Virus record (IMG/VR): IMGVR_UViG_3300032050_000004
Location: 158,070-222,069 of that record
Reading direction: 5' to 3' (one strand)
DNA length: 64,000 nt
In this document: positions 1 to 64,000 of the stretch, piece after piece
How positions within the stretch are numbered: position 1 is the stretch's first letter
How the letters are laid out: each line of letters opens with the position of its first letter
Notes under the pieces: model-generated
Databases searched by the model: none
The model's input: the letters and a program-made list of their open reading frames with translations, nothing else
What the model was told of the DNA's origin: nothing
Position numbers and translations under genes: made by a program

Positions 1-1
1 T

Positions 2-754
2 TTTACCTTTAGAAGGTGATGTTGTTACAGGTGCGTGATTTGGTAATATATGATGACGACGTGTTCCAGAAACTCTTATTGAAGGGTGGGGTAACATTCT
101 TTCTTCGTCTATCTCTTTTTTATTTTTTTTATTAATTATAGCTTTTTGCAATTCATCTGGAAGTTCTGATTGTTTACCTTTAAGGGCAGGATCTTCATCG
201 TATTTATCTGAAAATTCTAATTCTTCTTCTAAATCTTCATCAACTTCATCTAATGTTTTTGACACAGGTGAATGATATGGTAAATTTTCTTTATTTCTTC
301 CCGGAGTTCTTGTTTTGTCAGGAAATGCTAACATTCTCTCTTCCATATTAGCCCCTTTAGCACAACAATCATCACACCAAGTTTTTGCTTCATCTTCTGT
401 GTCAAAATATTTATTATCGTCTACCTCACTATTTTTGAAAACAATTGCTAAAAATTTATCAGAAGCATTTATTCCATCTCTTGGAGAGATTATTTTACTA
501 TCATATGAATCCATATCTTCCATATCAAAATTCTCATCTTGATCTTCGGCTAATTTCTTTGCTTGGGCTGTAGCTATAGCGTAAGTTTTTGGAGTTTTTC
601 CATACTTAGACTTAAGAGCTTTTACCAATTCTTCTTTCTTTTCTTCTTCGGCAGGTGTCAGGGGCCTTTCCTGAATATATCCGTCTCCGGGCATTTCAGA
701 CATAATTTTCCTAACTTCTTCTTTAATTAAGGATCTGATATCAATTTTTGCCAT
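2..754 (-). CDS. Acidic putative head internal protein, 3' end runs off the window (missing from ORF track)
   Basis: ATG at 754; open frame MAKIDIRSLIKEEVRKIMSE...KGKQSELPDELQKAII... to the window edge; TATTTAT motif at 774-780 on the minus strand. Confidence 0.7.
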   Translation of the reverse strand, partial: MAKIDIRSLIKEEVRKIMSEMPGDGYIQERPLTPAEEEKKEELVKALKSKYGKTPKTYAIATAQAKKLAEDQDENFDMEDMDSYDSKIISPRDGINASDKFLAIVFKNSEVDDNKYFDTEDEAKTWCDDCCAKGANMEERMLAFPDKTRTPGRNKENLPYHSPVSKTLDEVDEDLEEELEFSDKYDEDPALKGKQSELPDELQKAIINKKNKKEIDEERMLPHPSIRVSGTRRHHILPNHAPVTTSPSKGK

Positions 755-789
755 TATATTATCTTATTTAATAATAAATAGCAAGAAAA

Positions 790-1116
790 TTATTCTATTA
801 TATTAAGATTTTTTATACCTTCTTTTTTGAAAGATTTCATGTTTACATTTTTCGGATTCAATCCTTTTGACTCCAAAAATTCATTTAAAGTCATAAAAAT
901 GTCAGAATAATACTCTTTTATGCAGTTTTCATAAGCAAGAAGTTGTTCTTGAGATAAACCCTCTGGATTAATCTCATAACCAGAAAGGTATTTTACATCA
1001 TTTTTATTAAAGTCTTTGTAAGAATTAAAACTTTCTTTTAAAAATGACGGATTAATAATAAGTCTTTCTGATTTTGATCCGTCTTCTTTTAGATATTCAA
1101 ATTTAGCTTTTTTCAT
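790..1116 (-). CDS. Hypothetical protein
   Basis: 108-aa ORF in the ORF track, no competing ORF. Confidence 0.6.
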   Translation of the reverse strand: MKKAKFEYLKEDGSKSERLIINPSFLKESFNSYKDFNKNDVKYLSGYEINPEGLSQEQLLAYENCIKEYYSDIFMTLNEFLESKGLNPKNVNMKSFKKEGIKNLNIIE

Positions 1117-1187
1117 ATTACTATAATTTTCATAGATAAAAGTAAAAATTTTTTATAATATTTACTAATAAACAAAACAAAAACATT

Positions 1188-1403
1188 ATGGATACTTTAA
1201 CAACAACAGTAGCAGACAGCATTTCGACAGCAGTAACAAACAATGTTCCTAGTTTCGGAATTTTTGAGCAATTAGCCAATTACGGTGCCTTAGGATTAGC
1301 AGCTTTAGCTTTAGGAGCAGTATGTTGGATATTCATCAAAAGACATTTAGATGAAAAAGACAGATTGCAGAGAAAATTAGATGAAATGGATAAGAACAAA
1401 TGA
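1188..1403 (+). CDS. Small single-TM membrane protein, BhlA-like holin candidate
   Basis: One hydrophobic helix (YGALGLAALALGAVCWIFI) followed by a charged coiled-coil tail. Confidence 0.5.
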   Translation: MDTLTTTVADSISTAVTNNVPSFGIFEQLANYGALGLAALALGAVCWIFIKRHLDEKDRLQRKLDEMDKNK

Positions 1404-1696
1404 TTTTATTACAAGCTTCACCAGTACCATCTTTCGGAATATTTGAAACCCTTACCCAATATGGGGCTTTGGGTGTTATTACATTAGGTTTAGGAGCTGC
1501 TCTATGGTTTTTGTTGAAAAGACAAATAGCTTCAGAAGATAGATTAAAATCTCAAGTTGAGGATTTACAAAAAGAATTAAATAATTACGTCAAAAATGAT
1601 GCTGTAAATATGAAAAATTCTGTAGATAATAATACTAGAGCACTTCAAGATCTAAAAGATATTATTCTTCAATCTTCAATAAAACAGAAAAGATAA
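1400..1696 (+). CDS. Paralogous single-TM membrane protein, holin candidate
   Basis: Shares VPSFGIFExLxxYGALG with the upstream ORF; 4-nt overlap. Confidence 0.5.
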   Translation: MILLQASPVPSFGIFETLTQYGALGVITLGLGAALWFLLKRQIASEDRLKSQVEDLQKELNNYVKNDAVNMKNSVDNNTRALQDLKDIILQSSIKQKR

Positions 1697-2070
1697 TGAG
1701 TAAATCAAATAAAATTTTATATTCAGTTCTAGGAAGTGTAGTTATCCTTGTTGTATTAAATATTTTATTTGCCGGAACAGGACACGTTAAAGTTGTAGAG
1801 TCAAATGTTACTTTGACTGAATCAAACAATAAATTAACACAAGAAAACCAAAAGTTGACAACCGAAAATCAAGAATTGAAAGTTATGACCGATTCGTTGA
1901 TTGTAGCAGGAGATTCACTGAAAAATGAAGTTTCAACTTTAGAAAATAAAGTAGATAACTATGAAACTCAAATTGAACAGGTTGATAACAATAATAGGGC
2001 TAATGATAATTTTTCTAAGCCCTATAAAATCGTTGTGCCAATCACAGAAATATCCGATAGTACGAATTAG
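1696..2070 (+). CDS. N-terminal TM plus coiled-coil protein (inner-spanin-like)
   Basis: TM ILYSVLGSVVILVVLNILFA, then heptad-rich region SNNKLTQENQKLTTENQELK. Confidence 0.45.
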   Translation: MSKSNKILYSVLGSVVILVVLNILFAGTGHVKVVESNVTLTESNNKLTQENQKLTTENQELKVMTDSLIVAGDSLKNEVSTLENKVDNYETQIEQVDNNNRANDNFSKPYKIVVPITEISDSTN

Positions 2071-2482
2071 TGGCAAGGATACTGTTGTTGTAATGACAGT
2101 AAAACAAGCCGATGCAATCAATTTAAGATTGCAAAAAATGCAATCACAATTAGATAGTTTAAAGAAAGTTGTAGAAGAAAAGGATTTGGCTTTAAAAAGC
2201 AATAAATCATGTGATTCTTTAGAAACAAAATTTCAAGATATGTCTCACGGACCAACTTTTATTTATAATTATAAAAATGATATATATACTTTAGATTTAA
2301 GTTTATATAAGATTAAATTAAATAATCTTGGTAGGGTTAAACTTAAAAAAATGACCAGATGGGAGATTGGGAGATATTTTGAACTTTTAAATGGTAACTC
2401 TAATAATACAATTGATTGGAAGGAGACATTCAGAGATTATAATTTACCCTTGATAGAAGACAATAAATTGCTACAATTCTAA
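1961..2482 (+). CDS. Secreted coiled-coil protein overlapping the upstream gene (possible outer-spanin partner)
   Basis: Signal-like N-terminus ending KSLC-Q; overlaps the 3' end of 1696-2070 in another frame. Confidence 0.4.
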   Translation: MKLKLNRLITIIGLMIIFLSPIKSLCQSQKYPIVRISGKDTVVVMTVKQADAINLRLQKMQSQLDSLKKVVEEKDLALKSNKSCDSLETKFQDMSHGPTFIYNYKNDIYTLDLSLYKIKLNNLGRVKLKKMTRWEIGRYFELLNGNSNNTIDWKETFRDYNLPLIEDNKLLQF

Positions 2483-2487
2483 AATTT

Positions 2488-3894
2488 ATGAAAAATTTTA
2501 TTTTTTTAGTTTTTTTATTTACATTATTATTTAATTCTTTATTTGGTCAAATACCTACAAGATTAATAGTAAATCCGGGTTTTGAACAACCTTCATTAGG
2601 TTGTACCAATTGTTATAACTTATTTCCAGTAGCTAGTGTTCCCGGTTGGAAAACTACAGATCCAACTGCTGTAATAGAAATTTGGGGTACTGGTTTTCAA
2701 AGCAAAACTTCACGTTCAGGAATTCAATTTGCTGAAATAAATGCGAACAATTCAGCTTTTTTATATCAAGAGTTATGTTTAGCTCCCAATGAAGTTGTTA
2801 ATTATTCTATTTGGTATTTGAAAAGGACTACAAATACAGAACAGATGAGAGCACAATTGACTGAATTAAATAATACTGTTATATCTCAATCTGTAGTTTA
2901 TACAGCAACAAATAGTTGGGTTAATTATACGGGCACTTTGACAAATAATGGTACAGGAGGTTTAAAAAGAATAGGTTTTGTTGCTGTTACTGGTGGATCT
3001 ACAGGTAACTTGATTGATGATATTACTATATCATTAAAACCAATAATTAGTCTAAAAAACTTTACGCCTTCTAGACAAAATGAAGGTGTTCAAACAAATT
3101 TAATTTTAATTGTAAATGGTACATTGACATCTCCGGCAACAATTAATTTAAATTTAACGGGTACTGCCACTTATCCAAATGATTTTACAATAGGTAATCC
3201 TAGCAGAGGGACAATTTCAATTAATTCAGGAAATATAACTTTAAATCTGCCATCTGGAGATTATAATCCAAATTTAAACTCTGGAACCAATCTAGGTGAA
3301 ATATCAATTCCGATAACAGGGTTGACAGATGGAATCAATGAACCAAGTGAAACAATTACATATACTCTTTCATCTGTATCAGGAGGTGGAATCAACTTTC
3401 CACTTGTTGCTGGTCTAAATGGTATAGGAGCAAATTGTTCAACATATATAGGCTCTGTCACGGATACAATAAATAATTTTTCACCACTACCAATACAATT
3501 ACTTTATTTCTTGGGATTTGTGAAAAATGAAAAGGTTGAACTTAACTGGAAAACTGCTAGTGAAATAAATAATGATTATTTTACTGTTTATGAATCTAAC
3601 AATTTAAATGATTTAAATGAATTAATTAGGATAGATGGTGCAGGAAATTCAAATTTTCCTAGAGAATATTCCTGTGTTGATTTAACTCCATCAAAATATT
3701 ATAAATTATGTCAAACAGATTATGATGGTAAATATGAATGTTTCGATTGGATTTCAGTTAATTTAAATAGTAAGGAAGACCCAATATATAGAATTTATGA
3801 TGTTTTCGGAAGAGAAACCAGCTTGGATCACGAAGGAGTAATAATCATAGTGGATGAGAGAGGAAAAGCACAAAAAATTTTAATTAAAAAATAA
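2488..3894 (+). CDS. Secreted Bacteroidota-type surface protein with T9SS-cargo-like C-terminus
   Basis: Signal peptide ending LFG-Q; CBM-like IVNPGFEQP domain; Calx-beta/Ig-like middle; PLPIQLLYF...LNWKTASEINNDYF motif; terminal IYDVFGRE...KILIKK. Confidence 0.65.
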   Translation: MKNFIFLVFLFTLLFNSLFGQIPTRLIVNPGFEQPSLGCTNCYNLFPVASVPGWKTTDPTAVIEIWGTGFQSKTSRSGIQFAEINANNSAFLYQELCLAPNEVVNYSIWYLKRTTNTEQMRAQLTELNNTVISQSVVYTATNSWVNYTGTLTNNGTGGLKRIGFVAVTGGSTGNLIDDITISLKPIISLKNFTPSRQNEGVQTNLILIVNGTLTSPATINLNLTGTATYPNDFTIGNPSRGTISINSGNITLNLPSGDYNPNLNSGTNLGEISIPITGLTDGINEPSETITYTLSSVSGGGINFPLVAGLNGIGANCSTYIGSVTDTINNFSPLPIQLLYFLGFVKNEKVELNWKTASEINNDYFTVYESNNLNDLNELIRIDGAGNSNFPREYSCVDLTPSKYYKLCQTDYDGKYECFDWISVNLNSKEDPIYRIYDVFGRETSLDHEGVIIIVDERGKAQKILIKK

Positions 3895-3910
3895 AAAAAA
3901 TAATTATTTA

Positions 3911-4432
3911 TTGTTAGATAAATTAAATATAGTGAAAGATAATCATTTAATGTGTGGTTTTGAATCAATTAAGGATTTGGTAAAAAGTGCTTTTGGATTA
4001 GACCATATTTATACAAACACAGTAATCGCTTCAATAGGAGCTATATCAACATTTATAACATCATATATATATGATGATGCTCAAGCAATTTATGTATTAC
4101 TCGGGTTTATAGCTTTTGATTCTTTGACAGGAATTTTAAAAGCTTTTAAACAAAATATATTTTCTTCAGCCAAATTACCCAGAATATTAGTTATTATGGT
4201 ATTGTATGTTTCTTTGTTGAGTTTGGGTTGGAATTTGGCAAAAGTTGACGATATATTTAGTTGGTTACCGGGAACACTTTATTTTGGTTTTATTAGCACA
4301 CTTGTAATTTCTATCATAGAAAACCTTCATGCTTTAAATGTAATTTCTGATGAAATATATAATCACATGAAGAAAAAAATGAAATTAGTCCAAGAAATAT
4401 TTTTTGGGAAAGGTAAGTCAAGAAACGATTAA
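3911..4432 (+). CDS. Phage holin (toxin-secretion/phage lysis holin family-like); start may be ATG 3950
   Basis: Several TM segments with FIAFDSLTGILKAFK...SSAKL and LVISIIENL motifs typical of this holin family. Confidence 0.65.
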   Translation: MLDKLNIVKDNHLMCGFESIKDLVKSAFGLDHIYTNTVIASIGAISTFITSYIYDDAQAIYVLLGFIAFDSLTGILKAFKQNIFSSAKLPRILVIMVLYVSLLSLGWNLAKVDDIFSWLPGTLYFGFISTLVISIIENLHALNVISDEIYNHMKKKMKLVQEIFFGKGKSRND

Positions 4433-7400
4433 ACAATTATTTTTCTGAATGGGGCAGAATTAGTGAAATTCAAGAACCCTTTTTTATTTTTAAAGAACTT
4501 TGTTACATAAAAACAATTTGTCTCTAAAATCAATCTCATCCTTTCATATAGATCATTGTTCATGGTAACCTTTTTGGTTGCAGCACCATCAGAAATTGTC
4601 AAAACATAATAATTTGATCCATCCCATTGAGCAGTTTTTTTCTCAATATGATTTATCATAAAATAATAAAATTTATTTGTATCCTCAAAATTCAAGGCTG
4701 AATCTATATTTAGACCAGTTGCTTTCATGAATTGTTCTTTTACACTCGCTATTTTATTTAATAAATTTAAATCTAATGAACAAATTTCTAGAAACTGATC
4801 ATATCTAATCTGATCTGTAGTCTTTTCAAAATCTTTATTTTTAAATTTTCTTTCAGCAACCGTCAAAACTGTATCGACATCGTTTGTGAACATATCTAAT
4901 TGGTTGCTTTGCTTATATTTTATCTGTTTCATTTCTATGAGTTCTTCTCTAGAATTTGACCAATCATCAAACAAACCAGCTTTCAAACATGATTCAAAAT
5001 TTGTTTTATTGAATTTAGACCATTTTGTTGAGAAAAACATTTCTTTATCCATTAATTCGACTCTGTTATTCTTTAATTCTTTGAAAGCTATTTCTCCCAT
5101 ACCATTTATTGAAGAATAACCCATAGCAATAATTTTATCTTCAATAATCGTCCAATCCCAGTTTGATTTTCTATTAGGAGGAACAATTTTTATTCCTTTC
5201 GACATTGCAGATAAAAGTGCTGAATTTAACCATGCTTTATTTTTTTCATCATCATTACCAGTTTTTGGATGATTTAGAAGAGCACAATAAAATTCAGTTG
5301 GATAATAATGTTTTAAAAATAATGTTTGTGCTGCAACATAGCTATAACTCAAACTGTGACTCAAATTAAATGAATAGCCAAGATATTTAATTAACCAAGA
5401 TTCAATTTTTTCAACGTCTTCTACAGACAAGCCTTTTGCAATCGCACCATCGATGAATTTTTTCCACAAATCCTTATAGGATTTGTAATTTTTATTATTT
5501 TCTTCATCATTTGATAACTCTTTTCCCTCTAATTTTTTTGATATTATCTTACCTGCACCATCCATTGCCTTACGCAAATTATCCCCTTCACCTAAACTCA
5601 TTCCTCCTATTTGATTAGCAATAAACATCAATTGTTCTTGATATATTAAAACTCCATTTGTTTTTTCTAACAGTGGAGCTAATATACTATGGGCATAAGT
5701 TCTTTTTTCAGGCTCAAATTTATTTTTAATAAATTCTTCATGAGCCTTAATTCCCATCGGTCCGGGACGATACAATGCGTTTGCTGCTACTAATTCGTCA
5801 AAATTTTCGCATTTCATAGATTTTAACATTGCATTCATACCTTCAGACTCAAACTGAAAAATACCTTGATTAAAACCTAATCTCAATTCATCATACAGAT
5901 TTTTATCTTCTAAATTAACATAATCTACTTCTAATTGGACCTTATCACCTATTTCATCTCCATGTCTTTCTCTTATATATTTTATGCAATCTTTTATAAC
6001 GTTTAATGTTTCTAATTTTAAACGATCAAGTTTTAATATACCAATAGAAGAAAGGTCTTTTGCATTTCCTGATTCTTGGAAACCAGAAACTATTTGACCT
6101 TTGCAAATATTAACTGGCATACTCTCCCAAATTGGGCCCGGTGTTATTACAATTCCAGCAGCATGTTTTCCAAGATTTCTTAATTGACCTTGTAATTTTA
6201 ATGTATTATCAATAACCTCTTTATTGTGTGGATCTAAAATCCACTTCCTTACCCTATCGCTACACATAGGATCATTTGGCCAATGTATTAACCATTCCTC
6301 AAGCGAAGAATCCCATTTTGTTGGCATTTCCTTAGTGACGGCAAAAATATCACTTTCGAATCCAGTGTCTTGACCTAGAGCTCTAGCAACATCTTTTATA
6401 CAACCTTTTTCATTGAAGGTTCCAAACGTAATTACTGGAACTACACGTTCTTTTCCATATTTTCCATAAAGAAAATTTAATGTCTTTTCATCTGTGCCAG
6501 CTTCAAAATCTGTATCAATATCCGGCATAGATTTTCTCTCTGGATTTAAGAATCTTTCAAAATATAAATCAAATCTTACAGGATCAATTTTTGTAATATC
6601 TAAACACCATGATAATAAGCTTCCGGCAGCGGAACCACGTCCCGGACCTGTTGCTATATCATTATCTTTACAAAATCTAATTAGCTCCCAAACGACCAAA
6701 AAATAATCAAGTACTTTTTTATCTTCAATAACTTTTAACTCATAATCTAGACGGTCATAATAAATTTTTTCTTTTTCGTAATCAATTTTTACAACACCCG
6801 TCTTTTCGTAATCCTTTAATTTTTGTTTTAATTTAGCTTTAGATAGTTTTTGAATTATTTCTATTGTGTTATCTGTTTTAAAATATTTTATAACATCAGG
6901 TGTAGGTTCATATTTAGGGTACTTATCATCGGTCATTTCAAATTCAAAATTGCATTTTTCAGCGACCTTCAAAGTATTATCTAAACAAAAGTCTACATAG
7001 TGTTCAGGATAATTAAAACCTAAACGTTTATTCATTTCGTGAAAATTCTCGAAATTTGTATAATATAATTCTCTTGCTTGTAATGAAAACGCTCTTCCTA
7101 CTGGTTGACTTTGGTTTATTGCAATTAAAATATCCTGTAATCTATTATCTTCCGGCATAGCATAATGAACGTCCCCAGTTAAAATTGGTTGTAAATCATG
7201 CTTTTTAATCATTTTTAAAATGAATTTATTATAGATTTTTTGTTCTTCAATTTCATTAAATTGAAGTTCTGCATAAAAATCATCACCAAATTCTCTTTTA
7301 AATAATAAAATTCTTTCTTCAGCTTCTTTTTCTTTACCCTCAGATATCAATCTGGCAAATTTTGATGCCATACAGGAGGATGTAACAATTAATCCTTTTT

Positions 7401-7839
7401 TATTTTCAATTAACCACTCAGTAGTAATTCTTCCTTTATAATAATATCCTTCAGTAAATGATCTATAAATTAATTTATTTAAATTTACATACCCTTCCTG
7501 ATTTTTTATAATAATAGATTGATGAGTATTTTTGGCTGAATTATCAATACTTTCAGCTTCTTCTTTCGGTATATTTTTATCTAAATTATCATTTAAATAA
7601 GCTTCCATACCGAGAATAGGTTTTATTCCAGCAGATTTACACTTTTGAAAATGTGTCAACCAACCAGAAGCATTACCATGGTCCAATATTGTGATTGCTG
7701 GATGATTAAATTCTTTAGCTAATTTTACGTAATTAGCTGATTTTGAAGCTCCATCTAAAGTTGAAAAATCAGTGTGTAAATGTAAATGCACCATCGGACG
7801 GTGCTTGCATCTTGGATTATTACAACTGCAATTTGGCAT
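4429..7839 (-). CDS. dnaE: DNA polymerase III alpha subunit (family C)
   Basis: PHP motif HLHLHTDFSTLDG, GPGRGSAAGSL, FERFLNPER, MPDIDTDF, GKHAAG, LYRPGPM, YSFNLSHS; no intein seen. Confidence 0.97.
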   Translation of the reverse strand: MPNCSCNNPRCKHRPMVHLHLHTDFSTLDGASKSANYVKLAKEFNHPAITILDHGNASGWLTHFQKCKSAGIKPILGMEAYLNDNLDKNIPKEEAESIDNSAKNTHQSIIIKNQEGYVNLNKLIYRSFTEGYYYKGRITTEWLIENKKGLIVTSSCMASKFARLISEGKEKEAEERILLFKREFGDDFYAELQFNEIEEQKIYNKFILKMIKKHDLQPILTGDVHYAMPEDNRLQDILIAINQSQPVGRAFSLQARELYYTNFENFHEMNKRLGFNYPEHYVDFCLDNTLKVAEKCNFEFEMTDDKYPKYEPTPDVIKYFKTDNTIEIIQKLSKAKLKQKLKDYEKTGVVKIDYEKEKIYYDRLDYELKVIEDKKVLDYFLVVWELIRFCKDNDIATGPGRGSAAGSLLSWCLDITKIDPVRFDLYFERFLNPERKSMPDIDTDFEAGTDEKTLNFLYGKYGKERVVPVITFGTFNEKGCIKDVARALGQDTGFESDIFAVTKEMPTKWDSSLEEWLIHWPNDPMCSDRVRKWILDPHNKEVIDNTLKLQGQLRNLGKHAAGIVITPGPIWESMPVNICKGQIVSGFQESGNAKDLSSIGILKLDRLKLETLNVIKDCIKYIRERHGDEIGDKVQLEVDYVNLEDKNLYDELRLGFNQGIFQFESEGMNAMLKSMKCENFDELVAANALYRPGPMGIKAHEEFIKNKFEPEKRTYAHSILAPLLEKTNGVLIYQEQLMFIANQIGGMSLGEGDNLRKAMDGAGKIISKKLEGKELSNDEENNKNYKSYKDLWKKFIDGAIAKGLSVEDVEKIESWLIKYLGYSFNLSHSLSYSYVAAQTLFLKHYYPTEFYCALLNHPKTGNDDEKNKAWLNSALLSAMSKGIKIVPPNRKSNWDWTIIEDKIIAMGYSSINGMGEIAFKELKNNRVELMDKEMFFSTKWSKFNKTNFESCLKAGLFDDWSNSREELIEMKQIKYKQSNQLDMFTNDVDTVLTVAERKFKNKDFEKTTDQIRYDQFLEICSLDLNLLNKIASVKEQFMKATGLNIDSALNFEDTNKFYYFMINHIEKKTAQWDGSNYYVLTISDGAATKKVTMNNDLYERMRLILETNCFYVTKFFKNKKGFLNFTNSAPFRKIIV

Positions 7840-7866
7840 AATTATATTTAAATATCAATGGACTTT

Positions 7867-7874
7867 CAAAGATA
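7867..7874 (-). promoter_or_regulatory. Bacteroidota-type -7 promoter element (TATCTTTG) upstream of dnaE
   Basis: Matches TAnnTTTG 28 nt upstream of the ATG; no clear -33 TTTG. Confidence 0.4.
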
Positions 7875-7936
7875 CAATAAAATTATAATTTTTTCTATTT
7901 TTTTAAAATAAAAATATTTATTATAAAACTATTTTA

Positions 7937-9634
7937 ATGCCAATTCCCCCAAATAAAATAAAATACAGCACTTCTCAAGTAAATAATGCAGTTAAGGCTA
8001 AAAATTTTGCACTGGGAATTAATTCTCTTGCAGCATACGGTCCAACTAGCTCAACAGGTTTTTGGAATGGCATAACTCCAAAAGCTAGTGGATATACTAT
8101 TTATGTTAATAAAATTTCTCAAGGACCATCAATATTTTGTCCGGGAAATGATTTAGAATTTATTACACTGACAAATTATATATCAGGAATTAATCATACA
8201 ACATTTAGCCAAGCTGCAGCTTGGTATGTTGGACAATCAGATATAATATGTGTCAATAAAGATTATCCAGACATAGTAACAAACGGATTAAGATTAATGG
8301 TTGATTCTAATTTTTTACCCTCATACTGTGGAAGCGGAACAACTTGGACTGATTTAAGTTATAGTGGATTCAATGTTACTTTATTAAACTCTCCAACATA
8401 TGTTTTATCAGGTAGAAGTTCATATATAAATTTTGCTTCTTCAAGTAGTAATTATGCAACTTTTAATGATTTAGGTAATTTAAATAATTTTACAGTTGAA
8501 GTTTGGGCTAAACAAAATTCTACTCCTGTTTCAAATGCTTATCCTACATTTATAACTAATACTTTTCCCGGACCTTCAGGAAATTATGTAAATTATGCTA
8601 TAGGATATTTAAATGCTCCTTGGGATGGTAAAATATATGGAGGATTTTTTAATGGATCTTGGCAATTACCATCAGCTGGCTTTACACCCACAACAGACCA
8701 ATGGTATCATTATTCAGTAACCTATAATGGCTCACAATTATTTTTTTATGTTGATGGTAAATATTATTCTTCCGCATCAACTTTGACAACCGCCCTATCT
8801 TCTGGTGCCGGTGGTAGATTAATGAGAAGATGGGATACTACAGATTATATTGATGGTAATTTGTTAAATTCTAAAATTTATAATAGATCTTTAAATTCAA
8901 CAGAAATTCTACAGAACTATAATGCTCATGCAGTTCCAGTTGGAGTTGAAACTAATGGATTAATTCTTAATCTAGATGCAGGTAATGTTTTATCTTACCC
9001 TCAAATCGGAACATTATGGAAAAGCACAGTTTCATCTGTTCAGAATAATGGTACTTTGACAAATGGGCCAACATTTAATTTATCTAATGGTGGAAGCATT
9101 GTATTTGATGGTGCAAATGATTATGTTTCATTACCAGCAAACTTTTTCAACCACGATGCGGGAACACCTTTTAGTGTATCTATTTGGTTTAAAACAACTA
9201 CAGCTGGAGGAACTTTATTTGGACAACAAAATACAACAAACCCTTCTTCTGCCTCGGGTTATGTTCCTGCTATCTATATTAATTCTTCTGGAAAAATAGT
9301 TACATCTTGTTTTTGGGGTGGATCAGTATCAAATTCAACAACTTCAGTTACTTCTGTTAATGATGGTAATTGGCATAATATTGTTGTAACATTCGCATCA
9401 ACATCACATAAAACATATTTAGATAATAATTTGATTGGTACTATTTCTAAAACACAAAATAATTATTCAGCGACTTATTATTATTTTTTAGGAGCAGGCT
9501 ATAGTGCAGCTTGGACAGGTGCTAATGGTTTTTATTTCAATGGAAATATAGCTTATGCTTCATTTTATAATACTGAATTAACATCAACACAAGTTAATCA
9601 AAATTATCAATCACTAAATTATAGATTTATATAA
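7937..9634 (+). CDS. LamG/concanavalin-A-like lectin-domain virion or tail protein (two LamG domains)
   Basis: FTVEVW, WYHYSVTYNGSQLFFYVDG, IVFDGANDYV, WHNIVVT and EILQNYNA motifs, repeated twice. Confidence 0.8.
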   Translation: MPIPPNKIKYSTSQVNNAVKAKNFALGINSLAAYGPTSSTGFWNGITPKASGYTIYVNKISQGPSIFCPGNDLEFITLTNYISGINHTTFSQAAAWYVGQSDIICVNKDYPDIVTNGLRLMVDSNFLPSYCGSGTTWTDLSYSGFNVTLLNSPTYVLSGRSSYINFASSSSNYATFNDLGNLNNFTVEVWAKQNSTPVSNAYPTFITNTFPGPSGNYVNYAIGYLNAPWDGKIYGGFFNGSWQLPSAGFTPTTDQWYHYSVTYNGSQLFFYVDGKYYSSASTLTTALSSGAGGRLMRRWDTTDYIDGNLLNSKIYNRSLNSTEILQNYNAHAVPVGVETNGLILNLDAGNVLSYPQIGTLWKSTVSSVQNNGTLTNGPTFNLSNGGSIVFDGANDYVSLPANFFNHDAGTPFSVSIWFKTTTAGGTLFGQQNTTNPSSASGYVPAIYINSSGKIVTSCFWGGSVSNSTTSVTSVNDGNWHNIVVTFASTSHKTYLDNNLIGTISKTQNNYSATYYYFLGAGYSAAWTGANGFYFNGNIAYASFYNTELTSTQVNQNYQSLNYRFI

Positions 9635-9888
9635 TGGAAAATAGAAATTATTTAATAATAAATGTTTCAGAGTTAAATAAGATTGATTTTGAACAAATTT
9701 GTGAAAATTCAATAGATACATTAAGATATAGTTCTGATGGTTCTAAAACTTTTATAAAATGGGAAAATAATCAAGAACCTGATTTTATATCTGCATTAAT
9801 AACAAAAGAAGGCCCTTATAATCAGATACAGATTTTGGAAATACTTTCATCAGATGAATGGATTTCAAAACAAGGAACAATGAATTAA
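9634..9888 (+). CDS. Small conserved-type phage protein accompanying the LamG gene
   Basis: Coupled start/stop overlap; LRYSSDGSKTFIKW motif. Confidence 0.6.
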   Translation: MENRNYLIINVSELNKIDFEQICENSIDTLRYSSDGSKTFIKWENNQEPDFISALITKEGPYNQIQILEILSSDEWISKQGTMN

Positions 9889-9941
9889 AATTTCCTTTTT
9901 TAGTATTATTTCTATATTTATTTTAAAGTTTTACAACTAAT

Positions 9942-12900
9942 ATGTCAGATATTTCAAATCAACTTATTAAAGATTCATTTAATTATGTATTACAATCTGA
10001 TTTGGATACTGGTATTGTTTATAGAATTGGTGGTGACATTCCAGAAAACCCTCAATTTACATCAGGACTGACGGTTTCAAATGGTTTTAAATTCGAAGAT
10101 TCCCCACAAGATGGTTATTTTCTTAAATCTGATGCTTTCGGAAATGCTTCTTGGGCATTAGTAACAGGATCAGGTACTTCTGGATCAGCTGGTTCGTCAG
10201 GAAGAAACGGAAGTTCAGGCTCATCAGGAAGTTCTGGAATAAATGGTAGTTCAGGTTCTTCGGGCATAAATGGTAGCTCTGGTTCGTCTGGAACGTCTGG
10301 TACAAATGGAAGTTCCGGGAGTCGAGGTTCTAGCGGTAGTTCTGGTTCTTCTGGCTCATCTGGAACATCAGGTATCAATGGTCTTGATGGTTCTAATAGC
10401 TTAAGATGGTTTTATAGAACTGATCTAGAAGCTCCAAATAACCCCGGAAACCAAAATTTTATACTAAATGAAGTCAAGTTTAGTACTGTAACTAGAATTA
10501 GCATAAGTACACTAGATATAAACTCGAATGATTCATATGATTGGTTAGAGACTATTGATGTTTTAAAAAGGGTTACAGGAAACTTAGTTTATTTTAAAAT
10601 TACGAATGTCACAAATCCATCAAATTATGGATTATACACAATTGCTGGCTCTACAGATCATGGAACTTATTTTGATTTTGATCTTACTTTAATAAATAGC
10701 GATTTAAGTACCATACAAGGAGAACAATTCTCTATATCATATGTATTTAATGGATTAAATGGTACTTCAGGAACTTCGGGGGAATCTGGAAGTTCTGGAT
10801 CTTCTGGTGTATCAGGAACTGATGGTTCAGCTGGAACTTCTGGTACTTCTGGTACTTCTGGCAACAACGGAAATGATGGAACATCTGGTTCATCAGGAAT
10901 AAATGGTAGCTCTGGAATAAACGGAAGTTCTGGTATAAATGGTAGTTCTGGAGTTAATGGTAGTTCAGGTTCATCAGGAGGAGCAGGATTAAGTGGAAGT
11001 TCTGGATCATCTGGTGCAAACGGAAGTTCTGGTTCATCAGGTATTTCTGGAGAATCTGGTTCATCTGGTAGTTCTGGTACATCAGGATCATCTGGTACAG
11101 GTTTTACTGCCATTCAAAGTCCTGCTAATTATAGAGTATTAGTATCTGATAACACAACAGATACTGCAATTGCTCAATCTGGACTTACATATGATGGTCA
11201 ACAATTATATATTTCTGGCAATACATTTATTACAGGCACAATTTCAGCTACAACTTTTTATAGTTTAGTAGGTGATATAGAAAATTATGTCACAGTTGGT
11301 CTCAGTGGTAGTAATGTAGATTTTAATTCAATAAAATTAGCAGTCGATAGTATTACTGGAGCAACTGAAGATAATCCATGGGAAGTTAGAGTTTATCCGG
11401 GCTTGTACTACGAAGATCCAATTATTATGAAATCTTGGATCACAGTAAGAGGAAGCAATAGTACTGCAACAATTGTAGAAGCAAGTAATTCTGCGAATAC
11501 AGTTTTTTTCATGGCAGATCAATCTATGATTTCAGACATGCAAATTCAAGGTTCTACTGCTTCTGGAACATCTGCTATCATATATTCTTCTTCGACCACT
11601 CCACAATTAAATGCAATTTCATATGTAGAAAACGTCAGATTCGGCGAAAACTACACACACGCTAAAACAGTCGGTACTGGTGGTGGAAATTGCATAATGC
11701 AATGTTCTAATGTAAAATATGGTGGTTATCCTTTTACTATCGGCTTTGTAGTAACAAATGACGGTACTGGTATTGGCAGAATGCAACTAAGAAACGTCAC
11801 TTCAACTAATGGTGGTGTAACTACTACAACAGGATTGATTTTTGCAAAAGCTGATGCACCAAGCTGTGCTTTTATTGTTAATGGTTGTTTATTAACAAAA
11901 GCTGTCGGTGCTGCAGCTGGTACCGGTTTCTGGGTTGAAAATGGAGCTTCTTTAAGATTGACTGCTGTAAATTTCCAAAGATGGGCTACAGCTATTTATG
12001 CTCCTAATACAGGATCATCCCCTAGTATATATGGAAGTGCTTTAAATTTTGAAAATAACACAAAGGATATAATTGTAGAACATCCTTCAGCAACTGGACA
12101 TATAGATGGAGCTGATACATTTTTAAAAACCGAAATACCAATTAATGCTCCTTTATACGAAGTTAATCAAGACCCAAAAAGAATTATAGTTGCAAAAAAA
12201 GGAGGAGATTTTTCATCTATTAAATCTGCTGTAGATTGGATTACAGGAAGTTCTAGCAGTAATAGGTTTGTGGTTTCTGTCGGTCCGGGTGAGTTTTTTG
12301 AAAATGAAATTGATCTTACATCTAAACCTTATGTCAGTATTGTAGGTAGCAACATACAAACCACACAAATTTTTCCTAATTCTACTTCACAGCATATTAT
12401 AAAATTAGGAATAAATAATGAAATATCTTTTTTAAGTTTATCAGGTGCTGGTTCTAGTTATTCTGCTATATATGTTGACGATATAGGGGATTTTGCACAA
12501 GCTCACAAAATTTCTGTTTACGATTGTGATATAGGTGTATGGGTAAAATCTTCCACCCAAGACACAAAATTCTATGGTGAATACATGGATTTTAATGGAG
12601 ATTTTACCTATGGAGTTCGTGTAGATGCGACAAATTCATTTTCGGCATTAGCCAATATGGAAAACTATTATCTTTTTCCAACCTATGATAATGTGATTGG
12701 TAATAGTGCAGATGGTTTAGGTGCAAGACTTAATTTATACACAGGTGAATTTGAAGGTGCTCAATTGACTGGTTCTACAGCAATAAAACTTTCAGATCAA
12801 GCTGAACTTGAAGCTGGCAATTTAGATATTCAAGATTGGAATAAGTCGTTTGAAATTCCTAATTCCGGTGGTGGTCCAGTTGCTAGGATTGTAGGTTCAA

Positions 12901-14207
12901 TGATTCACAATTCTATCACCTACGATATTGAAATTCTAAACCCTGCTGCATCCTTTAGATATCAAGGTATATCTGATCATACTAAAATATATAATGTAAG
13001 CAATAATGTGTTTTGGAATTTTCTTGATGATGTAGATGGGGAAAATGATATTACAAGAAAAATATCAGTTACATTTTCAGATGGAACACATACGGATGCT
13101 TCAACATTAATTTTTCAAAGTAGTTCAATGGGCCTTCTAAACGGAGGTACAATTACAATAGTTAGTGGTTTAACAATAAACACCACATCAGGGTTTGGAT
13201 ATGTAGCAGATCAAATTGATAATAGTATTATAAAAAGATATGATTGGAATAATAATCAAATAACATTGTCTGCAAATACAAATAATTATATTTATATTTC
13301 CAATAATGGTTCTTTAGTCGCTAATTCTGGATTACCTGATCCATTCTATAGTATAATAATGGGTAGAGTTGTTACAAATTCAACAGGCATTGAATTAATT
13401 GATCAATCACCATATAATGCACAACATACAGCAAATTTATTATCTTCATTTAACAGGCAAGCACTTGGCCCAGTATTTTCAACTGGTTCAATTGTAACTA
13501 CTGGAACTACAGCATTTACATTGGATGTTAGTACAGGAAACTATTGGTTATCAGAAAATAATTTTTTACCTACAGGTGGAACATCAATAAATTTTACTCA
13601 GTATTGGAATAATGGATCAGGATTCACAACAAGTGCTACAACATATGTTAATAGTAGTCAATTCAATCCAAATCAAAATTCACTATCTTCTCTTACAAGC
13701 TCTTATTACACAAAACATACTTTGTATGTAGTTGGCGATGGAATAAATGAAGAATATTTTTTAGTTCTTGGTCAAAACGAGTATGCTACTTTAATTGAAA
13801 CAGAAGACGCACCTTTACCTATACCTCCCGATTTTTTTACAGATGGTGTAGTTTCTATAGCATCAATTTATATTAAAGATGGTGAATCAGGAATTGTTCA
13901 AATTGAAGATATAAGACCTGTAATTGGTTTTAAATCCAGTGGTGTAAATGCCACATCAGTTCATGGAAATCTTTTAGGTCTTACATCAGATGATCATCAA
14001 CAATACATTTTAGTTGATGGTGGTAGGCAGATGACAGGAGATCTTGGAATTGGTGGCTTTGATATATATAATATAAATCAAATAACTTCTACTGGCATTA
14101 CAACAAACACACTTAATGTAGCTAATTTATCTAATGATGAATCTCTAACGAGATATGTTGTTGTAGATGTTTCTGGAAACACATTTTATAAAAACGAAGG
14201 TCAGTAA
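9942..14207 (+). CDS. Large tail-fibre/tailspike-like protein with Gly-X-Y (Ser/Thr) repeats and two beta-helix-like domains; stops at an in-frame TAA
   Basis: GSS/GTS/GIN triplet blocks; two beta-helix cap motifs (DFNSIKLAVDSI...VYPGLY and DFSSIKSAVDWI...VGPGEF). Confidence 0.8.
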   Translation: MSDISNQLIKDSFNYVLQSDLDTGIVYRIGGDIPENPQFTSGLTVSNGFKFEDSPQDGYFLKSDAFGNASWALVTGSGTSGSAGSSGRNGSSGSSGSSGINGSSGSSGINGSSGSSGTSGTNGSSGSRGSSGSSGSSGSSGTSGINGLDGSNSLRWFYRTDLEAPNNPGNQNFILNEVKFSTVTRISISTLDINSNDSYDWLETIDVLKRVTGNLVYFKITNVTNPSNYGLYTIAGSTDHGTYFDFDLTLINSDLSTIQGEQFSISYVFNGLNGTSGTSGESGSSGSSGVSGTDGSAGTSGTSGTSGNNGNDGTSGSSGINGSSGINGSSGINGSSGVNGSSGSSGGAGLSGSSGSSGANGSSGSSGISGESGSSGSSGTSGSSGTGFTAIQSPANYRVLVSDNTTDTAIAQSGLTYDGQQLYISGNTFITGTISATTFYSLVGDIENYVTVGLSGSNVDFNSIKLAVDSITGATEDNPWEVRVYPGLYYEDPIIMKSWITVRGSNSTATIVEASNSANTVFFMADQSMISDMQIQGSTASGTSAIIYSSSTTPQLNAISYVENVRFGENYTHAKTVGTGGGNCIMQCSNVKYGGYPFTIGFVVTNDGTGIGRMQLRNVTSTNGGVTTTTGLIFAKADAPSCAFIVNGCLLTKAVGAAAGTGFWVENGASLRLTAVNFQRWATAIYAPNTGSSPSIYGSALNFENNTKDIIVEHPSATGHIDGADTFLKTEIPINAPLYEVNQDPKRIIVAKKGGDFSSIKSAVDWITGSSSSNRFVVSVGPGEFFENEIDLTSKPYVSIVGSNIQTTQIFPNSTSQHIIKLGINNEISFLSLSGAGSSYSAIYVDDIGDFAQAHKISVYDCDIGVWVKSSTQDTKFYGEYMDFNGDFTYGVRVDATNSFSALANMENYYLFPTYDNVIGNSADGLGARLNLYTGEFEGAQLTGSTAIKLSDQAELEAGNLDIQDWNKSFEIPNSGGGPVARIVGSMIHNSITYDIEILNPAASFRYQGISDHTKIYNVSNNVFWNFLDDVDGENDITRKISVTFSDGTHTDASTLIFQSSSMGLLNGGTITIVSGLTINTTSGFGYVADQIDNSIIKRYDWNNNQITLSANTNNYIYISNNGSLVANSGLPDPFYSIIMGRVVTNSTGIELIDQSPYNAQHTANLLSSFNRQALGPVFSTGSIVTTGTTAFTLDVSTGNYWLSENNFLPTGGTSINFTQYWNNGSGFTTSATTYVNSSQFNPNQNSLSSLTSSYYTKHTLYVVGDGINEEYFLVLGQNEYATLIETEDAPLPIPPDFFTDGVVSIASIYIKDGESGIVQIEDIRPVIGFKSSGVNATSVHGNLLGLTSDDHQQYILVDGGRQMTGDLGIGGFDIYNINQITSTGITTNTLNVANLSNDESLTRYVVVDVSGNTFYKNEGQ
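10168..10390 (+). repeat. Gly-Ser-Ser/Thr collagen-like coding repeat block 1
   Basis: Degenerate 9-nt periodic ggt-tca-tct/gga-agt-tct; boundaries approximate. Confidence 0.9.
10760..11100 (+). repeat. Gly-Ser-Ser/Thr collagen-like coding repeat block 2
   Basis: Same triplet repeat; boundaries approximate. Confidence 0.9.
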
Positions 14208-14490
14208 GGTGTATCTGGTTCTTCAGGTAGTTCGGGAAGTTCTGGTCAAAGTGGTAGCTCAGGTTCTTCTGGTAGTTCTGGATTTGATGGTAGTTCTGGA
14301 TCTTCTGGTATATCTGGAAGTTCTGGAAGTTCTGGCGAAAGTGGTAGCTCTGGAACTTCAGGGTTTTCAGGTTCATCTGGTTCTTCTGGTGAATCAGGTA
14401 GTTCAGGATCATCTGGTCAATCTGGAAGTTCAGGTTCATCAGGATCTTCAGGAGCAGCAGGAACTTCAGGTAGTTCCGGAACAAGTTCAA
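14199..14490 (+). repeat. Gly-Ser-Ser collagen-like coding repeat block 3 (spans the TAA)
   Basis: GQ*GVSGSSGSSGSSGQSG...; boundaries approximate. Confidence 0.85.
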
Positions 14491-14855
14491 CCAATATAGA
14501 TACTTTAAGCTTTACAGTAGACACTGGTGGTGCAGCAACAATAAGTTCAGGACTTAAATCTTTCGTCTATTTACCTTATAGCGGTACAATTCTGTCTTGG
14601 ACTATATTATCAAACAATTCAGGAAGTACCGAAATTGATATTTATAAAACAGATTATGCAAATTATCCACCTACATCAGGAGATACTATAATAAATTCAG
14701 GTTACCCAAATTTGAACAACAATATAAAAAATCAAAGTTCGAATTTATCCGGATGGAATTCAACAACATTCAATGAAGATGAAATTCTTGGTTTTTATGT
14801 AGTTTCAGCACAAACTTTAACAAGAGTACAATTAATTTTAAAAATTCAAAAATAA
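14208..14855 (+). pseudogene. In-frame C-terminal continuation (215 aa) of the 9942 gene after a premature TAA
   Basis: GGT CAG TAA GGT GTA TCT GGT: the same frame stays open through more GSS repeats and a globular domain (GLKSFVYLPYSGTILSWTILSNNSGSTEIDIYK) to TAA 14853-14855; no in-frame ATG. Confidence 0.8.
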
Positions 14856-14856
14856 A

Positions 14857-17235
14857 ATGGCAAAAGTAGCAGTAGAACATATTTTTACAGGATCGACCAC
14901 AGGTATAACAACCTACAATTCTGATTATACAATGATAGGTTCATTGTACAAACAATTTACAGGAGCAACCGCTCAAGATAATTACATAAGTCTATTGCCA
15001 ACAAGTATGGTAAATATAACTGATGTAGCAGGTTCCACATATGCATATCCATATGTTCACAAATGGTCGGATAATATATTCTGGGTTTTTATGGCAACCA
15101 CAGTTACTGCAGCCGCAACGAGACAATTCGGTTTATTTGAATATGACCTAAATGCCAACACAACAACTTGGAAAGGTTTTATAACATTGCAAGGAACACA
15201 ACTTGGCGGTAGTAAAACCGTAAGAGGGTTTAGGACTTATGTCTATGAAACAACAGGCGGAACAGTATCGGCAACCACATCTTCAACCATAACAGGGTCA
15301 GGAACAGCTTTTCAAACTGACAGGATTGCTGTCGGTGCAAGAATTGGATTCGGTTCAACCGACCCAACTCAAATATCCACTTGGTATGAAATTACAGCAA
15401 TTGCCTCAGACACAAGTTTAACCATAGGCAATACTGTTACAGTATCCGCAGGCTCATCTTATGTCATAGAGGAAATCAGGCTTTATTTTTTACAAACAAA
15501 TGCAACTATAAACAATGGTGGATTATATATAATAAAGGGTCTAAATTATTCAACATTCGCACTAGGTGGAAACAATATAACTGAATCAACAACAACAGAC
15601 AACATAAGGGCTTCATATCTATTGAAAGATTTTACACCTTCTACCGTAACTATATCTCAAGCTTCTCCGGGTGTTGTTACATTAGTTAGTCACGGATTGA
15701 GGCTGAATGATGCCGTTTTTTTTACAACCACAGGTGCCCTCCCAACGGGATTTGTTGCGAACACTACATATTATGTGACTTCAACTTCATTGGCTGCAAA
15801 TACTTTTACGCTTTCTGCAACGATAAATGGAGCACCTATTAATACAAGTACCGCAGGTTCCGGTGTCCATACTTTGCATTCAGCCATGAGTGTTTTAGGT
15901 GGTGGAATAGGTATGGATGAACCTGTAAGTGCAACAGAACATAATGTTTATTTATTGAATTCAGAAGTAACAAACACAACCGCCAGACTTGTAAAATACA
16001 ACGTTAAAGCTTCATTGACTCCAGCAAGTGCCAATGGAGCAACTGGGGCATTGTCATTGAGAACTACTCCGCTATTAGTTACAGGTACAATTTCACTATT
16101 GAACAACGGTAGGATAGTGGCAGTTCAACATGGATCCGCTTCAGGTATAAAAAGTTTTTATTTTGCAACCACAACGAGAATTTACAGATGTACGGAATCA
16201 ACAATTTTAGACAACTCTTCATCGTTTCTGAGTGATCAAATGATTGAGATTCCACCCGGAGGTCTTGCAAACGCCGCCTATAATTTATTGTCATCAATGG
16301 CTTCGGTTGATTATTCATCTACATTGGACAGGCTTTTGATTACCACGACTACACAAAGGTTTGGGGTTTACGCAGCTCAATACAACACAAGCGGAACACT
16401 TCCTTTTGACAAGATATTTGCCGCTAACTTAAACCGATACAAATTGGGTTATACACCTGTAGGTACCGTTGACGGATTATTCCCACAAGCGACTTTGACA
16501 CTTTGGAGTGAAGCAGGCTTGTTTTTTGCCGCACCTGTAACAACCACCTCGGGTTTAAATTGGCTTTTGATTTTCCCCGGGGGTGGTGATGGGTATTTTG
16601 CCACATATTCGAATGAAAGGGTAATTACACCAAAAATGGCAACTCCTAATGCTTCGAAACTTTATCGTGCATATGTTGAAAACTCGGATTATTTGGGAAC
16701 TTATCAATTGGGCTTCCCGCCTGACCCATTCAGGATTTTTTTCAGAACTGCAGGTATAGACGATAACACTGGTTCATGGACCGAAGTTCCTGAAAGCGGT
16801 GATTTGAGTTCGTTCTCGCCATCTACACACATACAGTTCATGCTGGAACTTGACACCTTGGGTGAAGCATGTGCCCCTACAAGGATATATGCTGTCACTT
16901 GCCTGTATGACGATTCTTCAACAGATGTGCATTATCAACCATCAATAAAATATTCAGATTACGTTAATAAGAGATTTGCTTGGTGGTTTGCGTTAGCTTG
17001 GGGTTCAACTGTTCCAACTTTAAGAGTCAGGCTATACGATGCAGTGACCAACAATTTACTGGTTGATGACAACACCGGTTCTCCAACAGGAACTTTTGAA
17101 AAATCAACTGATGGCGGTTCTACTTGGAGTTCATATGACAATACGGACCGAGCAAATACTACAACATATATAAGATATACACCTGCTTCTCTAGGTGACA
17201 ATATCAAAGTTAAATTCATTCTAACACAAAATTAA
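14857..17235 (+). CDS. Thr/Gly/Ser-rich beta-structured virion (tail fibre/baseplate-associated) protein
   Basis: 792 aa; ITGSGTAF and VTLVSHGL...LPTGFVANTTYYV...FTLSAT modules typical of phage fibre proteins. Confidence 0.65.
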   Translation: MAKVAVEHIFTGSTTGITTYNSDYTMIGSLYKQFTGATAQDNYISLLPTSMVNITDVAGSTYAYPYVHKWSDNIFWVFMATTVTAAATRQFGLFEYDLNANTTTWKGFITLQGTQLGGSKTVRGFRTYVYETTGGTVSATTSSTITGSGTAFQTDRIAVGARIGFGSTDPTQISTWYEITAIASDTSLTIGNTVTVSAGSSYVIEEIRLYFLQTNATINNGGLYIIKGLNYSTFALGGNNITESTTTDNIRASYLLKDFTPSTVTISQASPGVVTLVSHGLRLNDAVFFTTTGALPTGFVANTTYYVTSTSLAANTFTLSATINGAPINTSTAGSGVHTLHSAMSVLGGGIGMDEPVSATEHNVYLLNSEVTNTTARLVKYNVKASLTPASANGATGALSLRTTPLLVTGTISLLNNGRIVAVQHGSASGIKSFYFATTTRIYRCTESTILDNSSSFLSDQMIEIPPGGLANAAYNLLSSMASVDYSSTLDRLLITTTTQRFGVYAAQYNTSGTLPFDKIFAANLNRYKLGYTPVGTVDGLFPQATLTLWSEAGLFFAAPVTTTSGLNWLLIFPGGGDGYFATYSNERVITPKMATPNASKLYRAYVENSDYLGTYQLGFPPDPFRIFFRTAGIDDNTGSWTEVPESGDLSSFSPSTHIQFMLELDTLGEACAPTRIYAVTCLYDDSSTDVHYQPSIKYSDYVNKRFAWWFALAWGSTVPTLRVRLYDAVTNNLLVDDNTGSPTGTFEKSTDGGSTWSSYDNTDRANTTTYIRYTPASLGDNIKVKFILTQN

Positions 17236-17237
17236 AA

Positions 17238-17393
17238 ATGGCACTTGAAGATATTCTGGTTATGGAGGGGGACATAGCTGAACCAATAGAGGAAATAGGT
17301 CCCGGAACCCTAAATCAACCATTAGATCAGTTAACTGATGTAATGACGTTGAATGAACTCACTTTAGTTCTAGAGGCGAGTTTTTCCAGTTAA
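17238..17393 (+). CDS. Small acidic protein, 51 aa (below ORF-track cutoff)
   Basis: MALEDILVMEGDIAEPIEEIGPGTLNQ...; starts 2 nt after the upstream stop. Confidence 0.45.
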   Translation: MALEDILVMEGDIAEPIEEIGPGTLNQPLDQLTDVMTLNELTLVLEASFSS

Positions 17394-17396
17394 ATT

Positions 17397-17870
17397 TTAT
17401 CCTTTTCTTAAAAGCTTGGATAGTTGATCTTTTGTTAAGAAAATCTCATCATCTGCAGATTTTTCATCTAAAAATTTATTCTCAATTATCCTGTTTTTTA
17501 TTGGTTCTTCTTTTTGAGGAGCCACATTTACTTTGAGTTTGGTTTTTTCTTCCTCTACTTGTTCTTTTACAATTACTTGAACATTTTTGGAAGCTTTAAC
17601 AATAAAATCTGATGACCAAGGTTCAAAATATACATCATCAGCTATAACTTCGAGTCTCATTTTTCCTGAATTATTTTCAGATAAGAAGTTTTTTGTTTTT
17701 GGTATAGTAATTTCACAATTTCCCTCATCATCGATCTTTCCGTTGAACATATAATTTATATCATTGCATTCGATAATAATTCTTGCTTTAGACTTTGAAA
17801 GAGATGTCCCATCAACTTCTATATTACAAGAAAATTTATTTGGTTTATCTGTATATAATTTATAGCTCAT
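17397..17870 (-). CDS. Hypothetical protein
   Basis: 157-aa ORF coupled to 17870-18196. Confidence 0.7.
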   Translation of the reverse strand: MSYKLYTDKPNKFSCNIEVDGTSLSKSKARIIIECNDINYMFNGKIDDEGNCEITIPKTKNFLSENNSGKMRLEVIADDVYFEPWSSDFIVKASKNVQVIVKEQVEEEKTKLKVNVAPQKEEPIKNRIIENKFLDEKSADDEIFLTKDQLSKLLRKG

Positions 17871-18196
17871 TACAAATTGATTTTTATTGAAATTATTTTG
17901 TTTTCAGTTTTAAGTAGATCTAGATTACTAACGTTAATATTTATATCGGTATTTTTTATTTTAGTCAATTTATTTTCAAATTCCTCTTCTTCTGTTTTTA
18001 ATCTTGTTATTAATTTAATTAATATTTGTTTTTCATCATCGGTTAATTCCTGTTTTTTGTTCTTATCTCTATAAAAGGCTTTTTTTTGTTGATTAGATGA
18101 AATTAATTTTTGTATTACACAAAATTCTTTCCAAGTTAAAGAAGCATTTTCCCAAGAATATATAGCGTCTTCCCAGCTGTAACATATTGAAGCCAT
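17870..18196 (-). CDS. Hypothetical protein
   Basis: 108-aa ORF; TATTTAT at 18213-18219 on the minus strand. Confidence 0.65.
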   Translation of the reverse strand: MASICYSWEDAIYSWENASLTWKEFCVIQKLISSNQQKKAFYRDKNKKQELTDDEKQILIKLITRLKTEEEEFENKLTKIKNTDININVSNLDLLKTENKIISIKINL

Positions 18197-18274
18197 ACAA
18201 ATATTTCTTATAATAAATAGTAATAAAATTCATTTTTTTTTACTATTTATTATTAAATTTTAAAAAATAAAAAA

Positions 18275-18700
18275 ATGAAAATATCTAAATCTGATTTGGA
18301 ACAATTAATTAAAGAAGAAGCCATCAAAATGTTCCAAATTCAAAAACTTGAAGAAGCACAAAACAAAATTAATAATGAACTTCAATTAATTTCTGAGGGC
18401 AAAAAGAAAATGTCAGACGAAGAATTGAACGAACTTATAGCAGGTTTAAAAAGTGTTTTTGGTGCTGGGGCTAAAAAAGCTGGAGAAGCAATTGCCGGGG
18501 CTGGCGAAAAAGCAAAAGAATTAGGTGGTAAAATAGCATCTAAATATAAAGAAGGTGAGCAGACAGCAAAAATTGCTAAAATGGAAAAGCAAAGAGATGA
18601 AATAGTTGTTAAAATAAAACAATTAGCTGATCAATATAAACAATTGACTGGTAAAAGATATTCTATGATTGGACAGAAAATTTCTCCAGTTGTAGCTTAA
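18275..18700 (+). CDS. Putative head internal protein
   Basis: N-terminal DLEQLIKEEAIKM helix and LISE site; TATTTAT at 18244-18250. Confidence 0.6.
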   Translation: MKISKSDLEQLIKEEAIKMFQIQKLEEAQNKINNELQLISEGKKKMSDEELNELIAGLKSVFGAGAKKAGEAIAGAGEKAKELGGKIASKYKEGEQTAKIAKMEKQRDEIVVKIKQLADQYKQLTGKRYSMIGQKISPVVA

Positions 18701-18720
18701 TTTATATTAATCATATTTAG

Positions 18721-18754
18721 AAAGGAGATTATTCAAACTAATCTCCTTTTTTTT
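18721..18754 (+). terminator. Intrinsic terminator
   Basis: AAAGGAGATTA/TAATCTCCTTT hairpin followed by a T run. Confidence 0.8.
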
Positions 18755-18829
18755 ATTTTATATTTTTTTTGTTTTTAATTAAAAATTTTTTTAATTTTAA
18801 AAAATTACAATTAAATATATGTCTAACCT

Positions 18830-19390
18830 ATGCAAAATATTGATTATGAAGAGATAATTCAGAAACAAACACGACCCGGAAAAAAAATTAAAATAAATAA
18901 TAAATTAATTGATAATAAAAATATTTCCGTTGATATTGGTACAGTAGATAATAAAAATTGCCCTAAAACTGTTTATTTAAACATTAGTTTTTGGGTAGAT
19001 ATAAAAAATAGAGAAAATAAGGATTTCGATGAAGATTTCGATAGAAATATTTCAAAAGAATTTTCAAAACATTTGAAAAGAATTTACAAAAGTGATCTAT
19101 ATGATTTTCTTACAGATAATAGATTTTTCCCTTTTTATTATGAAAATATTTACTCTTTTGATTTTCCAGAAAATTTAAATTATAATAATAAAAAGAGCTT
19201 TGTTAGTATAGAAATTCATTTACACACAATTAATAATAATATCTATTCTAAAAACTTAAGTGATTATTATACTTTGAAGAATGATATAAAAAATGACTTT
19301 TTCTACGAATTAATAACTATAGCTAACATAGTTGGTAATAGTGACTTATTAAGAGAAAAAGAAAATTTCTATATTTCTAAAAAGAAATAA
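18830..19390 (+). CDS. Hypothetical protein upstream of the prohead protease
   Basis: 186-aa ORF. Confidence 0.65.
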   Translation: MQNIDYEEIIQKQTRPGKKIKINNKLIDNKNISVDIGTVDNKNCPKTVYLNISFWVDIKNRENKDFDEDFDRNISKEFSKHLKRIYKSDLYDFLTDNRFFPFYYENIYSFDFPENLNYNNKKSFVSIEIHLHTINNNIYSKNLSDYYTLKNDIKNDFFYELITIANIVGNSDLLREKENFYISKKK

Positions 19391-19440
19391 AATAATTATT
19401 GTTTTTTTTGATCTATTTATTGGTAATTAACAAATTATCA

Positions 19441-20094
19441 ATGAATAATCTCGATAATAAATATATTATTTCTGAATTTTTGGCAATCGATCCAGATGTA
19501 CAGAAAATAAATGAGGCTATTGCTAAAAATGAGCCTATAATCGTTCCATGTATTTTACAAAAAGCCAACACTCTGAACAGAAATGGTAGAGTTTATCCAT
19601 TCGATATTTTAAAAAGAGAGGTAGATAAATATCAGCAATTAGTAAAAGAGAGAAGTGCAATGGGTGAGTTGGATCACCCGGATTCTGCTGTTATTTCCCT
19701 AGCAAATGTATCTCACATTGTAACAGAAATGTCATGGAAAGGTGAGGTTTTATATGGAAAAATTCAGATCGCAGATACACCTGCAGGCGACACTGTGAAA
19801 GGTCTTTTAAAAAGTGGTATCAAATTAGGTATTTCATCTCGTGGTGTAGGTTCTGTAAAGAAAAACAGAGAAGATCAAGATGTTGTTCAGGAAGATTTTG
19901 AATTAATTGGTTTTGATATTGTTTCATCACCTTCAACACCCGGAGCTTATTTATTTAAGGAATCTAAGCAGTGGGGTATGAAAAAATTAATTGATTCTGA
20001 TACTAAATTAATTAAGACAGATGAGGTTAAAAATAAAATTAAAAACCTAAAAAATAGTTTGAGTAATTTATCTAAAGATAGTTTCTGGAACTAA
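19441..20094 (+). CDS. Prohead core protease (T4 gp21-like)
   Basis: LQKANTLNRNGRVYP, GELDHP, GISSRGVGS, FDIVSSPSTPGA; start moved to ATG 19441 because TATTTAT (19414-19420) lies inside the longer TTG-start ORF. Confidence 0.92.
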   Translation: MNNLDNKYIISEFLAIDPDVQKINEAIAKNEPIIVPCILQKANTLNRNGRVYPFDILKREVDKYQQLVKERSAMGELDHPDSAVISLANVSHIVTEMSWKGEVLYGKIQIADTPAGDTVKGLLKSGIKLGISSRGVGSVKKNREDQDVVQEDFELIGFDIVSSPSTPGAYLFKESKQWGMKKLIDSDTKLIKTDEVKNKIKNLKNSLSNLSKDSFWN

Positions 20095-20188
20095 TAATTA
20101 AAAAAATAAATTGAAAAAAATAAAAAAAATATAATTTATAAATTTTTTTTCTATTTATAACAAAATATCTATTATTTAAATAAATAAT

Positions 20189-21700
20189 ATGTTAAATAAA
20201 AACATCATAAAAGATGCATTAGCTGATGCTAAAGAAATAGAGAAGTTTGCTATTGAGCAAGCTAAAAAGTCTTTAGAAGAAGCATTGATGCCTCAAATAG
20301 AAAAGGCTATTCAAGAAAGCCTACAAGAAAATAAATCAGAACAATTTATTTCTGAAGAATCGGAAGTTAATAATATTAATGAAAATATTATAACATCTGA
20401 AAATTTAATTTCTGAAAATACAAATTCAAAAAATATACAAGAAATGTACAACGAAAAAGAAGAAACAAACGAAGAATTATATGAGGTTGAAGGTCTTTTT
20501 GAAGATGAAACTGCCCAAGAACCTGCTGAGGCTTCGTTAGAGTCTAAACTCGATGCTATGGCTGCAAAGCTTGATACATTAATAGCAGCTGCTCAAGGTA
20601 GCGAAGAAACTTCTGCCGAAGGTGAAGTTGAAGTTGTAGACGATGAAGCTGCTGCTCCCGCAGAAGCTCCTGCTGCTGCTCCAGCTGAAGCACCAGCTCC
20701 TGCAGAAGCTCCGGCTCCTGCTGCACCAGCACCAGCACCTGCTGAACAACCTACCGTTACAGAAGATACTATGTTCGAAATCGAAATGGAAGAAGATATG
20801 GAAGAAGGTCTTTTTGAAATGGAAGAAGATATGGAAGAGGGTGATAAAGTTTATGAAATAAATGTTGAGGAAGATATGGAAGAAGAAGGTTGGAATAAAG
20901 TTGAAGAAGATATGGAAGAAGGTATGTATGAAATCAATTTAGAAGAAGATATGGAAGAAGAAGGTATGTATGAAATTGAAATGGAAGAAGATATGGAAGA
21001 AGGAGAAGAAGGTGTTGATCCGAAAACAGGATTACCACTTCCTCCAAAAGAATTTGGTGGAATTAAAGGTGGAATGTTTGGAGAAGACATGGAAGAAGGA
21101 ATGTTTGAAATTGAAATGGAAGAAGACATGGAAGAAAATACCATGCAAAATTTAGTAAATACACATAGAGCAAAAGAAAGAGGTAAAAGACAACCGGGAT
21201 ATGTTTCTCCTGCATCTGTAGCTTCAATCAATGAATCTAAGAAAATAAAAGCTCAATATGAGTCTAAAGTAGACGAGCTTATAAAGGAAAACGCTAGTTT
21301 GAAAAACGTGATCAAAAATTACAAGTCGAATTTGAAAGAATTTGAAAATTCATTTGTAGAATTAAAATCACAACTTAATGAAATGCAGATTTTCAATGGA
21401 AAATTAGCTTATGCAAATAAGCTTTTGACCAAAGGAGGATTGACAAATGACGAGAAAATTAGAATAGCTGAGGAATTTGATAAGTGTGCAACTGTTGAAG
21501 ATGCAAAAAAACTTTACAACAAAATCATCAGTGAAAACACCTTCTCTTCAAAAAACAATTCTACGGATAAATTGAAATCTGTAAAGCCAAGCACGGCTGT
21601 TCAAAATCTTTCTGAAAATAAAACTGAAAAGTTATTTGAAAGTGAAGAGAGAAGAAGAATGAGAATGCTCGCTGGTATCGTAAAACCAATAAATGAATAA
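20189..21700 (+). CDS. Capsid scaffolding protein (T4 gp22-like position)
   Basis: Between protease and MCP; very acidic, coiled-coil, Ala/Pro linker, many [IL]xE sites; C-terminal RRMRMLAGI. Confidence 0.8.
   Translation: MLNKNIIKDALADAKEIEKFAIEQAKKSLEEALMPQIEKAIQESLQENKSEQFISEESEVNNINENIITSENLISENTNSKNIQEMYNEKEETNEELYEVEGLFEDETAQEPAEASLESKLDAMAAKLDTLIAAAQGSEETSAEGEVEVVDDEAAAPAEAPAAAPAEAPAPAEAPAPAAPAPAPAEQPTVTEDTMFEIEMEEDMEEGLFEMEEDMEEGDKVYEINVEEDMEEEGWNKVEEDMEEGMYEINLEEDMEEEGMYEIEMEEDMEEGEEGVDPKTGLPLPPKEFGGIKGGMFGEDMEEGMFEIEMEEDMEENTMQNLVNTHRAKERGKRQPGYVSPASVASINESKKIKAQYESKVDELIKENASLKNVIKNYKSNLKEFENSFVELKSQLNEMQIFNGKLAYANKLLTKGGLTNDEKIRIAEEFDKCATVEDAKKLYNKIISENTFSSKNNSTDKLKSVKPSTAVQNLSENKTEKLFESEERRRMRMLAGIVKPINE
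20771..21138 (+). repeat. EDMEE acidic peptide repeat (8 copies) in the scaffold
   Basis: Repeated (FEIEM)EEDMEEG units, gaagaagatatggaagaag at DNA level. Confidence 0.9.
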
Positions 21701-21716
21701 AAAAAAATAACGAAAA

Positions 21717-23336
21717 ATGTCTGAATTATTAAACAGCGGACAAGTTGGTATGACCGTATTACGCAACTTGTCTGAACAAAGAAAACAAATCGTTAAGAAC
21801 TGGGAAAACTCAGGTCTTCTCGAAGGTATTGCCGGTCAAAAAAAAGCTAACATCGCTCAATTGTTAGAGAACCAAGCATCTCACATGCTTAATGAGGTAA
21901 CTCTAGATAGTTCTGCAGGTCGTTTCGACACTGTTGCATTTCCGATGGTAAGACGTATCTTCTCAAGATTACTTGCTTCTGAAATCGTATCAGTTCAACC
22001 TCTTGCTTTACCTTCTGGTTTGTTATTCTATATGGACGCTCAAGTATCTTCTGATAAAGTAGCTCCTTATTCTATAGCAAATTCTGGTGGTGGTTCTGGT
22101 CCTACATTCCCTAACAAATCTGCTTACGAGCGTTTCTATGACAATCGTGGATATGATGCATCTTGGGGTGCTGCAACTCAGCGTGTAGGTTCTGCAATCA
22201 GCATCGGTTCTGGTTCTACTACAACTGGTTTGATTGCTACGGCTGTAACATTAAGCTCTAATTTTGATGTAACTCTTAATCAGTCTTACACTTCTTTAGT
22301 ACTTTCTGCTAATACAGCTATTGCTTACAACGGTGTGGCTTTATTTGCTGCAGGTCAAACAGGTGTTACATTCTACTCTAATTTACAGACTTATGGTGCT
22401 GAATTAGTACAGAGTAACACTCCGGGTAACGTGAACAACATCTATAACATTGTTATCGATTTACGTCCTGCTCCAACTTCTACTGCTGCTTATTCATGGG
22501 TACAATCTGGATTAACTGCAGGTGTTGGTGGTGTAGGTGCTGGTATCATCCTTACTCCGATGTTCTACACTTACAACACGATTGAGGCTAGTCCAAACAT
22601 GTCTGAATTAACTCTTCGTTTCTCTTCTGTAACTGTAAACTCAATTACAAGAAAAATGAGAGCACATTGGACACCTGAATTAGCTCAAGATTTAGAAGCA
22701 TACCACTCAATTGATGCTGAGGCTGAATTGACAGCTTTATTGTCAGAAGAAGTTGCTGCTGAAATCGATCGTGAAATCATCCGTGATCTTGTTATCGGTG
22801 CTATGTTCGAAGCTCGTTGGGATTACCAAGGCTTACGTGACAACGTAAACTTCTTCGGTACTCAGAAAGACTGGAACCAAACTCTTATCACTCGTATCAA
22901 CGAAATTTCTGCCCAGATCCACAAAGCTACCCTTCGTGGTGGTGCTAACTGGGTTATCTGTTCTGCAGAAGCTGGTGCGATCTTCGATGATCTTGAGTAC
23001 TTCCATGTAGATTCTTCTGCATCACCTGAGACTGAAAAGTATAACTTAGGTATGGAAAAAATCGGTAACTTAGGTAACCGTTATGTAGTGTACAAAGATC
23101 CTTACATGCCTGCTAACATCGTGTTGGTTGGACACAAAGGTAATACCTTCCTTGAGGCTGGTTACGTGTACGCTCCTTACATTCCTCTTCAATTAACTCA
23201 GACGATCTACGATCCGAATGACTTTACACCTCGTAAAGGTATCATGACTCGTTATGCGAAGAAGATGATCAACAACCGTTTCTATGGTGTGATCTACCTT
23301 GACAATCTTAACACTTATACTCAGGTATATAGCTAA
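21717..23336 (+). CDS. Major capsid protein (T4 gp23-like)
   Basis: NIAQLLENQA, FPMVRRIF, VSVQP, RKMRAHWTPELAQDLEAYHSIDAEAELT, YAPYIPL, PRKGIMTRYA; strong high-expression codon bias. Confidence 0.97.
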   Translation: MSELLNSGQVGMTVLRNLSEQRKQIVKNWENSGLLEGIAGQKKANIAQLLENQASHMLNEVTLDSSAGRFDTVAFPMVRRIFSRLLASEIVSVQPLALPSGLLFYMDAQVSSDKVAPYSIANSGGGSGPTFPNKSAYERFYDNRGYDASWGAATQRVGSAISIGSGSTTTGLIATAVTLSSNFDVTLNQSYTSLVLSANTAIAYNGVALFAAGQTGVTFYSNLQTYGAELVQSNTPGNVNNIYNIVIDLRPAPTSTAAYSWVQSGLTAGVGGVGAGIILTPMFYTYNTIEASPNMSELTLRFSSVTVNSITRKMRAHWTPELAQDLEAYHSIDAEAELTALLSEEVAAEIDREIIRDLVIGAMFEARWDYQGLRDNVNFFGTQKDWNQTLITRINEISAQIHKATLRGGANWVICSAEAGAIFDDLEYFHVDSSASPETEKYNLGMEKIGNLGNRYVVYKDPYMPANIVLVGHKGNTFLEAGYVYAPYIPLQLTQTIYDPNDFTPRKGIMTRYAKKMINNRFYGVIYLDNLNTYTQVYS

Positions 23337-23357
23337 TCTTAAGATTGGTAATAATAG

Positions 23358-23390
23358 AAAAGGGCGAGATTATTCTCGCCTTTTTCTTTT
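23358..23390 (+). terminator. Intrinsic terminator after MCP
   Basis: GGCGAGA-TTAT-TCTCGCC hairpin followed by a T run. Confidence 0.85.
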
Positions 23391-23406
23391 TATTTAATAT
23401 TTATAT

Positions 23407-24159
23407 ATGATGGCTTCGAATAATTTAAATAAAACAATAAAGTATTTAAAAAATAAGAAAAAAATACTTTTTTTAACCACATCGAATAGATGGGTGGACA
23501 GTCAAGAAATACCTAAATCAAGTCAATTAGCAAATCATATTGCTGAAAAAGTAGGTATGGATAAAGTAACTATTATCGATATCACAAAATTAAAGATTTA
23601 TCCTTGTGAGGGAAATGTATCTAGTGTTACAGGGAATGGTTGTGGAGCAAAAGATTCAGCTTTGAAAGATGAAAAAAAGAATCCTAGTGGCAATCATAGA
23701 TGTTGGGCAAGTATTAATAATCCTGATGATGAATTATGGAAAGTTTCTAAAAATCTTTTTGAGTCAGATGTAGTTGTTTTTTTCTCTTCCTCAAGGTGGG
23801 GTCAAACAAATGCTTATTATCAAAAATTAATTGAAAGACTTACTTGGATAGAAAATATTCACGCTGCTTTTGAAGAAAAGAATTTAGTTGAAAATATTGA
23901 AGCTGGTTTTATAACTGTAGGTCATAATTGGAGAGCAAAAGAGATTATAGAAGTTCAAAAAGATGTTTTAAAATTTTTTGGCTTTAAAACACCAAATGAA
24001 CTTTTTTGGGGTTATCAATATACAATGGATGCTAATGATGAAACAGCCGAGTCTTACAGAAAAACTATTCCAGCTTTCGAAAAATTATATGGTTTTATTC
24101 TTAATAAAACTGCCATACACGAAATAAAATTATCTATAAAGAAATTACTAAAATTTTAA
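23407..24159 (+). CDS. Flavodoxin-like / NADPH-dependent FMN reductase (iron-sulfur flavoprotein-like)
   Basis: LFLTTSNR, IYPCEGNVS...CG...C, DDELWKV...SDVVVFFSSSRWG, QKLIERL. Confidence 0.7.
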   Translation: MMASNNLNKTIKYLKNKKKILFLTTSNRWVDSQEIPKSSQLANHIAEKVGMDKVTIIDITKLKIYPCEGNVSSVTGNGCGAKDSALKDEKKNPSGNHRCWASINNPDDELWKVSKNLFESDVVVFFSSSRWGQTNAYYQKLIERLTWIENIHAAFEEKNLVENIEAGFITVGHNWRAKEIIEVQKDVLKFFGFKTPNELFWGYQYTMDANDETAESYRKTIPAFEKLYGFILNKTAIHEIKLSIKKLLKF

Positions 24160-24164
24160 TTGCA

Positions 24165-25166
24165 ATGGACAGAATTAATTTAAAGGAATTAGATTTTTTA
24201 ATTAAAAATCATTTAGACCAACTAAATGAAGCTTTAATTGCTGGTGAAAATATTGATTCTGGGGATTTTATCGTAAAAAACTCAGAAAAAGATAAATTAA
24301 CTGGTGAATTATCTAATGATCTTAAATACCTTTTTAAAATAACAGAATTTACAAAGTCTGGAAAAGCTTTAGTTATTAAACCGGATCAATTACAGAAATG
24401 GAGAAATTCAACTAATGTGGATAGATCTTTAATGTCTAAAGAAGTAAATCTTAATGATTATGATGTTGTAAATGTAGAAGATGAATATTTAAATTTTCCA
24501 GAATCATTACTAGATGAAGGAAAGGTAAAATCTTCCAAAACTAAATCAGGAAGAAAAGTACCCGGAAAATATCTTACAAAAGATAAAGCTGCAATGAAAG
24601 GTGAAATTGAAAGAGTTTCTAAATTAAAATCTGATGACCCTTCTGCATATGGAAAATGGGAAGCAGATTATAAAGCAAGAAATACAAAATCAGGCAAACC
24701 TCATAAAACAAAAAAAAGTGCTGCTACTATAGCTTATGAGAAAAAGTTTGGTAAAAAAAATGAAAACATAGATATGAAAAACGAATTAATAACTGAAGAT
24801 ATTGACAAAGCTTTGGCAAATAAAGCAAAAGCATCAGGAATCTCTAAGTCTATTTTAAAAAGAGTATATTCGAAAGGAGCAGCTGCTTGGAAAAGTGGAC
24901 ATCGTCCCGGTGTTTCTCAACAACAATGGGCTATGGGTCGCGTAAATTCATTTATCACTGGAAGTGGTGGTGCAAGAAAAGCTGATGCAGACCTTTGGGC
25001 AAAAGCCAAAAAATCCAAGAAAAGAAAAAATGAGAATCTTGAAGAGGAATTGTTAAGAAGAAAAATACGAGAAATTATAAGCGAAGAATATTTCACCAAA
25101 GAAGAATTGGATGAATTATATCCTATGTTAGTAGGTGAGGACGAAATTAATAATGAAGAGGAATAA
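24165..25166 (+). CDS. Basic phage protein with DUF5824-like C-terminal domain; putative head protein
   Basis: KAKASGISKSILKRVYSKGAAAWKSGHRPGVSQQQWAMGRVNSF; LNE, ITE and ISE sites. Confidence 0.6.
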   Translation: MDRINLKELDFLIKNHLDQLNEALIAGENIDSGDFIVKNSEKDKLTGELSNDLKYLFKITEFTKSGKALVIKPDQLQKWRNSTNVDRSLMSKEVNLNDYDVVNVEDEYLNFPESLLDEGKVKSSKTKSGRKVPGKYLTKDKAAMKGEIERVSKLKSDDPSAYGKWEADYKARNTKSGKPHKTKKSAATIAYEKKFGKKNENIDMKNELITEDIDKALANKAKASGISKSILKRVYSKGAAAWKSGHRPGVSQQQWAMGRVNSFITGSGGARKADADLWAKAKKSKKRKNENLEEELLRRKIREIISEEYFTKEELDELYPMLVGEDEINNEEE

Positions 25167-25202
25167 TAAAATATTCTTTATTATTATTACGATATTCTCT
25201 TA

Positions 25203-25565
25203 TTAAATTGGTACTCCAATTTTTCTAAATGACTCTACAAAATCTTCTGAAAGTTCTATCTCAATATCGTTTATGACCTGATTTAACCAAAATTCAATAC
25301 TTTCTTTAATTGTATTTTTTATCTCAGAAAGTATTATGTTATCAGTTTTTGATAAATTATTCCAAGGTATTGAACCATATGGTGTTATTACATAAACGTC
25401 AGAATAATCTCCAACTAAAGAGCTAGGATATGTTCCACCATGTAATCTACCTTCTCCTGTAGATCCCTCCATTGCATCCCTAGCTATTCGAGCGAATATA
25501 GCAGATAATAATTCTATTTTCTTTTTTTCAGAAATATCTGATTTTTTAAATCTATTTTTTTTCAT
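25203..25565 (-). CDS. Hypothetical protein
   Basis: 120-aa ORF. Confidence 0.6.
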   Translation of the reverse strand: MKKNRFKKSDISEKKKIELLSAIFARIARDAMEGSTGEGRLHGGTYPSSLVGDYSDVYVITPYGSIPWNNLSKTDNIILSEIKNTIKESIEFWLNQVINDIEIELSEDFVESFRKIGVPI

Positions 25566-25575
25566 AATAAATAAA

Positions 25576-25971
25576 TTATTTAATTGCTAGACACATTGTT
25601 AAACCTTCTCTTTTTACTGAAACAAATAAATTTTTATTTATTCCATTGACACTAGTCAACACAAGTCCTGTTGCTAGTATTGTCATGACTCCACCAATAC
25701 CGTATATAGTAGTGTTATTCATATAATACTCGTGTTTTACAGCTTGTTGACCTATAACAAGACCACCTACCAATAATCCAGTATACATCATCGTTTTAGC
25801 GAAACGATTATTCTTTTTTTCTTTATACCTTCCTGACTTATATTCATCTTCATAAAGCTGAAGTGAATTCAAATCATTTTTACTTAGGTTATAAGTAGAC
25901 ATCAAATCTTGTGCTCTCGTTTCTGACTTTGTAATAACAATAATCAGTAGAATAAATAATATCTTTTTCAT
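25576..25971 (-). CDS. Exported membrane protein
   Basis: Signal peptide ending TRA-Q plus two hydrophobic segments. Confidence 0.65.
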   Translation of the reverse strand: MKKILFILLIIVITKSETRAQDLMSTYNLSKNDLNSLQLYEDEYKSGRYKEKKNNRFAKTMMYTGLLVGGLVIGQQAVKHEYYMNNTTIYGIGGVMTILATGLVLTSVNGINKNLFVSVKREGLTMCLAIK

Positions 25972-25977
25972 GATATG

Positions 25978-26388
25978 TTATTTTACAATTTTTAAATTAT
26001 CAAGAACTATTTTTGCAGAATCATTTTCAACTACAGTCTTCATACGAACAACCTTATTTGTTGCCATAATATTAGCATTGTATGAAAGGATATAATACTT
26101 ACCATCCGTAGTCTTATTTATAATTTTTATTTTATATCCAAAATCACAGTTCTGGTAGTAATCTAAAATATTATCTTTTCCATATTTTTTAATAGATTCC
26201 TGAGAAGTAAATTTTAACATTTCATCATACCTACCAAGTCTGTATAATGTCTGGAAAAACTGTCCAAAATTAGTTCCCATCATAAATGAGGGGTTGGAAA
26301 ATGGTTTATTAGAATCAACTGAACTTTGAGCGTTTGTTTGAGTCGATCCGACAAAAATTATGAACAATATAATAATAGTGCGTTTCAT
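25978..26388 (-). CDS. Exported protein
   Basis: Signal peptide ending TNA-Q. Confidence 0.65.
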   Translation of the reverse strand: MKRTIIILFIIFVGSTQTNAQSSVDSNKPFSNPSFMMGTNFGQFFQTLYRLGRYDEMLKFTSQESIKKYGKDNILDYYQNCDFGYKIKIINKTTDGKYYILSYNANIMATNKVVRMKTVVENDSAKIVLDNLKIVK

Positions 26389-26468
26389 CGTTTTTTCTAA
26401 TTTAAACGCACTTTTTAAACGGAAAGTTACATATTTTTATGTATTTTATTGATTATCAATAAGTTACA

Positions 26469-26660
26469 CTATTCTTCATTTTTAAAAAATTCCCTAATTA
26501 ATAGAAAAATAAGACCAAAAATTGCAATAATATTAATAGAAGCTATTAAATAAAGGATCCATTTATAAGTAAAAATTAAGTATAGGAAAAGAAACATCAA
26601 AAATATAGCAAATATATAACTTGCTAATTGGGCAATTTTGTCCTCTAAGAGCATTTTCAT
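26469..26660 (-). CDS. Small two-TM membrane protein
   Basis: 63 aa, two hydrophobic stretches. Confidence 0.55.
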   Translation of the reverse strand: MKMLLEDKIAQLASYIFAIFLMFLFLYLIFTYKWILYLIASINIIAIFGLIFLLIREFFKNEE

Positions 26661-27445
26661 TTAAACTGGAATTGAACTATCTTCAAATCTACGAAAGAAT
26701 CCCGATTTTTCAAATTTTGTCTAATTTCTATTCCACCAATATTCATATTAAATTTCTTACTATTGAATACTATCGGCTCTAAACCAGCTTTTGCAACAAT
26801 TCCACCGTTGATTAAATCATAGTTTGCTCCAACATAAGGTTTATAATTAAACTCCCATTTTTTCGCTTTACCCGGTAAAACATAAGTCAAAGATTTATTA
26901 ATTTTTAAACTATCTCCGGTTGTTCTATTATAGGCAGTAACAAAGACTTGAACTTTAGTATTATCTTTTGGATCAGGATTAGCTTGTACAGTGGTTAATT
27001 CTATTTCCTGTGGAACAACAATTAAAAGCGATGAATCACCGTTCAAAGGTACAACCTTAGCAGTTTTAGTGATAATCCCATCCTGATTCAAAAATAAAGC
27101 ACTATCACCCTCGATAACAAAACTACTTTTAGTTATAGTAGTTGTAGAGTTCTCTATTTTAAGGTTTTTCATTTCACCCCTAACAGCTTGGGGAATCATG
27201 TTCTTAATATCATTAAATTGTTTATTTAATGCAGTATTAAATACTTTATCAAATAGTCCCGGTTGAGCAACTACCTGTACCTCAGATTTTGCACTAACAC
27301 TATCAGATAATGTTTTAAATTGATTATCTACATCGCTATTCAAATTAGTAACTTGATCTTGCATTTTTGACATTTTCCAATTAAAGAAAAATACCACTCC
27401 AGCCATCAATAGCCCAAAAAATACATAGTCTTTTATTTTGCTCAT
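26657..27445 (-). CDS. N-terminally anchored membrane protein with beta-rich C-terminus
   Basis: TM at the N-terminus, short coiled coil, ends QFQFK; TATTTAT at 27465-27471 on the minus strand. Confidence 0.65.
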   Translation of the reverse strand: MSKIKDYVFFGLLMAGVVFFFNWKMSKMQDQVTNLNSDVDNQFKTLSDSVSAKSEVQVVAQPGLFDKVFNTALNKQFNDIKNMIPQAVRGEMKNLKIENSTTTITKSSFVIEGDSALFLNQDGIITKTAKVVPLNGDSSLLIVVPQEIELTTVQANPDPKDNTKVQVFVTAYNRTTGDSLKINKSLTYVLPGKAKKWEFNYKPYVGANYDLINGGIVAKAGLEPIVFNSKKFNMNIGGIEIRQNLKNRDSFVDLKIVQFQFK

Positions 27446-27518
27446 TTTATTAAATTATATACTAATAAATAATTTGTTTTTTTAATTTTAATAAATTATA
27501 GATTATTTATATTTAACC

Positions 27519-28691
27519 ATGGAAATAAGAGAATTAATAAAAAAAGTAATTAAAGAGTCTTTTTTAACAGAAAATGAAGTTAAAAGAATAGATTTTAGCT
27601 ACCCTTTACCTGATGATTTAAATAAATTGAAGAATTATTTCGATGAGAATAATTTTGAACTTTTTGTAGTAGGTGGAGCCGTGCGTGATATGATCTTAGG
27701 TAAGGAACCTAAAGACATAGATTTAGTATCTGATGCTACTCCTGATGACGTAAAAAGGATTTTACCAGATGAATATAGAATAATTCCCAAAGGAGAAGCT
27801 TTTGGTATCCTTCAAATAATTACTCCAGAAGGTGGTGATTACGAGATTGCTCGTTATCGTGAGGATATTGGAAAAAAAGATGGAAGAAGACCAGATTCGG
27901 TCAAATTTTCTACTATTGATTCAGATGCTTTAAGAAGGGATTTAACAATTAATGCTCTATATTACGATATAAATAAAAATCAAATTATAGATTTTGTTAA
28001 TGGTTATGAAGATATTCTCAAAAGAAATATTAAAACTGTTGGTAAAGCAGAAGATAGATTTGAAGAGGATCGATTAAGAATATTGAGAGCATTTAGATTT
28101 GCAGCTAGATTTAATTCAAACTTAGATCAGGATATAATAGAGGCTTTAAGAAAAAATAATTCTCTAAAAGGGGTATCTGAAGAGAGAATTAGAGATGAAT
28201 TCCTTAAAGGTATAAAAAGTGCTCAATCTGTTGTAAAATTCCTTACCGATTTAGAAAATTATGGATTACTAAAACAAATTTTAGATGATTTGAATTATAG
28301 TCAATCTGAATTCGTAGAATCAAAAGATTATATCGTGTTATTGGCTAATTTACTTAAAAATAATCCAGTTCATAAAATTCAAACTATTCTTAATAATCTT
28401 AAATATACAACTGATGAAATAAGAAAAATTATTTTCCTTGTTTTGTTTTTAAATTTCGATCCTGAATCTGTATATAATTTTAAAGTAAAAGAAAATGTTT
28501 CGAAAATATCTCCAGAAGAATTAAAGGAATTTGCCAGAATAAATTCTATAAATTCAAATATGGTAGATAAATTCATAGATTTTAAATTATCTGTTTCAGG
28601 GGATGAACTTTTACAGAAGGGATTCAAGGGAGCATCATTAGGAAAAGAAAAAGAAAGATTAGAGACTGTTAACTTCCTTGATACTCTTTAG
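27519..28691 (+). CDS. cca: tRNA nucleotidyltransferase (class II CCA-adding enzyme / polyA-polymerase family) with N-terminal extension
   Basis: VGGAVRD...KDIDL, GRRPD loop, RRDLTINA, EDRLRILRAFRF. Confidence 0.9.
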   Translation: MEIRELIKKVIKESFLTENEVKRIDFSYPLPDDLNKLKNYFDENNFELFVVGGAVRDMILGKEPKDIDLVSDATPDDVKRILPDEYRIIPKGEAFGILQIITPEGGDYEIARYREDIGKKDGRRPDSVKFSTIDSDALRRDLTINALYYDINKNQIIDFVNGYEDILKRNIKTVGKAEDRFEEDRLRILRAFRFAARFNSNLDQDIIEALRKNNSLKGVSEERIRDEFLKGIKSAQSVVKFLTDLENYGLLKQILDDLNYSQSEFVESKDYIVLLANLLKNNPVHKIQTILNNLKYTTDEIRKIIFLVLFLNFDPESVYNFKVKENVSKISPEELKEFARINSINSNMVDKFIDFKLSVSGDELLQKGFKGASLGKEKERLETVNFLDTL

Positions 28692-28712
28692 TTTTTTCGA
28701 CTATTTATTTAC

Positions 28713-29729
28713 ATGAAAAAGGATAAAATTCCCGGAGGCAAAGCAAAAGGCAAATCTTTAAAAGATATTGCGATTATGCACTGTAAATCTGATTCAAAAA
28801 ACAAATCAGATGAAAGAAAAATTGAAAAAATGTTAGACCATTTAAAGTTGGAATTAAAAAAAGGGATTAAAACTGAATTGGAACATACAACCAGTGAAGA
28901 ATTTGCCAAAGAAATAGCTATGGATCATTTATATGAAGATCCAAAATATTATACAAAACTTTTAAAAATTGAAGAAATGAAAAAAACAAAAAAAATAAAC
29001 ATCAACGATATATCTGAAATGGTTAAGAAAGCTCTTAATGAAGAATTTGTTGGTGGTGTAAATTATGATAATGTTTTAGCAACTGAACTAAAAGAAAAAG
29101 TTGGTGATTTAAGCAAATTAACTCCTTATGTTTTAGAACTAGGTAATGAAATTCAATCAGATTCATCTGGTAAAATTCATGTTTATGATGAGGGAAAAAA
29201 AGTTAAGATATTCAACAATATTGATGACTTTTTAAAAGGTATCAAATACGGTCCTGTTAGAATTACCGAAGAAGATTCTTCAATGCCACATAAAGATCAT
29301 GAAGCTATGATGGCAAAAGGAGAAATCAGAGATATGGTTAAAAATGCAAAAGAAGTTTATAAAATGATTCAACCCGGTGATGAACTTCCCGGATGGATTT
29401 CTGCTTATATTACTTTAGCTTCAGATTATATGCATAGCATCGCTGAATACATGACTGAAAAACATAGTGGTGGTGAAGAACTAACTGAAGATACAGAAGA
29501 TGCACCAAAGAAATTAACAATGGATCAATTTTGTGAATGGTTAGGTTTGCCAACAGATAAAGTTCAATTAGGAATTGAAATTGCAAAGGTTTCAGACCCG
29601 GATGGAGCATACACTCACTTACAGGATATGGGTGAAGATGAAGCAGCGGAAGCAATAGAAGCCATATATTTTGAACATGGTTCTCTTAAAGAAGCAATTG
29701 CTGCTTGTAAAGAAGATTTAGGCATTTAA
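28713..29729 (+). CDS. Multi-module phage protein with DUF5661-like domain; putative head protein
   Basis: KGIKTELEHT...EIAMDHLYEDPKYYTKL; HEAMMAKGEI...LPGWISAYITLASDYM; KKALNE site. Confidence 0.65.
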   Translation: MKKDKIPGGKAKGKSLKDIAIMHCKSDSKNKSDERKIEKMLDHLKLELKKGIKTELEHTTSEEFAKEIAMDHLYEDPKYYTKLLKIEEMKKTKKININDISEMVKKALNEEFVGGVNYDNVLATELKEKVGDLSKLTPYVLELGNEIQSDSSGKIHVYDEGKKVKIFNNIDDFLKGIKYGPVRITEEDSSMPHKDHEAMMAKGEIRDMVKNAKEVYKMIQPGDELPGWISAYITLASDYMHSIAEYMTEKHSGGEELTEDTEDAPKKLTMDQFCEWLGLPTDKVQLGIEIAKVSDPDGAYTHLQDMGEDEAAEAIEAIYFEHGSLKEAIAACKEDLGI

Positions 29730-29749
29730 ATAAATTTATTTTTTTACAT

Positions 29750-29782
29750 AACCATAGTTTTTTATTAAACTATGGTTTTTTT
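29750..29782 (+). terminator. Intrinsic terminator
   Basis: AACCATAGTTT/AAACTATGGTT hairpin followed by a T run. Confidence 0.75.
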
Positions 29783-29806
29783 TATTTAAATAATATCTTT
29801 ATATTA

Positions 29807-30496
29807 ATGAAAAAGGACATAATTATTTTTCACCACAGTTATTTAGTAAATAATTGGTTAGAAATTATGAGTGAACAACTAGACCTTTTAAAGAAAAGCG
29901 AACTTTATGAAAATGCTCAACAAATACATTTTTGTTGTTTTTCTGAAATAAAAGAAAATATTATTGATTTTGTTAAATTGATCCAAGAATTTGATTTAGA
30001 TGAAAAATGTACAATTGTAGTTGAACCTTATAATGATAATGAAAGATTAACTCTTACATATATGCAAACAATTTGTAAGAATTTATCTGATGAAAAAGTT
30101 CTTTATTTTCACACAAAAGGTGTTACATCATACTTAAGATACGGAGAATCTGGAGATAGAAATATAAAATCTTGGCGAAATATAATGGAATTTTATTTAA
30201 TTGAAAATTGGAGGAAATGTTTTGAATTGATGAATAATCATGATGTGGTAGGAGCATTTTATGGCCCATGGCATCAATTAACAGGACAGATCATTAATTA
30301 TTATTCAGGTAACTTTTGGTGGTCCAAGGTATCTCACATAAAAAACACTCCCGATATGAAGAAGAGAGATAATTGGTTAGGTTGTGAATCTTTGATCACC
30401 TCAATACCTCATGTTTGGTATAATTTCAGATTTGCCCCCCCTAATTCAAGTATGTATGATGTTTATTTCGACCCAAATGAATATAGATTGAATTAA
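29807..30496 (+). CDS. Putative glycosyltransferase-like protein
   Basis: VLYFHTKGV, WRNIMEFY and YSGNFWW motifs seen in viral glycosyltransferase-like proteins. Confidence 0.5.
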   Translation: MKKDIIIFHHSYLVNNWLEIMSEQLDLLKKSELYENAQQIHFCCFSEIKENIIDFVKLIQEFDLDEKCTIVVEPYNDNERLTLTYMQTICKNLSDEKVLYFHTKGVTSYLRYGESGDRNIKSWRNIMEFYLIENWRKCFELMNNHDVVGAFYGPWHQLTGQIINYYSGNFWWSKVSHIKNTPDMKKRDNWLGCESLITSIPHVWYNFRFAPPNSSMYDVYFDPNEYRLN

Positions 30497-31533
30497 ATTT
30501 CTATATTTTTTATAAATGGTTTTTCGTATTTAGGTTCAATTATTTTCCATATAATATTATCATAGCTTTTTTTATCTAACATTTTAAATAATATGGCTGG
30601 ATATTTTTGTTTTTTTGCATACGCTGCAAATTCAGCTCTGGTGTCTCCCATTTTCCAATGGAAAAATCTATGGAATGATTTGTTAGATTCTTCTTCTACT
30701 AATCTATAATTTCTTTCTAAATTAATTCTGGTTTCCTTTACCCAATCATAAAATTCGTCTGGAACCCTCTCTAATATCTCAGCAAAGTCATTACCATCAA
30801 CTAAATGTTGCCATATAGTCCTAGATGAAACATTAGTTAGAATCCTATGTAATCGAACATAATCGTCAAACTTTACTTTTAATCTAAAACCGTTTTGGAA
30901 TTTAACAACAAAACCCTCTTTGTTATTCTCTTCCAATTTTTTTAGCTGTGAAATATCTTGAATACCATCGTACCTTTTTACAATAGGAAAACCTATTGGT
31001 TCTAATTCACAATCCAATCCTGTAGCCTTATCTATTACAGCTAACAAAACCAAATCATCAACATTACCATAATTTACAACTATTCTATTTTCCGGATAAA
31101 TTATCTCGAACAAATATGTTTTTGATTTATCTAAATTAGGAATTACATACTTATATCTGTTATGTAAAATGTTTGTTGCATAAATAGCTTGATCAGATTC
31201 AAAAGATCCTCTAGTGGCTATGTATGGCATGTCTCCAATCCAATATAAAATACCTAGTGAACCATCCATTTTTTCATATACTTCAAAAGATGTTTTAGGT
31301 ATATCATCGTGTGTATGTTCTTCGAGGTTGAAAAACTTTCTAAATGGCCTTGCTACTACATTGTAATTTGAATCAAGAATTAAACCTCGACACTGTAAAG
31401 TAATTTCGTTCCAAACCCTCTCATATTGAGCTTTTGGACCATAGTTATAAATAAAATAATCAGCCTTTTTGTGCTTCTGCACAATGACTAATTTTTCATC
31501 TATCATTTTATTTAATTCGTTGATATCTAACAT
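30493..31533 (-). CDS. RNA ligase, T4 Rnl1 family
   Basis: CRGLILD, VVARPFRKFFN, motif I EKMDGS, ATRGSF, FEIIYPENRIVV, EGFVV, LKVK. Confidence 0.92.
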   Translation of the reverse strand: MLDINELNKMIDEKLVIVQKHKKADYFIYNYGPKAQYERVWNEITLQCRGLILDSNYNVVARPFRKFFNLEEHTHDDIPKTSFEVYEKMDGSLGILYWIGDMPYIATRGSFESDQAIYATNILHNRYKYVIPNLDKSKTYLFEIIYPENRIVVNYGNVDDLVLLAVIDKATGLDCELEPIGFPIVKRYDGIQDISQLKKLEENNKEGFVVKFQNGFRLKVKFDDYVRLHRILTNVSSRTIWQHLVDGNDFAEILERVPDEFYDWVKETRINLERNYRLVEEESNKSFHRFFHWKMGDTRAEFAAYAKKQKYPAILFKMLDKKSYDNIIWKIIEPKYEKPFIKNIEI

Positions 31534-31615
31534 TTTGTATACTTACAAACAATTTAAACGTTAAATTAATTAAATTTGTTACAAAAATAAGGATATTTAT
31601 AATAAAAATTATTTT

Positions 31616-32095
31616 ATGTTCGAAAGAAAACTAAGAAAGACTGTACGTTCAATCATGGAGAGTGAATATGTGAAAGATCAGTCCATCTACAATATCGTAG
31701 GAAAAAAAATGGTAGATATATTCTCAAATAATCCCGGTATAAATAAAATTAGAAATAAAATTATAACCTATGCGAAATTCTTTGAAGGTGGTGAAGAATT
31801 CAAGGGTTACTATTCAGCAAAAGAATATTTGCGTATGGAAGGATATGAATCAGGATCAATGATGAGAGATTATCCTATACCATTTATGAAAATGGGTAAA
31901 ACTACAGTAGATAATAGAGGTAATACAATTATAATTACAAAATACGAGGAAGAAAGACCATTGATAATTACCAAATATGATGCTCTGTCTCAAGAAAGTT
32001 TTGATGAATTAGATGGTGTAATAATTCCATCTCCTGATCAAAACAATATGAGAGATGGAAACATTTATGTCGTTTTCTTTAATTTCCCAGATTGA
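31616..32095 (+). CDS. Hypothetical protein with N-terminal head-cargo-like helix
   Basis: MFERKLRKTVRSIMESE; TATTTAT at 31594-31600. Confidence 0.6.
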   Translation: MFERKLRKTVRSIMESEYVKDQSIYNIVGKKMVDIFSNNPGINKIRNKIITYAKFFEGGEEFKGYYSAKEYLRMEGYESGSMMRDYPIPFMKMGKTTVDNRGNTIIITKYEEERPLIITKYDALSQESFDELDGVIIPSPDQNNMRDGNIYVVFFNFPD

Positions 32096-32479
32096 TTATT
32101 TTATCTCGTCAATAAATCCAAATAAATGTTTATTGACAATTCTATACCATAATTCTCTCTGCCACTCGAATCCTAAATTTCCATAGTGCTTTTCAAATTC
32201 TATTATCTCTTTAACTATCAAAGCTCTGTCATCTGGAGTAATTCTGTTCCATTCTTCTAAAACCCAATCTACTATTCGTTGAACTGATCCTGTTTTTCTT
32301 CCAAGTGCATACCTGAGTGCAAAAATCATTAAGGTAGAATCGCATACAAAACGTTCTTCTTTCCATAGAAATTGATTGTCACTTAAAATATTAAGGATAT
32401 AATCCTTGTTTGATTTTAAATAATTTATGAATATTTTTTCACTGGAAAAGGTTTTAGGAAATTTGATTTTCTTTTTCAT
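32096..32479 (-). CDS. Hypothetical phage protein
   Basis: 127 aa, FALRYALGR motif. Confidence 0.65.
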   Translation of the reverse strand: MKKKIKFPKTFSSEKIFINYLKSNKDYILNILSDNQFLWKEERFVCDSTLMIFALRYALGRKTGSVQRIVDWVLEEWNRITPDDRALIVKEIIEFEKHYGNLGFEWQRELWYRIVNKHLFGFIDEIK

Positions 32480-32518
32480 TTTTAAAACTATTTATTAATA
32501 TAATAAAATTCTATAAAA

Positions 32519-32794
32519 ATGAAACTTACTAAAAAGGAATTTGAGAACCTTATTAAAGAAGAAGTGAAGAAAGCTATCGAGGAAATTAATATTCTTGGTG
32601 AAGGTAAATCTAAACCCTCGGCTGGTCTTTCTGCAAAACAAAAATCCAAAGTTGCTAAAAAAGCAAAAAAAGGTGGTGATATCGGTAAGCCCGGTAAAGG
32701 TTTCAAAGATGTTGAAGCTAAAGCAAAAGAATGGGGTGCTGATGATCCTAAAGCCGTAGCAGCAGCTGTATTATGGAAAAATGTGAAAAGATAG
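32519..32794 (+). CDS. Small basic putative head internal protein
   Basis: FENLIKEEVKKAIEEINILGE followed by a Lys/Ala/Gly-rich tail; TATTTAT at 32489-32495. Confidence 0.65.
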   Translation: MKLTKKEFENLIKEEVKKAIEEINILGEGKSKPSAGLSAKQKSKVAKKAKKGGDIGKPGKGFKDVEAKAKEWGADDPKAVAAAVLWKNVKR

Positions 32795-33222
32795 ATCTTA
32801 AATGTAATGTTTGTTCTGATAAATTAAATAATTTTAATTGGTCTTCAGGAAAACAGAAAAAAGGATGGTTTATTTGTAATAATTGTCATACGGACAAATA
32901 TAAAAAATACAGAAAAAAACATCCGTTCAAGGCTCGTCTTTCATATTTTAACAAAAGATACGATGGAAATTTGAAAGTTCAAGATCTTGAATTAATTTAC
33001 GAAAATCAAAAAAAGAACTGTCCACTATGTGGTGATCCTATTGATATAAAAGATAAATTTTGTTTAGATCATGTCGTTGCTAGAAATAGTGAAGGTTTAA
33101 CAACAAAAGAAAATATCCAAATATTATGTGAAAATTGTAATATTGGAAAATTTAAAATGAGTACAGAAGATTATATAAAACATTGTGAAAAAGTAGTAAA
33201 TAATTATAAAAAAAATGATTGA
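32773..33222 (+). CDS. HNH endonuclease
   Basis: CPLC...LDHVVARNSEGLTTKENIQILCENCNIGK plus an N-terminal CxxC...CxxC. Confidence 0.85.
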   Translation: MEKCEKIDLKCNVCSDKLNNFNWSSGKQKKGWFICNNCHTDKYKKYRKKHPFKARLSYFNKRYDGNLKVQDLELIYENQKKNCPLCGDPIDIKDKFCLDHVVARNSEGLTTKENIQILCENCNIGKFKMSTEDYIKHCEKVVNNYKKND

Positions 33223-33529
33223 CGTTTATGCTGAACCCGGCTCCTATATAGCTGGAGCTAATAATATCGCTTTGACTAATGCATTCAAAAAATTATTGAA
33301 CGCAAGACCAAATACAACTATTCCTTTCTTTTTTGAAAAGGATGGAAGAAAACTCATGGGAAGAGCTAAAACTTTTCAAGGCTCTCAAGGTGATTATCCA
33401 ACTTACTATATCAATTTTTTTGATTTGGATAACGAAGAAGATGGTATGAAAATGTTAGAAGGTAAAGTTTTTGCCAAAGGAAGATTGCAATTAGAAGAAA
33501 GATTATTCGATTATTATAATTCAATTTAA
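33215..33529 (+). CDS. Hypothetical protein
   Basis: 104-aa ORF. Confidence 0.6.
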   Translation: MIDVYAEPGSYIAGANNIALTNAFKKLLNARPNTTIPFFFEKDGRKLMGRAKTFQGSQGDYPTYYINFFDLDNEEDGMKMLEGKVFAKGRLQLEERLFDYYNSI

Positions 33530-33532
33530 AAA

Positions 33533-33763
33533 ATGAAGAATTTTATTAGAAAACCTTTTACTGTTTTTTTAATAATAATATCATTTTTGTTTATCTTCAA
33601 CAACTCAAATAATAAAGTACCTGAAAAAAGTTCAATTTTGGACTTTGACCCAAACTCAACAGTAATAGTCCCTAACTATAGACAGTTATTTTTAAGGCAC
33701 TATGAATCAAAATATAAAGTAAATTATAGTAAAGATAATACTATAAACAGTCAGAGCAAGTAA
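33533..33763 (+). CDS. Small membrane-anchored protein
   Basis: N-terminal TM. Confidence 0.55.
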   Translation: MKNFIRKPFTVFLIIISFLFIFNNSNNKVPEKSSILDFDPNSTVIVPNYRQLFLRHYESKYKVNYSKDNTINSQSK

Positions 33764-33803
33764 GTTTTTATTTGTTCTTAAAAACTTTTTAAAAAAAAAT
33801 ATC

Positions 33804-34904
33804 ATGAAAAATTTATTGAAAAATAAACTGCTATCTATTAAAGTAAGTGTAGTGTTATTATTAGTGTTTTTGACTACTATAACTTGTAGTAAAACCGATG
33901 AATCACCTAAAATTATTCAAGAAGAAATAAATTCTTCTGTTGTATATGATGATACACTAATGGATCCCGGACCAGATCCTGAATTTGTTTCAGTTGAAAA
34001 TAGAATTAATGTTGAAAATCTTTCAGCAAGAGTAATTGGTGTTAATACAATTAACACTTGGGAAAGATATATGTATATAGATAAAACTGATACAATATAT
34101 AATTCAATATCAGCTTCAAGAAGGTTATCAGGGTATCTTAAAAAATATGGCTTTAAAGGTGTTTATTTGTATAGTACCTCAGCAATTGTTTCCTCTACTT
34201 CAAACTATTCTAACTTTAGTAGATTTGTAAAAACACTTAGTGATAGTGGAATCGTATATAGAGGAGTAGCAAGCGGTAGTGCCACAACTTTTAAATCTGG
34301 TGGAGGAATATCAAATTATAATAACTCCCAATCTGATGCAACTAAAAAAATTAATAGAGCTAATTTGGAATTGGAATGGTGGAACAATGTAACAACTTGG
34401 GATAACTGGAACTCTATAAATCAACAAATATCTTTAGCAACCATAACCGATAATGATTTCTATGAAGGTTGGTATAAAAATATGGGCTCCACCATAGATA
34501 CTGTCGCAGCTAGAGATCAAGTTAGATTTTCTGATAGAGTACTTTTACATTGCTATCAAAATGGTATCCCGACTTATTCATATGCAAATGCCCAAAGCAC
34601 CGGTGCAACCGGAGGAAGATTGGATATAATTGCTAAAGGAGCAAGACAAGTTGGAAGAAAAATAGATTTGTATATTATAATCTCTTCAGAAAATACTGCT
34701 TGGGGAGCTAGTAATACTTTTACAGGGCCAGCACTTGCTAATGCCTATCTATCAGGTCAAGCTAATCCCTATCTTTTTATAGAAAATCAAGCCTATAATA
34801 ATATTTTTAATAATATGACCACCTTTCAAAAACAATGGATCAACTTAAAAGGTTTCGTTTGGTTTACTAAACGATACTGCTACAAAGCTGTACCTCCAAG
34901 ATAA
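33804..34904 (+). CDS. Putative lipoprotein with glycoside-hydrolase-like (TIM-barrel) domain
   Basis: Hydrophobic leader ending TIT-C; alternating beta/alpha pattern, LELEWWN, Trp/Tyr rich. Confidence 0.45.
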   Translation: MKNLLKNKLLSIKVSVVLLLVFLTTITCSKTDESPKIIQEEINSSVVYDDTLMDPGPDPEFVSVENRINVENLSARVIGVNTINTWERYMYIDKTDTIYNSISASRRLSGYLKKYGFKGVYLYSTSAIVSSTSNYSNFSRFVKTLSDSGIVYRGVASGSATTFKSGGGISNYNNSQSDATKKINRANLELEWWNNVTTWDNWNSINQQISLATITDNDFYEGWYKNMGSTIDTVAARDQVRFSDRVLLHCYQNGIPTYSYANAQSTGATGGRLDIIAKGARQVGRKIDLYIIISSENTAWGASNTFTGPALANAYLSGQANPYLFIENQAYNNIFNNMTTFQKQWINLKGFVWFTKRYCYKAVPPR

Positions 34905-34991
34905 TCTTTTTGCGAAAAGTATTGAATTGTGATACTTTGTGCAAAAAAATTCTGTTTCTGGAATTTGACATTTTTAGTAAAAAATAGAAAT

Positions 34992-35024
34992 AAAAAACCC
35001 TAGAGAATCTCTAGGGGTTTTTTT
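34992..35024. terminator. Bidirectional intrinsic terminator closing the tRNA cluster
   Basis: AAAAAACCCTAGAGA-AT-CTCTAGGGGTTTTTT between convergent units. Confidence 0.85.
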
Positions 35025-35025
35025 G

Positions 35026-35099
35026 TAGTCCCGAGGCGATTCGAACGCCTGACCGTCTGCTTAGAAGGCAGATGCTCTATCCAGCTGAGCTACAGGACC
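35026..35099 (-). tRNA. trnR: tRNA-Arg(UCU), no encoded CCA
   Basis: GGTCCTGTAGCTCAGCTGGATAGAGCATCTGC-CTTCTAA-GCAGACGGTCAGGCGTTCGAATCGCCTCGGGACTA. Confidence 0.95.
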
Positions 35100-35105
35100 A
35101 ATTAG

Positions 35106-35177
35106 TAGCGGGAAGAGGATTCGAACCTCTGACTTCCAGATTATGAGTCTGGTGACCTACCTCTGGTCCATCCCGCA
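35106..35177 (-). tRNA. trnM: tRNA with CAU anticodon (Met/fMet/Ile2 identity unresolved), no encoded CCA
   Basis: TGCGGGA...CCAGA-CTCATAA-TCTGG...GGTTCGAATCC...TCCCGCTA; U1-U72 mismatch. Confidence 0.88.
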
Positions 35178-35194
35178 GTATTTTTTTCTTATTA

Positions 35195-35224
35195 CAAAAA
35201 TAGTAATAAAAAATTAAAAACAAA
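35195..35224 (-). promoter_or_regulatory. Bacteroidota sigma-A-type promoter upstream of tRNA-CAU
   Basis: TTTG (35221-35224), 18 nt, TATTTTTG (35195-35202). Confidence 0.55.
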
Positions 35225-35249
35225 TTTTATAATAAAATTATAAGATTTG

Positions 35250-35323
35250 CTCTCCTGACTGGGCTCGAACCAGTGACCCATTGATTAACAGTCAATTGCT
35301 CTGACCTACTGAGCTACAGGAGA
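35250..35323 (-). tRNA. trnN: tRNA-Asn(GUU), no encoded CCA
   Basis: TCTCCTGTAGCTCAGTAGGTCAGAGCAATTGA-CTGTTAA-TCAATGGGTCACTGGTTCGAGCCCAGTCAGGAGAG. Confidence 0.95.
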
Positions 35324-35389
35324 TTTTTTTAATTTATGTAGCCGGGGCGGGAATCGAACCCGCAAGACCTTTAGGGGTCAATGGATTTT

Positions 35390-36098
35390 CTTACTACTAT
35401 AGTTTTCACTACCCTTTCGGTTTGTAGTCTGGACTATACCTTCACCATATTTATCAACTTAGGTGTTCCGTGTCTAGTCTCTACACACGCCCAGTTATAA
35501 TTATTATAACTTGCTTGGCTCGGTATTCCCATTTTACAGGGTTCACCGAATTTACGGAATTCTACTCTCGAAATTTCTAACGAGGCACTCTATTTTTATT
35601 TTTTCCACGATAAGTAAAAGTAAAAGCGTGACAGTTTGGACATAAAATTTTTAAATTTTCTATTCTATTATCATCATTTATACCATTAATATGCTCTAAT
35701 TCAAGTGGAATTTCTTTATTCATCCAATGAGTATTTAAACAAGATTCGCATTTTTTTTCTTTAATACCTTCTTTAAATAATCTCAATTTCAATTTATAAG
35801 TTTGAGTATAAGGAGAATTTTCTATTAGAATTTCTTCTATTTTAAATTCTTTACCAAACTTTCTAAATTTCTCTCCTTGATTCCAAGCAGATCCTGTAAA
35901 ATGAGAAATATCAATATTAAATTTCTTGAATTTTAGTTTCAACGTTTTATAATTACCACCAACTGGTAATATTTTTAGTTGCCTACAAACTTCAGCTATT
36001 GATAAACTATTTTTTACAATTACTTCTAATTCTTCTTTCGTATATTTATATTTCATGAATATAAATAGTAAGAAAAAAGTTAAACGTGGTTATAGTCA
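35390..36098 (-). mobile_element. Group I intron (709 nt) with HNH ORF in the P1 loop
   Basis: IGS GAG 35588-35590; P3 TTCCGT/ACGGAA; P AAATTCGGTGAA; Q AATACCGAG; R GTAGAGACTA; S GAAGGTATAGTCC; terminal G at 35390. Confidence 0.92.
35577..36056 (-). CDS. Intron-encoded HNH homing endonuclease
   Basis: CESC...LELEHINGINDDNRIENLKILCPNCH; last codons overlap the IGS/P2; TATTTAT at 36061-36067. Confidence 0.9.
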   Translation of the reverse strand: MKYKYTKEELEVIVKNSLSIAEVCRQLKILPVGGNYKTLKLKFKKFNIDISHFTGSAWNQGEKFRKFGKEFKIEEILIENSPYTQTYKLKLRLFKEGIKEKKCESCLNTHWMNKEIPLELEHINGINDDNRIENLKILCPNCHAFTFTYRGKNKNRVPR

Positions 36099-36155
36099 AA
36101 GTCCATCGTGTTTGCCTATTTCACCACCCGGCCATTAATTCAAAGAACAACGATA

Positions 36156-36186
36156 CAAATATATATAAAATATATATAAAAACAAA
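36156..36186 (-). promoter_or_regulatory. Bacteroidota sigma-A-type promoter for the tRNA cluster
   Basis: TTTG (36183-36186), 19 nt, TATATTTG (36156-36163). Confidence 0.7.
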
Positions 36187-36211
36187 AGAGCTGGAATTAT
36201 CCAGCTCTTTT
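36184..36211 (-). terminator. Intrinsic terminator downstream of the OMP gene
   Basis: AAAAGAGCTGGA/TCCAGCTCTTTT hairpin. Confidence 0.8.
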
Positions 36212-36240
36212 TCTAATTATTTATATTCTAAATTATTGAT

Positions 36241-36951
36241 TTAGAATGACATACTTACAATAAAATTTACGGGTGCTTGAGAGATACCGGGTGCATCCAA
36301 AACATTTTTATAAGAAGGATTTACATATAAACCTGTTTTAACTTTAGAAGTCCAAGAATCAGAAATTTTAAGATCTCTAGTTCCATTAATTCCGATATGA
36401 GTGATACCTGCATCAGTTCTCAAATTTACACCAGAAGCATCAGTAACATAACCTGCTGTTACTTCTAAGTTTTCTTTTACTTTATAACCTGCTTCGAAAT
36501 AGATACCTGCTGCATTATCGGCACCTGCTTCACTTTGATAAGCGGTATAAGCTACTAAACCATAAACATCTTCATTCTTATATTTAAGAGATGTTTCGAT
36601 AAAGTGCGAAGTGTTTTTTCCATAGTCCCAATAATCATTGGAAACACCAGCGTAGTAGTAATCTTTAACAGTCAAAGACAAATTCTTTTTAGTAAAAGTC
36701 ATATAACTATTAAGATTATTACCAAAACCTTCGGTTGCATTAAGTGCTACGGTAGCTTCAGTTCCGAGGGTAAACCAGTCACAGAATTTGTAGTGCATAT
36801 CACCTTCTACAGTTGGTGCTACAGAGAAAGCTACACCACGATTCCAGTGTTGTGTTGCGAGTCCGAAACCAGTGTGTAAACCTTTTTCTTCTTGAGCATA
36901 AGCTCCGATAGCAGTAAATACTGCAAGACATAAGACAATTAGTTTTTTCAT
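36241..36951 (-). CDS. Outer-membrane beta-barrel protein (Bacteroidota type)
   Basis: Signal peptide ending AYA-Q, amphipathic alternating strands, C-terminal Phe (NFIVSMSF). Confidence 0.75.
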   Translation of the reverse strand: MKKLIVLCLAVFTAIGAYAQEEKGLHTGFGLATQHWNRGVAFSVAPTVEGDMHYKFCDWFTLGTEATVALNATEGFGNNLNSYMTFTKKNLSLTVKDYYYAGVSNDYWDYGKNTSHFIETSLKYKNEDVYGLVAYTAYQSEAGADNAAGIYFEAGYKVKENLEVTAGYVTDASGVNLRTDAGITHIGINGTRDLKISDSWTSKVKTGLYVNPSYKNVLDAPGISQAPVNFIVSMSF

Positions 36952-37047
36952 TTTTTTTAATTTTTAATTTTTAATATTTGGATTAAGTTCCAAGTATATA
37001 TAAATATTATAAAATATAAAGAATTGATTTACATAGTTATTAACAAT

Positions 37048-37086
37048 AAAAAAACGGCATAATTTTGAGTTTTTATGCCGTTTTTT
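37048..37086 (-). terminator. Intrinsic terminator
   Basis: AAAAAACGGCATAA/TTATGCCGTTTTTT hairpin. Confidence 0.8.
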
Positions 37087-37108
37087 AAAAGTTTTTAACT
37101 AAACTTTC

Positions 37109-37354
37109 TTATCGTCCCCACCATTTCATAAGGCGACGATGAGTAGCTTCAACTGTACGCATCATGCTACGAACTTGCTGACGCTCTTCGGTAGGCATAC
37201 CATCAACTCCATAAGAGAGTTGAGTCATGTTACGACGCATTTCATTGAATTGTTTTCTCATTGCACGTTTGTAATCACGCACACGGGTAAAATTCTCGGA
37301 TGAGATTGTGTTTACACGAGAATTTCTTTTTGTTTTTTGACTTACTGTTTTCAT
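37109..37354 (-). CDS. Small Arg-rich basic protein
   Basis: 81 aa, own promoter and terminator, C-ending codon bias like MCP. Confidence 0.65.
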   Translation of the reverse strand: MKTVSQKTKRNSRVNTISSENFTRVRDYKRAMRKQFNEMRRNMTQLSYGVDGMPTEERQQVRSMMRTVEATHRRLMKWWGR

Positions 37355-37387
37355 AATTTTTTATTTTTGTAATTATTAATTATAAAA

Positions 37388-37418
37388 CAAATATAATAAT
37401 TATTATGCAAAGTTCAAA
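37388..37418 (-). promoter_or_regulatory. Bacteroidota sigma-A-type promoter
   Basis: TTTG (37415-37418), 19 nt, TATATTTG (37388-37395). Confidence 0.65.
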
Positions 37419-37584
37419 GACATTTATTAGAACGCCAGAGGATTACCAGAAGGCTTTGGATTTATTTAGAACATTATGGTTAAATTCCAATAATTTCCCA
37501 ACAATAAAAGCAAAGGTTGCTTTAATGGAAATGATAGAGGAATACGAGTTCAATAATTTTGTAAAAAATAGAAATTTTAATTAA
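37405..37584 (+). CDS. 59-aa protein resembling the N-terminal helices of HigA-type antitoxins (below ORF-track cutoff)
   Basis: MQSSKTFIRTPEDYQKALDLFRTLW...KVALMEMIEEYE. Confidence 0.4.
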   Translation: MQSSKTFIRTPEDYQKALDLFRTLWLNSNNFPTIKAKVALMEMIEEYEFNNFVKNRNFN

Positions 37585-38453
37585 GCTGGTTGATTAGCTC
37601 TTCTTCTGCCCCAGATATTGCCATAATTTTGATCAATTTCACCTTTTTTCATGAAAAAAAGTTCTCTTGGGGTATATAGTTGTTTTTGATCTTCTAAAGA
37701 TAAGTCGGGTCCATTTACAGGATAGCTCCATTTGAAACCTTTGAATTTACCTTCGGTTTTCATTTGTTTCAGTAGATCGATAACATATTTCATGTATTTT
37801 TCTACTGGTTTTTTATTTTGTTTCCCTTTTACTTGGGTGATATTACCTGATCCTTCATTATAAGCTATTGTTACATGAGGTTCTTTAGTTTTGGAGTTTC
37901 TAAGTGAAAATAGAGTTGTAGCTTGACCATCTCTTCCGCAGTGACCCATAGCATTTCCTTCTTCTGGGGAATTGTTTGTTTTCAAATCAATCCAATAATA
38001 TCCTTCTGGATATTGTTTGAATACTTCTCCGGATTCATCTTCAATAACTCCGGAAGCGGTAAGTGATTCGTGCCATTCGATAGCAGTATTAAGTGCTTCC
38101 TCTAAATTTTTAATTTGTTTAAGATCGACTTGTGGTCTATTAGGGAATTTAAGCCATTCCATAATAGTATTTACTGTGGTTTCGTTATTTTTTAGATATT
38201 CGATAACTTTATTTTGGTCTAGTTGGGGTAAAATTTCTTTTAAATTAGAACTAGTTATACCATGATCTCCGGCATATTGTTTTGTTGACCAGTCTCCGAG
38301 AACCATTGCATATTTTCCACCTATTTCATTTAAAAAAGTAGCAAATTCTTCTGAGAAACCTAATTTAACAAGTTTTTCGTTTTTATTTTCAGATAAAATA
38401 CCTGCTAATTCTTTAATTCTACTAGAATATTTTTCACTTAATAACATTACCAA
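37581..38453 (-). CDS. PcfJ-like C-terminal domain protein
   Basis: EEGNAMGHCG...LFSLRN...EPHVTI...ITQVKGKQNKKP; N-terminal RIKELAGILSE. Confidence 0.65.
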   Translation of the reverse strand: MVMLLSEKYSSRIKELAGILSENKNEKLVKLGFSEEFATFLNEIGGKYAMVLGDWSTKQYAGDHGITSSNLKEILPQLDQNKVIEYLKNNETTVNTIMEWLKFPNRPQVDLKQIKNLEEALNTAIEWHESLTASGVIEDESGEVFKQYPEGYYWIDLKTNNSPEEGNAMGHCGRDGQATTLFSLRNSKTKEPHVTIAYNEGSGNITQVKGKQNKKPVEKYMKYVIDLLKQMKTEGKFKGFKWSYPVNGPDLSLEDQKQLYTPRELFFMKKGEIDQNYGNIWGRRRANQPA

Positions 38454-38505
38454 TCTTTATATTAAATATTTAGATTTTTATAATATTTATAAAAAAACTC
38501 TAATA

Positions 38506-40005
38506 ATGAACAAAAATAAATTTAAATTGAATTTTCACATAGTTAAATCAAAAGACAAAAAATTAAGTGAAGACGTAAGTATTTTCAGAACCACCCCTAC
38601 TGTAAATGGTTATTACTTATTATTAAGTTCAGATTTGAGGGGTGAAGATGGAACGAAAGAGACGGCAGTAATGGGTAATTTATTAAAAGTTACAAGTAAG
38701 CAGACTTATGATAAAACCATTCCAAAACCAACTTATTTTAAAGATAATCAAACTGGTCAGTTTGGATGGGGTTATTTTTTACCTATGAATGCGACTGAGG
38801 AAAAAACGAATCAAATATTAAATAATTTAAGAGAACTCAAAAAAGAGTATTACAAAGCAAAAAAAATGGAACCTGCTGAAGATACTGGTAATTTGAGTTT
38901 AAATGATGTAAAAGAACTAAGAAGTGTAGTTAATAATGTTCAAGAATTAGAGAAGGCTATTGAAAACGCTGCGGATAACACTGAAAATTCAGAAATTAAA
39001 AATAGACTCGAACAATATTTTCAAGATTTACAAAGAGCTATCGAGGATGATACTATATTCTTATTTTTGATAGATAACTACGAAAGAGCGAAAAAATTCC
39101 AGACTAGAAATACTGCTTGGAATTATTCTTTATTAAATTCACTTATTATTACAGTTGCTGACCCTACTGCATCTTTGGCTGGACCAAAAGATTATTGGGA
39201 GGGAGTTGGTTATAAAATTAAGGATGAATTTACTAAAAATGGAATTGTAATTACTAAACCTAAATCTTCATTACAAACTAAAGGAAAATCTGATATTCCA
39301 CAAAAGGTTAAATGGGCGAAAGAAAATCCGGATGTAATTAGGGATTTTTTACAAGATCAAGGATATTCTATGAATGAACCGATTGAAGGTAAAGAATATC
39401 AATTAGCAAAATATATAACTTCAAAAGGTCTTTATGGTAGAAGAACTGGTGGCTTTGAAACTGCGATGGTTTATACTAATAACATGGTTGAGGCTATTCC
39501 GGGAAGAGAAATAATAGAACCGGAAGGAGATGCAGATTATAATGTTTTAGAAAAGGATTATGAACAAAATTTGACTCCCTTGTTTAATGCCATTCTTACT
39601 GTATGTGAAAAAACTGGCACATTTATACCTGAGCCTTTAAAGCAAAATAAAGAAGATTTAAAAAATTTCAATAGAGTTGTTTCTGCGTTAGCAAAGAAAA
39701 TGCTGGCAGAAAGTTATGGTGGTGAAGCTAAAGTAAAACCTGAAGATCGTGAGCAATTAGAAGTTAGAACTGAAAGTGTTGCTCAAATCATTAAGAATCA
39801 TTATGGAATTCAATCTGAGGCTAGTAAATACAATATTGCTGCTTTAGGTGCAGACAGAGAATCTTTAGAAAGAAGTAAATCTAAAATATTGAACACAGCT
39901 GATAAACTAATCAATCAAATTGATTCTGAATTAAAAAATAATATTCAAGAGAGCAAGATTAGAAAGATTGTATCAAAATTAATACGAGAGAATTTCAGTA
40001 AATAA
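38506..40005 (+). CDS. ArdC-like antirestriction / ssDNA-binding protein
   Basis: YSLLNSLII...ASLAGPKDYWEGVGYKIK (ArdC N-domain-like); LEVRTESVAQIIKNHYGI...SKYNIA (ArdC C-domain-like, no HExxH seen). Confidence 0.6.
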   Translation: MNKNKFKLNFHIVKSKDKKLSEDVSIFRTTPTVNGYYLLLSSDLRGEDGTKETAVMGNLLKVTSKQTYDKTIPKPTYFKDNQTGQFGWGYFLPMNATEEKTNQILNNLRELKKEYYKAKKMEPAEDTGNLSLNDVKELRSVVNNVQELEKAIENAADNTENSEIKNRLEQYFQDLQRAIEDDTIFLFLIDNYERAKKFQTRNTAWNYSLLNSLIITVADPTASLAGPKDYWEGVGYKIKDEFTKNGIVITKPKSSLQTKGKSDIPQKVKWAKENPDVIRDFLQDQGYSMNEPIEGKEYQLAKYITSKGLYGRRTGGFETAMVYTNNMVEAIPGREIIEPEGDADYNVLEKDYEQNLTPLFNAILTVCEKTGTFIPEPLKQNKEDLKNFNRVVSALAKKMLAESYGGEAKVKPEDREQLEVRTESVAQIIKNHYGIQSEASKYNIAALGADRESLERSKSKILNTADKLINQIDSELKNNIQESKIRKIVSKLIRENFSK

Positions 40006-40168
40006 AGAAATCATCATCATAATAAGTTCTAAATTTTTTCTTTCTTTTATAACCACATCTTGCACAAATAGATTCTTCAGAATCTTTATGGAATCTTACG
40101 GTTCCAAATTTATGACCTTTGTACCAACAGAAAATAAGAAATTTTATTTGGTTATATATTTTACGCAT
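39995..40168 (-). CDS. 57-aa Cys/His zinc-ribbon-like protein (below ORF-track cutoff)
   Basis: FCWYKGHKF...ICARCGYK. Confidence 0.5.
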   Translation of the reverse strand: MRKIYNQIKFLIFCWYKGHKFGTVRFHKDSEESICARCGYKRKKKFRTYYDDDFFIY

Positions 40169-40304
40169 TTATTTTCTGTTCTAAATATTTTAATAAAATT
40201 TTGAAGCTGAAATTATTCTCTATATAAACCATATAGAGATTAATTAAATCAAAATGACTATTTGTATCAGGACATAATCCAACTAAATGAAGTAAAAAAT
40301 CCAT
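40161..40304 (-). CDS. 47-aa hypothetical protein (below ORF-track cutoff)
   Basis: MDFLLHLVGLCPDTNSHFDL...; coupled overlaps with both neighbours. Confidence 0.45.
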   Translation of the reverse strand: MDFLLHLVGLCPDTNSHFDLINLYMVYIENNFSFKILLKYLEQKINA

Positions 40305-40453
40305 TATTTTTTTTGTATTTCTAAATTTTTCTTATCTACTCGGATAAGTGAATTTTCATGAATAATTAGACAATAAGAATCAAATTCTTTTTGAATTTCA
40401 ACAAATTCACCTTTTTTCAGTCCGAGAAGTGGGTATTTTACTTTTGCTTTCAT
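40304..40453 (-). CDS. Small SH3-like hypothetical protein (start probably ATG 40453)
   Basis: MKAKVKYPLLGLKKGEFVEIQKEFDSY. Confidence 0.5.
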   Translation of the reverse strand: MKAKVKYPLLGLKKGEFVEIQKEFDSYCLIIHENSLIRVDKKNLEIQKK

Positions 40454-40751
40454 TTTGTTTTGTTTTGTTTTTTGAATTAAAACGTTTTTCAACAGAATTA
40501 GTTACAAATTTAAACACTTTTTTTGAATTTAAAGTCAAAAACCCTGAATTTAACTGTAATTTTTTAAATTTAATAATTTCGCGGACAATTTCAACCCCTT
40601 TTTTGGAATTATGCTCATAAAAAAAATTATTTTTTTTTCCTAACCCAGTTCTAACTTTTGGAACATAATCGTTATCAATATAATGTTCGACTAATTTTTT
40701 GCTGAATTCGTCCAAATTATTATAAAATTCTTTTATAACACTTTTCTGCAT
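40407..40751 (-). CDS. Hypothetical protein
   Basis: 114-aa ORF. Confidence 0.45.
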   Translation of the reverse strand: MQKSVIKEFYNNLDEFSKKLVEHYIDNDYVPKVRTGLGKKNNFFYEHNSKKGVEIVREIIKFKKLQLNSGFLTLNSKKVFKFVTNSVEKRFNSKNKTKQNESKSKIPTSRTEKR

Positions 40752-40819
40752 GTATTAAAATTATAAAATAAAAAGTTTATTTCAAACTATTTATAAATTA
40801 GAAATAATTAAAATTTATC

Positions 40820-41122
40820 ATGGGAAATACAGCAGCTAATTATCAAGCAATTCCATTGTTAACCAACGGAAATTACAATTTTTATCCGTTCGATTCTACT
40901 GGCTATAGAACAGGAACTACTGTTCATCAGTTGTTTTGTTTGACCGCAGGATCTATAGTCATTTATCCATTGAATGGTCCATCATTTACTTGGACTCCAA
41001 CGGTTAATAGTACATCTATAGATATTTTAGTATCAGGGGTAACAGTTTCTTCTGGAACTTGGGTAGCTTTCAAATCAAAATATGACACAAATCCTTTCTA
41101 TAGTAAAGGTGCTAATCAATAA
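40820..41122 (+). CDS. Small beta-rich virion protein
   Basis: First gene of the neck operon; TATTTAT at 40788-40794. Confidence 0.6.
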   Translation: MGNTAANYQAIPLLTNGNYNFYPFDSTGYRTGTTVHQLFCLTAGSIVIYPLNGPSFTWTPTVNSTSIDILVSGVTVSSGTWVAFKSKYDTNPFYSKGANQ

Positions 41123-41133
41123 TTTAAATTTAA

Positions 41134-42309
41134 ATGTCTGATTGTGTATTTAATTGTCTGAGTGGAACTTCTGAAACTGATAAACAGGAGTTATTCTATA
41201 TGATTCGTCAAGAACTTGGAGAACCAGTTGTCCAAGTTGAATTGGCTGATTCACAATTAGAAGTTGCTTTTTGTAAATCCATCAGAGAATATTCTACTTT
41301 TATAAATAATTGGTCTTTAGAGAACAGAATGTCGCAGATGTTAGGTTTGCCAAAAGACATTGATTTTACATTAAAATACGTTTCAAATAATTTTTCTTTT
41401 GAAAGATCTTTTTCTAAAGCTTATTCTGAGCAAGCTGGAGCTGGTTCTGACTCAATTAGAGAAATGAAAACAGCTTCAATTACTCTTTCTGCTGGCACAC
41501 AAGATTATTTTATACCAGCTGGAAGAGAAATAAATGAAATTTTATGGTTTACGCCATCAATGATTAATTTATTTGGTCTTGATGCGTTTTCGAATTCAAA
41601 TATTGCATTTACAGAATTTGGTGCATCATTCGCTGGTCATAGTTTATATTATATTATGCCAGTTTTTGATACTTTATTAACATCTACATCAGCAAAAGTT
41701 AGAAATAAAGTTAGATCTGCTGAATATTCTTATAGAATTACTGGTGCTGCTAATGGAACAAAAAGGTTAAGTTTATATCCAATACCAAATAATACGGGCA
41801 ATACTGTTTATGGTATTACTGGTGGTGTTGGTGGTCAAACTCCCGGAACTGTATTTTATCGTTATTATGATGAAATAGGTCAAGCTGGTAACTGGTCTTA
41901 CAGTGGTTATTCTGCTAATCCAAATTATACAGGAGGAACAGGATCTCAAGGAAATGGGTTAGTATCCGGTCCTGCTGATGCAAGATTAGAATTTTTAACT
42001 TATGATGAATTAAATTCAAATGGTAAATATTGGGTTCAAAGGTATGCTCTAGCAATATCGATGAGAATTTTAGGTTTATCAATTAGAGGTAAATTTGGAG
42101 GAAATTTACCAATTCCAGATGCCGAATTAACTTTAAACAGTTCCGATCTTTTATCAACTGCTAAAGATGATATGGCTAATTTGAAAGAAGAAATTAAAAC
42201 TCAATTAGAAAAATTAAATTTCAAAGCATTGCTTGAAAATAATTCTTCTATGCAAGAAAATATAAATAAAACACTATCCTACAATATGTTAGGAATTTAC
42301 ATAGGTTAA
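41134..42309 (+). CDS. Neck / head-tail adaptor protein (T4 gp13-like)
   Basis: IRQELGEPVVQVELADSQLE, WVQRYALA, IRGKF...IPDAELTLN; position before the gp14-like gene. Confidence 0.8.
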   Translation: MSDCVFNCLSGTSETDKQELFYMIRQELGEPVVQVELADSQLEVAFCKSIREYSTFINNWSLENRMSQMLGLPKDIDFTLKYVSNNFSFERSFSKAYSEQAGAGSDSIREMKTASITLSAGTQDYFIPAGREINEILWFTPSMINLFGLDAFSNSNIAFTEFGASFAGHSLYYIMPVFDTLLTSTSAKVRNKVRSAEYSYRITGAANGTKRLSLYPIPNNTGNTVYGITGGVGGQTPGTVFYRYYDEIGQAGNWSYSGYSANPNYTGGTGSQGNGLVSGPADARLEFLTYDELNSNGKYWVQRYALAISMRILGLSIRGKFGGNLPIPDAELTLNSSDLLSTAKDDMANLKEEIKTQLEKLNFKALLENNSSMQENINKTLSYNMLGIYIG

Positions 42310-42312
42310 TAA

Positions 42313-42870
42313 ATGGCAGATTTACCATCAAATAATAACGAACTCAGAAACGAGAGGGTACCCAAACCAGAGGAGGCTAAGGAATTAGACGTAAACAAAA
42401 AAGGTATAAGATTATTTTTTGGAGAAAAAGAAAGACGTTTATTAGATGGGATGGGTAGGGAAATTGTAAATGATATTTTATTAGAAAGTTTTCTACTTTA
42501 TAGAATTGATTATCGAACTACCAAAACACATAGAGTTTACGGTGAGGCAAAACAAAAAGTTTATGAAGCACCTATTGAAATTTTCGGAAGAGTAACAGTC
42601 GAAACAGATTCTCCAAGTTATTTTGCTCCGGGTGGATTAATTAGAGAAGGTTTAGGCAAGTTTACAGCACATGTGTATTTGACTCACTTAGAGGAAATTA
42701 ACGCTACTATTCGTATGGGTGATTTTATATATCACAAAGGAAACTACTATGAGATTATTGATAACGGTGCGTCAGATATTAATAATAAATACGCTTTTGG
42801 ATCAGATAAATTCTTCTATATAACAATAAAAGGAGTCGAGGTTAACTCTGACGTATTCCAAGCCCGTTAA
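42313..42870 (+). CDS. Head-tail connector (T4 gp14-like)
   Basis: VYGEAK...YEAPIE, IRMGDFIYHKGNYYEI. Confidence 0.7.
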   Translation: MADLPSNNNELRNERVPKPEEAKELDVNKKGIRLFFGEKERRLLDGMGREIVNDILLESFLLYRIDYRTTKTHRVYGEAKQKVYEAPIEIFGRVTVETDSPSYFAPGGLIREGLGKFTAHVYLTHLEEINATIRMGDFIYHKGNYYEIIDNGASDINNKYAFGSDKFFYITIKGVEVNSDVFQAR

Positions 42871-42878
42871 ACAATCAC

Positions 42879-42928
42879 TTTGTTTTTTATAATTTTTTAT
42901 AATAAATTTGACAGTTTTCATACTGTCA
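42879..42928 (+). promoter_or_regulatory. Host-type promoter plus overlapping palindrome (operator candidate)
   Basis: TTTG (42879-42882), 20 nt, TAAATTTG (42903-42910); TGACAG-N8-CTGTCA at 42909-42928. Confidence 0.6.
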
Positions 42929-42929
42929 G

Positions 42930-43754
42930 TTGGCAAATACTATTAAAATAAATAGAGGGCTAGTTACAATACTAGCTAAGGATAACCAATGGTTAAAAGC
43001 CATTAGTGTATTCTATTCTCTTAAATTTTTATATTCTGGAGGAATTATTTTAGATATTACTAAAAGATATAGTTTTTTTGCTAATAAATTAGGGATTTCT
43101 GAATCAAATTTAAGATCAAAAGTCAAATTCCTAATTAAAAACGGTTTAATTGAGAAAAAAAATAATAATTTATATTTCTCTAGTTTCAATAAAATTAAAG
43201 AAAAATTTAAGATTAAAACCCAAAAGGGGTATAAGTTAGCGTATAAAAATCCGAAAGAGCTGGAAGTTATTTTGAAAACTCTGGTTTTGGAAGAAAATTT
43301 ACATACACAGGAATTTAAGTTAAAAGAGAAAATATTATCTGAAGAATTAAAGAAGTTCGGCAAAATTGAGGCAAAGTCCACACGGAAAAAAATTAAGAGG
43401 TATTTGAGAAAATATCTTAGTCATTTGACTGAAAAATATAAAAAGCGTGAACTTCAAAATTCTAATGATAATTTATTACGGAATAAAAGAATTAATACAG
43501 ATCTGACTTTATCTAGAAATAAAATAGCTAATAGTTTTGGCAGGAAGTCTAAATCCACTGGAAGTCGGTTTATAGATAAAGCTAAATCACTAGGTTTAGT
43601 TTTAGAGGATAAAAAGAGAGTAGAGAAAGTTAGATCTAACGTTAGTTATAAAATTATAAGATATATGGAATTAGACTCCTCCTATTTCATATTTAAAAAT
43701 AATCTTTACAAAAGAATGTCAAATGAATTAACCTTTATCAATTTCATTGCCTAA
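42930..43754 (+). CDS. Basic DNA-binding protein with two winged-HTH-like segments (TTG start)
   Basis: FANKLGISESNLRSKVKFLIKNGLIEK and SRNKIANSFGRKSKSTGSRFIDKAKSLGLV. Confidence 0.55.
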   Translation: MANTIKINRGLVTILAKDNQWLKAISVFYSLKFLYSGGIILDITKRYSFFANKLGISESNLRSKVKFLIKNGLIEKKNNNLYFSSFNKIKEKFKIKTQKGYKLAYKNPKELEVILKTLVLEENLHTQEFKLKEKILSEELKKFGKIEAKSTRKKIKRYLRKYLSHLTEKYKKRELQNSNDNLLRNKRINTDLTLSRNKIANSFGRKSKSTGSRFIDKAKSLGLVLEDKKRVEKVRSNVSYKIIRYMELDSSYFIFKNNLYKRMSNELTFINFIA

Positions 43755-43826
43755 AGTAGGTTGCATTTTTTAGAAATAGTGTTTTTTTATTAAATTATTT
43801 CTTCTATTTATAGATATAAAAATCAC

Positions 43827-44630
43827 ATGTCTATAACTAGAAATATTGATAATTTTTTAAATCAAAGCTTTAGAAATTTTGATTATCTTCCACAAAGGCT
43901 TCTTTTGGAAGATATGGATGATGGTCTAATATCTTTTATTCGTTCATTAGAAATTTCTGTTATTGATGAAAGGGCTAATACAAGAGCTGTTCCTGTCATA
44001 TTTTTGACTCAAGAACGATGGGCTGAATTCAGGAATAATTTTAAATATCTTAGAGATGAAGCTGGGCAGGAAATTACGATGCCTTTTATGACTTTAAGGA
44101 GAAAATCCGTTAAACCGGGTGAAAATCCTTTAAAACGTTCAACTATACCCAAAAAAAAGAAATTTACTTTTTTGAAGGTAGCGAACTTTGATGGTCTAAT
44201 TAAGGGATATGATATTTATAAAGTTCCTCAACCTCCAAGGGTAGATATTGAATATGAATTAAGATTTTTTTCTCATTACATGGAAGATACTAATGTATAT
44301 TATGAGGAAATAATTGCGAATACATTTTCTGACAAAGAAGCATACATAAACATTAATGGTTATCCTCTTTTCACCGAAATGAGTGATCCTTCGGAAGAAA
44401 ATACTGTAGATGACATAGAAGCAGATAGAAGGTTTAGCGTTGTTGTTCCTATGACTTTACATGGTAAAATTGTGGATCCTAGATTGTGGGAAAAAGTCCA
44501 AGCAATCAACAAGATTCGTATTGATATAAGTGAAAGTGGTGGTAGTTCTTCTTTGAATAACCCAAATCCGATGATTGGTACTGTAAATGATTTCGTGGTC
44601 AATGGATATGTAGATGATTATTTAGAATAA
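43827..44630 (+). CDS. Tail terminator / sheath stabiliser (T4 gp15-like)
   Basis: VPVIFLTQERW, ITMPFMTLRR, VPQPPRVDIEYEL; position in the neck cluster. Confidence 0.75.
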   Translation: MSITRNIDNFLNQSFRNFDYLPQRLLLEDMDDGLISFIRSLEISVIDERANTRAVPVIFLTQERWAEFRNNFKYLRDEAGQEITMPFMTLRRKSVKPGENPLKRSTIPKKKKFTFLKVANFDGLIKGYDIYKVPQPPRVDIEYELRFFSHYMEDTNVYYEEIIANTFSDKEAYININGYPLFTEMSDPSEENTVDDIEADRRFSVVVPMTLHGKIVDPRLWEKVQAINKIRIDISESGGSSSLNNPNPMIGTVNDFVVNGYVDDYLE

Positions 44631-44649
44631 ATTAAAATAAAAAAAATAA

Positions 44650-46833
44650 ATGGGATTAGTATTAAGATCAGTTAAAGGTTCAAAACTTACCATATCCGAA
44701 ATGGATGGTAATTTGACATACTTACAATCGTTATCAGGAGCAAGTTCTGGTGGAACAACAAATCCAGCAGGTAATAATTCAGAGGTTCAGTTCAATGATA
44801 ATAATAGTTTTGGTGCAAGTTCAAATTTTACATTTGATTCAATATCTAATATTTTAAACTTAAGTGGGGATGTTTATGCAAATTCATTCTATGGAGATGG
44901 AAGTAATTTGACTGGAATTATTTCTGTAGGTAGTATAGTTAGTGTTACATATGATGAATTATATAATTATTACACAGGTAGTACATTAAGTGCTGGAACT
45001 AATTATTTAATTACTGATTTCCAGACTTGTTATGATCAACCAGATTTTGATAACATGGGAAATGCAATTACATCAGGAAATTATAAAACCGGAAATACTG
45101 AACCATTAATAGTGTTAGCTATTTCAGGAAATGCAATTTCTTCAAATGTTTATTCTCCAACGTTTCCAAATCATACAATAAAGTATGATATAGATTTTAC
45201 AACAACTGAAGTCACTAATAACTTAGCAAAGGGTAGAATTACAGAACGTATTGACGAGTATGGTAATAGAGCTGATTATGATTTTGTCGCAGTTCAATTT
45301 AAAAGATATAGTACATATTATTGCGAAAGATTTTATCAAGGTACAGTATCTATTGATAGTGGGAACGGATTGGTAACAGGTATAGGTACTACATTTAGTT
45401 CAGATTTTATAGAAGGAGATGTATTGGCAGTTTATACACCGTACAATTCTCCAATTGGTTGTTTTATGTATTATGAAATAATTGCTGTTAACGATAATAC
45501 TAGTATGCAAGTTACAGGAACAACAATTGTATCAATGACTAATGTTGGTTATTCTCGTGGAGAGTATATGGGACAATTGAATCCATTTCAGTGTAATTTG
45601 TTTACATCCTCAGGATATAGTGAATACTATACTTTTAATAATAATCAAAATTATAATACTTATTTAGGAAATTATGCGTCTCTTTATAATAGTGATGAAA
45701 ATACATTTTTATTATCAAACAACGTTTTTTTAAATGGGAACTATGAAAATAATGTATTCGGAGATGGAGTATTTAGTAATACTTTTGATGATGATATGGA
45801 TTCTAATACTACAGGTACATATTTTCAATATAATATTATAAACGATGATTTTGATAGAAATAAAGTAGGGGTTAGATTTAGAAATAATATTATAATTTGT
45901 GATATGGCAGATAATAGAATTGGAAATTATTTTGAATATAATATGTTGGGAGATGATGATGGACAAGATTTTGATAATAATTTTATTGGAGATGGATTCG
46001 CAAGAAATTTCTTGACTTTCAGCAATGGTGATTTCTATAATAATAATATTGGAGATGATTTTTATGAAAATCTAATTGATAGAAGTTTTCAGAATAATTC
46101 GATGATAGGAACTGTATATCAGAATTCATTTATAGGTAATTTTAATGAAAATAAAGTAGGTTACAACTTTTATCAAAATTCTATATATAATAATTTTTGG
46201 AAAAATAATATTGGCGACAGTTTCAATACTAATACAATAGGAATAATTAATAATATAGGAGGATATTTGTTTGAGAATAATGAAATTATGAATAATTTCA
46301 AAGGAAATTTAATATTGACAAATTTTTGGAGTAATAGATTAAAAACAGATTTCAAAGGAAATCAGATATTTCAAGAATTTGGATATAACAATATAGGTTT
46401 CGGTTGTACGGTTAATAATTTTTCTGGTCAAACTAATCAAAACACAATTGGTGATTATTGTTATTTAAATAATTTAGGTGATTTTTCTCATAATTCTATT
46501 GGTGTAAATTTTTCATCAAATGAAATACAGGATGGATTTGGTTTTGGAGGAGGTCAATATAAAGGAAATATTATAGGAAATAATTTCTATGATAATACAA
46601 TAGGAGAATATTTTTATGATAATTTTATAAGAGATAATTTTACAAACAATACTGTAGTAGATTATTTCCAACAAAATACTATTACAAACGATGTCGCTTT
46701 CATAGATTTTACAACTGCAACTACGGTTTATGGTTATTATAACTGTAATATATTCAGAAGATCGGATCAGGCTTTGAGACTTTCTTATTATGATGAAAAT
46801 GATGTTTTAGTAATAACAGATATAACAAATTAA
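44650..46833 (+). CDS. Tail-fibre-like protein with Asn-rich beta-solenoid repeats
   Basis: N-terminal LRSVKGSKLTISEMDGNL; C-terminal IGxxFxxN repeats of about 11 aa. Confidence 0.7.
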   Translation: MGLVLRSVKGSKLTISEMDGNLTYLQSLSGASSGGTTNPAGNNSEVQFNDNNSFGASSNFTFDSISNILNLSGDVYANSFYGDGSNLTGIISVGSIVSVTYDELYNYYTGSTLSAGTNYLITDFQTCYDQPDFDNMGNAITSGNYKTGNTEPLIVLAISGNAISSNVYSPTFPNHTIKYDIDFTTTEVTNNLAKGRITERIDEYGNRADYDFVAVQFKRYSTYYCERFYQGTVSIDSGNGLVTGIGTTFSSDFIEGDVLAVYTPYNSPIGCFMYYEIIAVNDNTSMQVTGTTIVSMTNVGYSRGEYMGQLNPFQCNLFTSSGYSEYYTFNNNQNYNTYLGNYASLYNSDENTFLLSNNVFLNGNYENNVFGDGVFSNTFDDDMDSNTTGTYFQYNIINDDFDRNKVGVRFRNNIIICDMADNRIGNYFEYNMLGDDDGQDFDNNFIGDGFARNFLTFSNGDFYNNNIGDDFYENLIDRSFQNNSMIGTVYQNSFIGNFNENKVGYNFYQNSIYNNFWKNNIGDSFNTNTIGIINNIGGYLFENNEIMNNFKGNLILTNFWSNRLKTDFKGNQIFQEFGYNNIGFGCTVNNFSGQTNQNTIGDYCYLNNLGDFSHNSIGVNFSSNEIQDGFGFGGGQYKGNIIGNNFYDNTIGEYFYDNFIRDNFTNNTVVDYFQQNTITNDVAFIDFTTATTVYGYYNCNIFRRSDQALRLSYYDENDVLVITDITN

Positions 46834-46972
46834 AATAATGTTAACAAGATATATAATAAATAAGCTTATTATTAACAATACCGACAAATAAAGCAAATCA
46901 ATTTTGTTCGAGTGGAATATTGTCATTTGAAGTTTATGCAGATTAAAACAAAAAATTTTAAAAAATATAAAA

Positions 46973-47209
46973 ATGATAAAATTAATAAAAAGGACTACGG
47001 ATAATAAATTTTTAAAATCCATAGATAATGATAATTGGGTTGATGATTCAAGAGATGGTTTCGAAATGACTTATTTAGAATGTGAAAATATTAAATCAAT
47101 ACTTTTAAACTCATATTCCGAAGAACAAATCAAAGAAATAGTAAATTTAACTAAGTCTAAATTCACTACAAAACAAGAAAGAAAGATTATTAAAAATTTA
47201 CTTAAATAA
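46973..47209 (+). CDS. Hypothetical protein
   Basis: 78-aa ORF in the co-directional run. Confidence 0.55.
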   Translation: MIKLIKRTTDNKFLKSIDNDNWVDDSRDGFEMTYLECENIKSILLNSYSEEQIKEIVNLTKSKFTTKQERKIIKNLLK

Positions 47210-47215
47210 ATAAAA

Positions 47216-47467
47216 ATGAGAATAAATATATTAACTGAAAATTCAAAAGTTGAACAAGTTAGAGAAGCTTGGGTTAGCAAAGATATTATGAAGATACCTG
47301 TTTCTCCAACTGGTGAATATCCGGCAACCCATTGGTTTTGCACTATGGCTGGAGAAGAGTCAAAAATGAATCAAATTTTAGCAAAACAAAATTTATCAAT
47401 AATGGAAGCAAATATTGGTCCAAAAGAATTCTTAGATAAATGGGGTCTGAAACTTATAAAAAAATAG
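47216..47467 (+). CDS. Hypothetical protein
   Basis: 83-aa ORF. Confidence 0.6.
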   Translation: MRINILTENSKVEQVREAWVSKDIMKIPVSPTGEYPATHWFCTMAGEESKMNQILAKQNLSIMEANIGPKEFLDKWGLKLIKK

Positions 47468-48072
47468 AGAATTTTATCAGTGATTCACAAGTTGAACAAA
47501 TAATAGTTTGGACAAAATCTTTGAATCATTCCTATAAAAAACCAAATCATCATTTAAATGAAATATCTAAAACATTAAATGGTAATTCATTTATTTTTGA
47601 TATATCTAACAACGAAATGACTAATTATATAACTGAATACCAATCAATTGGAGAAATTTTTTATAATAAACCTCCAGAATTTATACTCGATTTACAAAAA
47701 AAAATAGCAGATCATTTTAACTTTGATTTGAACAATACTTTTTTACAAGTTGTAAATATGGATAAAGGTGGTGAAGTTAGTCCTCACTACGATGCTTCAG
47801 TAGATGGTTTTATAAATTATAAATGTAATTTATCTGTTTTGTCAGAAGACTATGATTTTTTTGTTGAGAAAGATAAATTTTTAGTAAAAAATAAAGATTT
47901 GTATTGTTTTGAAGCCTCTTTGTTCAAGCATAAAACTGGAAAATTTAATTCACAAAGAATAATGTTAAGTTTTGGTTTTATGATTCCTTATGAAAAAATG
48001 AACAGAAATGAAAATGATCCAAGAGTTAGATTAAGTAAAAGAATTAAAAAATATTTTCAAAATAATAAATAA
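47440..48072 (+). CDS. 2OG-Fe(II) oxygenase superfamily protein
   Basis: QVVNMDKGGEVSPHYD, later HKTG...RIMLSFG (HxD...H...R pattern). Confidence 0.7.
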   Translation: MGSETYKKIENFISDSQVEQIIVWTKSLNHSYKKPNHHLNEISKTLNGNSFIFDISNNEMTNYITEYQSIGEIFYNKPPEFILDLQKKIADHFNFDLNNTFLQVVNMDKGGEVSPHYDASVDGFINYKCNLSVLSEDYDFFVEKDKFLVKNKDLYCFEASLFKHKTGKFNSQRIMLSFGFMIPYEKMNRNENDPRVRLSKRIKKYFQNNK

Positions 48073-48084
48073 AAAAAATAAACT

Positions 48085-49929
48085 ATGGCTACAGTTACAT
48101 ATAACGTAAATATTGAAACTACATACGAGAATTTAAAGAGTTTAATTACTGGCTCAACACTTTCTCCCGGTTCAACATATAAAATAACAGGATTTAATAA
48201 AAATAGATTAAGTGGTTCCACGGATAACCCATTTGGTCACTTGCCAGAAATTTTATATGATGATGGTAATGATTTGGGAATTACAATCTATATGCAAGCT
48301 ATTTCGACATCAGAAATATCTGATGCTGGTTTTGGGGAATTTTATAATCCAAAATACATAACTGATCCAAATAGTTACTTAAACAATGATGGTTCTGGTT
48401 TAATGGGAATATGGGACGGTGATAATCCAGATTTATCAGCAATTCCTATTTACACTATTGGTCAAGTTGTTTACTGGGGTGGATATGCTTGGGAAAACAT
48501 AAGCGGTAATACGGGTAGTTCAGTTGATGCTTTTGAATTGGATGGTACAGATTGGTTAAAATTGCCTTATTCAAATGTAACACATTACAACAAAATTATT
48601 GATGAAATAAAAGTAGATTGGACTAACGGAATTTTAATAGAGAGATATAATGCTGATAATCAAATTTTAGCTAAATATGATCCATCACAATATTCATGGT
48701 GGATAAACGAAACACAGTTATATTTAAAATATAATCCAATTGTTGGCATTCCATTTGGTCTATATTCTGATGTTTTATTTGCTGAAACTAATAATTATTT
48801 TTTAGGAATATCAAATTTGAAAATAGTAAACTCACGTTGCGAATTAATTAATTTTAAAGGAGATTTAGCAATTAATATAAGTTTAGATCATTCATATTTA
48901 TATGATAACTATTTTGGTTTACAAACTAGATTAAATGCAATTGAATTGGATAGTTTTTGTTATTTTCAAAATAATAGCCTTAATAGTGGCAGTACTATTG
49001 AGTCTTGTAAATTATATTCATCATGTGATATATATGGTAATTTTTTGACTGCTAGTACTATGAACCGCTTATTTATGAATGAAAGCTGCAATATAAATCA
49101 AAATATATTTCTAAATAATAATTTGTATAATAATATTTTAAACTTCGAATCATCAATATATAGTAACAATGCTAGTAATTCAAACATAAGTTATAATAAT
49201 ATTAATAATAGTTCGCAGATATATAATAATATTTTACAAAATTCTAGCAATATAGTTGAAAATTTTATTGATAATCACAGCAAAATTGCTGAGAATAATT
49301 TAACCTCAAGTCAAATAAATCAAAATTATTTAAAAAGTTTTTCAGAAATAACCTATAATCAATTTAGTAGTGTTTTTTGTAATTTTAATCATTGTCAAAA
49401 TGCTTCTTTAATAAATTATAACATATTTGATGGGTCAAATATTTCTGAAAATACTTTGAAAAATAGTTGCAATATTAATTACAACACAGGTATTACTACA
49501 TCACATATTTATAGAAACGAATTAAATGACAGTGTCATTTCATTTAATTATAATAGGACATATTCTCTTATAGCATCAAATATTTTAGCTGCTTCATCTA
49601 TTAGTTATAATCAGTTATTAGATTCTGAAATATTGTATAATAAAATAATGCCTGAATCCAGTATTGATCAATGTCTTTTGGATACAAGTGATATTGTTAG
49701 AAATTATTTAGAAAATTCTGATCTTAATACAAACTCTTCTGGTATATTAACAGGTAAAATAATTCAAAATAATTATTGTGAAAATGCTACTGTGGTTGGA
49801 GATTTTACAAGTTCTACATACATATATGATTCTCAAACTAAAAAAATATTTACTAGAGAGGGTGGTGTATCGAAGTTAGGCTTTTATGACACTTCGAATA
49901 ATTTTGTAGTATTTGATGTAAATGCTTGA
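48085..49929 (+). CDS. Second Asn-rich beta-solenoid virion protein
   Basis: Shares TYxxL...TGSTLSxG..Y.IT.F with 44650; IxxNxL repeats. Confidence 0.65.
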   Translation: MATVTYNVNIETTYENLKSLITGSTLSPGSTYKITGFNKNRLSGSTDNPFGHLPEILYDDGNDLGITIYMQAISTSEISDAGFGEFYNPKYITDPNSYLNNDGSGLMGIWDGDNPDLSAIPIYTIGQVVYWGGYAWENISGNTGSSVDAFELDGTDWLKLPYSNVTHYNKIIDEIKVDWTNGILIERYNADNQILAKYDPSQYSWWINETQLYLKYNPIVGIPFGLYSDVLFAETNNYFLGISNLKIVNSRCELINFKGDLAINISLDHSYLYDNYFGLQTRLNAIELDSFCYFQNNSLNSGSTIESCKLYSSCDIYGNFLTASTMNRLFMNESCNINQNIFLNNNLYNNILNFESSIYSNNASNSNISYNNINNSSQIYNNILQNSSNIVENFIDNHSKIAENNLTSSQINQNYLKSFSEITYNQFSSVFCNFNHCQNASLINYNIFDGSNISENTLKNSCNINYNTGITTSHIYRNELNDSVISFNYNRTYSLIASNILAASSISYNQLLDSEILYNKIMPESSIDQCLLDTSDIVRNYLENSDLNTNSSGILTGKIIQNNYCENATVVGDFTSSTYIYDSQTKKIFTREGGVSKLGFYDTSNNFVVFDVNA

Positions 49930-50071
49930 TTAATTTTTGAAAGTGTATTTAATCAAAAAAGTTTAATATCATTATTGAATAATTGAAAATATCAATTTTT
50001 AAACAATTTTAATTTTTTTTCCTGCGACTTTCAAAATTTATTTACTATTTATTTTAAATTGAATAGGAAAA

Positions 50072-50311
50072 TTGAAAGCTCAAAATATATCAGGAAGAAG
50101 GATCAAAGTTGAGTATGGGTTCAGAAATATCAGAAAAAGAGAACTTTTGGAGCCCGGACAAATCATCGAAATCGATGAATTTGATCAAGATTATCTGAAT
50201 AAATTGGGTGTTTTTAGGATGGGAGAAATGATAATAATTAATGAGGAACCAATCGATAAAATGGCTCAAGCAAAAAAAGATGCTGAACAATATATAAACC
50301 AAAATAAATAA
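50072..50311 (+). CDS. Small protein preceding the tail sheath (TTG start)
   Basis: 79 aa; TATTTAT at 50046-50052. Confidence 0.55.
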   Translation: MKAQNISGRRIKVEYGFRNIRKRELLEPGQIIEIDEFDQDYLNKLGVFRMGEMIIINEEPIDKMAQAKKDAEQYINQNK

Positions 50312-50336
50312 ACAAAAAAATTAAATATAAAAATAA

Positions 50337-52697
50337 ATGGCACAAACAGTATTCGTTTCACCGGGAGTATACACAAGAGAGCAAGATTTCACATTCTTCG
50401 CTTCAAGAATAGGTTTAACCAGACTTGGATTGGTCGGTTTAACGCCCAAAGGTCCTGCTTTTGAACCAATAAAAATTGCTTCATCAGAAGGGTTTTCTAA
50501 TAGATTTGGTAATCCAAACTCTGATTATCCTTTAACATATGTTGCATACAGATTTTTATCACAATCATCTGAATTGACTCTTACAAGAGTACTTGGTAAG
50601 GTTGGTTATTCAGGTTCAAATGCATGGTTGATAACTTCGGAGGCTTCTGCATATGAGTGGAGTGGTACTACGCTATCTGTTATCAAAAGTAAAAAAGATC
50701 CGAATACTGGAAATTTTTATTATACTGGTTCTACAGATTTAACATTATTTGGAACAAGTACTTTATTAAATTCATTTGGAATTTCTGGAACAACAGGACC
50801 TATCACTGGATTTTCTAGTTCAGCTATAACTGTATCACTTAATGAAGCTGATGATACTTATATTTTGAAATTAGTGGGTCAAACCCCTAAAAGTTTTGAT
50901 GGTGATACTGGTTTTTATGTAGATTCAATTTTCCCACACTTAATTGGTCAATGTGCTACATATACAGCATCAACAATTGCTGGTAACATAGGAACAGCAT
51001 TGACAACTTCATTTGAATTTAAGTCAAATGATGCATATAAGGATTATACAGAACAATTCAGGAATTCTATAACTCCAATGATTGTTGGTCAGGTTGTAGG
51101 AAGTACGGTTAGGGATTTGTTTAAAGTTGAAACTATATCTGATGGTGATGCTTCTGCTGCAGAAATAAAAGTTTCTTTTGTAAACTTAGATCCTGCCAAT
51201 AATACATTTGATTTAGTTGTAAGAAGATTTTTCGACACTGATGCAAGTACTTTGACTAGTGGTAGATTAGAATTGTTCCGTCAATGTACAATGGATAGAA
51301 CTAAGCCAAACTTTGTTGGTAAAATGATAGGTACAACGGATGAAATATATCCAAGACAATCAAATTACATAACAATAACTTTAGCAGATAATTTCCCACA
51401 AGATCAAGTTCCTGCTGGTTTCAGAGGTTATACATTAAGAACTGGCACAACTGCTAATGTTCCTCAAATTCTTTATAAAACAAGTTACCTTTCTTCAGAT
51501 ACTGTTTCTAAAACATATTTAGGTTGTTCTGAATTAGCATATACTGGTTTAACATCTGTTGTTGTAGGTGTAAAAAATGCAATACAAACTTTAGAAAAAG
51601 ATATTTTTAAATTCCAAGGTTCTGATTCAACAGATGTAGCTACTGTTAAAGGTTTTCATATGGAAAGCACAGCTCCAACATCTACTTTCTATACTGGTAT
51701 TGAAACAAGTTTGACTGATTATGAAAAACCAGAAAGAAAATTCACAGTAGCTCCTTTTGGTGGATTTGATGGATGGCAACCTTATACAATTCCAACCTTC
51801 ACTAATGATGTTGCTGATGAAGACAATTTAGACGCATTTAAACTTTGTGTTGATTTAATGGCACCACCTGAGTCTGTGGATATAAATGTATTTGCTGCTC
51901 CAGATGTAAATTATTCAGATAATTTGAATGCTGTTAATTATTGCTTGACTATGGTTGAAGATAGAGCAGACTCTATATATGTAATAGAAAGTCCAAGATT
52001 GTCTACTGATTCTGCAAAAGCAACCGCTTCACAAGCTGCTGCTGCTGTAGAAGAATCTGGTATTGATTCTAGTTATGCAGCTACATATTGGCCTTGGATT
52101 CAAATTGAAGACCCAACAAGTAATAAATTCATTTATATTTCTCCAACTTCAGAAGTTGTAAAAAATATAGCTTTAACTGATAATATTGCATATTCTTGGT
52201 ACGCACCAGCAGGTCTAAATAGAGGTCAAGTGACTTGTGTTAGAGCTGACATAAATCTCTCTAGAGATGATCGTGATACTTTGTATGATGCAAATATTAA
52301 TCCGATTAATACAGTTGCTCAACAAGGTGTAACAATTCAAGGTCAGAAAACTATGCAAATTGAACAATCTGCTTTGGATAGAATAAATGTTAGAAGATTG
52401 TTGTTACAAGTTAGAAGATTAGTTGCAGCTGCTTCACAGACATTGTTATTCGAACCAAACGATCAAACAGTGCGTGACCAATTCTTAGCAAAAGTTGAGC
52501 CTATATTGTTACAAATACAAAATCAGAGAGGTATATTCGCATATAAAGTTACAGTAGATGATTTTAATACAGCTACTGAAGATTCTGATAGAAATACTTT
52601 AACTGGTAAAATAGCAATTAAACCTACACCGGCTCTTGAATTTATAGATCTTACATTCCAAGTTCTTCCTACTGGAGCAAATTTTGAAGATTTCTAA
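50337..52697 (+). CDS. Tail sheath protein 1 (T4 gp18-like)
   Basis: SPGVYTREQD, GPAFEP, YAATYWPWI, WYAPAGLNRG, DRINVRRLL, LFEPND, PTPALEFI. Confidence 0.95.
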   Translation: MAQTVFVSPGVYTREQDFTFFASRIGLTRLGLVGLTPKGPAFEPIKIASSEGFSNRFGNPNSDYPLTYVAYRFLSQSSELTLTRVLGKVGYSGSNAWLITSEASAYEWSGTTLSVIKSKKDPNTGNFYYTGSTDLTLFGTSTLLNSFGISGTTGPITGFSSSAITVSLNEADDTYILKLVGQTPKSFDGDTGFYVDSIFPHLIGQCATYTASTIAGNIGTALTTSFEFKSNDAYKDYTEQFRNSITPMIVGQVVGSTVRDLFKVETISDGDASAAEIKVSFVNLDPANNTFDLVVRRFFDTDASTLTSGRLELFRQCTMDRTKPNFVGKMIGTTDEIYPRQSNYITITLADNFPQDQVPAGFRGYTLRTGTTANVPQILYKTSYLSSDTVSKTYLGCSELAYTGLTSVVVGVKNAIQTLEKDIFKFQGSDSTDVATVKGFHMESTAPTSTFYTGIETSLTDYEKPERKFTVAPFGGFDGWQPYTIPTFTNDVADEDNLDAFKLCVDLMAPPESVDINVFAAPDVNYSDNLNAVNYCLTMVEDRADSIYVIESPRLSTDSAKATASQAAAAVEESGIDSSYAATYWPWIQIEDPTSNKFIYISPTSEVVKNIALTDNIAYSWYAPAGLNRGQVTCVRADINLSRDDRDTLYDANINPINTVAQQGVTIQGQKTMQIEQSALDRINVRRLLLQVRRLVAAASQTLLFEPNDQTVRDQFLAKVEPILLQIQNQRGIFAYKVTVDDFNTATEDSDRNTLTGKIAIKPTPALEFIDLTFQVLPTGANFEDF

Positions 52698-52750
52698 AAA
52701 AATCAAAAAAATAAAAAATAATAACATAAAATATAAAAATATAAAAATAA

Positions 52751-55390
52751 ATGGCACAAACAGTATTCGTTTCACCGGGAGTATATACAAGAGAGCAAGA
52801 TTTCACGTTCTTCGCTTCAAGAATAGGTATAACTAGATTGGGAATGGTGGGATTAACCTTAAAAGGTCCCGCATTTGAACCAGTAAAAGTTCCATCACAA
52901 GAGAATTTCTTGTTCAGATTTGGTGGTACCAATCCAGATTATCCTTTGCCTTACGTGGCAAATGCATTTTTGAATCAATCGTCTGAGTTGACGATGACAA
53001 GAGTGTTAGGAAAAGTTGGTTTCACAAATTCTCCTGCATGGATCATCTCTGCACCTACTGGAGCTTTATATTCTGGTACAACATCTAGATCTGGAATAAC
53101 TTTTAATGCAAATACCACATCAGTTATAAACTTTACAATTAATACATTAGAGGATTATATTGGTGGTGTTAGTGGTGATATTTCTGGTAATACCGCTGGT
53201 GGTAACACTGTAAATATTCACTTCAGTGGTTCTGTAACAACAGCTGTTTATTCTGCAGCATTCAATGTTGTAGCATCTTCGCTTGGTATTATATCTACTG
53301 GTGGTAATGGGACTGATTTGATAATTCCAGATACTTTCTCATTGAACAGTAACGTAAGTATATCGAATGACTATTCTGGAGCAACTTTATGTGTTATTAG
53401 AAGTAAAAAAGATGGAAATGGTACTCCATATTATTCGGCAGAAACAGATTTGACTGTGTCTGGTTTAGGATCTCCTCTAGGTGTATTTAGTTTATCCGGT
53501 GGATCTAATACACCATTGACTGCTTTAACTAATTCAACTCTTAATGTTTCTTTAGATGAAACACAAAAAAGTTATATAGTAAATTCTTTAGGTACTAATC
53601 CAAAAAATGTAGCAGGCGATTATGGTTTATTTGTTGATGTTGTGACACCTCATTTTATAAGACAAGCATTTTCGGCAGGAACTTTAAATCTACTTGAAGG
53701 TTTATCGTATTCCAATACGGTTAATTTTACAAATTTTGCAGATTCATATAAGAATTCTACAACACCGATGATTGTTTCAAAAGTTATAGGTTCATCAGTA
53801 AGAGATATGTTTTATTTTGAAACAGTTTCTGATGGAGATGCCTCATCTAGAGAAATAAAAATTTCTATAGCTAATATAGACAACACAAATAAAGTATTTG
53901 ATGTTGTTATTCGTAAATTCGAGGATACAGATGCTAATACTTTAACTAATGGAAGATTGGAATTATATAGGGGTCTTACAATGGATGACACTCAGCCGAA
54001 TTTCATAGGTAAAGCAATAGGTACAACAGATGAAACATATCCAAGAGTTTCCCAATTCGTAACTGTGACTTTGGCTGATAATTTCCCAAGAAACACAGTT
54101 CCGGCAGGTTTTAAAGGTTACAATTTGAGAACATTCGCAGATTCAGGTTTAACTTCTACTCAATTATTATACAAAACATCATATGCTGCTACTGATACTG
54201 TTTCTAAAACATATTTAGGAATTTCTGAATTAGCTTATACTTTGTTTACTGCTAATTTAGTAGGTCAAAAGGCTTCAATAAAATCAATAGAAGCAGATTT
54301 ATTTAAGTATCAAGGTGCTATCACAACTGGTGTTACAACAATAAAAGGCTTCCACATGGAAAGTGGTGCAACAACAGATTTGTTTGTAACTGGTACAAAA
54401 GGCTCTATTTCAGATTATACAAAATCTCAGGCTAAATTCACTGTAGCTCCGGCTGGTGGTTTCGACGGATGGAATCAATTTAGAACAGTTACATTTACTG
54501 ATGACGCTAATGATTTAGACAACGTTCAAGCATTCAAAGATGCTGTAGATTTAATGGCAATCCCTGAAACAGTAGATGTTAATTTATTTGCCACTCCTGA
54601 TTTAAATTGGTTTGATCATTATAAATCAGTAGAACATTCATTGACAATGGTTGAAAATAGAGCTGATGCAGTTTATATTATAGATGCTCCTCGTTATGCA
54701 TCTGATGGTTCTCAAGATAGTGCTGCAATAGCAACCGATTTACAAGGAGTAGGATTAGATTCAAATTATGCAGCAACATACTGGCCTTGGATTCAAATTT
54801 TCGACGCTACATATCAACAATTTGTATTTACTTCTCCAACATCTCAAGTTGTTAAAAGCATAGCATTAACTGATAACATTGCTTATCCATGGTTTGCACC
54901 TGCTGGTTTAACAAGAGGTAAAGTTGATTGTGTGAAAGCTGATGTTAAATTAACTAGAGATGATAGAGATAATCTTTATGATGTAAATATCAACCCTATA
55001 AACACAACAATTCAAGAAGGTGTTACAATTCAAGGTCAAAAAACTCTTCAGGTTAAGCAATCTGCTCTTGATAGAATTAACGTAAGAAGACTCTTGTTGC
55101 AAGTTCGCAGATTGATTGCTGCAGCTTCTCAGACCTTGTTATTCGAACCTAACGATCAGACTGTACGTGACCAGTTCTTAGCTAAAGTTGAACCTTTGTT
55201 ATTACAAATTCAAAACCAAAGAGGTCTTGCAGGATTCAGAGTAGTAGTTGACGATTTTAATAATGCTTCTGTAGATAGTGATAGAAATACCTTAACTGGT
55301 AAGATTCAAATCAAGCCTACTCCAGCTCTCGAATTCATTGACTTAACTTTCCAAGTTCTTCCTACTGGTGCTAATTTTGAAGACTTTTAA
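52751..55390 (+). CDS. Tail sheath protein 2 (paralogue)
   Basis: Same sheath motifs, with an insert of about 90 aa near the N-terminus. Confidence 0.95.
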   Translation: MAQTVFVSPGVYTREQDFTFFASRIGITRLGMVGLTLKGPAFEPVKVPSQENFLFRFGGTNPDYPLPYVANAFLNQSSELTMTRVLGKVGFTNSPAWIISAPTGALYSGTTSRSGITFNANTTSVINFTINTLEDYIGGVSGDISGNTAGGNTVNIHFSGSVTTAVYSAAFNVVASSLGIISTGGNGTDLIIPDTFSLNSNVSISNDYSGATLCVIRSKKDGNGTPYYSAETDLTVSGLGSPLGVFSLSGGSNTPLTALTNSTLNVSLDETQKSYIVNSLGTNPKNVAGDYGLFVDVVTPHFIRQAFSAGTLNLLEGLSYSNTVNFTNFADSYKNSTTPMIVSKVIGSSVRDMFYFETVSDGDASSREIKISIANIDNTNKVFDVVIRKFEDTDANTLTNGRLELYRGLTMDDTQPNFIGKAIGTTDETYPRVSQFVTVTLADNFPRNTVPAGFKGYNLRTFADSGLTSTQLLYKTSYAATDTVSKTYLGISELAYTLFTANLVGQKASIKSIEADLFKYQGAITTGVTTIKGFHMESGATTDLFVTGTKGSISDYTKSQAKFTVAPAGGFDGWNQFRTVTFTDDANDLDNVQAFKDAVDLMAIPETVDVNLFATPDLNWFDHYKSVEHSLTMVENRADAVYIIDAPRYASDGSQDSAAIATDLQGVGLDSNYAATYWPWIQIFDATYQQFVFTSPTSQVVKSIALTDNIAYPWFAPAGLTRGKVDCVKADVKLTRDDRDNLYDVNINPINTTIQEGVTIQGQKTLQVKQSALDRINVRRLLLQVRRLIAAASQTLLFEPNDQTVRDQFLAKVEPLLLQIQNQRGLAGFRVVVDDFNNASVDSDRNTLTGKIQIKPTPALEFIDLTFQVLPTGANFEDF

Positions 55391-55410
55391 TAAATAAAAG
55401 TTTTATAAAG

Positions 55411-55439
55411 AAAAGGGATCTGAAAAGGTCCCTTTTTTT
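55411..55439 (+). terminator. Intrinsic terminator after the sheath genes
   Basis: AAAAGGGA...TCCCTTTTTT hairpin. Confidence 0.75.
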
Positions 55440-55491
55440 ATTTTATGTATGAAAGTATTCACTATTTTTTTATATAAATTATTTTTATTAT

Positions 55492-55833
55492 GTGTCAAAT
55501 AAAAATAAAATTATTTATTTATTTTTCATTCCTGAATTGAATATAAGTAAGATTGGAATAAGCAGAAATGCTACTAAAAGATTAAGTCAATTACAAACTG
55601 GTTGTCCTTATCAAATACAATTAATTAAAACATATAGTTCAGAATTTTCTACTAAAATTGAAAGAGTATTACATAGGTCATTCAGAACAAAAAAAGTTGA
55701 TTCGTTTGAATATGCCTTGTTAGGAGAATGGTTTAATTTAGAAATAGATTCAATATTAAAATTCGAGGAAATTTGCTCTGAAATAGAGAAAAATATTATC
55801 TATTTAAAGAAAGAAAACAATCCTTTTCTATGA
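55492..55833 (+). CDS. GIY-YIG nuclease, T5orf172-like
   Basis: IYLF...SKIGISRNATKRLSQLQTGCP...IERVLH...GEWF. Confidence 0.85.
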   Translation: MSNKNKIIYLFFIPELNISKIGISRNATKRLSQLQTGCPYQIQLIKTYSSEFSTKIERVLHRSFRTKKVDSFEYALLGEWFNLEIDSILKFEEICSEIEKNIIYLKKENNPFL

Positions 55834-57555
55834 TATGTGAAGTACAAATTTCATACTTCCGCAATCCCAAATTCTATCCATTCTATTTTTTTTTGCTATT
55901 TGCCATTCAGTCAATTCAGAATTTTCATTGAATAATTTTATTAATTTTTGTTTATTATATTTGAAACGGTGATATCTTATAAAATAGTTACTTTTTTCGA
56001 AGTAAAAATAATTAGGTTTAGTTGTATTGATATATTCGAAATTGCATTTATGGTAAACAGTATTTTCCGGATTTAAACCACTCCAACGACAATCTGCATA
56101 AGTGAAAATCTCTTTAGTTTCAGGATTGTTTTTTAAAAAATGATTTAAAAGTTTTTCAAAACCCCCAATAATATTATAGTCAATTTTAGAGCAAAAACGA
56201 GATAATTCTACTGAATTTTCTTTGTCCTGATTATTTTTTAATTTGTTTCCAAGGGCTAGTCTAGGTTTACAAAAAGTCATTACTGAAACAATTTCATTTT
56301 TTAAAAATAAACCATAACTTTTGAAGTTCACATCATTTCCCTGTATATGATTTTCTTCTAAAAATAATTTCTTTTCCATAAATGTGATTTCTTTTATTTC
56401 ACAATTTCTTGCATAAATTTTATTAGGCGTTAAATTCAAATAATTCTTAATTCTACTTTTCACTATATCCTTTTTAAACATCCATTCATCTTCAAAAATA
56501 TGTATCAATTTAATATTTTCATTATTACATAATTGAGATTTTTTTAAATGATAATTGGGAAGTTTGTTTCCACCCATTTCAGAGTGAAAATAATTCCCAT
56601 TCAATTCAAATGCTATTTTGTGATCTTGTAAGTAGAAATCTAACTCCAGAGGAGCAATAATTTTTTTTGTATTCTCAACATATTCTAGATTTAGTGAATC
56701 TAAAAAATCTTTGAATTCACCTTGTTGTTTTGAAATGCTAGTTAATGGATAACATCTTCTACAAATTGGTATAGAATCAAAAGACCATTCGAATATATTG
56801 TCACATAATTTACAAGTAAGTTGATATTTCAAATAGTGTAATTTGCCTTCATCTGTCTTTATTCTTAATTTATTGTATTGATTAATATCGAACTTCAAAT
56901 CATTTTTAGCTAAAATTTCCTTTATTTTATTTGTTTTGTTTAGCTTTTGGATGCCCAAATAAAGATCAGAGCTAAAATAATAATCTGAATTAAATTTATT
57001 TTGGTTTGTTTTTTTTAAATTATCTTTGCATTTATCAGTTTGTAAAGTATAATCAACTCCGTATTTATCTCTATTTGTTTGTTTGAGTTTGTCTAAGGAC
57101 TCTTTAGTTTTGAGGTGATGATCAACTTTATATTTATCTAAAGTTGTTTTTTTTGCTTTCTCTCTATTATTAAAATTTGGATCATTATATTTTAATAATT
57201 TTGTTTGATCAGATTTTTCTTTATAATCCTTTATTTTAGATGGGTGTTCTACATCATACTTCTCTTTCAAAGAGCTCTTTATTTTTTCATAATTATTATA
57301 TTTCTCATCTCCGTATTTTTCCTTCTTGATTTGTTTTAAATTATCATAATAATTATCAGTTTCAAAAAAACTTTTTTTACCATATTTTTTTTCTATGGTA
57401 TCAAAAATTTTTTTCATCCTTTCGTCTTTATGGTTTTTTCTATATAATTCAGTGCATTTTTCACTGCAATTTTTTTTGTTTTTCTTGTTACCAGCATCGA
57501 ATTCCTTTTTGCATGTTTCACAAACTTTAACTCGTTGAATTTTAGGTCTTCCCAT
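55828..57555 (-). CDS. Hef-like free-standing homing endonuclease (PD-(D/E)xK/Vsr-like core, N-terminal repeats)
   Basis: Repeated TNxxKYGV units; LELDFYL...AFELNGNYFHS; IYARNCEI...NHIQG...ELSRFCSK...IWDCG. Confidence 0.8.
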   Translation of the reverse strand: MGRPKIQRVKVCETCKKEFDAGNKKNKKNCSEKCTELYRKNHKDERMKKIFDTIEKKYGKKSFFETDNYYDNLKQIKKEKYGDEKYNNYEKIKSSLKEKYDVEHPSKIKDYKEKSDQTKLLKYNDPNFNNREKAKKTTLDKYKVDHHLKTKESLDKLKQTNRDKYGVDYTLQTDKCKDNLKKTNQNKFNSDYYFSSDLYLGIQKLNKTNKIKEILAKNDLKFDINQYNKLRIKTDEGKLHYLKYQLTCKLCDNIFEWSFDSIPICRRCYPLTSISKQQGEFKDFLDSLNLEYVENTKKIIAPLELDFYLQDHKIAFELNGNYFHSEMGGNKLPNYHLKKSQLCNNENIKLIHIFEDEWMFKKDIVKSRIKNYLNLTPNKIYARNCEIKEITFMEKKLFLEENHIQGNDVNFKSYGLFLKNEIVSVMTFCKPRLALGNKLKNNQDKENSVELSRFCSKIDYNIIGGFEKLLNHFLKNNPETKEIFTYADCRWSGLNPENTVYHKCNFEYINTTKPNYFYFEKSNYFIRYHRFKYNKQKLIKLFNENSELTEWQIAKKNRMDRIWDCGSMKFVLHIS

Positions 57556-57669
57556 TGTTTTTATATATGATATATAATATTGTGTTAATGTAAATATACA
57601 TAAAAAAATAAAAAAAACTCAAATTTTTTTTTTTTACTTTATTTATTAATAAATAAAAACTTAAATATC

Positions 57670-58161
57670 ATGCCAACACTAATGTTTAGACCGGTTCCAA
57701 TTGATCAGGAACCTAAAATGAAAAACAGATTCGTTCTTGAATTTCCTACGGAATTAGGTATTGAATCTTATCTAGTACAGACTTCCAAGAAGCCTTCGAT
57801 ATCAATAGATAAAGTAGATATTCCTTACATGAATACTAAAACATACATTGCTGCGAAATACGCTTGGGATGAAATGGATGTTACGTTTATCGATGTTATC
57901 GGACCTTCTACGACTCAGAAAGTAATGGAGTGGGTTCGTTTACATGCTGAATCTACAACTGGTAAAATGGGTTACGCAGTAGGTTACAAGAAAAACCTTG
58001 TATTGAAAGCTCTTGATCCAGTAGGTGTAGAAGTCGAAAAATGGACTCTTGTTGGATGTCAAATAGTTAAAGCATCTTTTGATGATTACGATTATGGTGC
58101 AGCAGAACTTGCAAAAGTGAGCATCACAATCCAACCAGATAGATGTTTATTATCAGCATAA
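57670..58161 (+). CDS. Tail tube protein (T4 gp19-like)
   Basis: EPKMKNRF, KPSISI...IPYMN, VMEWVRLHAES.TG.MGYA..YKK, EKWTLVG. Confidence 0.9.
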   Translation: MPTLMFRPVPIDQEPKMKNRFVLEFPTELGIESYLVQTSKKPSISIDKVDIPYMNTKTYIAAKYAWDEMDVTFIDVIGPSTTQKVMEWVRLHAESTTGKMGYAVGYKKNLVLKALDPVGVEVEKWTLVGCQIVKASFDDYDYGAAELAKVSITIQPDRCLLSA

Positions 58162-58194
58162 TAACAAAATAAAATATTTTCGGTTTTTTATTGT

Positions 58195-58223
58195 GAGCGA
58201 CACTGAAAAAGTGTCGCTTTTTT
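58195..58223 (+). terminator. Intrinsic terminator after the tail tube gene
   Basis: GCGACACT-GAAAA-AGTGTCGC followed by a T run. Confidence 0.85.
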
Positions 58224-58279
58224 TATAACTCATAGTCATCAAACCTTTTTTTATTCTATTTATTTGAAATGAGATATTA

Positions 58280-58681
58280 ATGTCAAAATTAAGAATTTAT
58301 AAGGAATTTTACAGAATAGATTATATAGACGGAGTAAATGATAATTATACATTAATTGACCCATTTTCATTAACCGCAGCAACGTATAATTTTAGTACAA
58401 GTCAAGTAGTTGAAAGTTTAACAACTACTCAAGAAAGTTTGGGTAATTATTATATTGAATTAAACGGTTCTCTTTACACGTTTCCTACAGTTTATCAAAT
58501 AATTTGGTATGTAGAATATTTGAATAATGGAATTGTAAAACAATTGAGAACTAAATTCTTATTTGATCCTGTTAAAAATTATATAATTTCTGAATTGGAT
58601 ATAGAATTTTCTAAATATGTAAATATAAATTATGAAATAAGCAATTCTGTTCCTTTAGATTATGAAATTAAAATAAATTAA
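58280..58681 (+). CDS. Hypothetical virion protein
   Basis: 133 aa; TATTTAT at 58257-58263. Confidence 0.6.
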   Translation: MSKLRIYKEFYRIDYIDGVNDNYTLIDPFSLTAATYNFSTSQVVESLTTTQESLGNYYIELNGSLYTFPTVYQIIWYVEYLNNGIVKQLRTKFLFDPVKNYIISELDIEFSKYVNINYEISNSVPLDYEIKIN

Positions 58682-58682
58682 G

Positions 58683-59036
58683 ATGAACCAAAAACCATTT
58701 ATAATAAAAAGAAATGATACATTGCCAGATTTGCAAATAAACATTAAAACAAGAAGTTGTATAAATGCCATTATACCTTTTGATTTGTCTAATGTAACAG
58801 GTTGCACATTTTCAATGATAGATGAGTGTGGTTCTGTTGTAATAGCTTCTAATACGGCTCAAGTAATTAATGCATCAGCTGGAACAGTTCAATATACTTG
58901 GTTGGAAGGGGATACAAGTATGAGTGGTAAATTTCAAGGAGAATTTGAATTGTTTTTTGACGATGGAAAAAAAATATCCATACCTAGCTTAGGGGGAATT
59001 GAAATATTCATAGATCAAGATATTAATAATTTATAA
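58683..59036 (+). CDS. BppU-like baseplate/Ig-type domain protein
   Basis: FIIKRNDTLP...GTVQYTW..GDT..SGKFQGEFE. Confidence 0.7.
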   Translation: MNQKPFIIKRNDTLPDLQINIKTRSCINAIIPFDLSNVTGCTFSMIDECGSVVIASNTAQVINASAGTVQYTWLEGDTSMSGKFQGEFELFFDDGKKISIPSLGGIEIFIDQDINNL

Positions 59037-59045
59037 ATAGAATAG

Positions 59046-59990
59046 ATGTCCGGTTATTACATAATACCTGTTGTTGGTGGTTCACAATTTAGCGGAGGTA
59101 CAGTATCTGGAGATACTAACTTTTTGTCTAATTTATCAGCTAATACTTTTTATTTAACCAATACACCCAATAACAATAATTCATCTAATTATGTACTTGT
59201 TTATAATAACACAACAAATGTAATTGAATACCGAGACGCATCCTCGATTGGAGTGTTGGGTAATTTCTTACCAATAAGTGGTGGGACTTTGACAGGTCAA
59301 TTAAACGTACCTTCAATTTCTGGAAGTTCAATAACTGGATTTACTTTTTATTCAGGATCAACTCCTTTACAAAATATATTCCCTTACAGTGGAACAAATA
59401 TAGGATCAGGATCAACTGGAATTTTTGCTCAGAAAAATAATGATTTATTAGAATTTAAAACCTTATCTGCTGGAACAAAAGTTTCAATAACAGGAACCTC
59501 TGATACTGTAATTATTTCAACATCCGGAATAAATAACTATTATATCCAAACCATTGCACCATCTGGAACTACAAATTCTCCACTATACGATGGAGATAGA
59601 TGGTTCAATACAGTTAACGGTTTAGAGTTTGTTTACATAGATGATGGTAATTCTTCCCAATGGGTTGAGATTTTTGCTGCGACACCACAGTATGAAAATT
59701 ACGGAACTTATGAAATAAATGTAAACTCTTTTAATTTATCATTCGATTATTTTTATTATGGAATTATTTATGATGGGGCAGTAAATTTATACTTACCGTC
59801 TTGCACTGGTTTAGATGGTAAAAAATTAACTATAAAAGATGAATTAGGAAATTGTAATCAATTAGGAAAAAGAATAAGAATATCTGGAGCAACAGGAGAA
59901 AATATAGATGGAAATAATTATGTGGATATGGCAATATCAAAAATGGCTTTACAAGTAATATCAAGATCAAATAACTGGTATATAATATAA
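59046..59990 (+). CDS. Tail-fibre-associated structural protein
   Basis: FLPISGGTLTG, LEFKTL.AG, GDRWFNT...GNSSQWVE modules. Confidence 0.65.
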   Translation: MSGYYIIPVVGGSQFSGGTVSGDTNFLSNLSANTFYLTNTPNNNNSSNYVLVYNNTTNVIEYRDASSIGVLGNFLPISGGTLTGQLNVPSISGSSITGFTFYSGSTPLQNIFPYSGTNIGSGSTGIFAQKNNDLLEFKTLSAGTKVSITGTSDTVIISTSGINNYYIQTIAPSGTTNSPLYDGDRWFNTVNGLEFVYIDDGNSSQWVEIFAATPQYENYGTYEINVNSFNLSFDYFYYGIIYDGAVNLYLPSCTGLDGKKLTIKDELGNCNQLGKRIRISGATGENIDGNNYVDMAISKMALQVISRSNNWYII

Positions 59991-59997
59991 AAAATAA

Positions 59998-61215
59998 ATG
60001 AGTTACATATTCAATAGCAATTCAACAGTTTCATTCGCAGATAATGCAACAATAGATGCATTCGGTAGACTTCGAGTTTCTGAAATTACTAGTTATTTAG
60101 AATTAAAATATTTATCTGATAAACAACCACTATTGGTAGATGAAATTATTAGTGGTTCTTCTACCTCTGCTTTTAATTCCAATAACTCAGAAATTAATAT
60201 GAATGTTTTTGGTTCTGGAGATCTTGTAATTAGACAATCGAAATATAGAGGAATATATCAACCCGGAAAGGGTCAATTGTTTGAAGCTAGTTTTTCTGAT
60301 TTTAATATTGAATCTGACGTTATAAAAAGGGTCGGATATTTTTCATCTTCTTTTGATATACCATATTCATCAACTCTAGATGGATTCTTTTTAGAATCAA
60401 ATGGAGTTGATAATTCAATATCATTTCAAATATGGAAGAAAGGTACTCAAATTTTTAGTGGTGGAACTGATTCTTGGAATAATAATGAATTTGACATTAC
60501 AGCATTAGATTGGAGTAAAACAAATCTTTGTTTAGTGGATTTTCAATGGCTTGGAGTAGGACGAGTTAGATTCGGATTAAATTTAAGTGGTATAACTTAT
60601 TTCTTTGCTGAGCATTCTGGTACTGGTCATTTGGATAATGTATATATGGTTTCTCCAAATCAGCCTATAAGATATGAAATAAGATCTTCTGGTGGTGCTG
60701 GACAATTCAATCAGATATGTTCTCAAGTAAGTATCGAAGGATCATTAAACTCACTAAATAAAACAGTTGGATTAAGTAATGCTACTGAGATAACATGTTC
60801 TACTTCAGGAGTTACATATCCTATAATAGGATATAGATTAAAAACTGGTTCTACATTTTCAAACGCTATAATTGATTATGTGGCTGTTTTACAAACAACA
60901 AACGATAATTATTTGGCAAGTATACAGTTTAATCCAACTTTAAGTTCTCAACCTTCATATACTGATGTAAATAATTCATCAATACAATATGCTGTTGGTA
61001 ATGGAACTATTACGGTTACTTCAGCTGGTCATATTATTTCTAACTATATAGGTAAAGCAGGAAGTTTAGGAACAGATAAATTTGATTATAAAGATAATTC
61101 AATAAAACCCGGAGTTGGAATAAGTGGAAACCAAGATACTGTTTGGTTTTGTGTTACTCCACTTTCAAATAATAGCAAATTCAGAACTTCAATAAACATA
61201 AATTACTTTGATTAA
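59998..61215 (+). CDS. Virion structural protein with lectin-like fold
   Basis: DAFGRLRVSE, IRQSK..YQPGKG, DFQWLGVGRVRFG motifs. Confidence 0.7.
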   Translation: MSYIFNSNSTVSFADNATIDAFGRLRVSEITSYLELKYLSDKQPLLVDEIISGSSTSAFNSNNSEINMNVFGSGDLVIRQSKYRGIYQPGKGQLFEASFSDFNIESDVIKRVGYFSSSFDIPYSSTLDGFFLESNGVDNSISFQIWKKGTQIFSGGTDSWNNNEFDITALDWSKTNLCLVDFQWLGVGRVRFGLNLSGITYFFAEHSGTGHLDNVYMVSPNQPIRYEIRSSGGAGQFNQICSQVSIEGSLNSLNKTVGLSNATEITCSTSGVTYPIIGYRLKTGSTFSNAIIDYVAVLQTTNDNYLASIQFNPTLSSQPSYTDVNNSSIQYAVGNGTITVTSAGHIISNYIGKAGSLGTDKFDYKDNSIKPGVGISGNQDTVWFCVTPLSNNSKFRTSININYFD

Positions 61216-61218
61216 AAA

Positions 61219-64000
61219 ATGCCAATAAATTTTCCAATAAATCCAACTATAGGTCAAACCTATACCTATGATTCGAAAACATGGGAATGGGAAGGTAGTT
61301 ATTGGAAAGCATTGGGGATTGTTCCCGCAAATGGTTCTTCTGGAACAAGTGGTAGTGCAGGTAGTTCTGGTACAAGTGGTAGTTCGGGTAGTTCAGGAAC
61401 TAGCGGTAGTTCGGGTAGTGCAGGTACATCAGGAAGTTCTGGTAGTGCAGGTACATCGGGTAGTTCAGGAAGTTCTGGTGAAAACGGAAGTTCTGGTTCA
61501 TCTGGTAGTGCAGGTACATCGGGCAGTTCAGGAAGTTCTGGTGCAAACGGCAGTTCTGGCTCATCTGGTAGTGCAGGTACATCAGGTAGTGCAGGTTCTG
61601 CTGGTACAAGTGGTAGTGCAGGTACATCGGGTAGTGCAGGTACATCGGGCAGTTCAGGAAGTTCTGGTGCAAACGGCAGTTCTGGCTCATCTGGTAGTGC
61701 AGGTACATCGGGTAGTTCAGGAAGTTCTGGTTCATCTGGTAGTGCAGGTACATCGGGTAGTTCAGGAAGTTCTGGTGTAAACGGAAGCTCTGGTTCATCG
61801 GGTAGTGCAGGAAGTGCAGGCACATCGGGTAGTTCAGGAAGTTCTGGTATAAACGGAAGTTCTGGTTCATCTGGTAGTGCAGGAAGTGCAGGCACATCGG
61901 GTAGTTCAGGAAGTTCTGGTGCAAACGGCAGTTCTGGTTCATCGGGTAGTGCAGGAAGTGCAGGCACATCGGGTTCATCTGGTAGTGCAGGTACATCGGG
62001 ATCTTCTGGTAGTTCTGGAGTTAACGGAAGCTCTGGTTCAGCAGGTACATCTGGGGTAGATGGTGCTAGTGGAACTTCTGGAACAAGTGGAACTTCAGGA
62101 TCATCTGGTAGTGCAGGTACATCAGGTTCATCAGGAAGTTCTGGTGCAAATGGAAGCTCAGGCTCATCAGGAATAAATGGAAGTTCAGGTTCATCTGGGA
62201 TAAATGGAAGTTCAGGTTCTTCTGGTAGTGCAGGTATATCGGGAAGTTCTGGTTCATCTGGGATTAATGGAAGTTCTGGTTCTTCTGGTGAAAATGGAAG
62301 TTCAGGCTCTTCTGGTAGTGCAGGTACATCAGGAAGTTCTGGTTCATCTGGAATAAATGGAAGTTCTGGTTCTTCTGGTAGTGCAGGTACATCGGGAAGT
62401 TCTGGTTCATCTGGTAGTGCAGGTACATCGGGTTCATCTGGTAGTGCAGGAACTAGTGGTAGTTCTGGCAGTGCGGGTACATCTGGTTCATCTGGTAGTT
62501 CTGGTATAAATGGTAGCTCAGGTTCATCTGGTAGTGCAGGTACATCGGGTTCATCTGGTAGTGCAGGAACTAGTGGTAGTTCTGGCAGTGCAGGTACATC
62601 AGGATCTTCTGGTAGTTCTGGTATAAATGGAAGTTCCGGTTCATCTGGAAGTTCTGGTACAAGTGGTAGTTCGGGTAGTGCAGGAACATCTGGTTCATCT
62701 GGTAGTTCTGGTACATCAGGATCATCTGGTAGTGCAGGAACTAGCGGTAGTGCAGGTTCATCAGGCACAAGTGGTAGTGCAGGTAGTTCAGGAACTAGCG
62801 GTAGTGCAGGTTCATCTGGCACAAGTGGTAGTGGAGGTAGTTCAGGTATAGATGGAAGTTCCGGTTCATCTGGAAGTTCTGGTACATCAGGATCATCTGG
62901 TAGTGCAGGAACATCTGGTTCTGCTGGTACATCCGGTTCATCAGGTAGTGCAGGTTCATCCGGCATTGATGGTGTGTCAGGCGGACAAAATTACTTTTTG
63001 AATTATTCGGTAACTCAAAGTCCTTTAACATATAAAGAATTAGGTCGTTTTACGACAGGTGCTGGTCAGCAAACGGTCGCAATTACTTTGACATCAAATC
63101 AACAAGATGTATTGTTTGGTGAGTTCATTACTGATGTTGGAGATCCAAATGTTTTGATTATACCAAATGGTATTTGGCACAGTTATGTTTATTGGACTAA
63201 ACCTACAGACCTTTCTGATTGTGAATATTATTTCACAATAACAAAAAGAGAATCTGGTGGTACAGAAACTTTGTTATTCACATCAGATAGTGTTAAAATA
63301 GGTTGGAATGGAAATAACACAACACCTGTTGAAACAAAAGCAAATGGTGTTGTTCCTACCAATATTTTGGACTTAACGGACAGATTAATAATTAGGGTTT
63401 ATGTAAATAACAATGATCCTCTCAATAGGCTTGTAACTTTTTATACTGAAGATGCTACATATTCTTATGTGGTCACAACTTTATCCACGCCATCTGGAAC
63501 ATCAGGCAGTGCAGGTTCATCTGGTACTTCTGGTTCATCTGGTAGTGCAGGAACAAGTGGCAGTGCAGGTTCATCTGGTACATCAGGTAGTTCAGGATCA
63601 TCTGGTACAAGCGGTAGTGCAGGTAGTTCTGGTATAGACGGAAGTTCCGGTTCATCTGGAAGTTCGGGCACAAGCGGTAGTTCGGGTAGTGCAGGAACAA
63701 GTGGTAGTTCGGGTAGTTCAGGAACTAGCGGTAGTGCAGGTAGTTCTGGTATAGATGGAAGTTCCGGTTCATCTGGAAGTTCGGGCACAAGCGGTAGTTC
63801 GGGTAGTGCAGGAACAAGTGGTAGTTCGGGTAGTTCAGGAACTAGCGGTAGTGCAGGTAGTTCTGGTATAGACGGAAGTTCCGGTTCATCTGGAAGTTCG
63901 GGCACAAGCGGTAGTTCGGGTAGTGCAGGAACAAGTGGTAGTTCGGGTAGTTCAGGAACTAGCGGTAGTGCAGGTAGTTCTGGTATAGATGGAAGTTCCG
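61219..64000 (+). CDS. Very long Gly-Ser-Ser/Ala collagen-like fibre protein, truncated at the window end (missing from ORF track)
   Basis: MPINFPINPTIGQTYTYDSKTWEWEGSYW, then about 550 aa of GXY repeats, a globular insert near 62970-63490, then more repeats; frame open to 64000. Confidence 0.85.
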   Translation, partial: MPINFPINPTIGQTYTYDSKTWEWEGSYWKALGIVPANGSSGTSGSAGSSGTSGSSGSSGTSGSSGSAGTSGSSGSAGTSGSSGSSGENGSSGSSGSAGTSGSSGSSGANGSSGSSGSAGTSGSAGSAGTSGSAGTSGSAGTSGSSGSSGANGSSGSSGSAGTSGSSGSSGSSGSAGTSGSSGSSGVNGSSGSSGSAGSAGTSGSSGSSGINGSSGSSGSAGSAGTSGSSGSSGANGSSGSSGSAGSAGTSGSSGSAGTSGSSGSSGVNGSSGSAGTSGVDGASGTSGTSGTSGSSGSAGTSGSSGSSGANGSSGSSGINGSSGSSGINGSSGSSGSAGISGSSGSSGINGSSGSSGENGSSGSSGSAGTSGSSGSSGINGSSGSSGSAGTSGSSGSSGSAGTSGSSGSAGTSGSSGSAGTSGSSGSSGINGSSGSSGSAGTSGSSGSAGTSGSSGSAGTSGSSGSSGINGSSGSSGSSGTSGSSGSAGTSGSSGSSGTSGSSGSAGTSGSAGSSGTSGSAGSSGTSGSAGSSGTSGSGGSSGIDGSSGSSGSSGTSGSSGSAGTSGSAGTSGSSGSAGSSGIDGVSGGQNYFLNYSVTQSPLTYKELGRFTTGAGQQTVAITLTSNQQDVLFGEFITDVGDPNVLIIPNGIWHSYVYWTKPTDLSDCEYYFTITKRESGGTETLLFTSDSVKIGWNGNNTTPVETKANGVVPTNILDLTDRLIIRVYVNNNDPLNRLVTFYTEDATYSYVVTTLSTPSGTSGSAGSSGTSGSSGSAGTSGSAGSSGTSGSSGSSGTSGSAGSSGIDGSSGSSGSSGTSGSSGSAGTSGSSGSSGTSGSAGSSGIDGSSGSSGSSGTSGSSGSAGTSGSSGSSGTSGSAGSSGIDGSSGSSGSSGTSGSSGSAGTSGSSGSSGTSGSAGSSGIDGSS
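63610..64000 (+). repeat. 117-bp tandem repeat (39 aa), at least 3.3 copies, exact at the 234-bp period
   Basis: Units start at 63610, 63727, 63844 and 63961 and alternate GAC/GAT. Confidence 0.9.

What the first reader, a model, noticed from the sequence alone, without database searches (positions are those of the whole stretch)
2488..3894. Phage-encoded type IX secretion cargo-like protein inside the lysis cassette
Seen: Sec signal ending before Gln, CBM-like and Ig/Calx-beta-like domains, the PLPIQLLYF...W.TASE.NNDYF block and a short YDxxGR...K..IKK tail. Established: this architecture is typical of Bacteroidota T9SS substrates with a type A CTD. Inference: the phage may use the host T9SS to decorate the cell surface (receptor masking, aggregation) or has captured a host gene. 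The CTD looks shortened and may be degenerate.
Basis: partly seen in the sequence, partly recalled or inferred. Interest (0 to 1): 0.62.

Follow-up and report, generated by a model that had tools for sequence, protein, structure and literature searches.

The report
Phage secreted protein with mini-CTD
A freshwater jumbo phage of Bacteroidota encodes an exported sugar-binding-type protein whose tail is a conserved 40-residue remnant of the type IX secretion signal; this short form is typical of phages, rare in bacteria, and could be a natural minimal secretion signal.

Summary
Window 2488..3894 (+) is a real 468-aa gene under purifying selection. It has a Sec signal ending before Gln, a CBM-type jelly roll (aa 21-185), a Calx-beta domain (186-332), an FN3-like domain holding the PLPIQLLYF...NNDYF block (333-427), and a 41-aa tail (428-468).

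The tail is not a type A CTD by any model (no PF18962/TIGR04183 hit at E<=1) or by fold: it has three strands, not a seven-strand sandwich. It is nevertheless homologous to one. Sister-clade bacterial orthologues (38-46% identity) carry a full PF18962 CTD, and the phage tail aligns to their motif D and E strands, lacking the PNP strands and a middle segment.

The short tail is not private decay. FN3-like domain plus 42-47-aa tail (G-x8-G-x8-G-x3-K skeleton) is a tight module: 74 of 80 viral ORFs versus 1 of 39 bacterial ORFs (p=1e-23). It sits on many passengers, nearly all with a signal peptide followed by Gln. The same phage also encodes two full-CTD proteins.

The gene's place (four small membrane/exported genes upstream, then a holin or M15 peptidase) is conserved across phages, but this phage's amidase lies about 57 kb away.

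T9SS dependence remains an inference: a PorV complex prediction gave only weak support. Verdict: new variant of a known kind.

The parts
2488..2547 (+). Signal peptide, aa 1-20, with predicted signal peptidase I cleavage before Gln21 (the Bacteroidota 'Q-rule')
   Evidence: Sequence. Predicted helix 2-16 followed by a low-confidence stretch 16-22. Q21 invariant in 40 homologues. dN/dS about 1.3.
2548..3042 (+). D1: CBM-type beta-jelly roll, aa 21-185; the most constrained part of the protein
   Evidence: VIA-align: 4bj0 Z 14.8, CBM22 Z 13.1, Kgp K1 adhesin Z 12.2. dN/dS 0.035 with 93% identity at dS 1.1. Stand-alone relatives carry PEP-CTERM signals.
3043..3483 (+). D2: Calx-beta-type sandwich, aa 186-332 (loop 304-312 at low confidence)
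   Evidence: 3gin Z 10.8, 3ead Z 10.6, 3fq4 Z 10.4. Relatives carry PF03160. dN/dS 0.16.
3484..3768 (+). D3: FN3-like 'pre-CTD' domain, aa 333-427, holding the PLPIQLLYF...W.TASE.NNDYF...YYKLCQTDYDG block
   Evidence: FN3 matches at Z 9-10 over model residues 1-96. No Pfam family. Found in 86 of 201 Bacteroidota genomes. dN/dS 0.23.
3769..3891 (+). Short tail ('mini-CTD'), aa 428-468: a polar linker then three strands, with skeleton G441 / G450 / G459 / K463. Homologous to the motif D strand and the last two strands (motif E) of a type A CTD.
   Evidence: Alignment with full-CTD orthologues. hhalign E 3e-4, probability 40%. Motif statistics. No PF18962 hit. dN/dS 0.58.
3911..4432 (+). Holin directly downstream (the true start may lie a few codons further in, as in L010)
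   Evidence: PF05105 E 3.6e-9, 37.2 bits against a cut-off of 22.2. phrog_199 holin. Same position in L010.
1188..1403 (+). First gene of the conserved upstream string: 71-aa one-TM protein
   Evidence: Sequence. Conserved in L010 and, by gene size and order, in the P0013 and P0014 phages.
1400..1696 (+). 98-aa one-TM plus coiled-coil protein, paralogue of the previous gene
   Evidence: Shared VPSFGIFExLxxYGALG motif. Conserved in L010.
1696..2070 (+). 124-aa protein with an N-terminal TM segment and a coiled coil; i-spanin-like topology
   Evidence: Sequence. Weak Rz-like and LysB hits only (phrog_739 E 0.0034, TIGR03495 E 0.034).
1961..2482 (+). 173-aa exported protein (signal peptide ...SLC|QSQ) overlapping the previous gene by 110 nt
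   Evidence: The long form, its signal peptide and the overlap are conserved in L010. No family hit.

Best explanation
The gene encodes a phage-made envelope or surface protein. Shown: it has a Sec-type signal peptide ending before Gln, a strongly constrained CBM-type glycan-binding-like head (D1), a Calx-beta spacer (D2), an FN3-like stalk (D3) and a 41-residue tail. The tail is what remains of a type A T9SS C-terminal domain after loss of the N-terminal strands (including the PNP motif) and of a middle segment. Shown: D3 plus short tail is a conserved, portable C-terminal module typical of Bacteroidota phages, carried by many different exported passengers. Inferred: after Sec export the tail, which keeps the motif D strand (reported to be needed for PorM binding) and the motif E strand with its near-terminal Lys (reported to contact PorV), serves as a minimal T9SS targeting signal. 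The protein would then be passed through the host T9SS and displayed on, or released from, the infected cell. Inferred: because it sits in a conserved string with membrane proteins and a holin or endolysin, it is probably made late, and its glycan-binding head acts on the host surface or envelope around the time of lysis, for example by masking receptors on infected cells and debris or by adhesion. The ligand is unknown.
For: Architecture and export signal. Homology of the tail to the CTD: the whole-protein alignment with orthologues bearing PF18962 at the equivalent position; profile-profile alignment to the D and E strands; the short-tail profile aligns across a full CTD in L052. The module is functional, not decaying: fixed length of 42-47 aa; G0 100%, G+9 95%, G+18 88%, K+22 93%; fixed spacing in 50 of 61 distinct viral tails; the same module on unrelated passengers, including a second protein of this phage. 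Virus-typical: 74 of 80 viral against 1 of 39 bacterial ORFs have the short tail, Fisher p = 1.4e-23. At least 62 of 80 viral ORFs have a signal-peptide-like N-terminus and 60 of those have Gln after the hydrophobic core. The phage uses the T9SS route elsewhere: two of its own ORFs carry full PF18962 CTDs at 49 and 40 bits against a cut-off of 27. Bacteria holding the closest full-length orthologues have PorV (445 bits). Literature: the last 22 aa of the HBP35 CTD (motifs D and E) sufficed for T9SS secretion of GFP, the last 13 aa and motif E lysines are required, and D maps to PorM and E to PorV (PMC10202324; bioRxiv 10.1101/483123). Complex test, PorV with D3+tail: ipSAE 0.55 (0.53-0.57), best of 3 controls 0.00, runs agreeing in at least 60% of contacts, partner pLDDT at least 71, verdict 'weak support'. 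D1 relatives elsewhere are attached to other surface-sorting signals (PEP-CTERM; full T9SS CTD), which fits a surface role. Conserved position beside a holin or M15 peptidase.
Against: No HMM recognises the tail. Three strands cannot form the seven-strand sandwich. Cryo-EM shows the translocon recognising the folded CTD by size and shape, with about 1,850 A2 buried, and shows that the conserved motifs mainly specify the fold (PMC10994853). F. johnsoniae type A signals are described as about 100 aa (PMC12618676). The tail is the least constrained mature part in this gene family (dN/dS 0.58, 41 codons, one pair). Four clade members have only about 24 aa after D3, so this passenger can persist with even less tail. 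The complex score lies in the band where passes are more often wrong than right unless the prior was good, and it may reflect memory of solved PorV-CTD complexes. No evidence of expression of the target. Host, ligand and timing are all inferred.
Confidence: 0.45

Rival explanations
1. Periplasmic lysis or envelope accessory. The protein is exported by Sec but stays in the periplasm because the CTD has been cut down. D1 binds an envelope glycan (peptidoglycan, or an LPS or capsule intermediate) and acts together with the neighbouring membrane proteins, holin and endolysin. The conserved tail is a protein-protein contact motif, not a secretion signal.
For: Conserved string of four small membrane or exported genes, this gene, then a holin or a Peptidase_M15_3. 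The tail lacks most of the CTD fold that the translocon recognises. Some clade members have lost nearly the whole tail while keeping D1-D3. D1 is the part under the strongest constraint.
Against: The D3+tail module also sits on many unrelated passengers that are not next to lysis genes, so the module's role does not depend on lysis. A remnant with no sorting role would not be expected to keep fixed length and invariant residues in 61 tails. None of the neighbours has a significant spanin match. This phage's amidases are far away.
Confidence: 0.25
2. T9SS decoy or modulator. The mini-CTD engages PorM or PorV but cannot be handled as a normal substrate. The phage proteins would occupy or retune the host T9SS, for example by lowering display of surface proteins that other phages use as receptors (superinfection exclusion).
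For: The tail keeps just the motifs reported to contact PorM and PorV. It is virus-typical and nearly absent from bacteria. Weak support for a PorV contact. From my own knowledge, not checked here: T9SS and gliding mutants of Flavobacterium are reported to be phage-resistant.
Against: A decoy would not need dozens of different, individually conserved passenger domains or a head domain at dN/dS 0.035. The same phage sends two full-CTD proteins down the same route, which jamming would defeat.
Confidence: 0.1
3. Recently captured host gene in decay, with no role for the phage; the short tail is a broken CTD.
For: Bacterial full-CTD orthologues form the sister clade. No CTD model match. Relaxed constraint on the tail.
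Against: Intact ORF with dN/dS 0.18 overall and 0.035 in D1 at saturating dS. Conserved synteny in phages as distant as 56-57% identity. A monophyletic phage clade of 16 sequences. The phage recurs almost unchanged in lake metagenomes from many studies between 2017 and 2024. The tail motif is conserved across 61 viral proteins.
Confidence: 0.05
4. Virion component: a fibre or decoration protein with Ig-like domains.
For: FN3/Ig-like and CBM-like domains are common on phage particles. Structural neighbours include baseplate and tail-tip proteins. Structural genes lie elsewhere in the window.
Against: A cleavable Sec signal peptide conserved through the whole family and across the module class does not fit assembly in the cytoplasm. 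There is no PHROG structural match. The gene lies with holin and replication genes, not in the structural block.
Confidence: 0.05

Closest known systems
Type A T9SS C-terminal domain (PF18962 Por_Secre_tail / TIGR04183), e.g. the CTDs of RgpB, HBP35 and RemA
   Same: Position at the extreme C-terminus of a Sec-exported, multi-domain Bacteroidota-type protein, after an Ig/FN3-like domain. Orthologues carry the real domain at the same place. The tail keeps the motif D-like strand (h-K-h-h-N/D-x-x-G-Q/R-E-V) and the motif E-like end (G-x3-K plus hydrophobic residues).
   Different: About 41-46 aa instead of about 75-100. Three strands instead of a seven-strand sandwich. No motif A/B (PNP is absent in 61 of 61 viral tails but present in 34 of 38 bacterial ones). 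About 18 residues between the D and E parts are deleted. No HMM match. Virus-typical distribution.
Phage-encoded T9SS cargo reported earlier: 'Cryophage' (Bellas et al. 2020, PMC7468147) and crAss-like contigs (de Jonge et al. 2019, PMC6949934)
   Same: Phages of Bacteroidota that encode exported proteins, often carbohydrate-active or carbohydrate-binding, with T9SS sorting domains and presumed to use the host system. This phage also has two such full-CTD genes.
   Different: Those reports concern full type A sorting domains recognised by standard models. The shortened module, its wide occurrence in viruses and its place in a lysis-gene string were not described in the passages I read.
The HBP35 C-terminal 22-residue minimal signal (Shoji et al. 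2011, as reviewed in PMC10202324)
   Same: A segment holding only motifs D and E, reported as sufficient for T9SS-dependent secretion of GFP. The phage tail is a natural counterpart of that laboratory truncation.
   Different: That is an engineered truncation in P. gingivalis. The sufficiency of such short signals is not general (about 100 aa are needed in F. johnsoniae) and sits uneasily with fold-based recognition by SprA/PorV.
IgSF-CTD arrangement of gingipains and other T9SS cargo
   Same: An Ig-like domain precedes the sorting signal, joined by a polar linker. D3 followed by a CTD is the standard arrangement in 38 of 39 bacterial proteins sampled.
   Different: D3 is an FN3-like family of its own with no Pfam model. 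PorU cleavage in the linker is not shown here.
CBM4/CBM22-type carbohydrate-binding modules and PEP-CTERM or DUF11/Calx-beta surface proteins
   Same: D1 has the fold of these CBMs (Z 13-15) and sequence relatives fused to PEP-CTERM (32-33% identity) or DUF11/Calx-beta. D2 has the Calx-beta fold.
   Different: No Pfam CBM family matches. The ligand and binding site are unknown. A shared fold does not show a shared function.

Membership tests
T9SS type A CTD (PF18962 / TIGR04183) | Match to the family HMM above its cut-off | tested here: not met
   No hit to PF18962 or TIGR04183 at E<=1 for the whole protein. Of 28 D3+tail modules, only one (not the target) gave PF18962 at E 0.028. Positive controls: orthologues P0017, P0018, P0027 and P0035 score 31-38 bits against a cut-off of 27, while P0031 (24.6 bits) falls just below it. 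Two other ORFs of this phage score 49 and 40 bits.
T9SS type A CTD (PF18962 / TIGR04183) | Seven-strand Ig-like beta-sandwich of about 70-100 residues | tested here: not met
   The tail has 41 residues and three predicted strands. No structural match covers it.
T9SS type A CTD (PF18962 / TIGR04183) | Conserved motifs B (PNP), D and E (near-terminal Lys) | tested here: inconclusive
   B is absent. D-like (YDVFGRE, G441) and E-like (G459-x3-K463...KK) motifs are present and align to those of orthologous full CTDs.
T9SS type A CTD (PF18962 / TIGR04183) | N-terminal Sec signal peptide on the same protein | tested here: met
   MKNFIFLVFLFTLLFNSLFG|Q, conserved in type across homologues. Judged from the sequence, as no predictor was available.
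T9SS type A CTD (PF18962 / TIGR04183) | Host possesses a T9SS | tested here: inconclusive
   The host is not identified. The phage encodes full CTD cargo. The Bacteroidota MAGs with the closest orthologues have PorV at about 440 bits against a cut-off of 250.
T9SS type A CTD (PF18962 / TIGR04183) | Secretion depends on the T9SS; the CTD binds PorV/SprA and is removed by PorU | not testable with these tools
   Only a prediction is available: PorV with D3+tail gives ipSAE 0.55 against 0.00 for the best control, verdict 'weak support'.
T9SS type B (TIGR04131) and type C (ChiA-like) CTDs | Match to the family model; a required region of 100 to over 200 aa | tested here: not met
   The NCBIfam scan at E<=1 returned only an irrelevant torA hit. 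I assume, but did not verify, that the library holds the type C model. The tail is far shorter than the regions required for these types.
Phage lysis cassette member | Adjacent to holin, endolysin and spanin genes, with the position conserved | tested here: inconclusive
   A holin is adjacent. Peptidase_M15_3 is adjacent in the P0013 phage. Synteny is conserved. No significant spanin match. This phage's own Amidase_2 ORFs are at G000:C1 103 kb and 132 kb, against 160.5 kb for the target. A lytic function of the protein itself is not shown.
Carbohydrate-binding module (CBM4/22-like) for D1 | Beta-jelly-roll fold with a ligand cleft; family HMM match; glycan binding | tested here: inconclusive
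   Fold met (Z 14.8 and 13.1). No Pfam CBM match. Invariant W54, W66 and W144 plus acidic residues are compatible with a binding site. Binding cannot be tested here.

The most novel reading that the evidence does not exclude
The FN3-like domain plus roughly 35-45-residue tail (h-K-h-h-N-x-x-G-Q-E-V-x3-Y-x-G-h-h-h-x-h-Y-x-D-G-S-x-x-K) is a phage-specific minimal class of T9SS signal. It would be a natural proof that the motif D and E strands alone can route a folded passenger through the T9SS. Many Bacteroidota phages would use it to export a large and varied set of their own proteins to the surface of the infected cell, possibly with a different fate from host cargo, such as no PorU processing or A-LPS anchoring.
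Probability: 0.4. Interest if true: 0.8.

Novelty: new variant of a known kind. Interest (0 to 1): 0.66.

Why it matters
How the T9SS recognises its substrates is unsettled. Truncation work in P. gingivalis says 22 residues (motifs D and E) suffice, whereas cryo-EM and F. johnsoniae work point to recognition of a whole folded domain of about 100 residues. A naturally occurring, strongly conserved signal with only the D and E parts, found on dozens of different phage passengers, gives a ready-made test set for that question. For phage biology it points to a broad and so far unannotated class of exported proteins with which phages of Bacteroidota, including abundant freshwater jumbo phages, may remodel the surface of infected cells. 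If instead the tail does not drive secretion, its tight conservation in viruses still needs an explanation.

Tried and rejected
(1) Pfam, NCBIfam and PHROGs scans of the protein gave no significant family. A profile of 40 homologues found no solved structure by sequence.

(2) Whole-model Foldseek gave only generic multi-sandwich matches. Foldseek on the C-terminal model gave nothing at E<=0.001.

(3) No cultured phage is a close relative. DNA pol III alpha matches are at most 33% identical. The protein itself matches only the D3/tail region in four huge uncultured phages.

(4) Endolysin search in the phage genome: no Peptidase_M15_3, PG_binding_1 or Phage_lysozyme. Amidase_2 is present, but far from the locus.

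(5) Expression: one true metatranscriptome holds a single 237-nt contig at 1612..1848 and nothing on the target. Two 'RNA?' runs are probably DNA. Nothing follows about transcription.

(6) Complex prediction gave 'weak support' only. I treat it as a sign of CTD-likeness, not of binding.

(7) Type B and type C CTDs were considered and rejected.

(8) The direction of gene transfer cannot be decided. The phage and bacterial clades are sisters and the tree's root is at the midpoint, for drawing only. I read the full-size CTD as ancestral from the sister clade and from the 498-aa phage members with 74-aa tails. This is parsimony, not a test.

(9) Ranking caveat: both the viral and the bacterial locus sets are the best matches to a short-tail query or profile, so both lean towards short tails. 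The 152 unlisted viral matches and about 790 unlisted bacterial matches were not measured.

Full report
**The object**

Window 2488..3894 (+) is an open frame of 468 codons in DNA of about 29% G+C. It is a real gene. The protein collection holds a 99%-identical copy and nine relatives of 465-470 aa at 69-76% identity. Against the orthologue in locus L010, dN/dS is 0.18 at dS of about 1.1.

The window is the last 64 kb of a 222,069-bp IMG/VR virus record estimated 87% complete. It carries a gp23-type capsid gene, two tail-sheath genes and collagen-repeat fibre genes, DNA polymerase III alpha and three tRNAs. This is a T4-like jumbo myovirus with no close cultured relative. The locus recurs almost unchanged in lake and freshwater metagenomes from many studies. 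One 2024 contig spans 3.3 kb with six differences.

**Anatomy**

An AlphaFold2 model built on 40 homologues (mean pLDDT 84.6), together with VIA-align against 48,161 PDB chains, gives five parts.

| Part | Residues | What it is | Evidence |
|---|---|---|---|
| Signal peptide | 1-20 | Sec-type, ending ...SLFG before Gln21 | Sequence |
| D1 | 21-185 | CBM-type jelly roll | CBM4-2 4bj0 Z 14.8, rmsd 3.0, 151 aligned; CBM22 Z 13.1; Kgp K1 adhesin Z 12.2 |
| D2 | 186-332 | Calx-beta sandwich | 3gin Z 10.8; 3ead Z 10.6; 3fq4 Z 10.4 |
| D3 | 333-427 | FN3-type sandwich | Z 9-10; confirmed on a separate model of the C-terminal 136 residues, pLDDT 88.5 |
| Tail | 428-468 | Polar linker and three short strands | |

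It is not part of a sorting domain.

Constraint is very uneven across the protein (window versus L010):

| Part | dN/dS | aa identity |
|---|---|---|
| Signal peptide | about 1.3 | 30% |
| D1 | 0.035 | 93% |
| D2 | 0.16 | 75% |
| D3 | 0.23 | 64% |
| Tail | 0.58 | 37% |

**Is the tail a type A CTD?**

Neither Pfam PF18962 nor TIGR04183 (nor any other T9SS sorting model) matches at E<=1. The tail has three strands rather than the seven-strand sandwich that defines the domain (PMC10202324).

By descent it is. The next relatives (537-551 aa, 38-46% identity over 79-98% of the query) have the same D1-D2-D3 architecture followed by a PF18962 domain (for example P0017 residues 460-531, 37.9 bits). 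One of them lies in an ordinary bacterial chromosome region of a Bacteroidota MAG. Others lie in freshwater Bacteroidia MAGs.

In the alignment the phage tail lines up with the CTD in two pieces. IYDVFGRE aligns with the motif D strand, and GVIIIV...GKAQKILIKK with the last two strands. The YPNPN strands and about 18 residues in the middle are missing. A profile-profile comparison of 26 short tails with 20 full CTDs gives the same register (E 3e-4, probability 40%). This is weak on its own but agrees with the orthology. The short-tail profile also aligned straight across a full bacterial CTD (L052).

A maximum-likelihood tree puts the phage-type proteins (16 rows, tails of about 24, 46 or 74 aa) in one clade (99/99). 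This clade is sister to the bacterial full-CTD clade (18 rows, 97/96), with DUF11/Calx-beta proteins outside. I therefore read the full CTD as ancestral and the tail as a reduction within the phage lineage. The direction of transfer itself is not resolved.

**The short tail is a class, not an accident**

- Among 91 word-search hits that contain D3, the length after D3 is bimodal: 44-51 aa in 26-27 proteins (none with PF18962), or 80-100 aa in 57 proteins (mostly with PF18962).
- D3 plus short tail sits on unrelated N-terminal domains (P0037-P0039, P0042 and others). One of these is a second, 370-aa protein of this same phage.
- A scan of IMG/VR with the module alignment found 232 relatives. 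Of the best 80 loci, 74 ORFs have tails under 50 aa (61 distinct sequences) and 6 have CTD-sized tails.
- The same profile in 203 Bacteroidota genomes found D3 in 87 of them, with at least 940 matches and often 20 or more per genome. Of the 39 best loci, 38 have 70-119 aa after D3 and only one (L038, between TonB-receptor-like genes) has the short tail. Fisher p = 1.4e-23.
- Both sets are the top matches to a short-tail query or profile, so the ranking bias is shared. The unlisted matches were not measured.

The viral tails are tightly conserved. Counting from the invariant Gly of the motif D turn, the consensus is K/R(-6, 94%), N/D(-3, 96%), G(0, 100%), Q/R(+1), E/D(+2), V/I(+3, 95%), Y(+7, 70%), G(+9, 95%), Y/W(+15), D/N(+17), G(+18, 88%), K(+22, 93%). 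The G0-to-G+18 spacing is identical in 50 of 61 tails. Motif B (PNP or PSP) is absent in 61 of 61 viral tails but present in 34 of 38 bacterial tails.

The target is a somewhat divergent member that keeps the skeleton G441, G450, G459 and K463. At least 62 of the 80 viral ORFs start with a signal-peptide-like segment, and 60 of those have Gln just after it. This fits the Bacteroidota habit of Gln at the mature N-terminus, which I cite from my own knowledge of the 'Q-rule' literature. So these are exported proteins of Bacteroidota phages, with many different passengers on one common C-terminal module.

**Does the phage use the T9SS at all?**

Yes, by inference. Its genome holds two ORFs with genuine full CTDs (49 and 40 bits against a cut-off of 27). 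One is a zinc-metalloprotease-like protein with the motif HEQGHLLGSRH followed by Ig-like repeats. The other is a 182-aa exported protein. The MAGs with the closest orthologues encode PorV (about 440 bits against a cut-off of 250).

Phage-encoded T9SS cargo has been reported before: 'Cryophage' (PMC7468147) and crAss-like contigs (PMC6949934). The concept is therefore not new.

**Can such a short tail work?**

The literature is divided.

- For: the last 22 residues of the HBP35 CTD, covering motifs D and E, sufficed for T9SS secretion of GFP. The last 13 residues and the motif E lysines are required. Motif D was linked to PorM binding and motif E to PorV (PMC10202324; bioRxiv 10.1101/483123).
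- Against: cryo-EM of substrate-bound translocons shows the whole folded CTD buried (about 1,850 A2) in a size- and shape-matched pocket of SprA and PorV. The motifs mainly specify the fold, and only the near-terminal Lys makes a conserved contact (PMC10994853). F. johnsoniae type A signals are described as about 100 aa (PMC12618676).

A complex prediction of mature PorV from the MAG G001 with D3+tail scored ipSAE 0.55 (three runs, 0.53-0.57) against 0.00 for the best of three controls. The runs agreed in at least 60% of their contacts, and partner pLDDT was at least 71. The tool rates this 'weak support': the mark was reached by 58 of 80 solved complexes and 2 of 110 mismatched pairs, but at 0.60 or under by only 7 of those 80 and by both mismatches that passed. 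It may also reflect memory of solved PorV-CTD complexes. I take it as showing CTD-likeness, no more.

**The neighbourhood**

Upstream lie four co-oriented genes:
- Two paralogous one-TM proteins (71 and 98 aa).
- A 124-aa protein with an N-terminal TM segment and a coiled coil.
- Overlapping it by 110 nt, a 173-aa protein with a signal peptide.

Downstream is a PF05105 holin (E 3.6e-9, above the cut-off), and then DNA pol III alpha on the other strand.

The same string is conserved in a 75%-identical phage (L010). In a 57%-identical one, a Peptidase_M15_3 gene takes the holin's place. It is also conserved in a 55%-identical one.

The gene is thus a stable member of a module that includes lysis genes. 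However, the upstream genes give only weak spanin-like hits (E 0.003-0.03). This phage's Amidase_2 ORFs lie 28 and 57 kb away. Other carriers of the D3+tail module are not next to lysis genes. 'Inside the lysis cassette' is therefore only partly supported. It suggests late expression rather than a lytic activity.

**What D1 may do**

D1 has the CBM4/22 fold, invariant Trp54, Trp66 and Trp144, and several invariant acidic residues. Searched alone, it finds 211-269-aa bacterial proteins, among them PEP-CTERM-anchored proteins of cyanobacteria (32-33% identity over 95% of D1). The Atlas neighbours of D1-D2 are DUF11/Calx-beta, CBM_4_9 and Cleaved_Adhesin surface proteins. All scored under 0.9, so they are leads only.

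The same head is therefore joined in different phyla to three different surface-sorting signals, which fits a role at the cell surface. The ligand is unknown.

**Verdict**

- Best explanation (0.45): a Sec-exported, glycan-binding-type phage protein whose reduced CTD still targets it to the host T9SS for display or release around the time of lysis.
- Main rival (0.25): it stays in the periplasm as an envelope or lysis accessory, and the tail is an interaction motif.
- Less likely: a T9SS decoy (0.1), a decaying captured gene (0.05), a virion part (0.05).

It is not a member of PF18962/TIGR04183 as those families are defined. It is a derived, virus-typical variant of that signal.

Noticed in passing
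window 1696..2070 (+) and 1961..2482 (+): A 124-aa protein with an N-terminal TM segment and a coiled coil overlaps by 110 nt a 173-aa protein with a signal peptide (...SLC|QSQ). The overlap, the long form and the signal peptide are conserved in L010. The arrangement recalls overlapped i-/o-spanin pairs, but there is no canonical lipobox and no significant spanin match.
   Followed up: partly
window 1188..1403 (+) and 1400..1696 (+): Two adjacent paralogous one-TM proteins sharing VPSFGIFExLxxYGALG. They could be a holin/antiholin-type pair. Only phrog_9715 (unknown function, E 7e-5) matches.
   Followed up: no
G000:C1 about 40115-42570 (-) (L004) and 66749-67295 (-) (L003), outside the window: The same phage encodes a zinc-metalloprotease-like protein (HEQGHLLGSRH, followed by Ig-like repeats) and a 182-aa exported protein. 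Both have full PF18962 CTDs above the cut-off. A 466-aa exported protein and a thymidylate-synthase-like gene lie beside the latter.
   Followed up: partly
G000:C1 about 68530-69642 (-) (L002 1480..2592 -; P0121): A second D3+short-tail protein of this phage (370 aa) with a different N-terminal domain and a signal peptide ending before Gln.
   Followed up: partly
D3 domain: window 3484..3768, and loci L028-L066: The FN3-like domain 'LPVELLxF..W.TxSExNNDYF..YYRLxQxDxDG' has no Pfam or NCBIfam model. It nevertheless occurs at least 940 times in 86 of 201 sampled Bacteroidota genomes, almost always directly before a type A CTD. It is an unannotated 'pre-CTD' domain family.
   Followed up: partly
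L038 (G089:C213) 1492..2862 (-): The one bacterial example found of the short tail: a 456-aa Cys-rich exported protein between TonB-dependent-receptor-like genes in a 6.1-Mb genome. The form is therefore rare in bacteria but not exclusive to viruses (or this contig may be mis-binned).
   Followed up: partly
window 50337..52697 (+) and 52751..55390 (+): Two adjacent tail-sheath paralogues (786 and 879 aa), both matching Phage_sheath_1 and Phage_sheath_1C.
   Followed up: no
window 9942..14207 (+) and 61219..63999 (+, runs off the end): Two large collagen-triple-helix-repeat proteins. The second explains the rise in G+C to 0.45 at the end of the window. A LamG/Laminin_G_3 protein (7937..9634) precedes the first.
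   Followed up: no
window 35025..35323 (-): A cluster of three tRNA genes: Arg(tct), Met(cat) and Asn(gtt).
   Followed up: no
window 1612..1848: A freshwater metatranscriptome (X20) holds one 237-nt contig, 100% identical, across the junction of the 98-aa and 124-aa genes. Nothing from that run lies on the target gene. DNA carry-over cannot be excluded.
   Followed up: partly
P0011-P0013, P0016 (phage-clade relatives): Four relatives end about 24 aa after D3, right after the motif D-like 'LGQEIK', so they have lost the motif E part as well. Whether these are true ends or assembly or gene-calling artefacts was not checked.
   Followed up: no

What the first reader, a model, noticed from the sequence alone, without database searches (positions are those of the whole stretch)
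27519..36133. tRNA maintenance kit: CCA-adding enzyme, Rnl1 ligase and four tRNAs that all lack encoded CCA
Seen: after the discriminator the tRNA genes continue CAA (Arg), CTA (CAU), CAA (Asn) and CAT (Leu), never CCA, and a class II nucleotidyltransferase and an Rnl1 ligase lie within 9 kb. The CCA enzyme alone carries the putative cargo tag and late motif. Established: T4 Rnl1 with PNK repairs anticodon-nuclease-cleaved tRNA. Inference: defence against host tRNA-cleaving immunity, possibly with CCA enzyme pre-loaded in the virion. No PNK/phosphatase is visible in this window.
Basis: partly seen in the sequence, partly recalled or inferred. Interest (0 to 1): 0.62.

Follow-up and report, generated by a model that had tools for sequence, protein, structure and literature searches.

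The report
Phage tRNA kit with tagged CCA enzyme
A T4-like freshwater jumbo phage carries a known type of tRNA upkeep module (CCA-adding enzyme, RNA ligase, four tRNA genes), with two unusual features: the CCA enzyme has a T4-style capsid-propeptide tag, and one tRNA gene is split by a self-splicing-type intron.

Summary
The observation mostly holds. ORF 27519-28691 is a class II tRNA nucleotidyltransferase closest to true CCA-adding enzymes. ORF 30493-31533 (-) is a T4 Rnl1-type ligase with all catalytic motifs. None of the four tRNA genes encodes CCA.

The fourth tRNA is not a plain gene. tRNA-Leu(UAA) is split between U34 and A35 by a 709-nt group I intron carrying an HNH endonuclease ORF.

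The "cargo tag" is real. Residues 1-18 of the CCA enzyme match an exclusively N-terminal motif shared by unrelated proteins of this phage. They end in (I/L)xE sites like those cut by the T4 gp21 prohead protease, which this phage encodes 8 kb upstream.

No polynucleotide kinase was found in the 222-kb contig (87% complete). A stand-alone HAD phosphatase and a 2H phosphoesterase domain lie elsewhere in it.

The "late motif" is not exclusive to the CCA gene; Rnl1 also has TATAAATA upstream.

Phage tRNA-repair kits that include CCA enzymes are already described, and tRNA genes without CCA are common (4 of 8 in T4). The packaging idea is plausible but unproven. The same intron family splits tRNA genes in several other viral contigs, which a 2014 review said had not been seen in phages.

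The parts
27519..28691 (+). CCA-adding enzyme gene (class II tRNA nucleotidyltransferase, 390 aa)
   Evidence: Pfam PolyA_pol 4e-35 plus PolyA_pol_RNAbd; phrog_2244 2e-55. Motifs GGAVRD..DxD, RRD, EDRLR and ERIRDE are visible and invariant in alignment A1. The best PDB hits are true CCA-adding enzymes at about 1e-30.
27519..27572 (+). Codons for the N-terminal tag, residues 1-18 (MEIRELIKKVIKE|SFLTE|), with two (I/L)xE sites
   Evidence: Top non-seed hit of a leave-one-out motif HMM. The motif is exclusively N-terminal in the proteome. It has no counterpart in cellular CCA enzymes. AlphaFold gives low pLDDT for residues 1-20. It resembles T4 gp24, IPII/III and gp23 cleavage contexts.
27465..27471 (+). 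ATAAATA (core of the T4 late-promoter type), 54 nt upstream of the CCA start codon
   Evidence: The motif is enriched upstream of tagged genes, 10/15 against 48/263, Fisher p 1e-4. It is also present upstream of Rnl1.
28713..29729 (+). 338-aa DUF5661 protein between the CCA gene and Rnl1; function unknown
   Evidence: Pfam DUF5661 4e-11. Its apparent P-loop is part of the DUF5661 motif, not a kinase. The positional counterpart in relatives carries a tag-like N-terminus.
29807..30496 (+). 229-aa ORF of unknown function, DUF8361-like
   Evidence: No Pfam, PHROG or NCBIfam hit. Atlas feature search gives DUF8361 clusters at 0.98. It is absent at this position in relatives L013 and L042.
30493..31533 (-). 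Rnl1-type RNA ligase (346 aa)
   Evidence: PF09511 6e-15; phrog_562 2e-66; TIGR02308 9e-20. T4 Rnl1 structure 2C5U matches at 2e-17, with motifs I (KMDG), III, IV (EGFVVK) and V (KVK) aligned.
32773..33222 (+). Free-standing HNH/EndoVII-type endonuclease
   Evidence: Pfam HNH 1e-8; phrog_1035 8e-13.
36184..36211 (-). Terminator-like hairpin upstream of the tRNA operon
36099..36133 (-). tRNA-Leu(UAA) exon 1 (35 nt, ends ...CUU at U34)
   Evidence: ARAGORN with introns allowed; sequence; the spliced exons fold into a class II cloverleaf.
35390..36098 (-). Group I intron, 709 nt; it begins after U34 and ends in G
   Evidence: RF00028 scores 50.3 bits (gathering 50), E 1e-11, on 35408-35628. The core shares exact blocks of up to about 41 nt with the intron that splits the capsid gene of pelagiphage HTVC120P. 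The same family splits tRNA genes in other viral contigs.
35577..36056 (-). Intron-encoded HNH homing-endonuclease ORF (159 aa), sitting in the P1 loop
   Evidence: phrog_10822 3e-49. ORF-less versions of the intron in L030 and L045 lack exactly this segment.
35339..35389 (-). tRNA-Leu(UAA) exon 2 (51 nt, starts AAAAUCCAU...), followed by CAT
35250..35323 (-). tRNA-Asn(GUU), followed by CAA
35106..35177 (-). tRNA with anticodon CAU (Met or Ile2), U1xU72 mismatch, followed by CTA
35026..35099 (-). tRNA-Arg(UCU), followed by CAA
34998..35016 (-). Terminator-like hairpin ending the tRNA operon
19399..20094 (+). T4 gp21-type prohead protease (context for the tag)
   Evidence: PF03420 Peptidase_S77, E 7e-31, above cut-off.
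21717..23336 (+). T4 gp23-type major capsid protein with an N-terminal propeptide (...HMLNE|V)
   Evidence: PF07068, E 2e-72; sequence.

Best explanation
This is the tRNA end-maintenance module of a T4-like freshwater jumbo phage. It sits just downstream of the head-gene block.

Shown:
- A complete class II CCA-adding-type enzyme is present.
- An Rnl1-type RNA ligase with intact catalytic motifs is present.
- A four-gene tRNA operon (Leu-UAA, Asn-GUU, CAU, Arg-UCU) is present, and none of its genes encodes CCA.

Inferred, tRNA upkeep:
- The phage enzyme adds C75-A76, or all of CCA, to the phage's own tRNAs. It can also rebuild 3' ends of host tRNAs that are trimmed or cut.
- Rnl1 reseals tRNAs nicked with 5'-phosphate and 3'-OH ends.
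- For cyclic-phosphate ends, only partial end-healing is available: a stand-alone HAD phosphatase and a 2H phosphoesterase domain encoded elsewhere in the contig. No 5' kinase was found.

Inferred, packaging:
- The first ~18 residues of the CCA enzyme are a detachable propeptide of the T4 capsid-targeting kind.
- This propeptide directs the late-made enzyme into the scaffolding core of the prohead.
- The gp21-type protease clips it at IKE|S or LTE|N.
- The enzyme is then ejected with the DNA, so tRNA 3'-end repair is available before any phage protein is made.

Separately, tRNA-Leu(UAA) must lose a 709-nt group I intron, presumably by self-splicing, to become functional. That step needs no ligase.
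For: Enzyme identity:
- Family scans identify both enzymes.
- The best PDB matches of the CCA enzyme are full CCA-adding enzymes (6IBP, 1MIV, TRNT1) at about 1e-30. Poly(A) polymerase scores 1e-25, A-adding enzymes 1e-18 and CC-adding enzymes 1e-7. The flexible loop has full length.
- The catalytic and templating motifs are invariant across 20 homologs.
- The Rnl1 motifs align to T4 Rnl1.

tRNAs: none of the four encodes CCA.

Conserved linkage:
- The order head module, CCA, X, Rnl1 (minus strand) recurs in relatives at 58-59% identity (L013 and L042).
- A more distant phage places the CCA enzyme within 8 kb of 17 tRNA genes, a kinase-2H fusion and Rnl1.
- Such kits are described for jumbo phages (PMC7824862).

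End-healing parts:
- HAD protein: all four HAD motifs are conserved. Its nearest families are HAD_SAK_1, an RNA-repair family, and the HAD fold.
- 2H domain: it matches the phosphoesterase half of the relative's kinase-2H fusion at 1e-14.

Tag:
- Leave-one-out HMM: the CCA N-terminus is the best non-seed hit at 11.7 bits. Shuffled proteomes give 0.05 hits of 10 bits or more.
- Two N-terminal motif classes occur in 15 proteins and nowhere beyond residue 35.
- Tagged genes are enriched for ATAAATA upstream (p 1e-4).
- The phage encodes a gp21-type protease and a gp23-type capsid protein.
- T4 gp24 (MAKINELLRE|S), IPII/III (MKTYQEFIAE|A) and gp23 (GSFLTE|A), read from the T4 record, resemble the tag.
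- In T4 the capsid-targeting sequence suffices to package foreign proteins (PMC3012670, PMC9958956).
- AlphaFold: residues 1-20 have low confidence and the body starts at residue 21.
- The tag is kept in homologs down to 47% identity, yet absent from cellular enzymes.

Intron.
Against: - There is no expression, virion or activity data.
- No 5' polynucleotide kinase was found in the contig, so the T4-style repair of anticodon-nuclease cuts is not encoded here. The contig is only 87% complete.
- The CCA enzyme scores below every NCBIfam equivalog cut-off. PcnB is its second-best model.
- tRNA genes without CCA are ordinary in phages.
- The four anticodons match the phage's commonest codons, which explains the tRNAs without invoking any defence role.
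- Rnl1 in T4 also promotes tail-fibre attachment, as the phrog_562 name records.
- The tag patterns used were written after seeing the sequences.
- The I/K/E-rich composition of a 29% GC genome favours such helices.
- The HAD assignment rests on sub-threshold matches.
Confidence: 0.55

Rival explanations
1. This is plain translation support, not counter-defence. The four tRNAs supplement codons that the AT-rich phage uses heavily. Their genes lack CCA, so a phage CCA-adding enzyme simply secures their maturation, especially if host supply is limiting. Rnl1 is kept for its second T4 role in tail-fibre attachment or for general RNA metabolism. The enzyme is cytoplasmic and its N-terminal helix has some other role.
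For: - AGA is 72% of Arg codons, TTA 50% of Leu, ATA 41% of Ile and AAT 79% of Asn.
- T4 has four CCA-less tRNA genes and no tRNA-repair role is needed to explain them.
- No kinase was found.
- phrog_562 is the gp63 'RNA ligase and tail fiber attachment catalyst' family.
Against: - The CCA gene and Rnl1 stay adjacent across 58-59% identity relatives.
- In a distant relative the CCA enzyme clusters with a kinase-2H healing enzyme and Rnl1.
- This reading leaves the shared, exclusively N-terminal tag unexplained.
Confidence: 0.3
2. The N-terminal motif is not a capsid-targeting propeptide. It is a generic amphipathic helix (for oligomerisation, membrane or ribosome association), or it reflects a nucleotide-level signal at the 5' end of late mRNAs. 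It appears N-terminal only because of that.
For: - The genome is 29% GC, so I/K/E/N-rich helices are common.
- The motif co-occurs with a shared upstream promoter-like element, so co-regulated 5' regions could share RNA-level features.
- The motif is also kept in CCA homologs from phages whose head protease type I could not establish.
Against: - Shuffled proteomes of the same composition almost never give such hits.
- Substitutions within the motif are conservative at the protein level (I/V/L, K/R, E/Q).
- Both motif classes end in (I/L)xE, the T4 protease context.
- The gp21-type protease, the scaffold and a gp68-like core protein carrying a similar helix lie in the same window.
Confidence: 0.3
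3. The nucleotidyltransferase is not a CCA-adding enzyme. It is a poly(A) polymerase, or a split-function (A-adding or CC-adding) enzyme that acts on RNA stability.
For: TIGR01942 PcnB is the second-best NCBIfam model (170 bits against 184 for the CCA model), and both fall below their cut-offs. The two activities are notoriously hard to tell apart by sequence (PMC2532741, listed).
Against: - PDB ranking favours CCA-adding enzymes over poly(A) polymerase by about five orders of magnitude in E-value, and over A-adding and CC-adding enzymes by far more.
- The EDxxR templating motif, the RRD motif and a full-length flexible loop are present and invariant in the family.
- The gene travels with CCA-less tRNA genes.
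Confidence: 0.07

Closest known systems
Jumbo-phage RNA repair and tRNA provisioning systems (Iyer, Anantharaman, Krishnan, Burroughs and Aravind 2021, PMC7824862)
   Same: The parts list is the same: phage tRNAs, an ATP-grasp Rnl1-type ligase, a 2H phosphoesterase, a stand-alone 'Swiss-army-knife' HAD phosphatase and a CCA-adding enzyme.
   Different: No polynucleotide kinase or RlaP was found here. The parts are scattered, with HAD and 2H about 70-100 kb from the CCA gene and Rnl1. The capsid-type tag on the CCA enzyme is not part of that description.
T4 Pnkp + Rnl1 repair of PrrC-cleaved tRNA-Lys
   Same: The ligase is of the Rnl1 family with all nucleotidyl-transfer motifs aligned to T4 Rnl1, and the phage has a T4-type head.
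   Different: The defining partner Pnkp (5' kinase / 3' phosphatase) is not detectable. T4 has no CCA enzyme of its own.
T4 internal proteins IPI-III and Alt, packaged through an N-terminal capsid-targeting sequence and clipped by gp21
   Same: Unrelated proteins share a short N-terminal peptide that ends in (L/I)xE. The phage encodes a gp21-type protease and a scaffold. T4 cargo counters host defence (PMC3012670, PMC9958956).
   Different: The peptide sequence differs and falls into two classes. The cargo would be a tRNA-processing enzyme, which is not known for T4. Packaging is not demonstrated.
[quoted passage not shown]
   Same: Same gene, and the same insertion point between U34 and A35 (that position for the cyanobacterial intron is from my own knowledge). 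The 5' exon ends in U and the intron ends in G. It matches Rfam RF00028.
   Different: It sits in a phage tRNA gene and carries an HNH endonuclease ORF in the P1 loop. Its closest relative by sequence is an intron in a pelagiphage capsid gene. An exact 24-nt core word is absent from 185,579 species genomes except one contig binned into a MAG. I did not compare it directly with a cyanobacterial intron.
T4 tRNA gene cluster with the SegB homing endonuclease
   Same: A mobile endonuclease gene is embedded in a phage tRNA cluster, and the internal-protein genes lie beside the tRNA cluster in T4.
   Different: SegB is free-standing and of the GIY-YIG type. Here the HNH gene rides inside an intron within a tRNA gene.

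Membership tests
Class II CCA-adding enzyme (tRNA nucleotidyltransferase) | Pol-beta-type head with motif A (GGxVRD...DxD) and motif B (RRD) | tested here: met
   GGAVRD, DIDLV and RRDLTINA are present and invariant in 20 homologs. PF01743 E 4e-35.
Class II CCA-adding enzyme (tRNA nucleotidyltransferase) | Motif D (EDxxR) amino-acid template, and a flexible loop of full length between motifs A and B | tested here: met
   EDRLR is invariant. The loop aligns without a gap to that of CCA-adding enzyme 6IBP.
Class II CCA-adding enzyme (tRNA nucleotidyltransferase) | Score above the curated equivalog cut-off | tested here: not met
   NF009814 scores 183.9 bits against a cut-off of 290. PcnB TIGR01942 scores 170.4 against 305.65. 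The protein is a divergent phage branch.
Class II CCA-adding enzyme (tRNA nucleotidyltransferase) | Adds exactly C-C-A to tRNA 3' ends | not testable with these tools
   Needs an enzyme assay.
T4 Rnl1 RNA ligase family | Covalent nucleotidyl-transferase motifs I (KxDG), III, IV and V | tested here: met
   KMDGS, FEIIYPENRIV, EGFVVK and LKVKFDDY align to the T4 Rnl1 motifs.
T4 Rnl1 RNA ligase family | C-terminal domain that gives tRNA specificity | tested here: inconclusive
   The PHROG and TIGR02308 alignments reach residues 332-341. The pairwise alignment to 2C5U ends at residue 249.
T4-type tRNA break repair pathway (Pnkp + Rnl1) | 5'-kinase / 3'-phosphatase end-healing enzyme encoded by the phage | tested here: not met
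   The 222-kb contig has no AAA_33 or PNK3P match. The kinase half of a relative's kinase-2H protein has no homolog here. Only a HAD phosphatase candidate and a 2H domain are present. The contig is 87% complete.
T4-type capsid-targeted, protease-processed head cargo | A short N-terminal peptide shared by otherwise unrelated proteins of the phage | tested here: met
   The partner proteins have no Pfam or PHROG family.
T4-type capsid-targeted, protease-processed head cargo | The peptide ends in an (L/I)xE site, and the phage encodes a gp21-type protease and a scaffolding core | tested here: met
   IKE|S and LTE|N in the CCA enzyme. Peptidase_S77 7e-31. Scaffold and gp68-like ORFs are present. 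T4 contexts were read from the T4 record.
T4-type capsid-targeted, protease-processed head cargo | The protein is present in virions in processed form | not testable with these tools
   Needs virion proteomics.
Group I intron in tRNA-Leu(UAA) | Group I catalytic core | tested here: met
   RF00028 scores 50.3 bits (gathering 50), E 1e-11, over the full model.
Group I intron in tRNA-Leu(UAA) | Insertion between U34 and A35, 5' exon ending in U, intron ending in G, and exons that restore a cloverleaf | tested here: met
   The same junctions occur in four other viral tRNA-Leu genes.
Group I intron in tRNA-Leu(UAA) | Self-splicing | tested here: inconclusive
   Contigs of one metatranscriptome and two possible RNA runs gave no usable exon-exon junction.

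The most novel reading that the evidence does not exclude
In this clade of T4-like freshwater jumbo phages, tRNA-repair enzymes are virion cargo. This applies to the CCA-adding enzyme here and, in a distant relative, also to a kinase-2H end-healing enzyme with the same kind of N-terminus. A T4-type capsid-targeting propeptide loads them into the prohead, the gp21-type protease clips them, and they are injected with the DNA. Damage to tRNA ends by abortive-infection nucleases can then be reversed before the phage has to translate anything.
Probability: 0.35. Interest if true: 0.8.

Novelty: new variant of a known kind. Interest (0 to 1): 0.58.

Why it matters
tRNA-cleaving defences stop translation, so a phage that must first translate its repair enzymes faces a chicken-and-egg problem. 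Delivering a CCA-adding enzyme inside the capsid would solve it. That would add an RNA-repair enzyme to the short list of known injected counter-defence proteins, just as nucleases that cut tRNA CCA tails are being described (PMC12851939).

The tag itself, if it works like the T4 capsid-targeting sequence, marks a set of roughly 15 unknown proteins as candidate injected effectors.

The intron finding bears on a stated gap. A 2014 review noted that all phage group I introns then known lay in protein-coding genes despite the many phage tRNA genes (PMC3984707). Here one intron family splits tRNA-Leu(UAA) and tRNA(CAU) genes in more than a dozen viral contigs and also splits a pelagiphage capsid gene.

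Tried and rejected
- The apparent Walker A motif at the start of ORF 28713-29729 is part of the DUF5661 motif, not a kinase.
- The search for related loci with the CCA enzyme returned only fragments of the same phage.
- The genome search cannot reach the records behind L013 and L015, so I could not ask whether the closest relative encodes a kinase elsewhere.
- Sequence and profile searches of the HAD candidate against the PDB gave nothing significant. Foldseek gave the HAD fold only at TM about 0.45.
- Aligning the split tRNA-Leu to the intron-less tRNA-Leu of L013 was uninformative because the two tRNAs differ in sequence. My first intron alignment used the wrong strand and was redone.
- Read laying on one RNA run, one possible RNA run and two DNA runs gave only short contigs, many from unrelated tRNA genes. 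I found no credible exon-exon joint and no intron-less allele.
- 'Late motif on the CCA gene only' is rejected, because Rnl1 also has TATAAATA upstream.
- Literature searches found no report of a CCA enzyme in virions or of a group I intron in a phage tRNA gene. The library is not complete, so this does not prove absence.
- I did not use complex prediction or the large representative search, because no claim here rests on them.

Full report
**What the genome is.**
The window is the last 64 kb of a 222,069-bp IMG/VR viral contig. The contig has 29.3% GC, is linear, and CheckV rates it 87% complete. It encodes a T4 gp21-type prohead protease (window 19399-20094, PF03420, E 7e-31) and a gp23-type major capsid protein (21717-23336, PF07068, E 2e-72). 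An acidic scaffold protein and a gp68-like core protein lie between and before them. Near-identical DNA occurs in lake and freshwater metagenomes from 16 studies. This is therefore a T4-like freshwater jumbo phage with an unknown host.

**Checking the observation.**
ARAGORN and Rfam find three tRNA genes on the minus strand: Arg-UCU, CAU and Asn-GUU. It is tRNA-Leu(UAA) at 35339-36133, with a 709-nt insert after U34.

ORF 27519-28691 is a class II nucleotidyltransferase and ORF 30493-31533 (minus strand) is an Rnl1-type ligase. The split nature of tRNA-Leu was missed.

The lack of encoded CCA is real but not remarkable. In the T4 record, 4 of 8 tRNA genes lack CCA. In related phage loci, 21 of 26 lack it.

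**The nucleotidyltransferase.**
Motifs A (GGAVRD, DxD), B (RRD), D (EDRLR) and E (ERIRDE) are present and invariant in 20 homologs of 47-85% identity. Against solved structures, the best matches are full CCA-adding enzymes (6IBP, human TRNT1, 1MIV) at about 1e-30. E. coli poly(A) polymerase scores 1e-25, A-adding enzymes 1e-18 and CC-adding enzymes 1e-7. The flexible loop aligns at full length.

All NCBIfam equivalog models are below their cut-offs, with PcnB second. The CCA assignment is therefore the best reading, but it is not proven. Phage CCA enzymes are common: 453 phage records match by tblastn, many of them annotated as tRNA nucleotidyltransferase.

**The ligase and the missing healing enzymes.**
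The ligase aligns to T4 Rnl1 (2C5U, E 2e-17) with motifs I, III, IV and V in place.

The whole contig has no AAA_33 or PNK3P match. A more distant phage (CCA enzyme 48% identical) encodes a 314-aa kinase-2H phosphoesterase fusion beside Rnl1. Only its 2H half has a homolog here, at the C-terminus of a 1016-aa protein at contig 81980-85030 (E 1e-14).

A 239-aa protein at contig 117761-118480 conserves all four HAD motifs across 30 homologs. Its nearest families are the 'Swiss-army-knife' RNA-repair HAD family and related phosphatases. It folds confidently as a HAD phosphatase. All of these family assignments are below threshold.

So the phage has a ligase, a probable 3'-phosphatase and a cyclic phosphodiesterase domain, but no detectable 5' kinase. 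As encoded, the kit fits breaks with 5'-phosphate and 3'-OH ends and trimmed 3' ends. It fits the cyclic-phosphate/5'-OH ends of the T4 PrrC paradigm less well. This last point is inference from the known end requirements of ATP-dependent ligases (PMC7824862).

**Conserved linkage.**
In two relatives (CCA enzyme 58-59% identical) the same order recurs directly after the head genes: capsid gene, a few variable genes, a 264-267-aa minus-strand gene, the CCA gene, one gene, then Rnl1 on the minus strand. In the more distant phage the CCA gene lies within 8 kb of 17 tRNA genes, the kinase-2H gene and Rnl1. In two other distant contigs no ligase is nearby.

The CCA-Rnl1 pairing is therefore a conserved feature of this clade. 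The concept of such kits is already published.

**The tag.**
- **Absent from cellular enzymes.** Residues 1-25 of the CCA enzyme have no counterpart in cellular enzymes.
- **Best match to a motif built without it.** A motif HMM built from four other proteins of this phage, leaving the CCA enzyme out, finds the CCA N-terminus as its best non-seed hit (11.7 bits). Twenty shuffled proteomes gave on average 0.05 hits of 10 bits or more.
- **Strictly N-terminal.** Written as patterns, this motif and a second one (..RMxELAGIxxE) occur in 8 and 7 proteins. All occurrences lie within the first 35 residues, and none lies elsewhere in 67,789 residues. These patterns were written after seeing the sequences.
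- **Partner proteins.** The tagged proteins have no Pfam or PHROG family.
- **Protease sites.** Both motifs end in (I/L)xE. The CCA enzyme has two such sites, IKE|S and SFLTE|N.
- **T4 comparison.** In the T4 record, gp24 begins MAKINELLRE|S, IPII and IPIII begin MKTYQEFIAE|A, and the gp23 propeptide ends GSFLTE|A. The removal of 65 residues from gp23 and of short N-terminal peptides from the internal proteins by gp21 comes from PMC9958956. The gp24 cut after residue 10 is from my own knowledge. The ~10-residue capsid-targeting sequence is enough to load foreign proteins into T4 heads (PMC3012670, PMC9958956).
- **Promoter link.** Ten of 15 tagged genes have ATAAATA, the core of the T4 late promoter type, within 80 nt upstream, against 48 of 263 other genes (Fisher p 1e-4).
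- **Structure model.** The AlphaFold model has a low-confidence helix at residues 2-15 and a disordered linker. The confident body starts at residue 21.
- **Conservation.** The tag pattern is kept in CCA homologs down to 47% identity. In the distant phage the kinase-2H enzyme starts the same way (MKTTIKEILRE).

Together these points make a T4-style propeptide the best reading. No virion data exist.

**The intron.**
- **Junctions.** Exon 1 (36133-36099) ends ...CUU. The insert (36098-35390) ends in G. Exon 2 starts AAAAUCCAU. The joined exons fold into a class II cloverleaf with anticodon UAA (MFE -32.7 kcal/mol).
- **Catalytic core.** Region 35408-35628 matches Rfam Intron_gpI over the full model at 50.3 bits (gathering 50), E 1e-11.
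- **Endonuclease ORF.** A 159-aa HNH ORF (phrog_10822, E 3e-49) fills the loop between the 5' splice site and a candidate guide sequence, GAGUGCC, at 35590.
- **Closest relative.** The core shares exact blocks of up to about 41 nt with an unannotated intron that splits the capsid gene of Pelagibacter phage HTVC120P into two annotated pieces.
- **Other viral contigs.** A scan of IMG/VR with a 31-nt core word found 21 loci. Seven of these are fragments of this same phage. Others carry the intron at the same U34|A35 position in different tRNA-Leu(UAA) genes: L021/L031 and L022 with an HNH ORF, and L030 without one. Seven contigs carry a 228-nt ORF-less version in a tRNA(CAU) gene, by my reading after U33.
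- **Prokaryote genomes.** In 185,579 prokaryote species genomes, an exact 24-nt core word occurs once. That contig is binned into a MAG and again has a split tRNA-Leu(UAA), with an HNH gene just upstream.
- **An intron-less relative.** The close relative L013 has an uninterrupted tRNA-Leu(UAA).
- **Literature.** A 2014 review states that all phage introns then known were in protein-coding genes (PMC3984707). My searches found no later report of one in a phage tRNA gene.
- **Splicing not shown.** Public RNA contigs gave no usable junction.

**How it most likely works.**
Shown by sequence: the enzymes, the CCA-less tRNA genes, the intron anatomy, the tag and the protease.

Inferred:
- The tRNA operon, bracketed by two terminator-like hairpins, yields precursors that need 3' trimming, CCA addition and, for Leu, intron removal.
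- The phage CCA enzyme supplies the CCA addition and can also mend host tRNA tails.
- Rnl1 reseals nicked tRNAs.
- The CCA enzyme is made late, enters proheads through its propeptide, is clipped and is delivered at the next infection.

The four anticodons match the phage's most used codons (AGA 72%, TTA 50%, ATA 41%, AAT 79%). Codon supplementation alone therefore explains the tRNAs, and the defence role remains a hypothesis.

**Verdict.**
The kit is a new member of a published class. The two features that go beyond it are the capsid-type tag on a tRNA-processing enzyme and a mobile group I intron family living in phage tRNA genes. Both are supported by sequence evidence only.

Noticed in passing
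L021, L022, L025, L026, L028, L029, L030, L031, L033, L035, L037, L045 (viral contigs); window 35390-36098: One group I intron family splits tRNA-Leu(UAA) genes at U34|A35 in at least five distinct viral contigs, with or without an HNH ORF. It also splits a tRNA(CAU) gene in seven contigs (228 nt, no ORF). A 2014 review said no phage tRNA intron was known.
   Followed up: partly
L018:2420-2760 (Pelagibacter phage HTVC120P, record 19616-19806): The capsid gene of this cultured pelagiphage is annotated as two separate 'capsid protein' CDS (gp29, gp30). The gap between them holds an unannotated group I intron closely related to the one in the window.
   Followed up: partly
G000:C1:85080-86132 (-), outside the window (L017:9080-10132): A 350-aa monomeric phenylalanyl-tRNA-synthetase-like protein (class II core 'F' domain plus the FDX-ACB anticodon-binding domain). 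By my own knowledge this is the architecture of mitochondrial PheRS. It lies next to the 1016-aa protein that carries the 2H domain.
   Followed up: no
G000:C1:81980-85030 (-), outside the window (P0124): A 1016-aa protein with no family match except a C-terminal 2H phosphoesterase domain (two HxT motifs), which is homologous to the phosphoesterase half of a relative's kinase-2H enzyme. The first ~880 residues are unexplained.
   Followed up: partly
window 37581-38453 (-), plus six genes outside the window (contig 30-58 kb and 116 kb): A second, exclusively N-terminal motif (..I+RMxELAGIxxE) is shared by seven proteins. It also ends in (I/L)xE.
   Followed up: partly
window 35025, 35105, 35249, 35338; L013, L015, L021, L022, L030: In this phage and its relatives, the base after the discriminator is C in most tRNA genes, followed by an A-rich trailer (CAA, CAAA, CTA). 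C74 therefore looks encoded while C75 and A76 are not. With C at roughly 15% of bases, this is far more than chance.
   Followed up: partly
window 35026-35099, 35106-35177, 35339-36133: The first acceptor pair is weak in all four tRNAs: G1-U72 in Arg and Leu, a U1xU72 mismatch in the CAU tRNA, and U1-A72 in Asn. The CAU tRNA lacks the three G-C pairs of an initiator anticodon stem, so its identity (Met or Ile2) is open.
   Followed up: no
L022:6880-7263: A viral contig carrying the split tRNA-Leu also encodes a full-length tmRNA (RF00023, 100.8 bits).
   Followed up: no
window 9942-14207 (+) and 20189-21700 (+): A 1421-aa protein has long collagen-like GSS/GTS triplet runs and is probably a fibre. 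The scaffold protein contains many EEDMEEG repeats.
   Followed up: no
L044 (T4 record 108636-109640) compared with window 30493-31533: In T4 an RNA ligase gene (rnlB, Rnl2 type) sits on the opposite strand just after head genes 21-24. Here an Rnl1-type ligase occupies a similar position after the head block.
   Followed up: no

Follow-up and report, generated by a model that had tools for sequence, protein, structure and literature searches.

The window, by which we mean the whole 64,000-nt stretch of DNA that was analyzed, is recognizable as phage DNA by its Gp23-type capsid protein, phage DnaE-type polymerase, collagen-like tail fibre and CCA-adding enzyme. On its minus strand is a tRNA-Leu(UAA) gene that is interrupted by a group I intron, and the P1 loop of this intron contains a gene for an HNH protein. 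The features of the locus are as follows.

27519 to 28691, plus strand: phage CCA-adding enzyme (phrog_2244, E = 2e-55; Pfam PolyA_pol, E = 4e-35)
34998 to 35016: second terminator-like hairpin, at the end of the tRNA unit
35025 to 35323, minus strand: tRNA-Asn(GUU), tRNA-Met(CAU) and tRNA-Arg(UCU), downstream of tRNA-Leu and apparently in one transcription unit with it
35339 to 35389, minus strand: tRNA-Leu(UAA) 3' exon, from A35 A36 to A73 (ARAGORN)
35390 to 36098, minus strand: group I intron, 709 nt, first base U36098, terminal G35390
35577 to 36056, minus strand: HNH homing-endonuclease gene, 159 amino acids (phrog_10822, E = 3e-49)
36099 to 36133, minus strand: tRNA-Leu(UAA) 5' exon, positions 1 to 34 (ARAGORN with introns allowed; fold of the joined exons)
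36156 to 36163, minus strand: TATATTTG, a putative -7 promoter motif 22 nt upstream of the tRNA (weak evidence)
36184 to 36211, either strand: bidirectional terminator-like hairpin, upstream of the tRNA cluster

The split tRNA-Leu(UAA) gene and its setting

When introns are allowed, ARAGORN finds a tRNA-Leu(taa) on the minus strand in which 709 nt of intron follow the first base of the anticodon. Its output, i(36,709), and the anticodon position that it gives (35 in the sequence) place the insertion between U34 and A35. A shift of the junction by one base would cost the intron its terminal G. Joining of the exons (36133 to 36099 and 35389 to 35339) gives a class II cloverleaf of 86 nt that has A73 and lacks an encoded CCA, in which the 5' exon supplies the acceptor strand, the D arm, the 5' half of the anticodon stem and C32 U33 U34, and the 3' exon supplies A35 A36, the 3' half of the anticodon stem, the long variable arm, the T arm, the other acceptor strand and A73. 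The identical sequence is present in 12 fetched loci, representing eight viral contigs that each come from a different metagenome, which rules out a chance match or an assembly artefact. A first-pass annotation, made without database searches, had described two tRNA halves 709 nt apart that form a Leu(UAA) cloverleaf cut after U34, and had named the element a phage tRNA-Leu(UAA) with a group I intron carrying an HNH gene in its P1 loop; all of its coordinates and every part of that name held.

Some ARAGORN calls at other loci were misleading. Split "tRNA-Phe(gaa)" calls (L176, L178 and L180) were rejected as tRNA-Leu(UAA) misregistered by one base, and several "Tyr(ata)," "Stop(tta)" and "Lys(ttt)" calls at pattern-matched loci are likely the same artefact.

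The phage CCA-adding enzyme is relevant here because the tRNA gene does not encode its own CCA. The leucine codons UUA and UUG together make up 74% of the leucine codons of this phage. The promoter assignment is weak: the Bacteroidota -7 promoter motif is TAnnTTTG, and a match to it has a ~4% chance of occurring in this A/T-rich 50-nt spacer. A search by megablast with 24 kb of the window against GenBank phages found no relative. The earlier assignment to a Bacteroidota phage has only indirect support, namely, the TAnnTTTG match upstream of the tRNA cluster and the fact that, among bacterial copies of the ribozyme, the six closest are all in Bacteroidota chromosomal genes.

Detection and fold of the ribozyme

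The Rfam group I intron model, RF00028, matches positions 35628 to 35408 (model positions 1 to 253) at 50.3 bits, where the gathering score is 50 (E = 1.4e-11). This match is borderline and appears only when a short stretch (~1 kb) is scanned. A scan of the whole 64-kb window against Rfam at the gathering threshold reported only three plain tRNAs and missed the intron, and a 6.3-kb scan of two relatives (L001 and L002) gave no match. The loss of RF00028 in larger scans is due to the speed filters of Infernal and not to the score; L001, which lacks an ORF, scores 56.6 bits against the same model. The first-pass annotation had named a covariance-model search as a check, and RF00028 is passed, if narrowly. 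A profile built only from ORF-less relatives, with the window excluded, matches end to end at 35590 to 35390 with an E value of 3.5e-42. The structural elements of the intron are listed below.

36097 to 36101, minus strand: P1 5' strand, C32 U33 U34 followed across the splice site by U G; partner 35588 to 35592
36085 to 36089 and 35605 to 35609, minus strand: possible P1-extension helix, CCACG/CGUGG (tentative, read from the sequence)
35588 to 35592, minus strand: internal guide sequence and P1 3' strand, U A G A G, within the final HNH codons
35567 to 35584, minus strand: P2, a CUCG/CGAG stem with U·U mismatches and an A-GAAA-U cap (7 of 7 family P2 pairs covary)
35554 to 35559, minus strand: P3 5' strand, UUCCGU; partner 35466 to 35471, with 6 of 6 pairs formed in the window
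35520 to 35549, minus strand: P4-P5 domain, with P4 at 35544 to 35549 and 35520 to 35525, and P5 at 35539 to 35540 and 35529 to 35530
35485 to 35519, minus strand: P6, with an 8-bp A/U hairpin at 35493 to 35511
35475 to 35481, minus strand: P7 5' strand, G-(A bulge)-GACUA; partner 35431 to 35436
35443 to 35465, minus strand: P8 hairpin (RNAalifold, pair counts)
35393 to 35428, minus strand: 3' domain, closing helix ACUAC/GUAGU at 35424 to 35428 and 35393 to 35397

Covariation was assessed in a set of 49 sequences with RNAalifold and pair counts. Without guidance, RNAalifold recovers the tRNA stems together with P1 to P6, P8 and P9. When P7 is added, 97.8% of cells are paired across the 49 sequences, compared with 32 to 42% for slid partners. 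Compensatory double changes occur at 53 of the 76 pairs, and the observed values are reached by none of 500 shuffles. All six pairs of P3 show compensatory changes across the family. P7, the guanosine-binding helix, which forms a pseudoknot with P3, is 100% paired in the 49 sequences, and its last pair swaps between U-A (27 sequences) and A-U (22 sequences). Covariation is also seen in the 3' domain, where the closing helix encloses two GAAA-capped hairpins (35413 to 35420 and 35399 to 35412) and AAG, with the terminal G at 35390, comes next: the closing helix covaries (C-G in 30 sequences, U-A in 19), as do 5 of 5 pairs of the second hairpin. The 5' splice site follows U36099, which pairs with G35590 of the guide GAG (35590 to 35588) as a U·G wobble. 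This wobble is present in 48 of 48 family sequences, while the pair adjacent to it covaries (A-U in 35, G-U in 8 and U-G in 3). The helix set, with P2, no P5abc and a short P9 domain, fits subgroup IC3.

In the window itself, core helices P3 to P8, including the P3/P7 pseudoknot, and the conserved joining segments are all intact. The weak points lie at the 5' end: P1 has only 5 bp and closes across ~500 nt, and P2, with 4 bp plus U·U mismatches, is below the family norm, possibly as a result of its double duty as coding sequence. The putative P1-extension helix would close the ORF-bearing loop, and its window version has no covariation support; bacterial members with the ORF in P1 have analogous closing helices of 8 to 10 bp. 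No obvious P10 was found in the window intron.

These features raise the question of whether the intron has ceased to splice, leaving the split tRNA-Leu as a pseudogene. In favor of this reading are the long P1 loop, the short P1, the weakened P2 and the borderline Rfam score. Against it, the core helices and joining segments are intact, the exon cloverleaf is flawless, and the tRNA reads the codons that dominate leucine usage in this phage. Because about half of the ORF-bearing relatives share the P1 architecture, the overlap of ORF and guide included, we regard that architecture as a maintained design. We consider the pseudogene reading very unlikely, and we retain the reading of the element as a splicing intron, with the caveat that splicing activity is inferred and rests on no experimental or transcript evidence.

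The HNH gene, the intron family and signs of mobility

The HNH ORF lies between the 5' splice site and the guide GAG. Its stop codon, UAG, is in the P2 loop, and its final codons (R V P R stop) span both the guide and the 5' P2 strand. Its placement in P1 is also supported by homology, since the extra DNA relative to ORF-less relatives is located at profile position ~39, just past the splice site. Both the 159-amino-acid HNH ORF in the P1 loop and the overlap of its last codons with the guide and P2, as claimed at first pass, were upheld. The GC content of the ORF is 24.4%, versus 38.6% for the ribozyme.

The ORF is intact and its catalytic motif is complete. Residues C103, C106, H122, N134, C139, C142 and H143, which correspond to the catalytic His/Asn/His and the two CxxC zinc pairs of a beta-beta-alpha metal finger, are all present and are invariant or nearly so in 22 to 23 homologs. 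A predicted structure (pLDDT of 86.6) has strands at 119 to 122 and 135 to 138 and a helix at 140 to 143. Pfam scores are under the cutoffs (18.2 versus 24.8 for HNH_3, and 13.9 versus 21.4 for HNH), and a PDB sequence search with the protein gave only a spurious ribosomal-protein match. Since a Foldseek search with the predicted structure found nothing below an E value of 0.1, the closest solved homing endonuclease cannot be named. Selection on the gene is not measurable because all close copies are identical. Expression of the protein, cleavage by it and its target are inferred.

The element is one of many. At least 120 viral contigs have this intron at the same site, either without an ORF or with an HNH gene in P1 or in the P6 loop. 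So do at least 120 bacterial genomes, among them one cyanobacterium, and the phyla represented are many (Proteobacteria, Acidobacteriota, Bacteroidota, Planctomycetota, Bdellovibrionota and others). It is also present at this site, unannotated, in the cultured jumbo phage Atu_ph07, where the tRNA-Leu(UAA) gene is at about 112890 to 113251. The intron of the cyanobacterium, a Phormidesmis (L294), is 66% identical to the window core over 190 nt, with all conserved blocks in common; the cyanobacterial homology rests on this one sequence, which matches the same 30-base pattern. Based on this distribution of one intron at one site across phages and bacteria, a cyanobacterium among them, we conclude that the window intron belongs to the classical trnL(UAA) group I intron family. 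The fifty unique ORF-less phage relatives are 191 to 291 nt long. The window intron, at 709 nt and with its ORF, is not of this small, ORF-less kind, but without the P1 insert its ribozyme is of normal size. The first-pass annotation had cautioned that many such ORF-containing introns might already be catalogued in phages. This caution applies, since many ORF-bearing trnL introns are in phage sequence databases, yet they are unannotated. S-CRM01 has an HNH homolog among its tRNA calls but no match to this intron family.

Several observations form a comparative signature of mobility. ORF-less, P1-ORF, P6-ORF, truncated, frameshifted (as in L143, below) and decayed-ORF relatives all occur, and the core tree implies 21 or more switches between presence and absence of the ORF. 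Intron similarity is decoupled from exon similarity: ribozyme cores that are 93 to 96% identical are found in tRNA bodies that are only 58 to 62% identical. The window HNH protein is sister to free-standing HNH genes, which lie immediately 5' of intron-less tRNA-Leu(UAA) genes; the anticodon stems of these tRNAs (ACGCA/TGCGT) differ from the intron-bearing type, and free-standing and intron-embedded forms interleave in the tree. A survey for intron-less alleles found no match in viral contigs to the exact 26-nt exon junction, and hence no empty-site allele of this phage lineage. Elsewhere, 109 intron-less tRNA-Leu(UAA) genes with an identical 17-nt anticodon arm are present in other viral contigs. 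The earlier claim that the intron is mobile is therefore supported by comparative evidence only, without experiment.

An alternative explanation is that the HNH gene is a recently fixed passenger heading toward decay, in an intron that is effectively immobile in this lineage and is kept only because its splicing is good enough for it to be neutral. This is consistent with the truncated or missing ORFs in many relatives, with L143, an identical intron whose HNH gene is frameshifted by a ~103-nt deletion, with the failure to find an intron-less allele of the lineage to invade, and with the very low GC content of the ORF. However, the window ORF is full length, retains all of the family-invariant catalytic and zinc residues, and is identical in 12 fetched loci from eight contigs. 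We consider the passenger explanation unlikely.

Proposed mechanism, known systems and implications

We favor the reading that the window contains a phage version of the trnL(UAA) group I intron, one that has gained an HNH gene in its P1 loop, and we assign this reading a probability of ~0.85. Its anatomy, its family membership, the covariation-backed fold, the intact catalytic motif and the comparative mobility signature are shown; the target of the HNH protein and homing are, like splicing and HNH expression, inferred. In the mechanism that we propose, the Leu-Asn-Met-Arg tRNA cluster would be transcribed as a single unit, and in the precursor the tRNA halves would be held together through the anticodon stem. 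Exon bases C32-U33-U34 would pair with the guide GAG, placing the U·G wobble at the splice site, and the 3' part of the intron (200 nt) would fold into the P2-P9 ribozyme. Free guanosine would attack after U34, and G35390 would then dock in P7 for exon ligation. The spliced tRNA would be finished by the phage CCA-adding enzyme and would read UUA and UUG. The HNH protein, made from the precursor or from the excised intron, would cut or nick an intron-less trnL(UAA) near the anticodon in a co-infecting genome, and repair from the intron-bearing copy would convert the cut allele, which is homing.

A less likely alternative is that the ribozyme splices but that the HNH protein is chiefly an inter-genome weapon against trnL(UAA) of co-infecting phages or the host. 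Its purpose would be to exclude competitors or to favor flanking phage markers, with the intron serving as safe harbor and self-immunity. Marker exclusion is known for intron-encoded and free-standing endonucleases of T-even phages, and SegB acts in the T4 tRNA region (PMC2330249). This reading is favored by the free-standing HNH genes that adjoin uninterrupted tRNA-Leu(UAA) genes with different anticodon stems, by the interleaving of the two forms and by the many intron-less targets in other phages. On the other hand, it does not exclude homing, as both follow from the same cleavage, for which there are no data. The earlier suggestion of possible cleavage of the host gene loses strength, because the chromosomal trnL(UAA) of the candidate Bacteroidota host lineages already contains a related intron, which would protect it from being cut.

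The mobile-intron reading can be compared with several known systems. Classical trnL(UAA) introns are ORF-less and were described from cyanobacteria and plastids (PMC4476775). The window copy resembles them in its gene, its site between U34 and A35, its small P2-P9 ribozyme, the short exon pairing in P1 and exons held together by the anticodon stem, and differs in being phage-borne with an HNH gene in P1. The Synechocystis tRNA-fMet intron, which encodes I-Ssp6803I (Bonocora and Shub 2001, cited in PMC3984707), is likewise a group I intron of a tRNA anticodon loop with a homing endonuclease for the anticodon region, but it is in a different tRNA, is cellular rather than phage-borne and encodes an endonuclease of another family; I-Ssp6803I belongs to the PD-(D/E)xK family. 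The Azoarcus tRNA-Ile(CAU) IC3 intron is a small anticodon-loop ribozyme of similar size and helix set, also with GAAA-capped peripheral hairpins, but it has a different tRNA and insertion context and no ORF. Neither of these two introns was compared with ours at the sequence level.

Among phages, I-HmuI and I-HmuII of SPO1/SP82, I-TevIII of RB3 and I-PfoP3I of cyanophage Pf-WMP3 also combine a self-splicing intron with an HNH enzyme encoded in a peripheral loop, whose nick or double-strand break starts homing. In contrast, their hosts are protein genes (DNA polymerase, nrdB) and they are of other subgroups, e.g., IA2. F-CphI at cyanophage psbA and SegB in the T4 tRNA cluster are, like the free-standing relatives of our HNH gene, located beside their targets. 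They differ in that the target here is a tRNA gene and in that the enzyme is HNH and not GIY-YIG, as SegB is. The states found here (free-standing 5' of intron-less trnL(UAA), in P1 and in P6) are those predicted by the Bonocora and Shub 2009 model of a pathway from free-standing to intron-encoded endonucleases (summarized in PMC3984707), with the direction of transition unresolved.

According to a 2014 review, phages have many tRNA genes, yet every phage intron known at that time was in a protein gene (PMC3984707). In the literature that we searched, we found no report of group I introns in phage tRNA genes: the Jug phage paper describes introns only in protein genes and does not mention tRNA; a stop-codon recoding preprint, a group I intron database paper and a jumbo-phage overview report no phage tRNA introns; the word "intron" is absent from the huge-phage paper; and the Cluster J paper describes tRNA-Leu as an attachment site and reports no phage tRNA intron. 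Group I introns are not modeled by tRNAscan-SE (PMC8450103). Phage tRNA introns are missed because tRNAscan-SE has no such model and because the filters of Infernal drop the family at genome scale, and phage tRNA-Leu(UAA) genes are therefore probably undercounted.

The published rule that phage group I introns reside only in protein-coding genes (PMC3984707) is contradicted by this locus. The trnL(UAA) intron has been at the center of an old debate between ancient origin and lateral transfer, and since phage members of the family are interleaved with members from at least six bacterial phyla, the hypothesis that phages are vectors becomes directly testable. The occurrence of one HNH lineage in free-standing, P1 and P6 forms is an unusually complete series on the colonization of introns by endonucleases. 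A bolder reading, toward which we lean slightly less than against, is that phage tRNA arrays (trnL(UAA) plus Thr and Met tRNAs) constitute a large reservoir of group I introns that has been overlooked, that phages spread the trnL(UAA) intron across bacterial phyla, and that the HNH lineage is a trnL(UAA)-anticodon specialist cycling among its free-standing, P1-embedded and P6-embedded states. If true, this would provide a natural series for the assembly of mobile introns. Atu_ph07, together with Agrobacterium tumefaciens C58, offers a cultured system for testing the splicing of a phage tRNA intron.

The split tRNA-Leu(UAA) gene and its ribozyme

With long introns allowed, ARAGORN calls a tRNA-Leu(taa) gene that is interrupted by a 709-nt intron after the first base of the anticodon. 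The features of this locus are as follows.

36133-35339, minus strand: split tRNA-Leu(taa) gene
36098-35390, minus strand: group I intron, first base U, last base G
36056-35577, minus strand: HNH ORF, 159 aa (PHROG phrog_10822, "HNH endonuclease," E 3e-49)
36184-36211 and 34998-35016: bidirectional terminator-like hairpins, flanking the tRNA cluster on both sides

The joined exons 36133-36099 and 35389-35339 form a class II cloverleaf of 86 nt, in which the variable arm is long and position 73 is A; CCA is not encoded. Since shifting the junction by one base loses the terminal G of the intron, the only consistent splice site lies between U34 and A35. Three ordinary tRNA genes, for Asn, Met, and Arg, line up with the split gene on the minus strand. 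The window has a G+C content of 30.9%. Across the 20 largest of its ORFs, 74% of leucine codons are UUA or UUG and 72% of arginine codons are AGA, which fits the presence of Leu(UAA) and Arg(UCU) tRNAs in the cluster; tRNA-Leu(UAA) should thus matter to the phage. A useful tRNA-Leu(UAA) requires that the intron be spliced; splicing itself is inferred, without experiment. Just upstream of the cluster, beyond a bidirectional terminator, is a minus-strand ORF of 236 aa (36241-36951); its product clearly begins with a signal peptide and matches nothing in Pfam or PHROG.

The first-pass annotation, made from sequence alone, had proposed a tRNA-Leu(UAA) gene split by a group I intron with an HNH homing endonuclease in the P1 loop. 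Its coordinates and elements all held when examined by ARAGORN, the Rfam group I model, PHROG, and reading of the sequence, and its interpretation is correct, although splicing, HNH activity, the target site, and homing remain inferences without experiment. The Rfam check that it suggested gives a match at 35628-35408 when 1.1 kb is scanned (50.3 bits, E 1.4e-11), just above the gathering score of 50. The same model misses the intron in a scan of the whole 64-kb window. It finds the trnL(UAA) intron family in very short searches only (50.3 bits in 1.1 kb and 56.6 bits in 351 nt) and misses it in 6-kb scans of two other fetched loci, L001 and L002, which indicates that routine annotation will overlook introns of this family.

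Relatives were sought with a pattern that joins three conserved blocks, namely the 5' strand of P7, its 3' strand, and the 3' end of the intron together with the first bases of exon 2. This pattern matched at least 120 viral contigs, and ARAGORN found 128 intron-split tRNA-Leu(UAA) genes in the fetched viral loci. Eighty-eight of the split genes, including that of the window, are unique; 50 of these have short, ORF-less introns (191 to 291 nt) and 38 have long introns (600 to 926 nt). An alignment of 48 ORF-less precursors with the ribozyme part of the window's intron was folded by RNAalifold without guidance. The prediction contains the stems of the tRNA, including an anticodon stem that pairs across the intron, as well as P1, P2, P3, P4, P5, P6, P8, and the 3' helices. 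Once the P7 pseudoknot is included, standard pairs make up 97.8% of cells, compared with 32 to 42% when the partners are slid by 1 to 3 columns, and 53 of 76 pairs (P7 included) have changes on both sides. The observed values were reached in 0 of 500 shuffles. All six P3 pairs covary, and P7 is 100% paired, with a swap between U-A (27) and A-U (22) at one pair. The window retains every helix of the family fold, including the P7 pseudoknot. A profile of the ORF-less core, from which the window's own sequence was left out, has a full-length match at 35590-35390 (E 3.5e-42) and detects no second copy of the intron in the window. There are two weak points: P2 is weaker in the window than is the norm for the family, and no P10 is evident in its intron.

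The HNH gene and its free-standing relatives

Long introns break the ORF-less profile either at position ~39 to 45, which is the P1 loop just past the splice site, or at position ~122 to 131, which is the P6 loop. The intron of the window is of the P1 class, as are about half of the ORF-bearing phage introns. Its P1 has 5 bp (C32-G35588, U33-A35589, U34.G35590, U36098-A35591, and G36097.U35592). The HNH frame ends in AGA GUG CCU CGU UAG, spanning the guide sequence and the P2 5' strand, with the stop codon in the P2 loop. The same overlap is present in other P1-class members, so it is a design that has been maintained. A 5-bp helix (36085-36089 with 35605-35609) may tentatively be proposed to close the P1 loop of the window; bacterial P1-class members have clear closing helices of 8 to 10 bp.

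Pfam HNH models score below their cutoffs on the window ORF. The protein has all of the residues conserved among its homologs: C103, C106, W111, E119, H122, G125, N134, C139, P140, H143, and T146 are invariant in 22 to 23 homologs, and C142 is nearly so. Among them are both CxxC pairs for zinc and the catalytic His, Asn, and His of HNH enzymes. The structure is predicted with confidence (mean pLDDT, 86.6): a flexible linker connects a module of three helices at the N terminus to a beta-beta-alpha core at the C terminus. No significant match to a solved structure was found, and the weak matches, to HNH nucleases and helix-turn-helix domains, agree with the annotation but prove nothing.

Other introns of the family differ in content. 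A second, unrelated HNH type, with an N-terminal HH.DGN..NN motif and a C-terminal Cys-rich region, occurs mostly at or near P1 in viral loci L056, L089, L097, and L098 and in L247, a 3-kb contig binned as a Woesearchaeota archaeon that is probably mis-binned phage or bacterial DNA. Some long introns (~650 to 950 nt), in viral loci L067, L073, L084, and L092 and among high-GC bacterial P6-class members (L193, L196, L204, L210, L212, L250, L251, L267, and L291), have no ORF of 50 to 60 aa or more in the standard code. These could be decayed endonuclease genes or, in some phages, genes in a recoded genetic code.

The closest nonidentical relatives of the window HNH protein (55 to 62% identity) are encoded by free-standing genes that are not intron borne. 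Each is followed on its own strand by an uninterrupted tRNA-Leu(UAA) gene, which either starts 6 to 7 nt beyond the end of the HNH gene or overlaps it by 10 to 39 nt, and no ribozyme profile match lies near them. Genes of the family in this arrangement are found in viral contigs L130 to L141, L160, L179, and L181, around locus positions 2000 to 2570; in L130, the last codons and stop codon of the HNH ORF are within the tRNA acceptor stem. The adjacent tRNAs keep the loop CUUAAAA and have different anticodon stems (e.g., ACGCA/TGCGT), which, by inference, might make them resistant to the neighboring enzyme. That the intron-bearing alleles uniformly have a GGA/UCC stem is due in part to the pattern used to search for them. 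In the protein tree, the free-standing L130 enzyme is the sister of the P1 enzyme of the window (support, 0.92), the P1 enzyme of L142 is nested in a free-standing clade (support, 1.0; 75% identity), one P6 enzyme groups with free-standing enzymes (support, 0.88), and a bacterial P1 enzyme pairs with a free-standing phage enzyme (support, 0.95). P1 and P6 enzymes interleave. This pattern would be expected if a trnL(UAA)-specific HNH lineage repeatedly shifts between free-standing and intron-embedded forms, a possibility that fits the pathway of mobile-intron origin summarized in PMC3984707.

Distribution in phages and bacteria and comparative evidence for mobility

The window is phage DNA, probably from a jumbo phage. 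It encodes the following.

21717-23336: Gp23-type major capsid protein
4429-7839, minus strand: phage DnaE-type polymerase
9942-14207: collagen-like tail fiber
27519-28691: CCA-adding enzyme

No close relative was found among GenBank phages. The intron and HNH sequence is identical in 12 fetched loci, representing eight viral contigs (one of 222 kb) from eight different metagenomes, which excludes an assembly error.

The three-block pattern, which comprises 30 bases, also matched at least 120 contigs of bacterial species-representative genomes, 94 of which have an intron-split tRNA-Leu(UAA) gene, several on complete chromosomes. These introns are 194 to 847 nt; 19 of the 94 are long, with the insert likewise in P1 or P6. 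Among the carriers are Alpha- and Gammaproteobacteria, Acidobacteriota, Bacteroidota, Planctomycetota, Bdellovibrionota, Bacilli, and one cyanobacterium, Phormidesmis (L294). The window core is 66% identical to that of L294 over 190 positions and has all conserved blocks in common with it, and we conclude that the window intron is a member of the classical trnL(UAA) family and not merely similar to it. In the core tree, phage and bacterial copies are clustered yet interleaved (14 label changes versus ~60 with shuffled labels), with the caveat that the metagenome-assembled "bacterial" contigs could include phage DNA and the "viral" ones cellular DNA. The nearest bacterial relatives of the window (~80% identity) are all Bacteroidota: Sediminibacterium, Chitinophagia, Flavobacterium, and two "Bacteroidetes" genomes. 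In these genomes (L189, L228, L265, L245, and L275) and one more Bacteroidota locus (L216), the split chromosomal gene always adjoins tRNA-Gly(GCC), and in L189 it has ordinary cellular neighbors (MazG, a family-2 glycosyltransferase, and a class-III aminotransferase). These relatives support, if only indirectly, an association of the phage with Bacteroidota. They also mean that in likely hosts the site is already occupied and thereby protected.

The evidence for mobility is comparative only. Truncated or absent ORFs are common among relatives, and ORF gain or loss requires at least 21 changes on the core tree. Locus L143 has the window's intron, with a 100% identical core, and a frameshifting deletion of ~103 nt in the HNH gene. 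Phage introns with cores 93 to 96% identical occupy tRNA bodies that are just 58 to 62% identical. Among ORF-less relatives, L093 is nearest to the window, with 86% of the core in common but no more than 67% of the exons. Other viral contigs contain at least 109 tRNA-Leu(UAA) genes that have the same 17-nt anticodon arm and no interruption, and so potential targets are common. An empty-site allele of the window's own tRNA was not found.

Introns also occur in other phage tRNAs. L113 (IMGVR_UViG_3300034013_000942) has three split tRNAs within 10 kb, Thr(GGU), Leu(UAA), and Met(CAU), at 112-384, 5359-5644, and 5850-6132, with introns of 198, 203, and 207 nt; all have clean cloverleaves and introns that end in G and match the same ribozyme profile. 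Two other loci have split tRNAs as well: Thr(CGU) in L107, where the intron is 611 nt, and a tRNA with anticodon CUA in L165, where it is 177 nt. About 20 of the 48 aligned ORF-less phage hosts are class-I-shaped tRNAs with anticodon UAA, no long variable arm, and a spliced length of ~72 nt (e.g., L011, L017, L019, L033, L039, L040, L044, and L045). Bacterial tRNA-Leu is normally class II, and the identity and charging of these tRNAs are therefore uncertain.

Earlier reports and significance

A 2014 review of bacterial group I introns stated that all phage introns then observed were in protein-coding genes, despite the many phage tRNA genes (PMC3984707). Our searches, limited to open-access literature, turned up no phage tRNA gene described as having a group I intron, although an earlier report elsewhere is not excluded, and no account of the trnL(UAA) intron from Bacteroidota or Acidobacteriota. 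Introns go unmentioned in the huge-phage paper, which relied on tRNAscan-SE, and the tRNAscan-SE 2.0 paper states that the tool was not designed for group I intron detection. The intron is unannotated in two GenBank huge-phage records, LR756501 (ORF-less) and LR756511 (HNH gene in P6). Atu_ph07, a cultured Agrobacterium jumbo phage (NC_042013.1), has a split tRNA-Leu(UAA) gene at ~112890-113251 on the minus strand, with a 278-nt group I intron between U34 and A35. RefSeq has no feature there, a short "hypothetical protein" CDS overlaps the 3' end of the unannotated tRNA, and no paper on this intron was found in the same literature. In Synechococcus phage S-CRM01 (NC_015569.1, 145010-145680), the HNH homolog g201 overlaps an annotated 75-nt "tRNA-Leu" with a poor fold, anticodon CAA, and mismatches, followed by an odd 90-nt "tRNA-Ile(tat)" call. 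The locus has no match to the trnL(UAA) intron family and may be another split tRNA with a different intervening sequence.

The first-pass annotation had cautioned that many identical ORF-containing trnL introns already catalogued in phages would reduce novelty, and this caution applies: trnL(UAA) introns, including ORF-bearing ones, are numerous in viral contigs, although they lack annotation. The kind of element is already known, and the window is one ordinary member of a large, overlooked set. Four aspects appear not to have been described before: the occurrence in phage tRNA genes, an HNH gene carried in P1 or P6, the wide distribution, and the link to free-standing HNH genes. The window element itself is not very unique; the wider phenomenon is of real interest for research on mobile introns and phage tRNAs.
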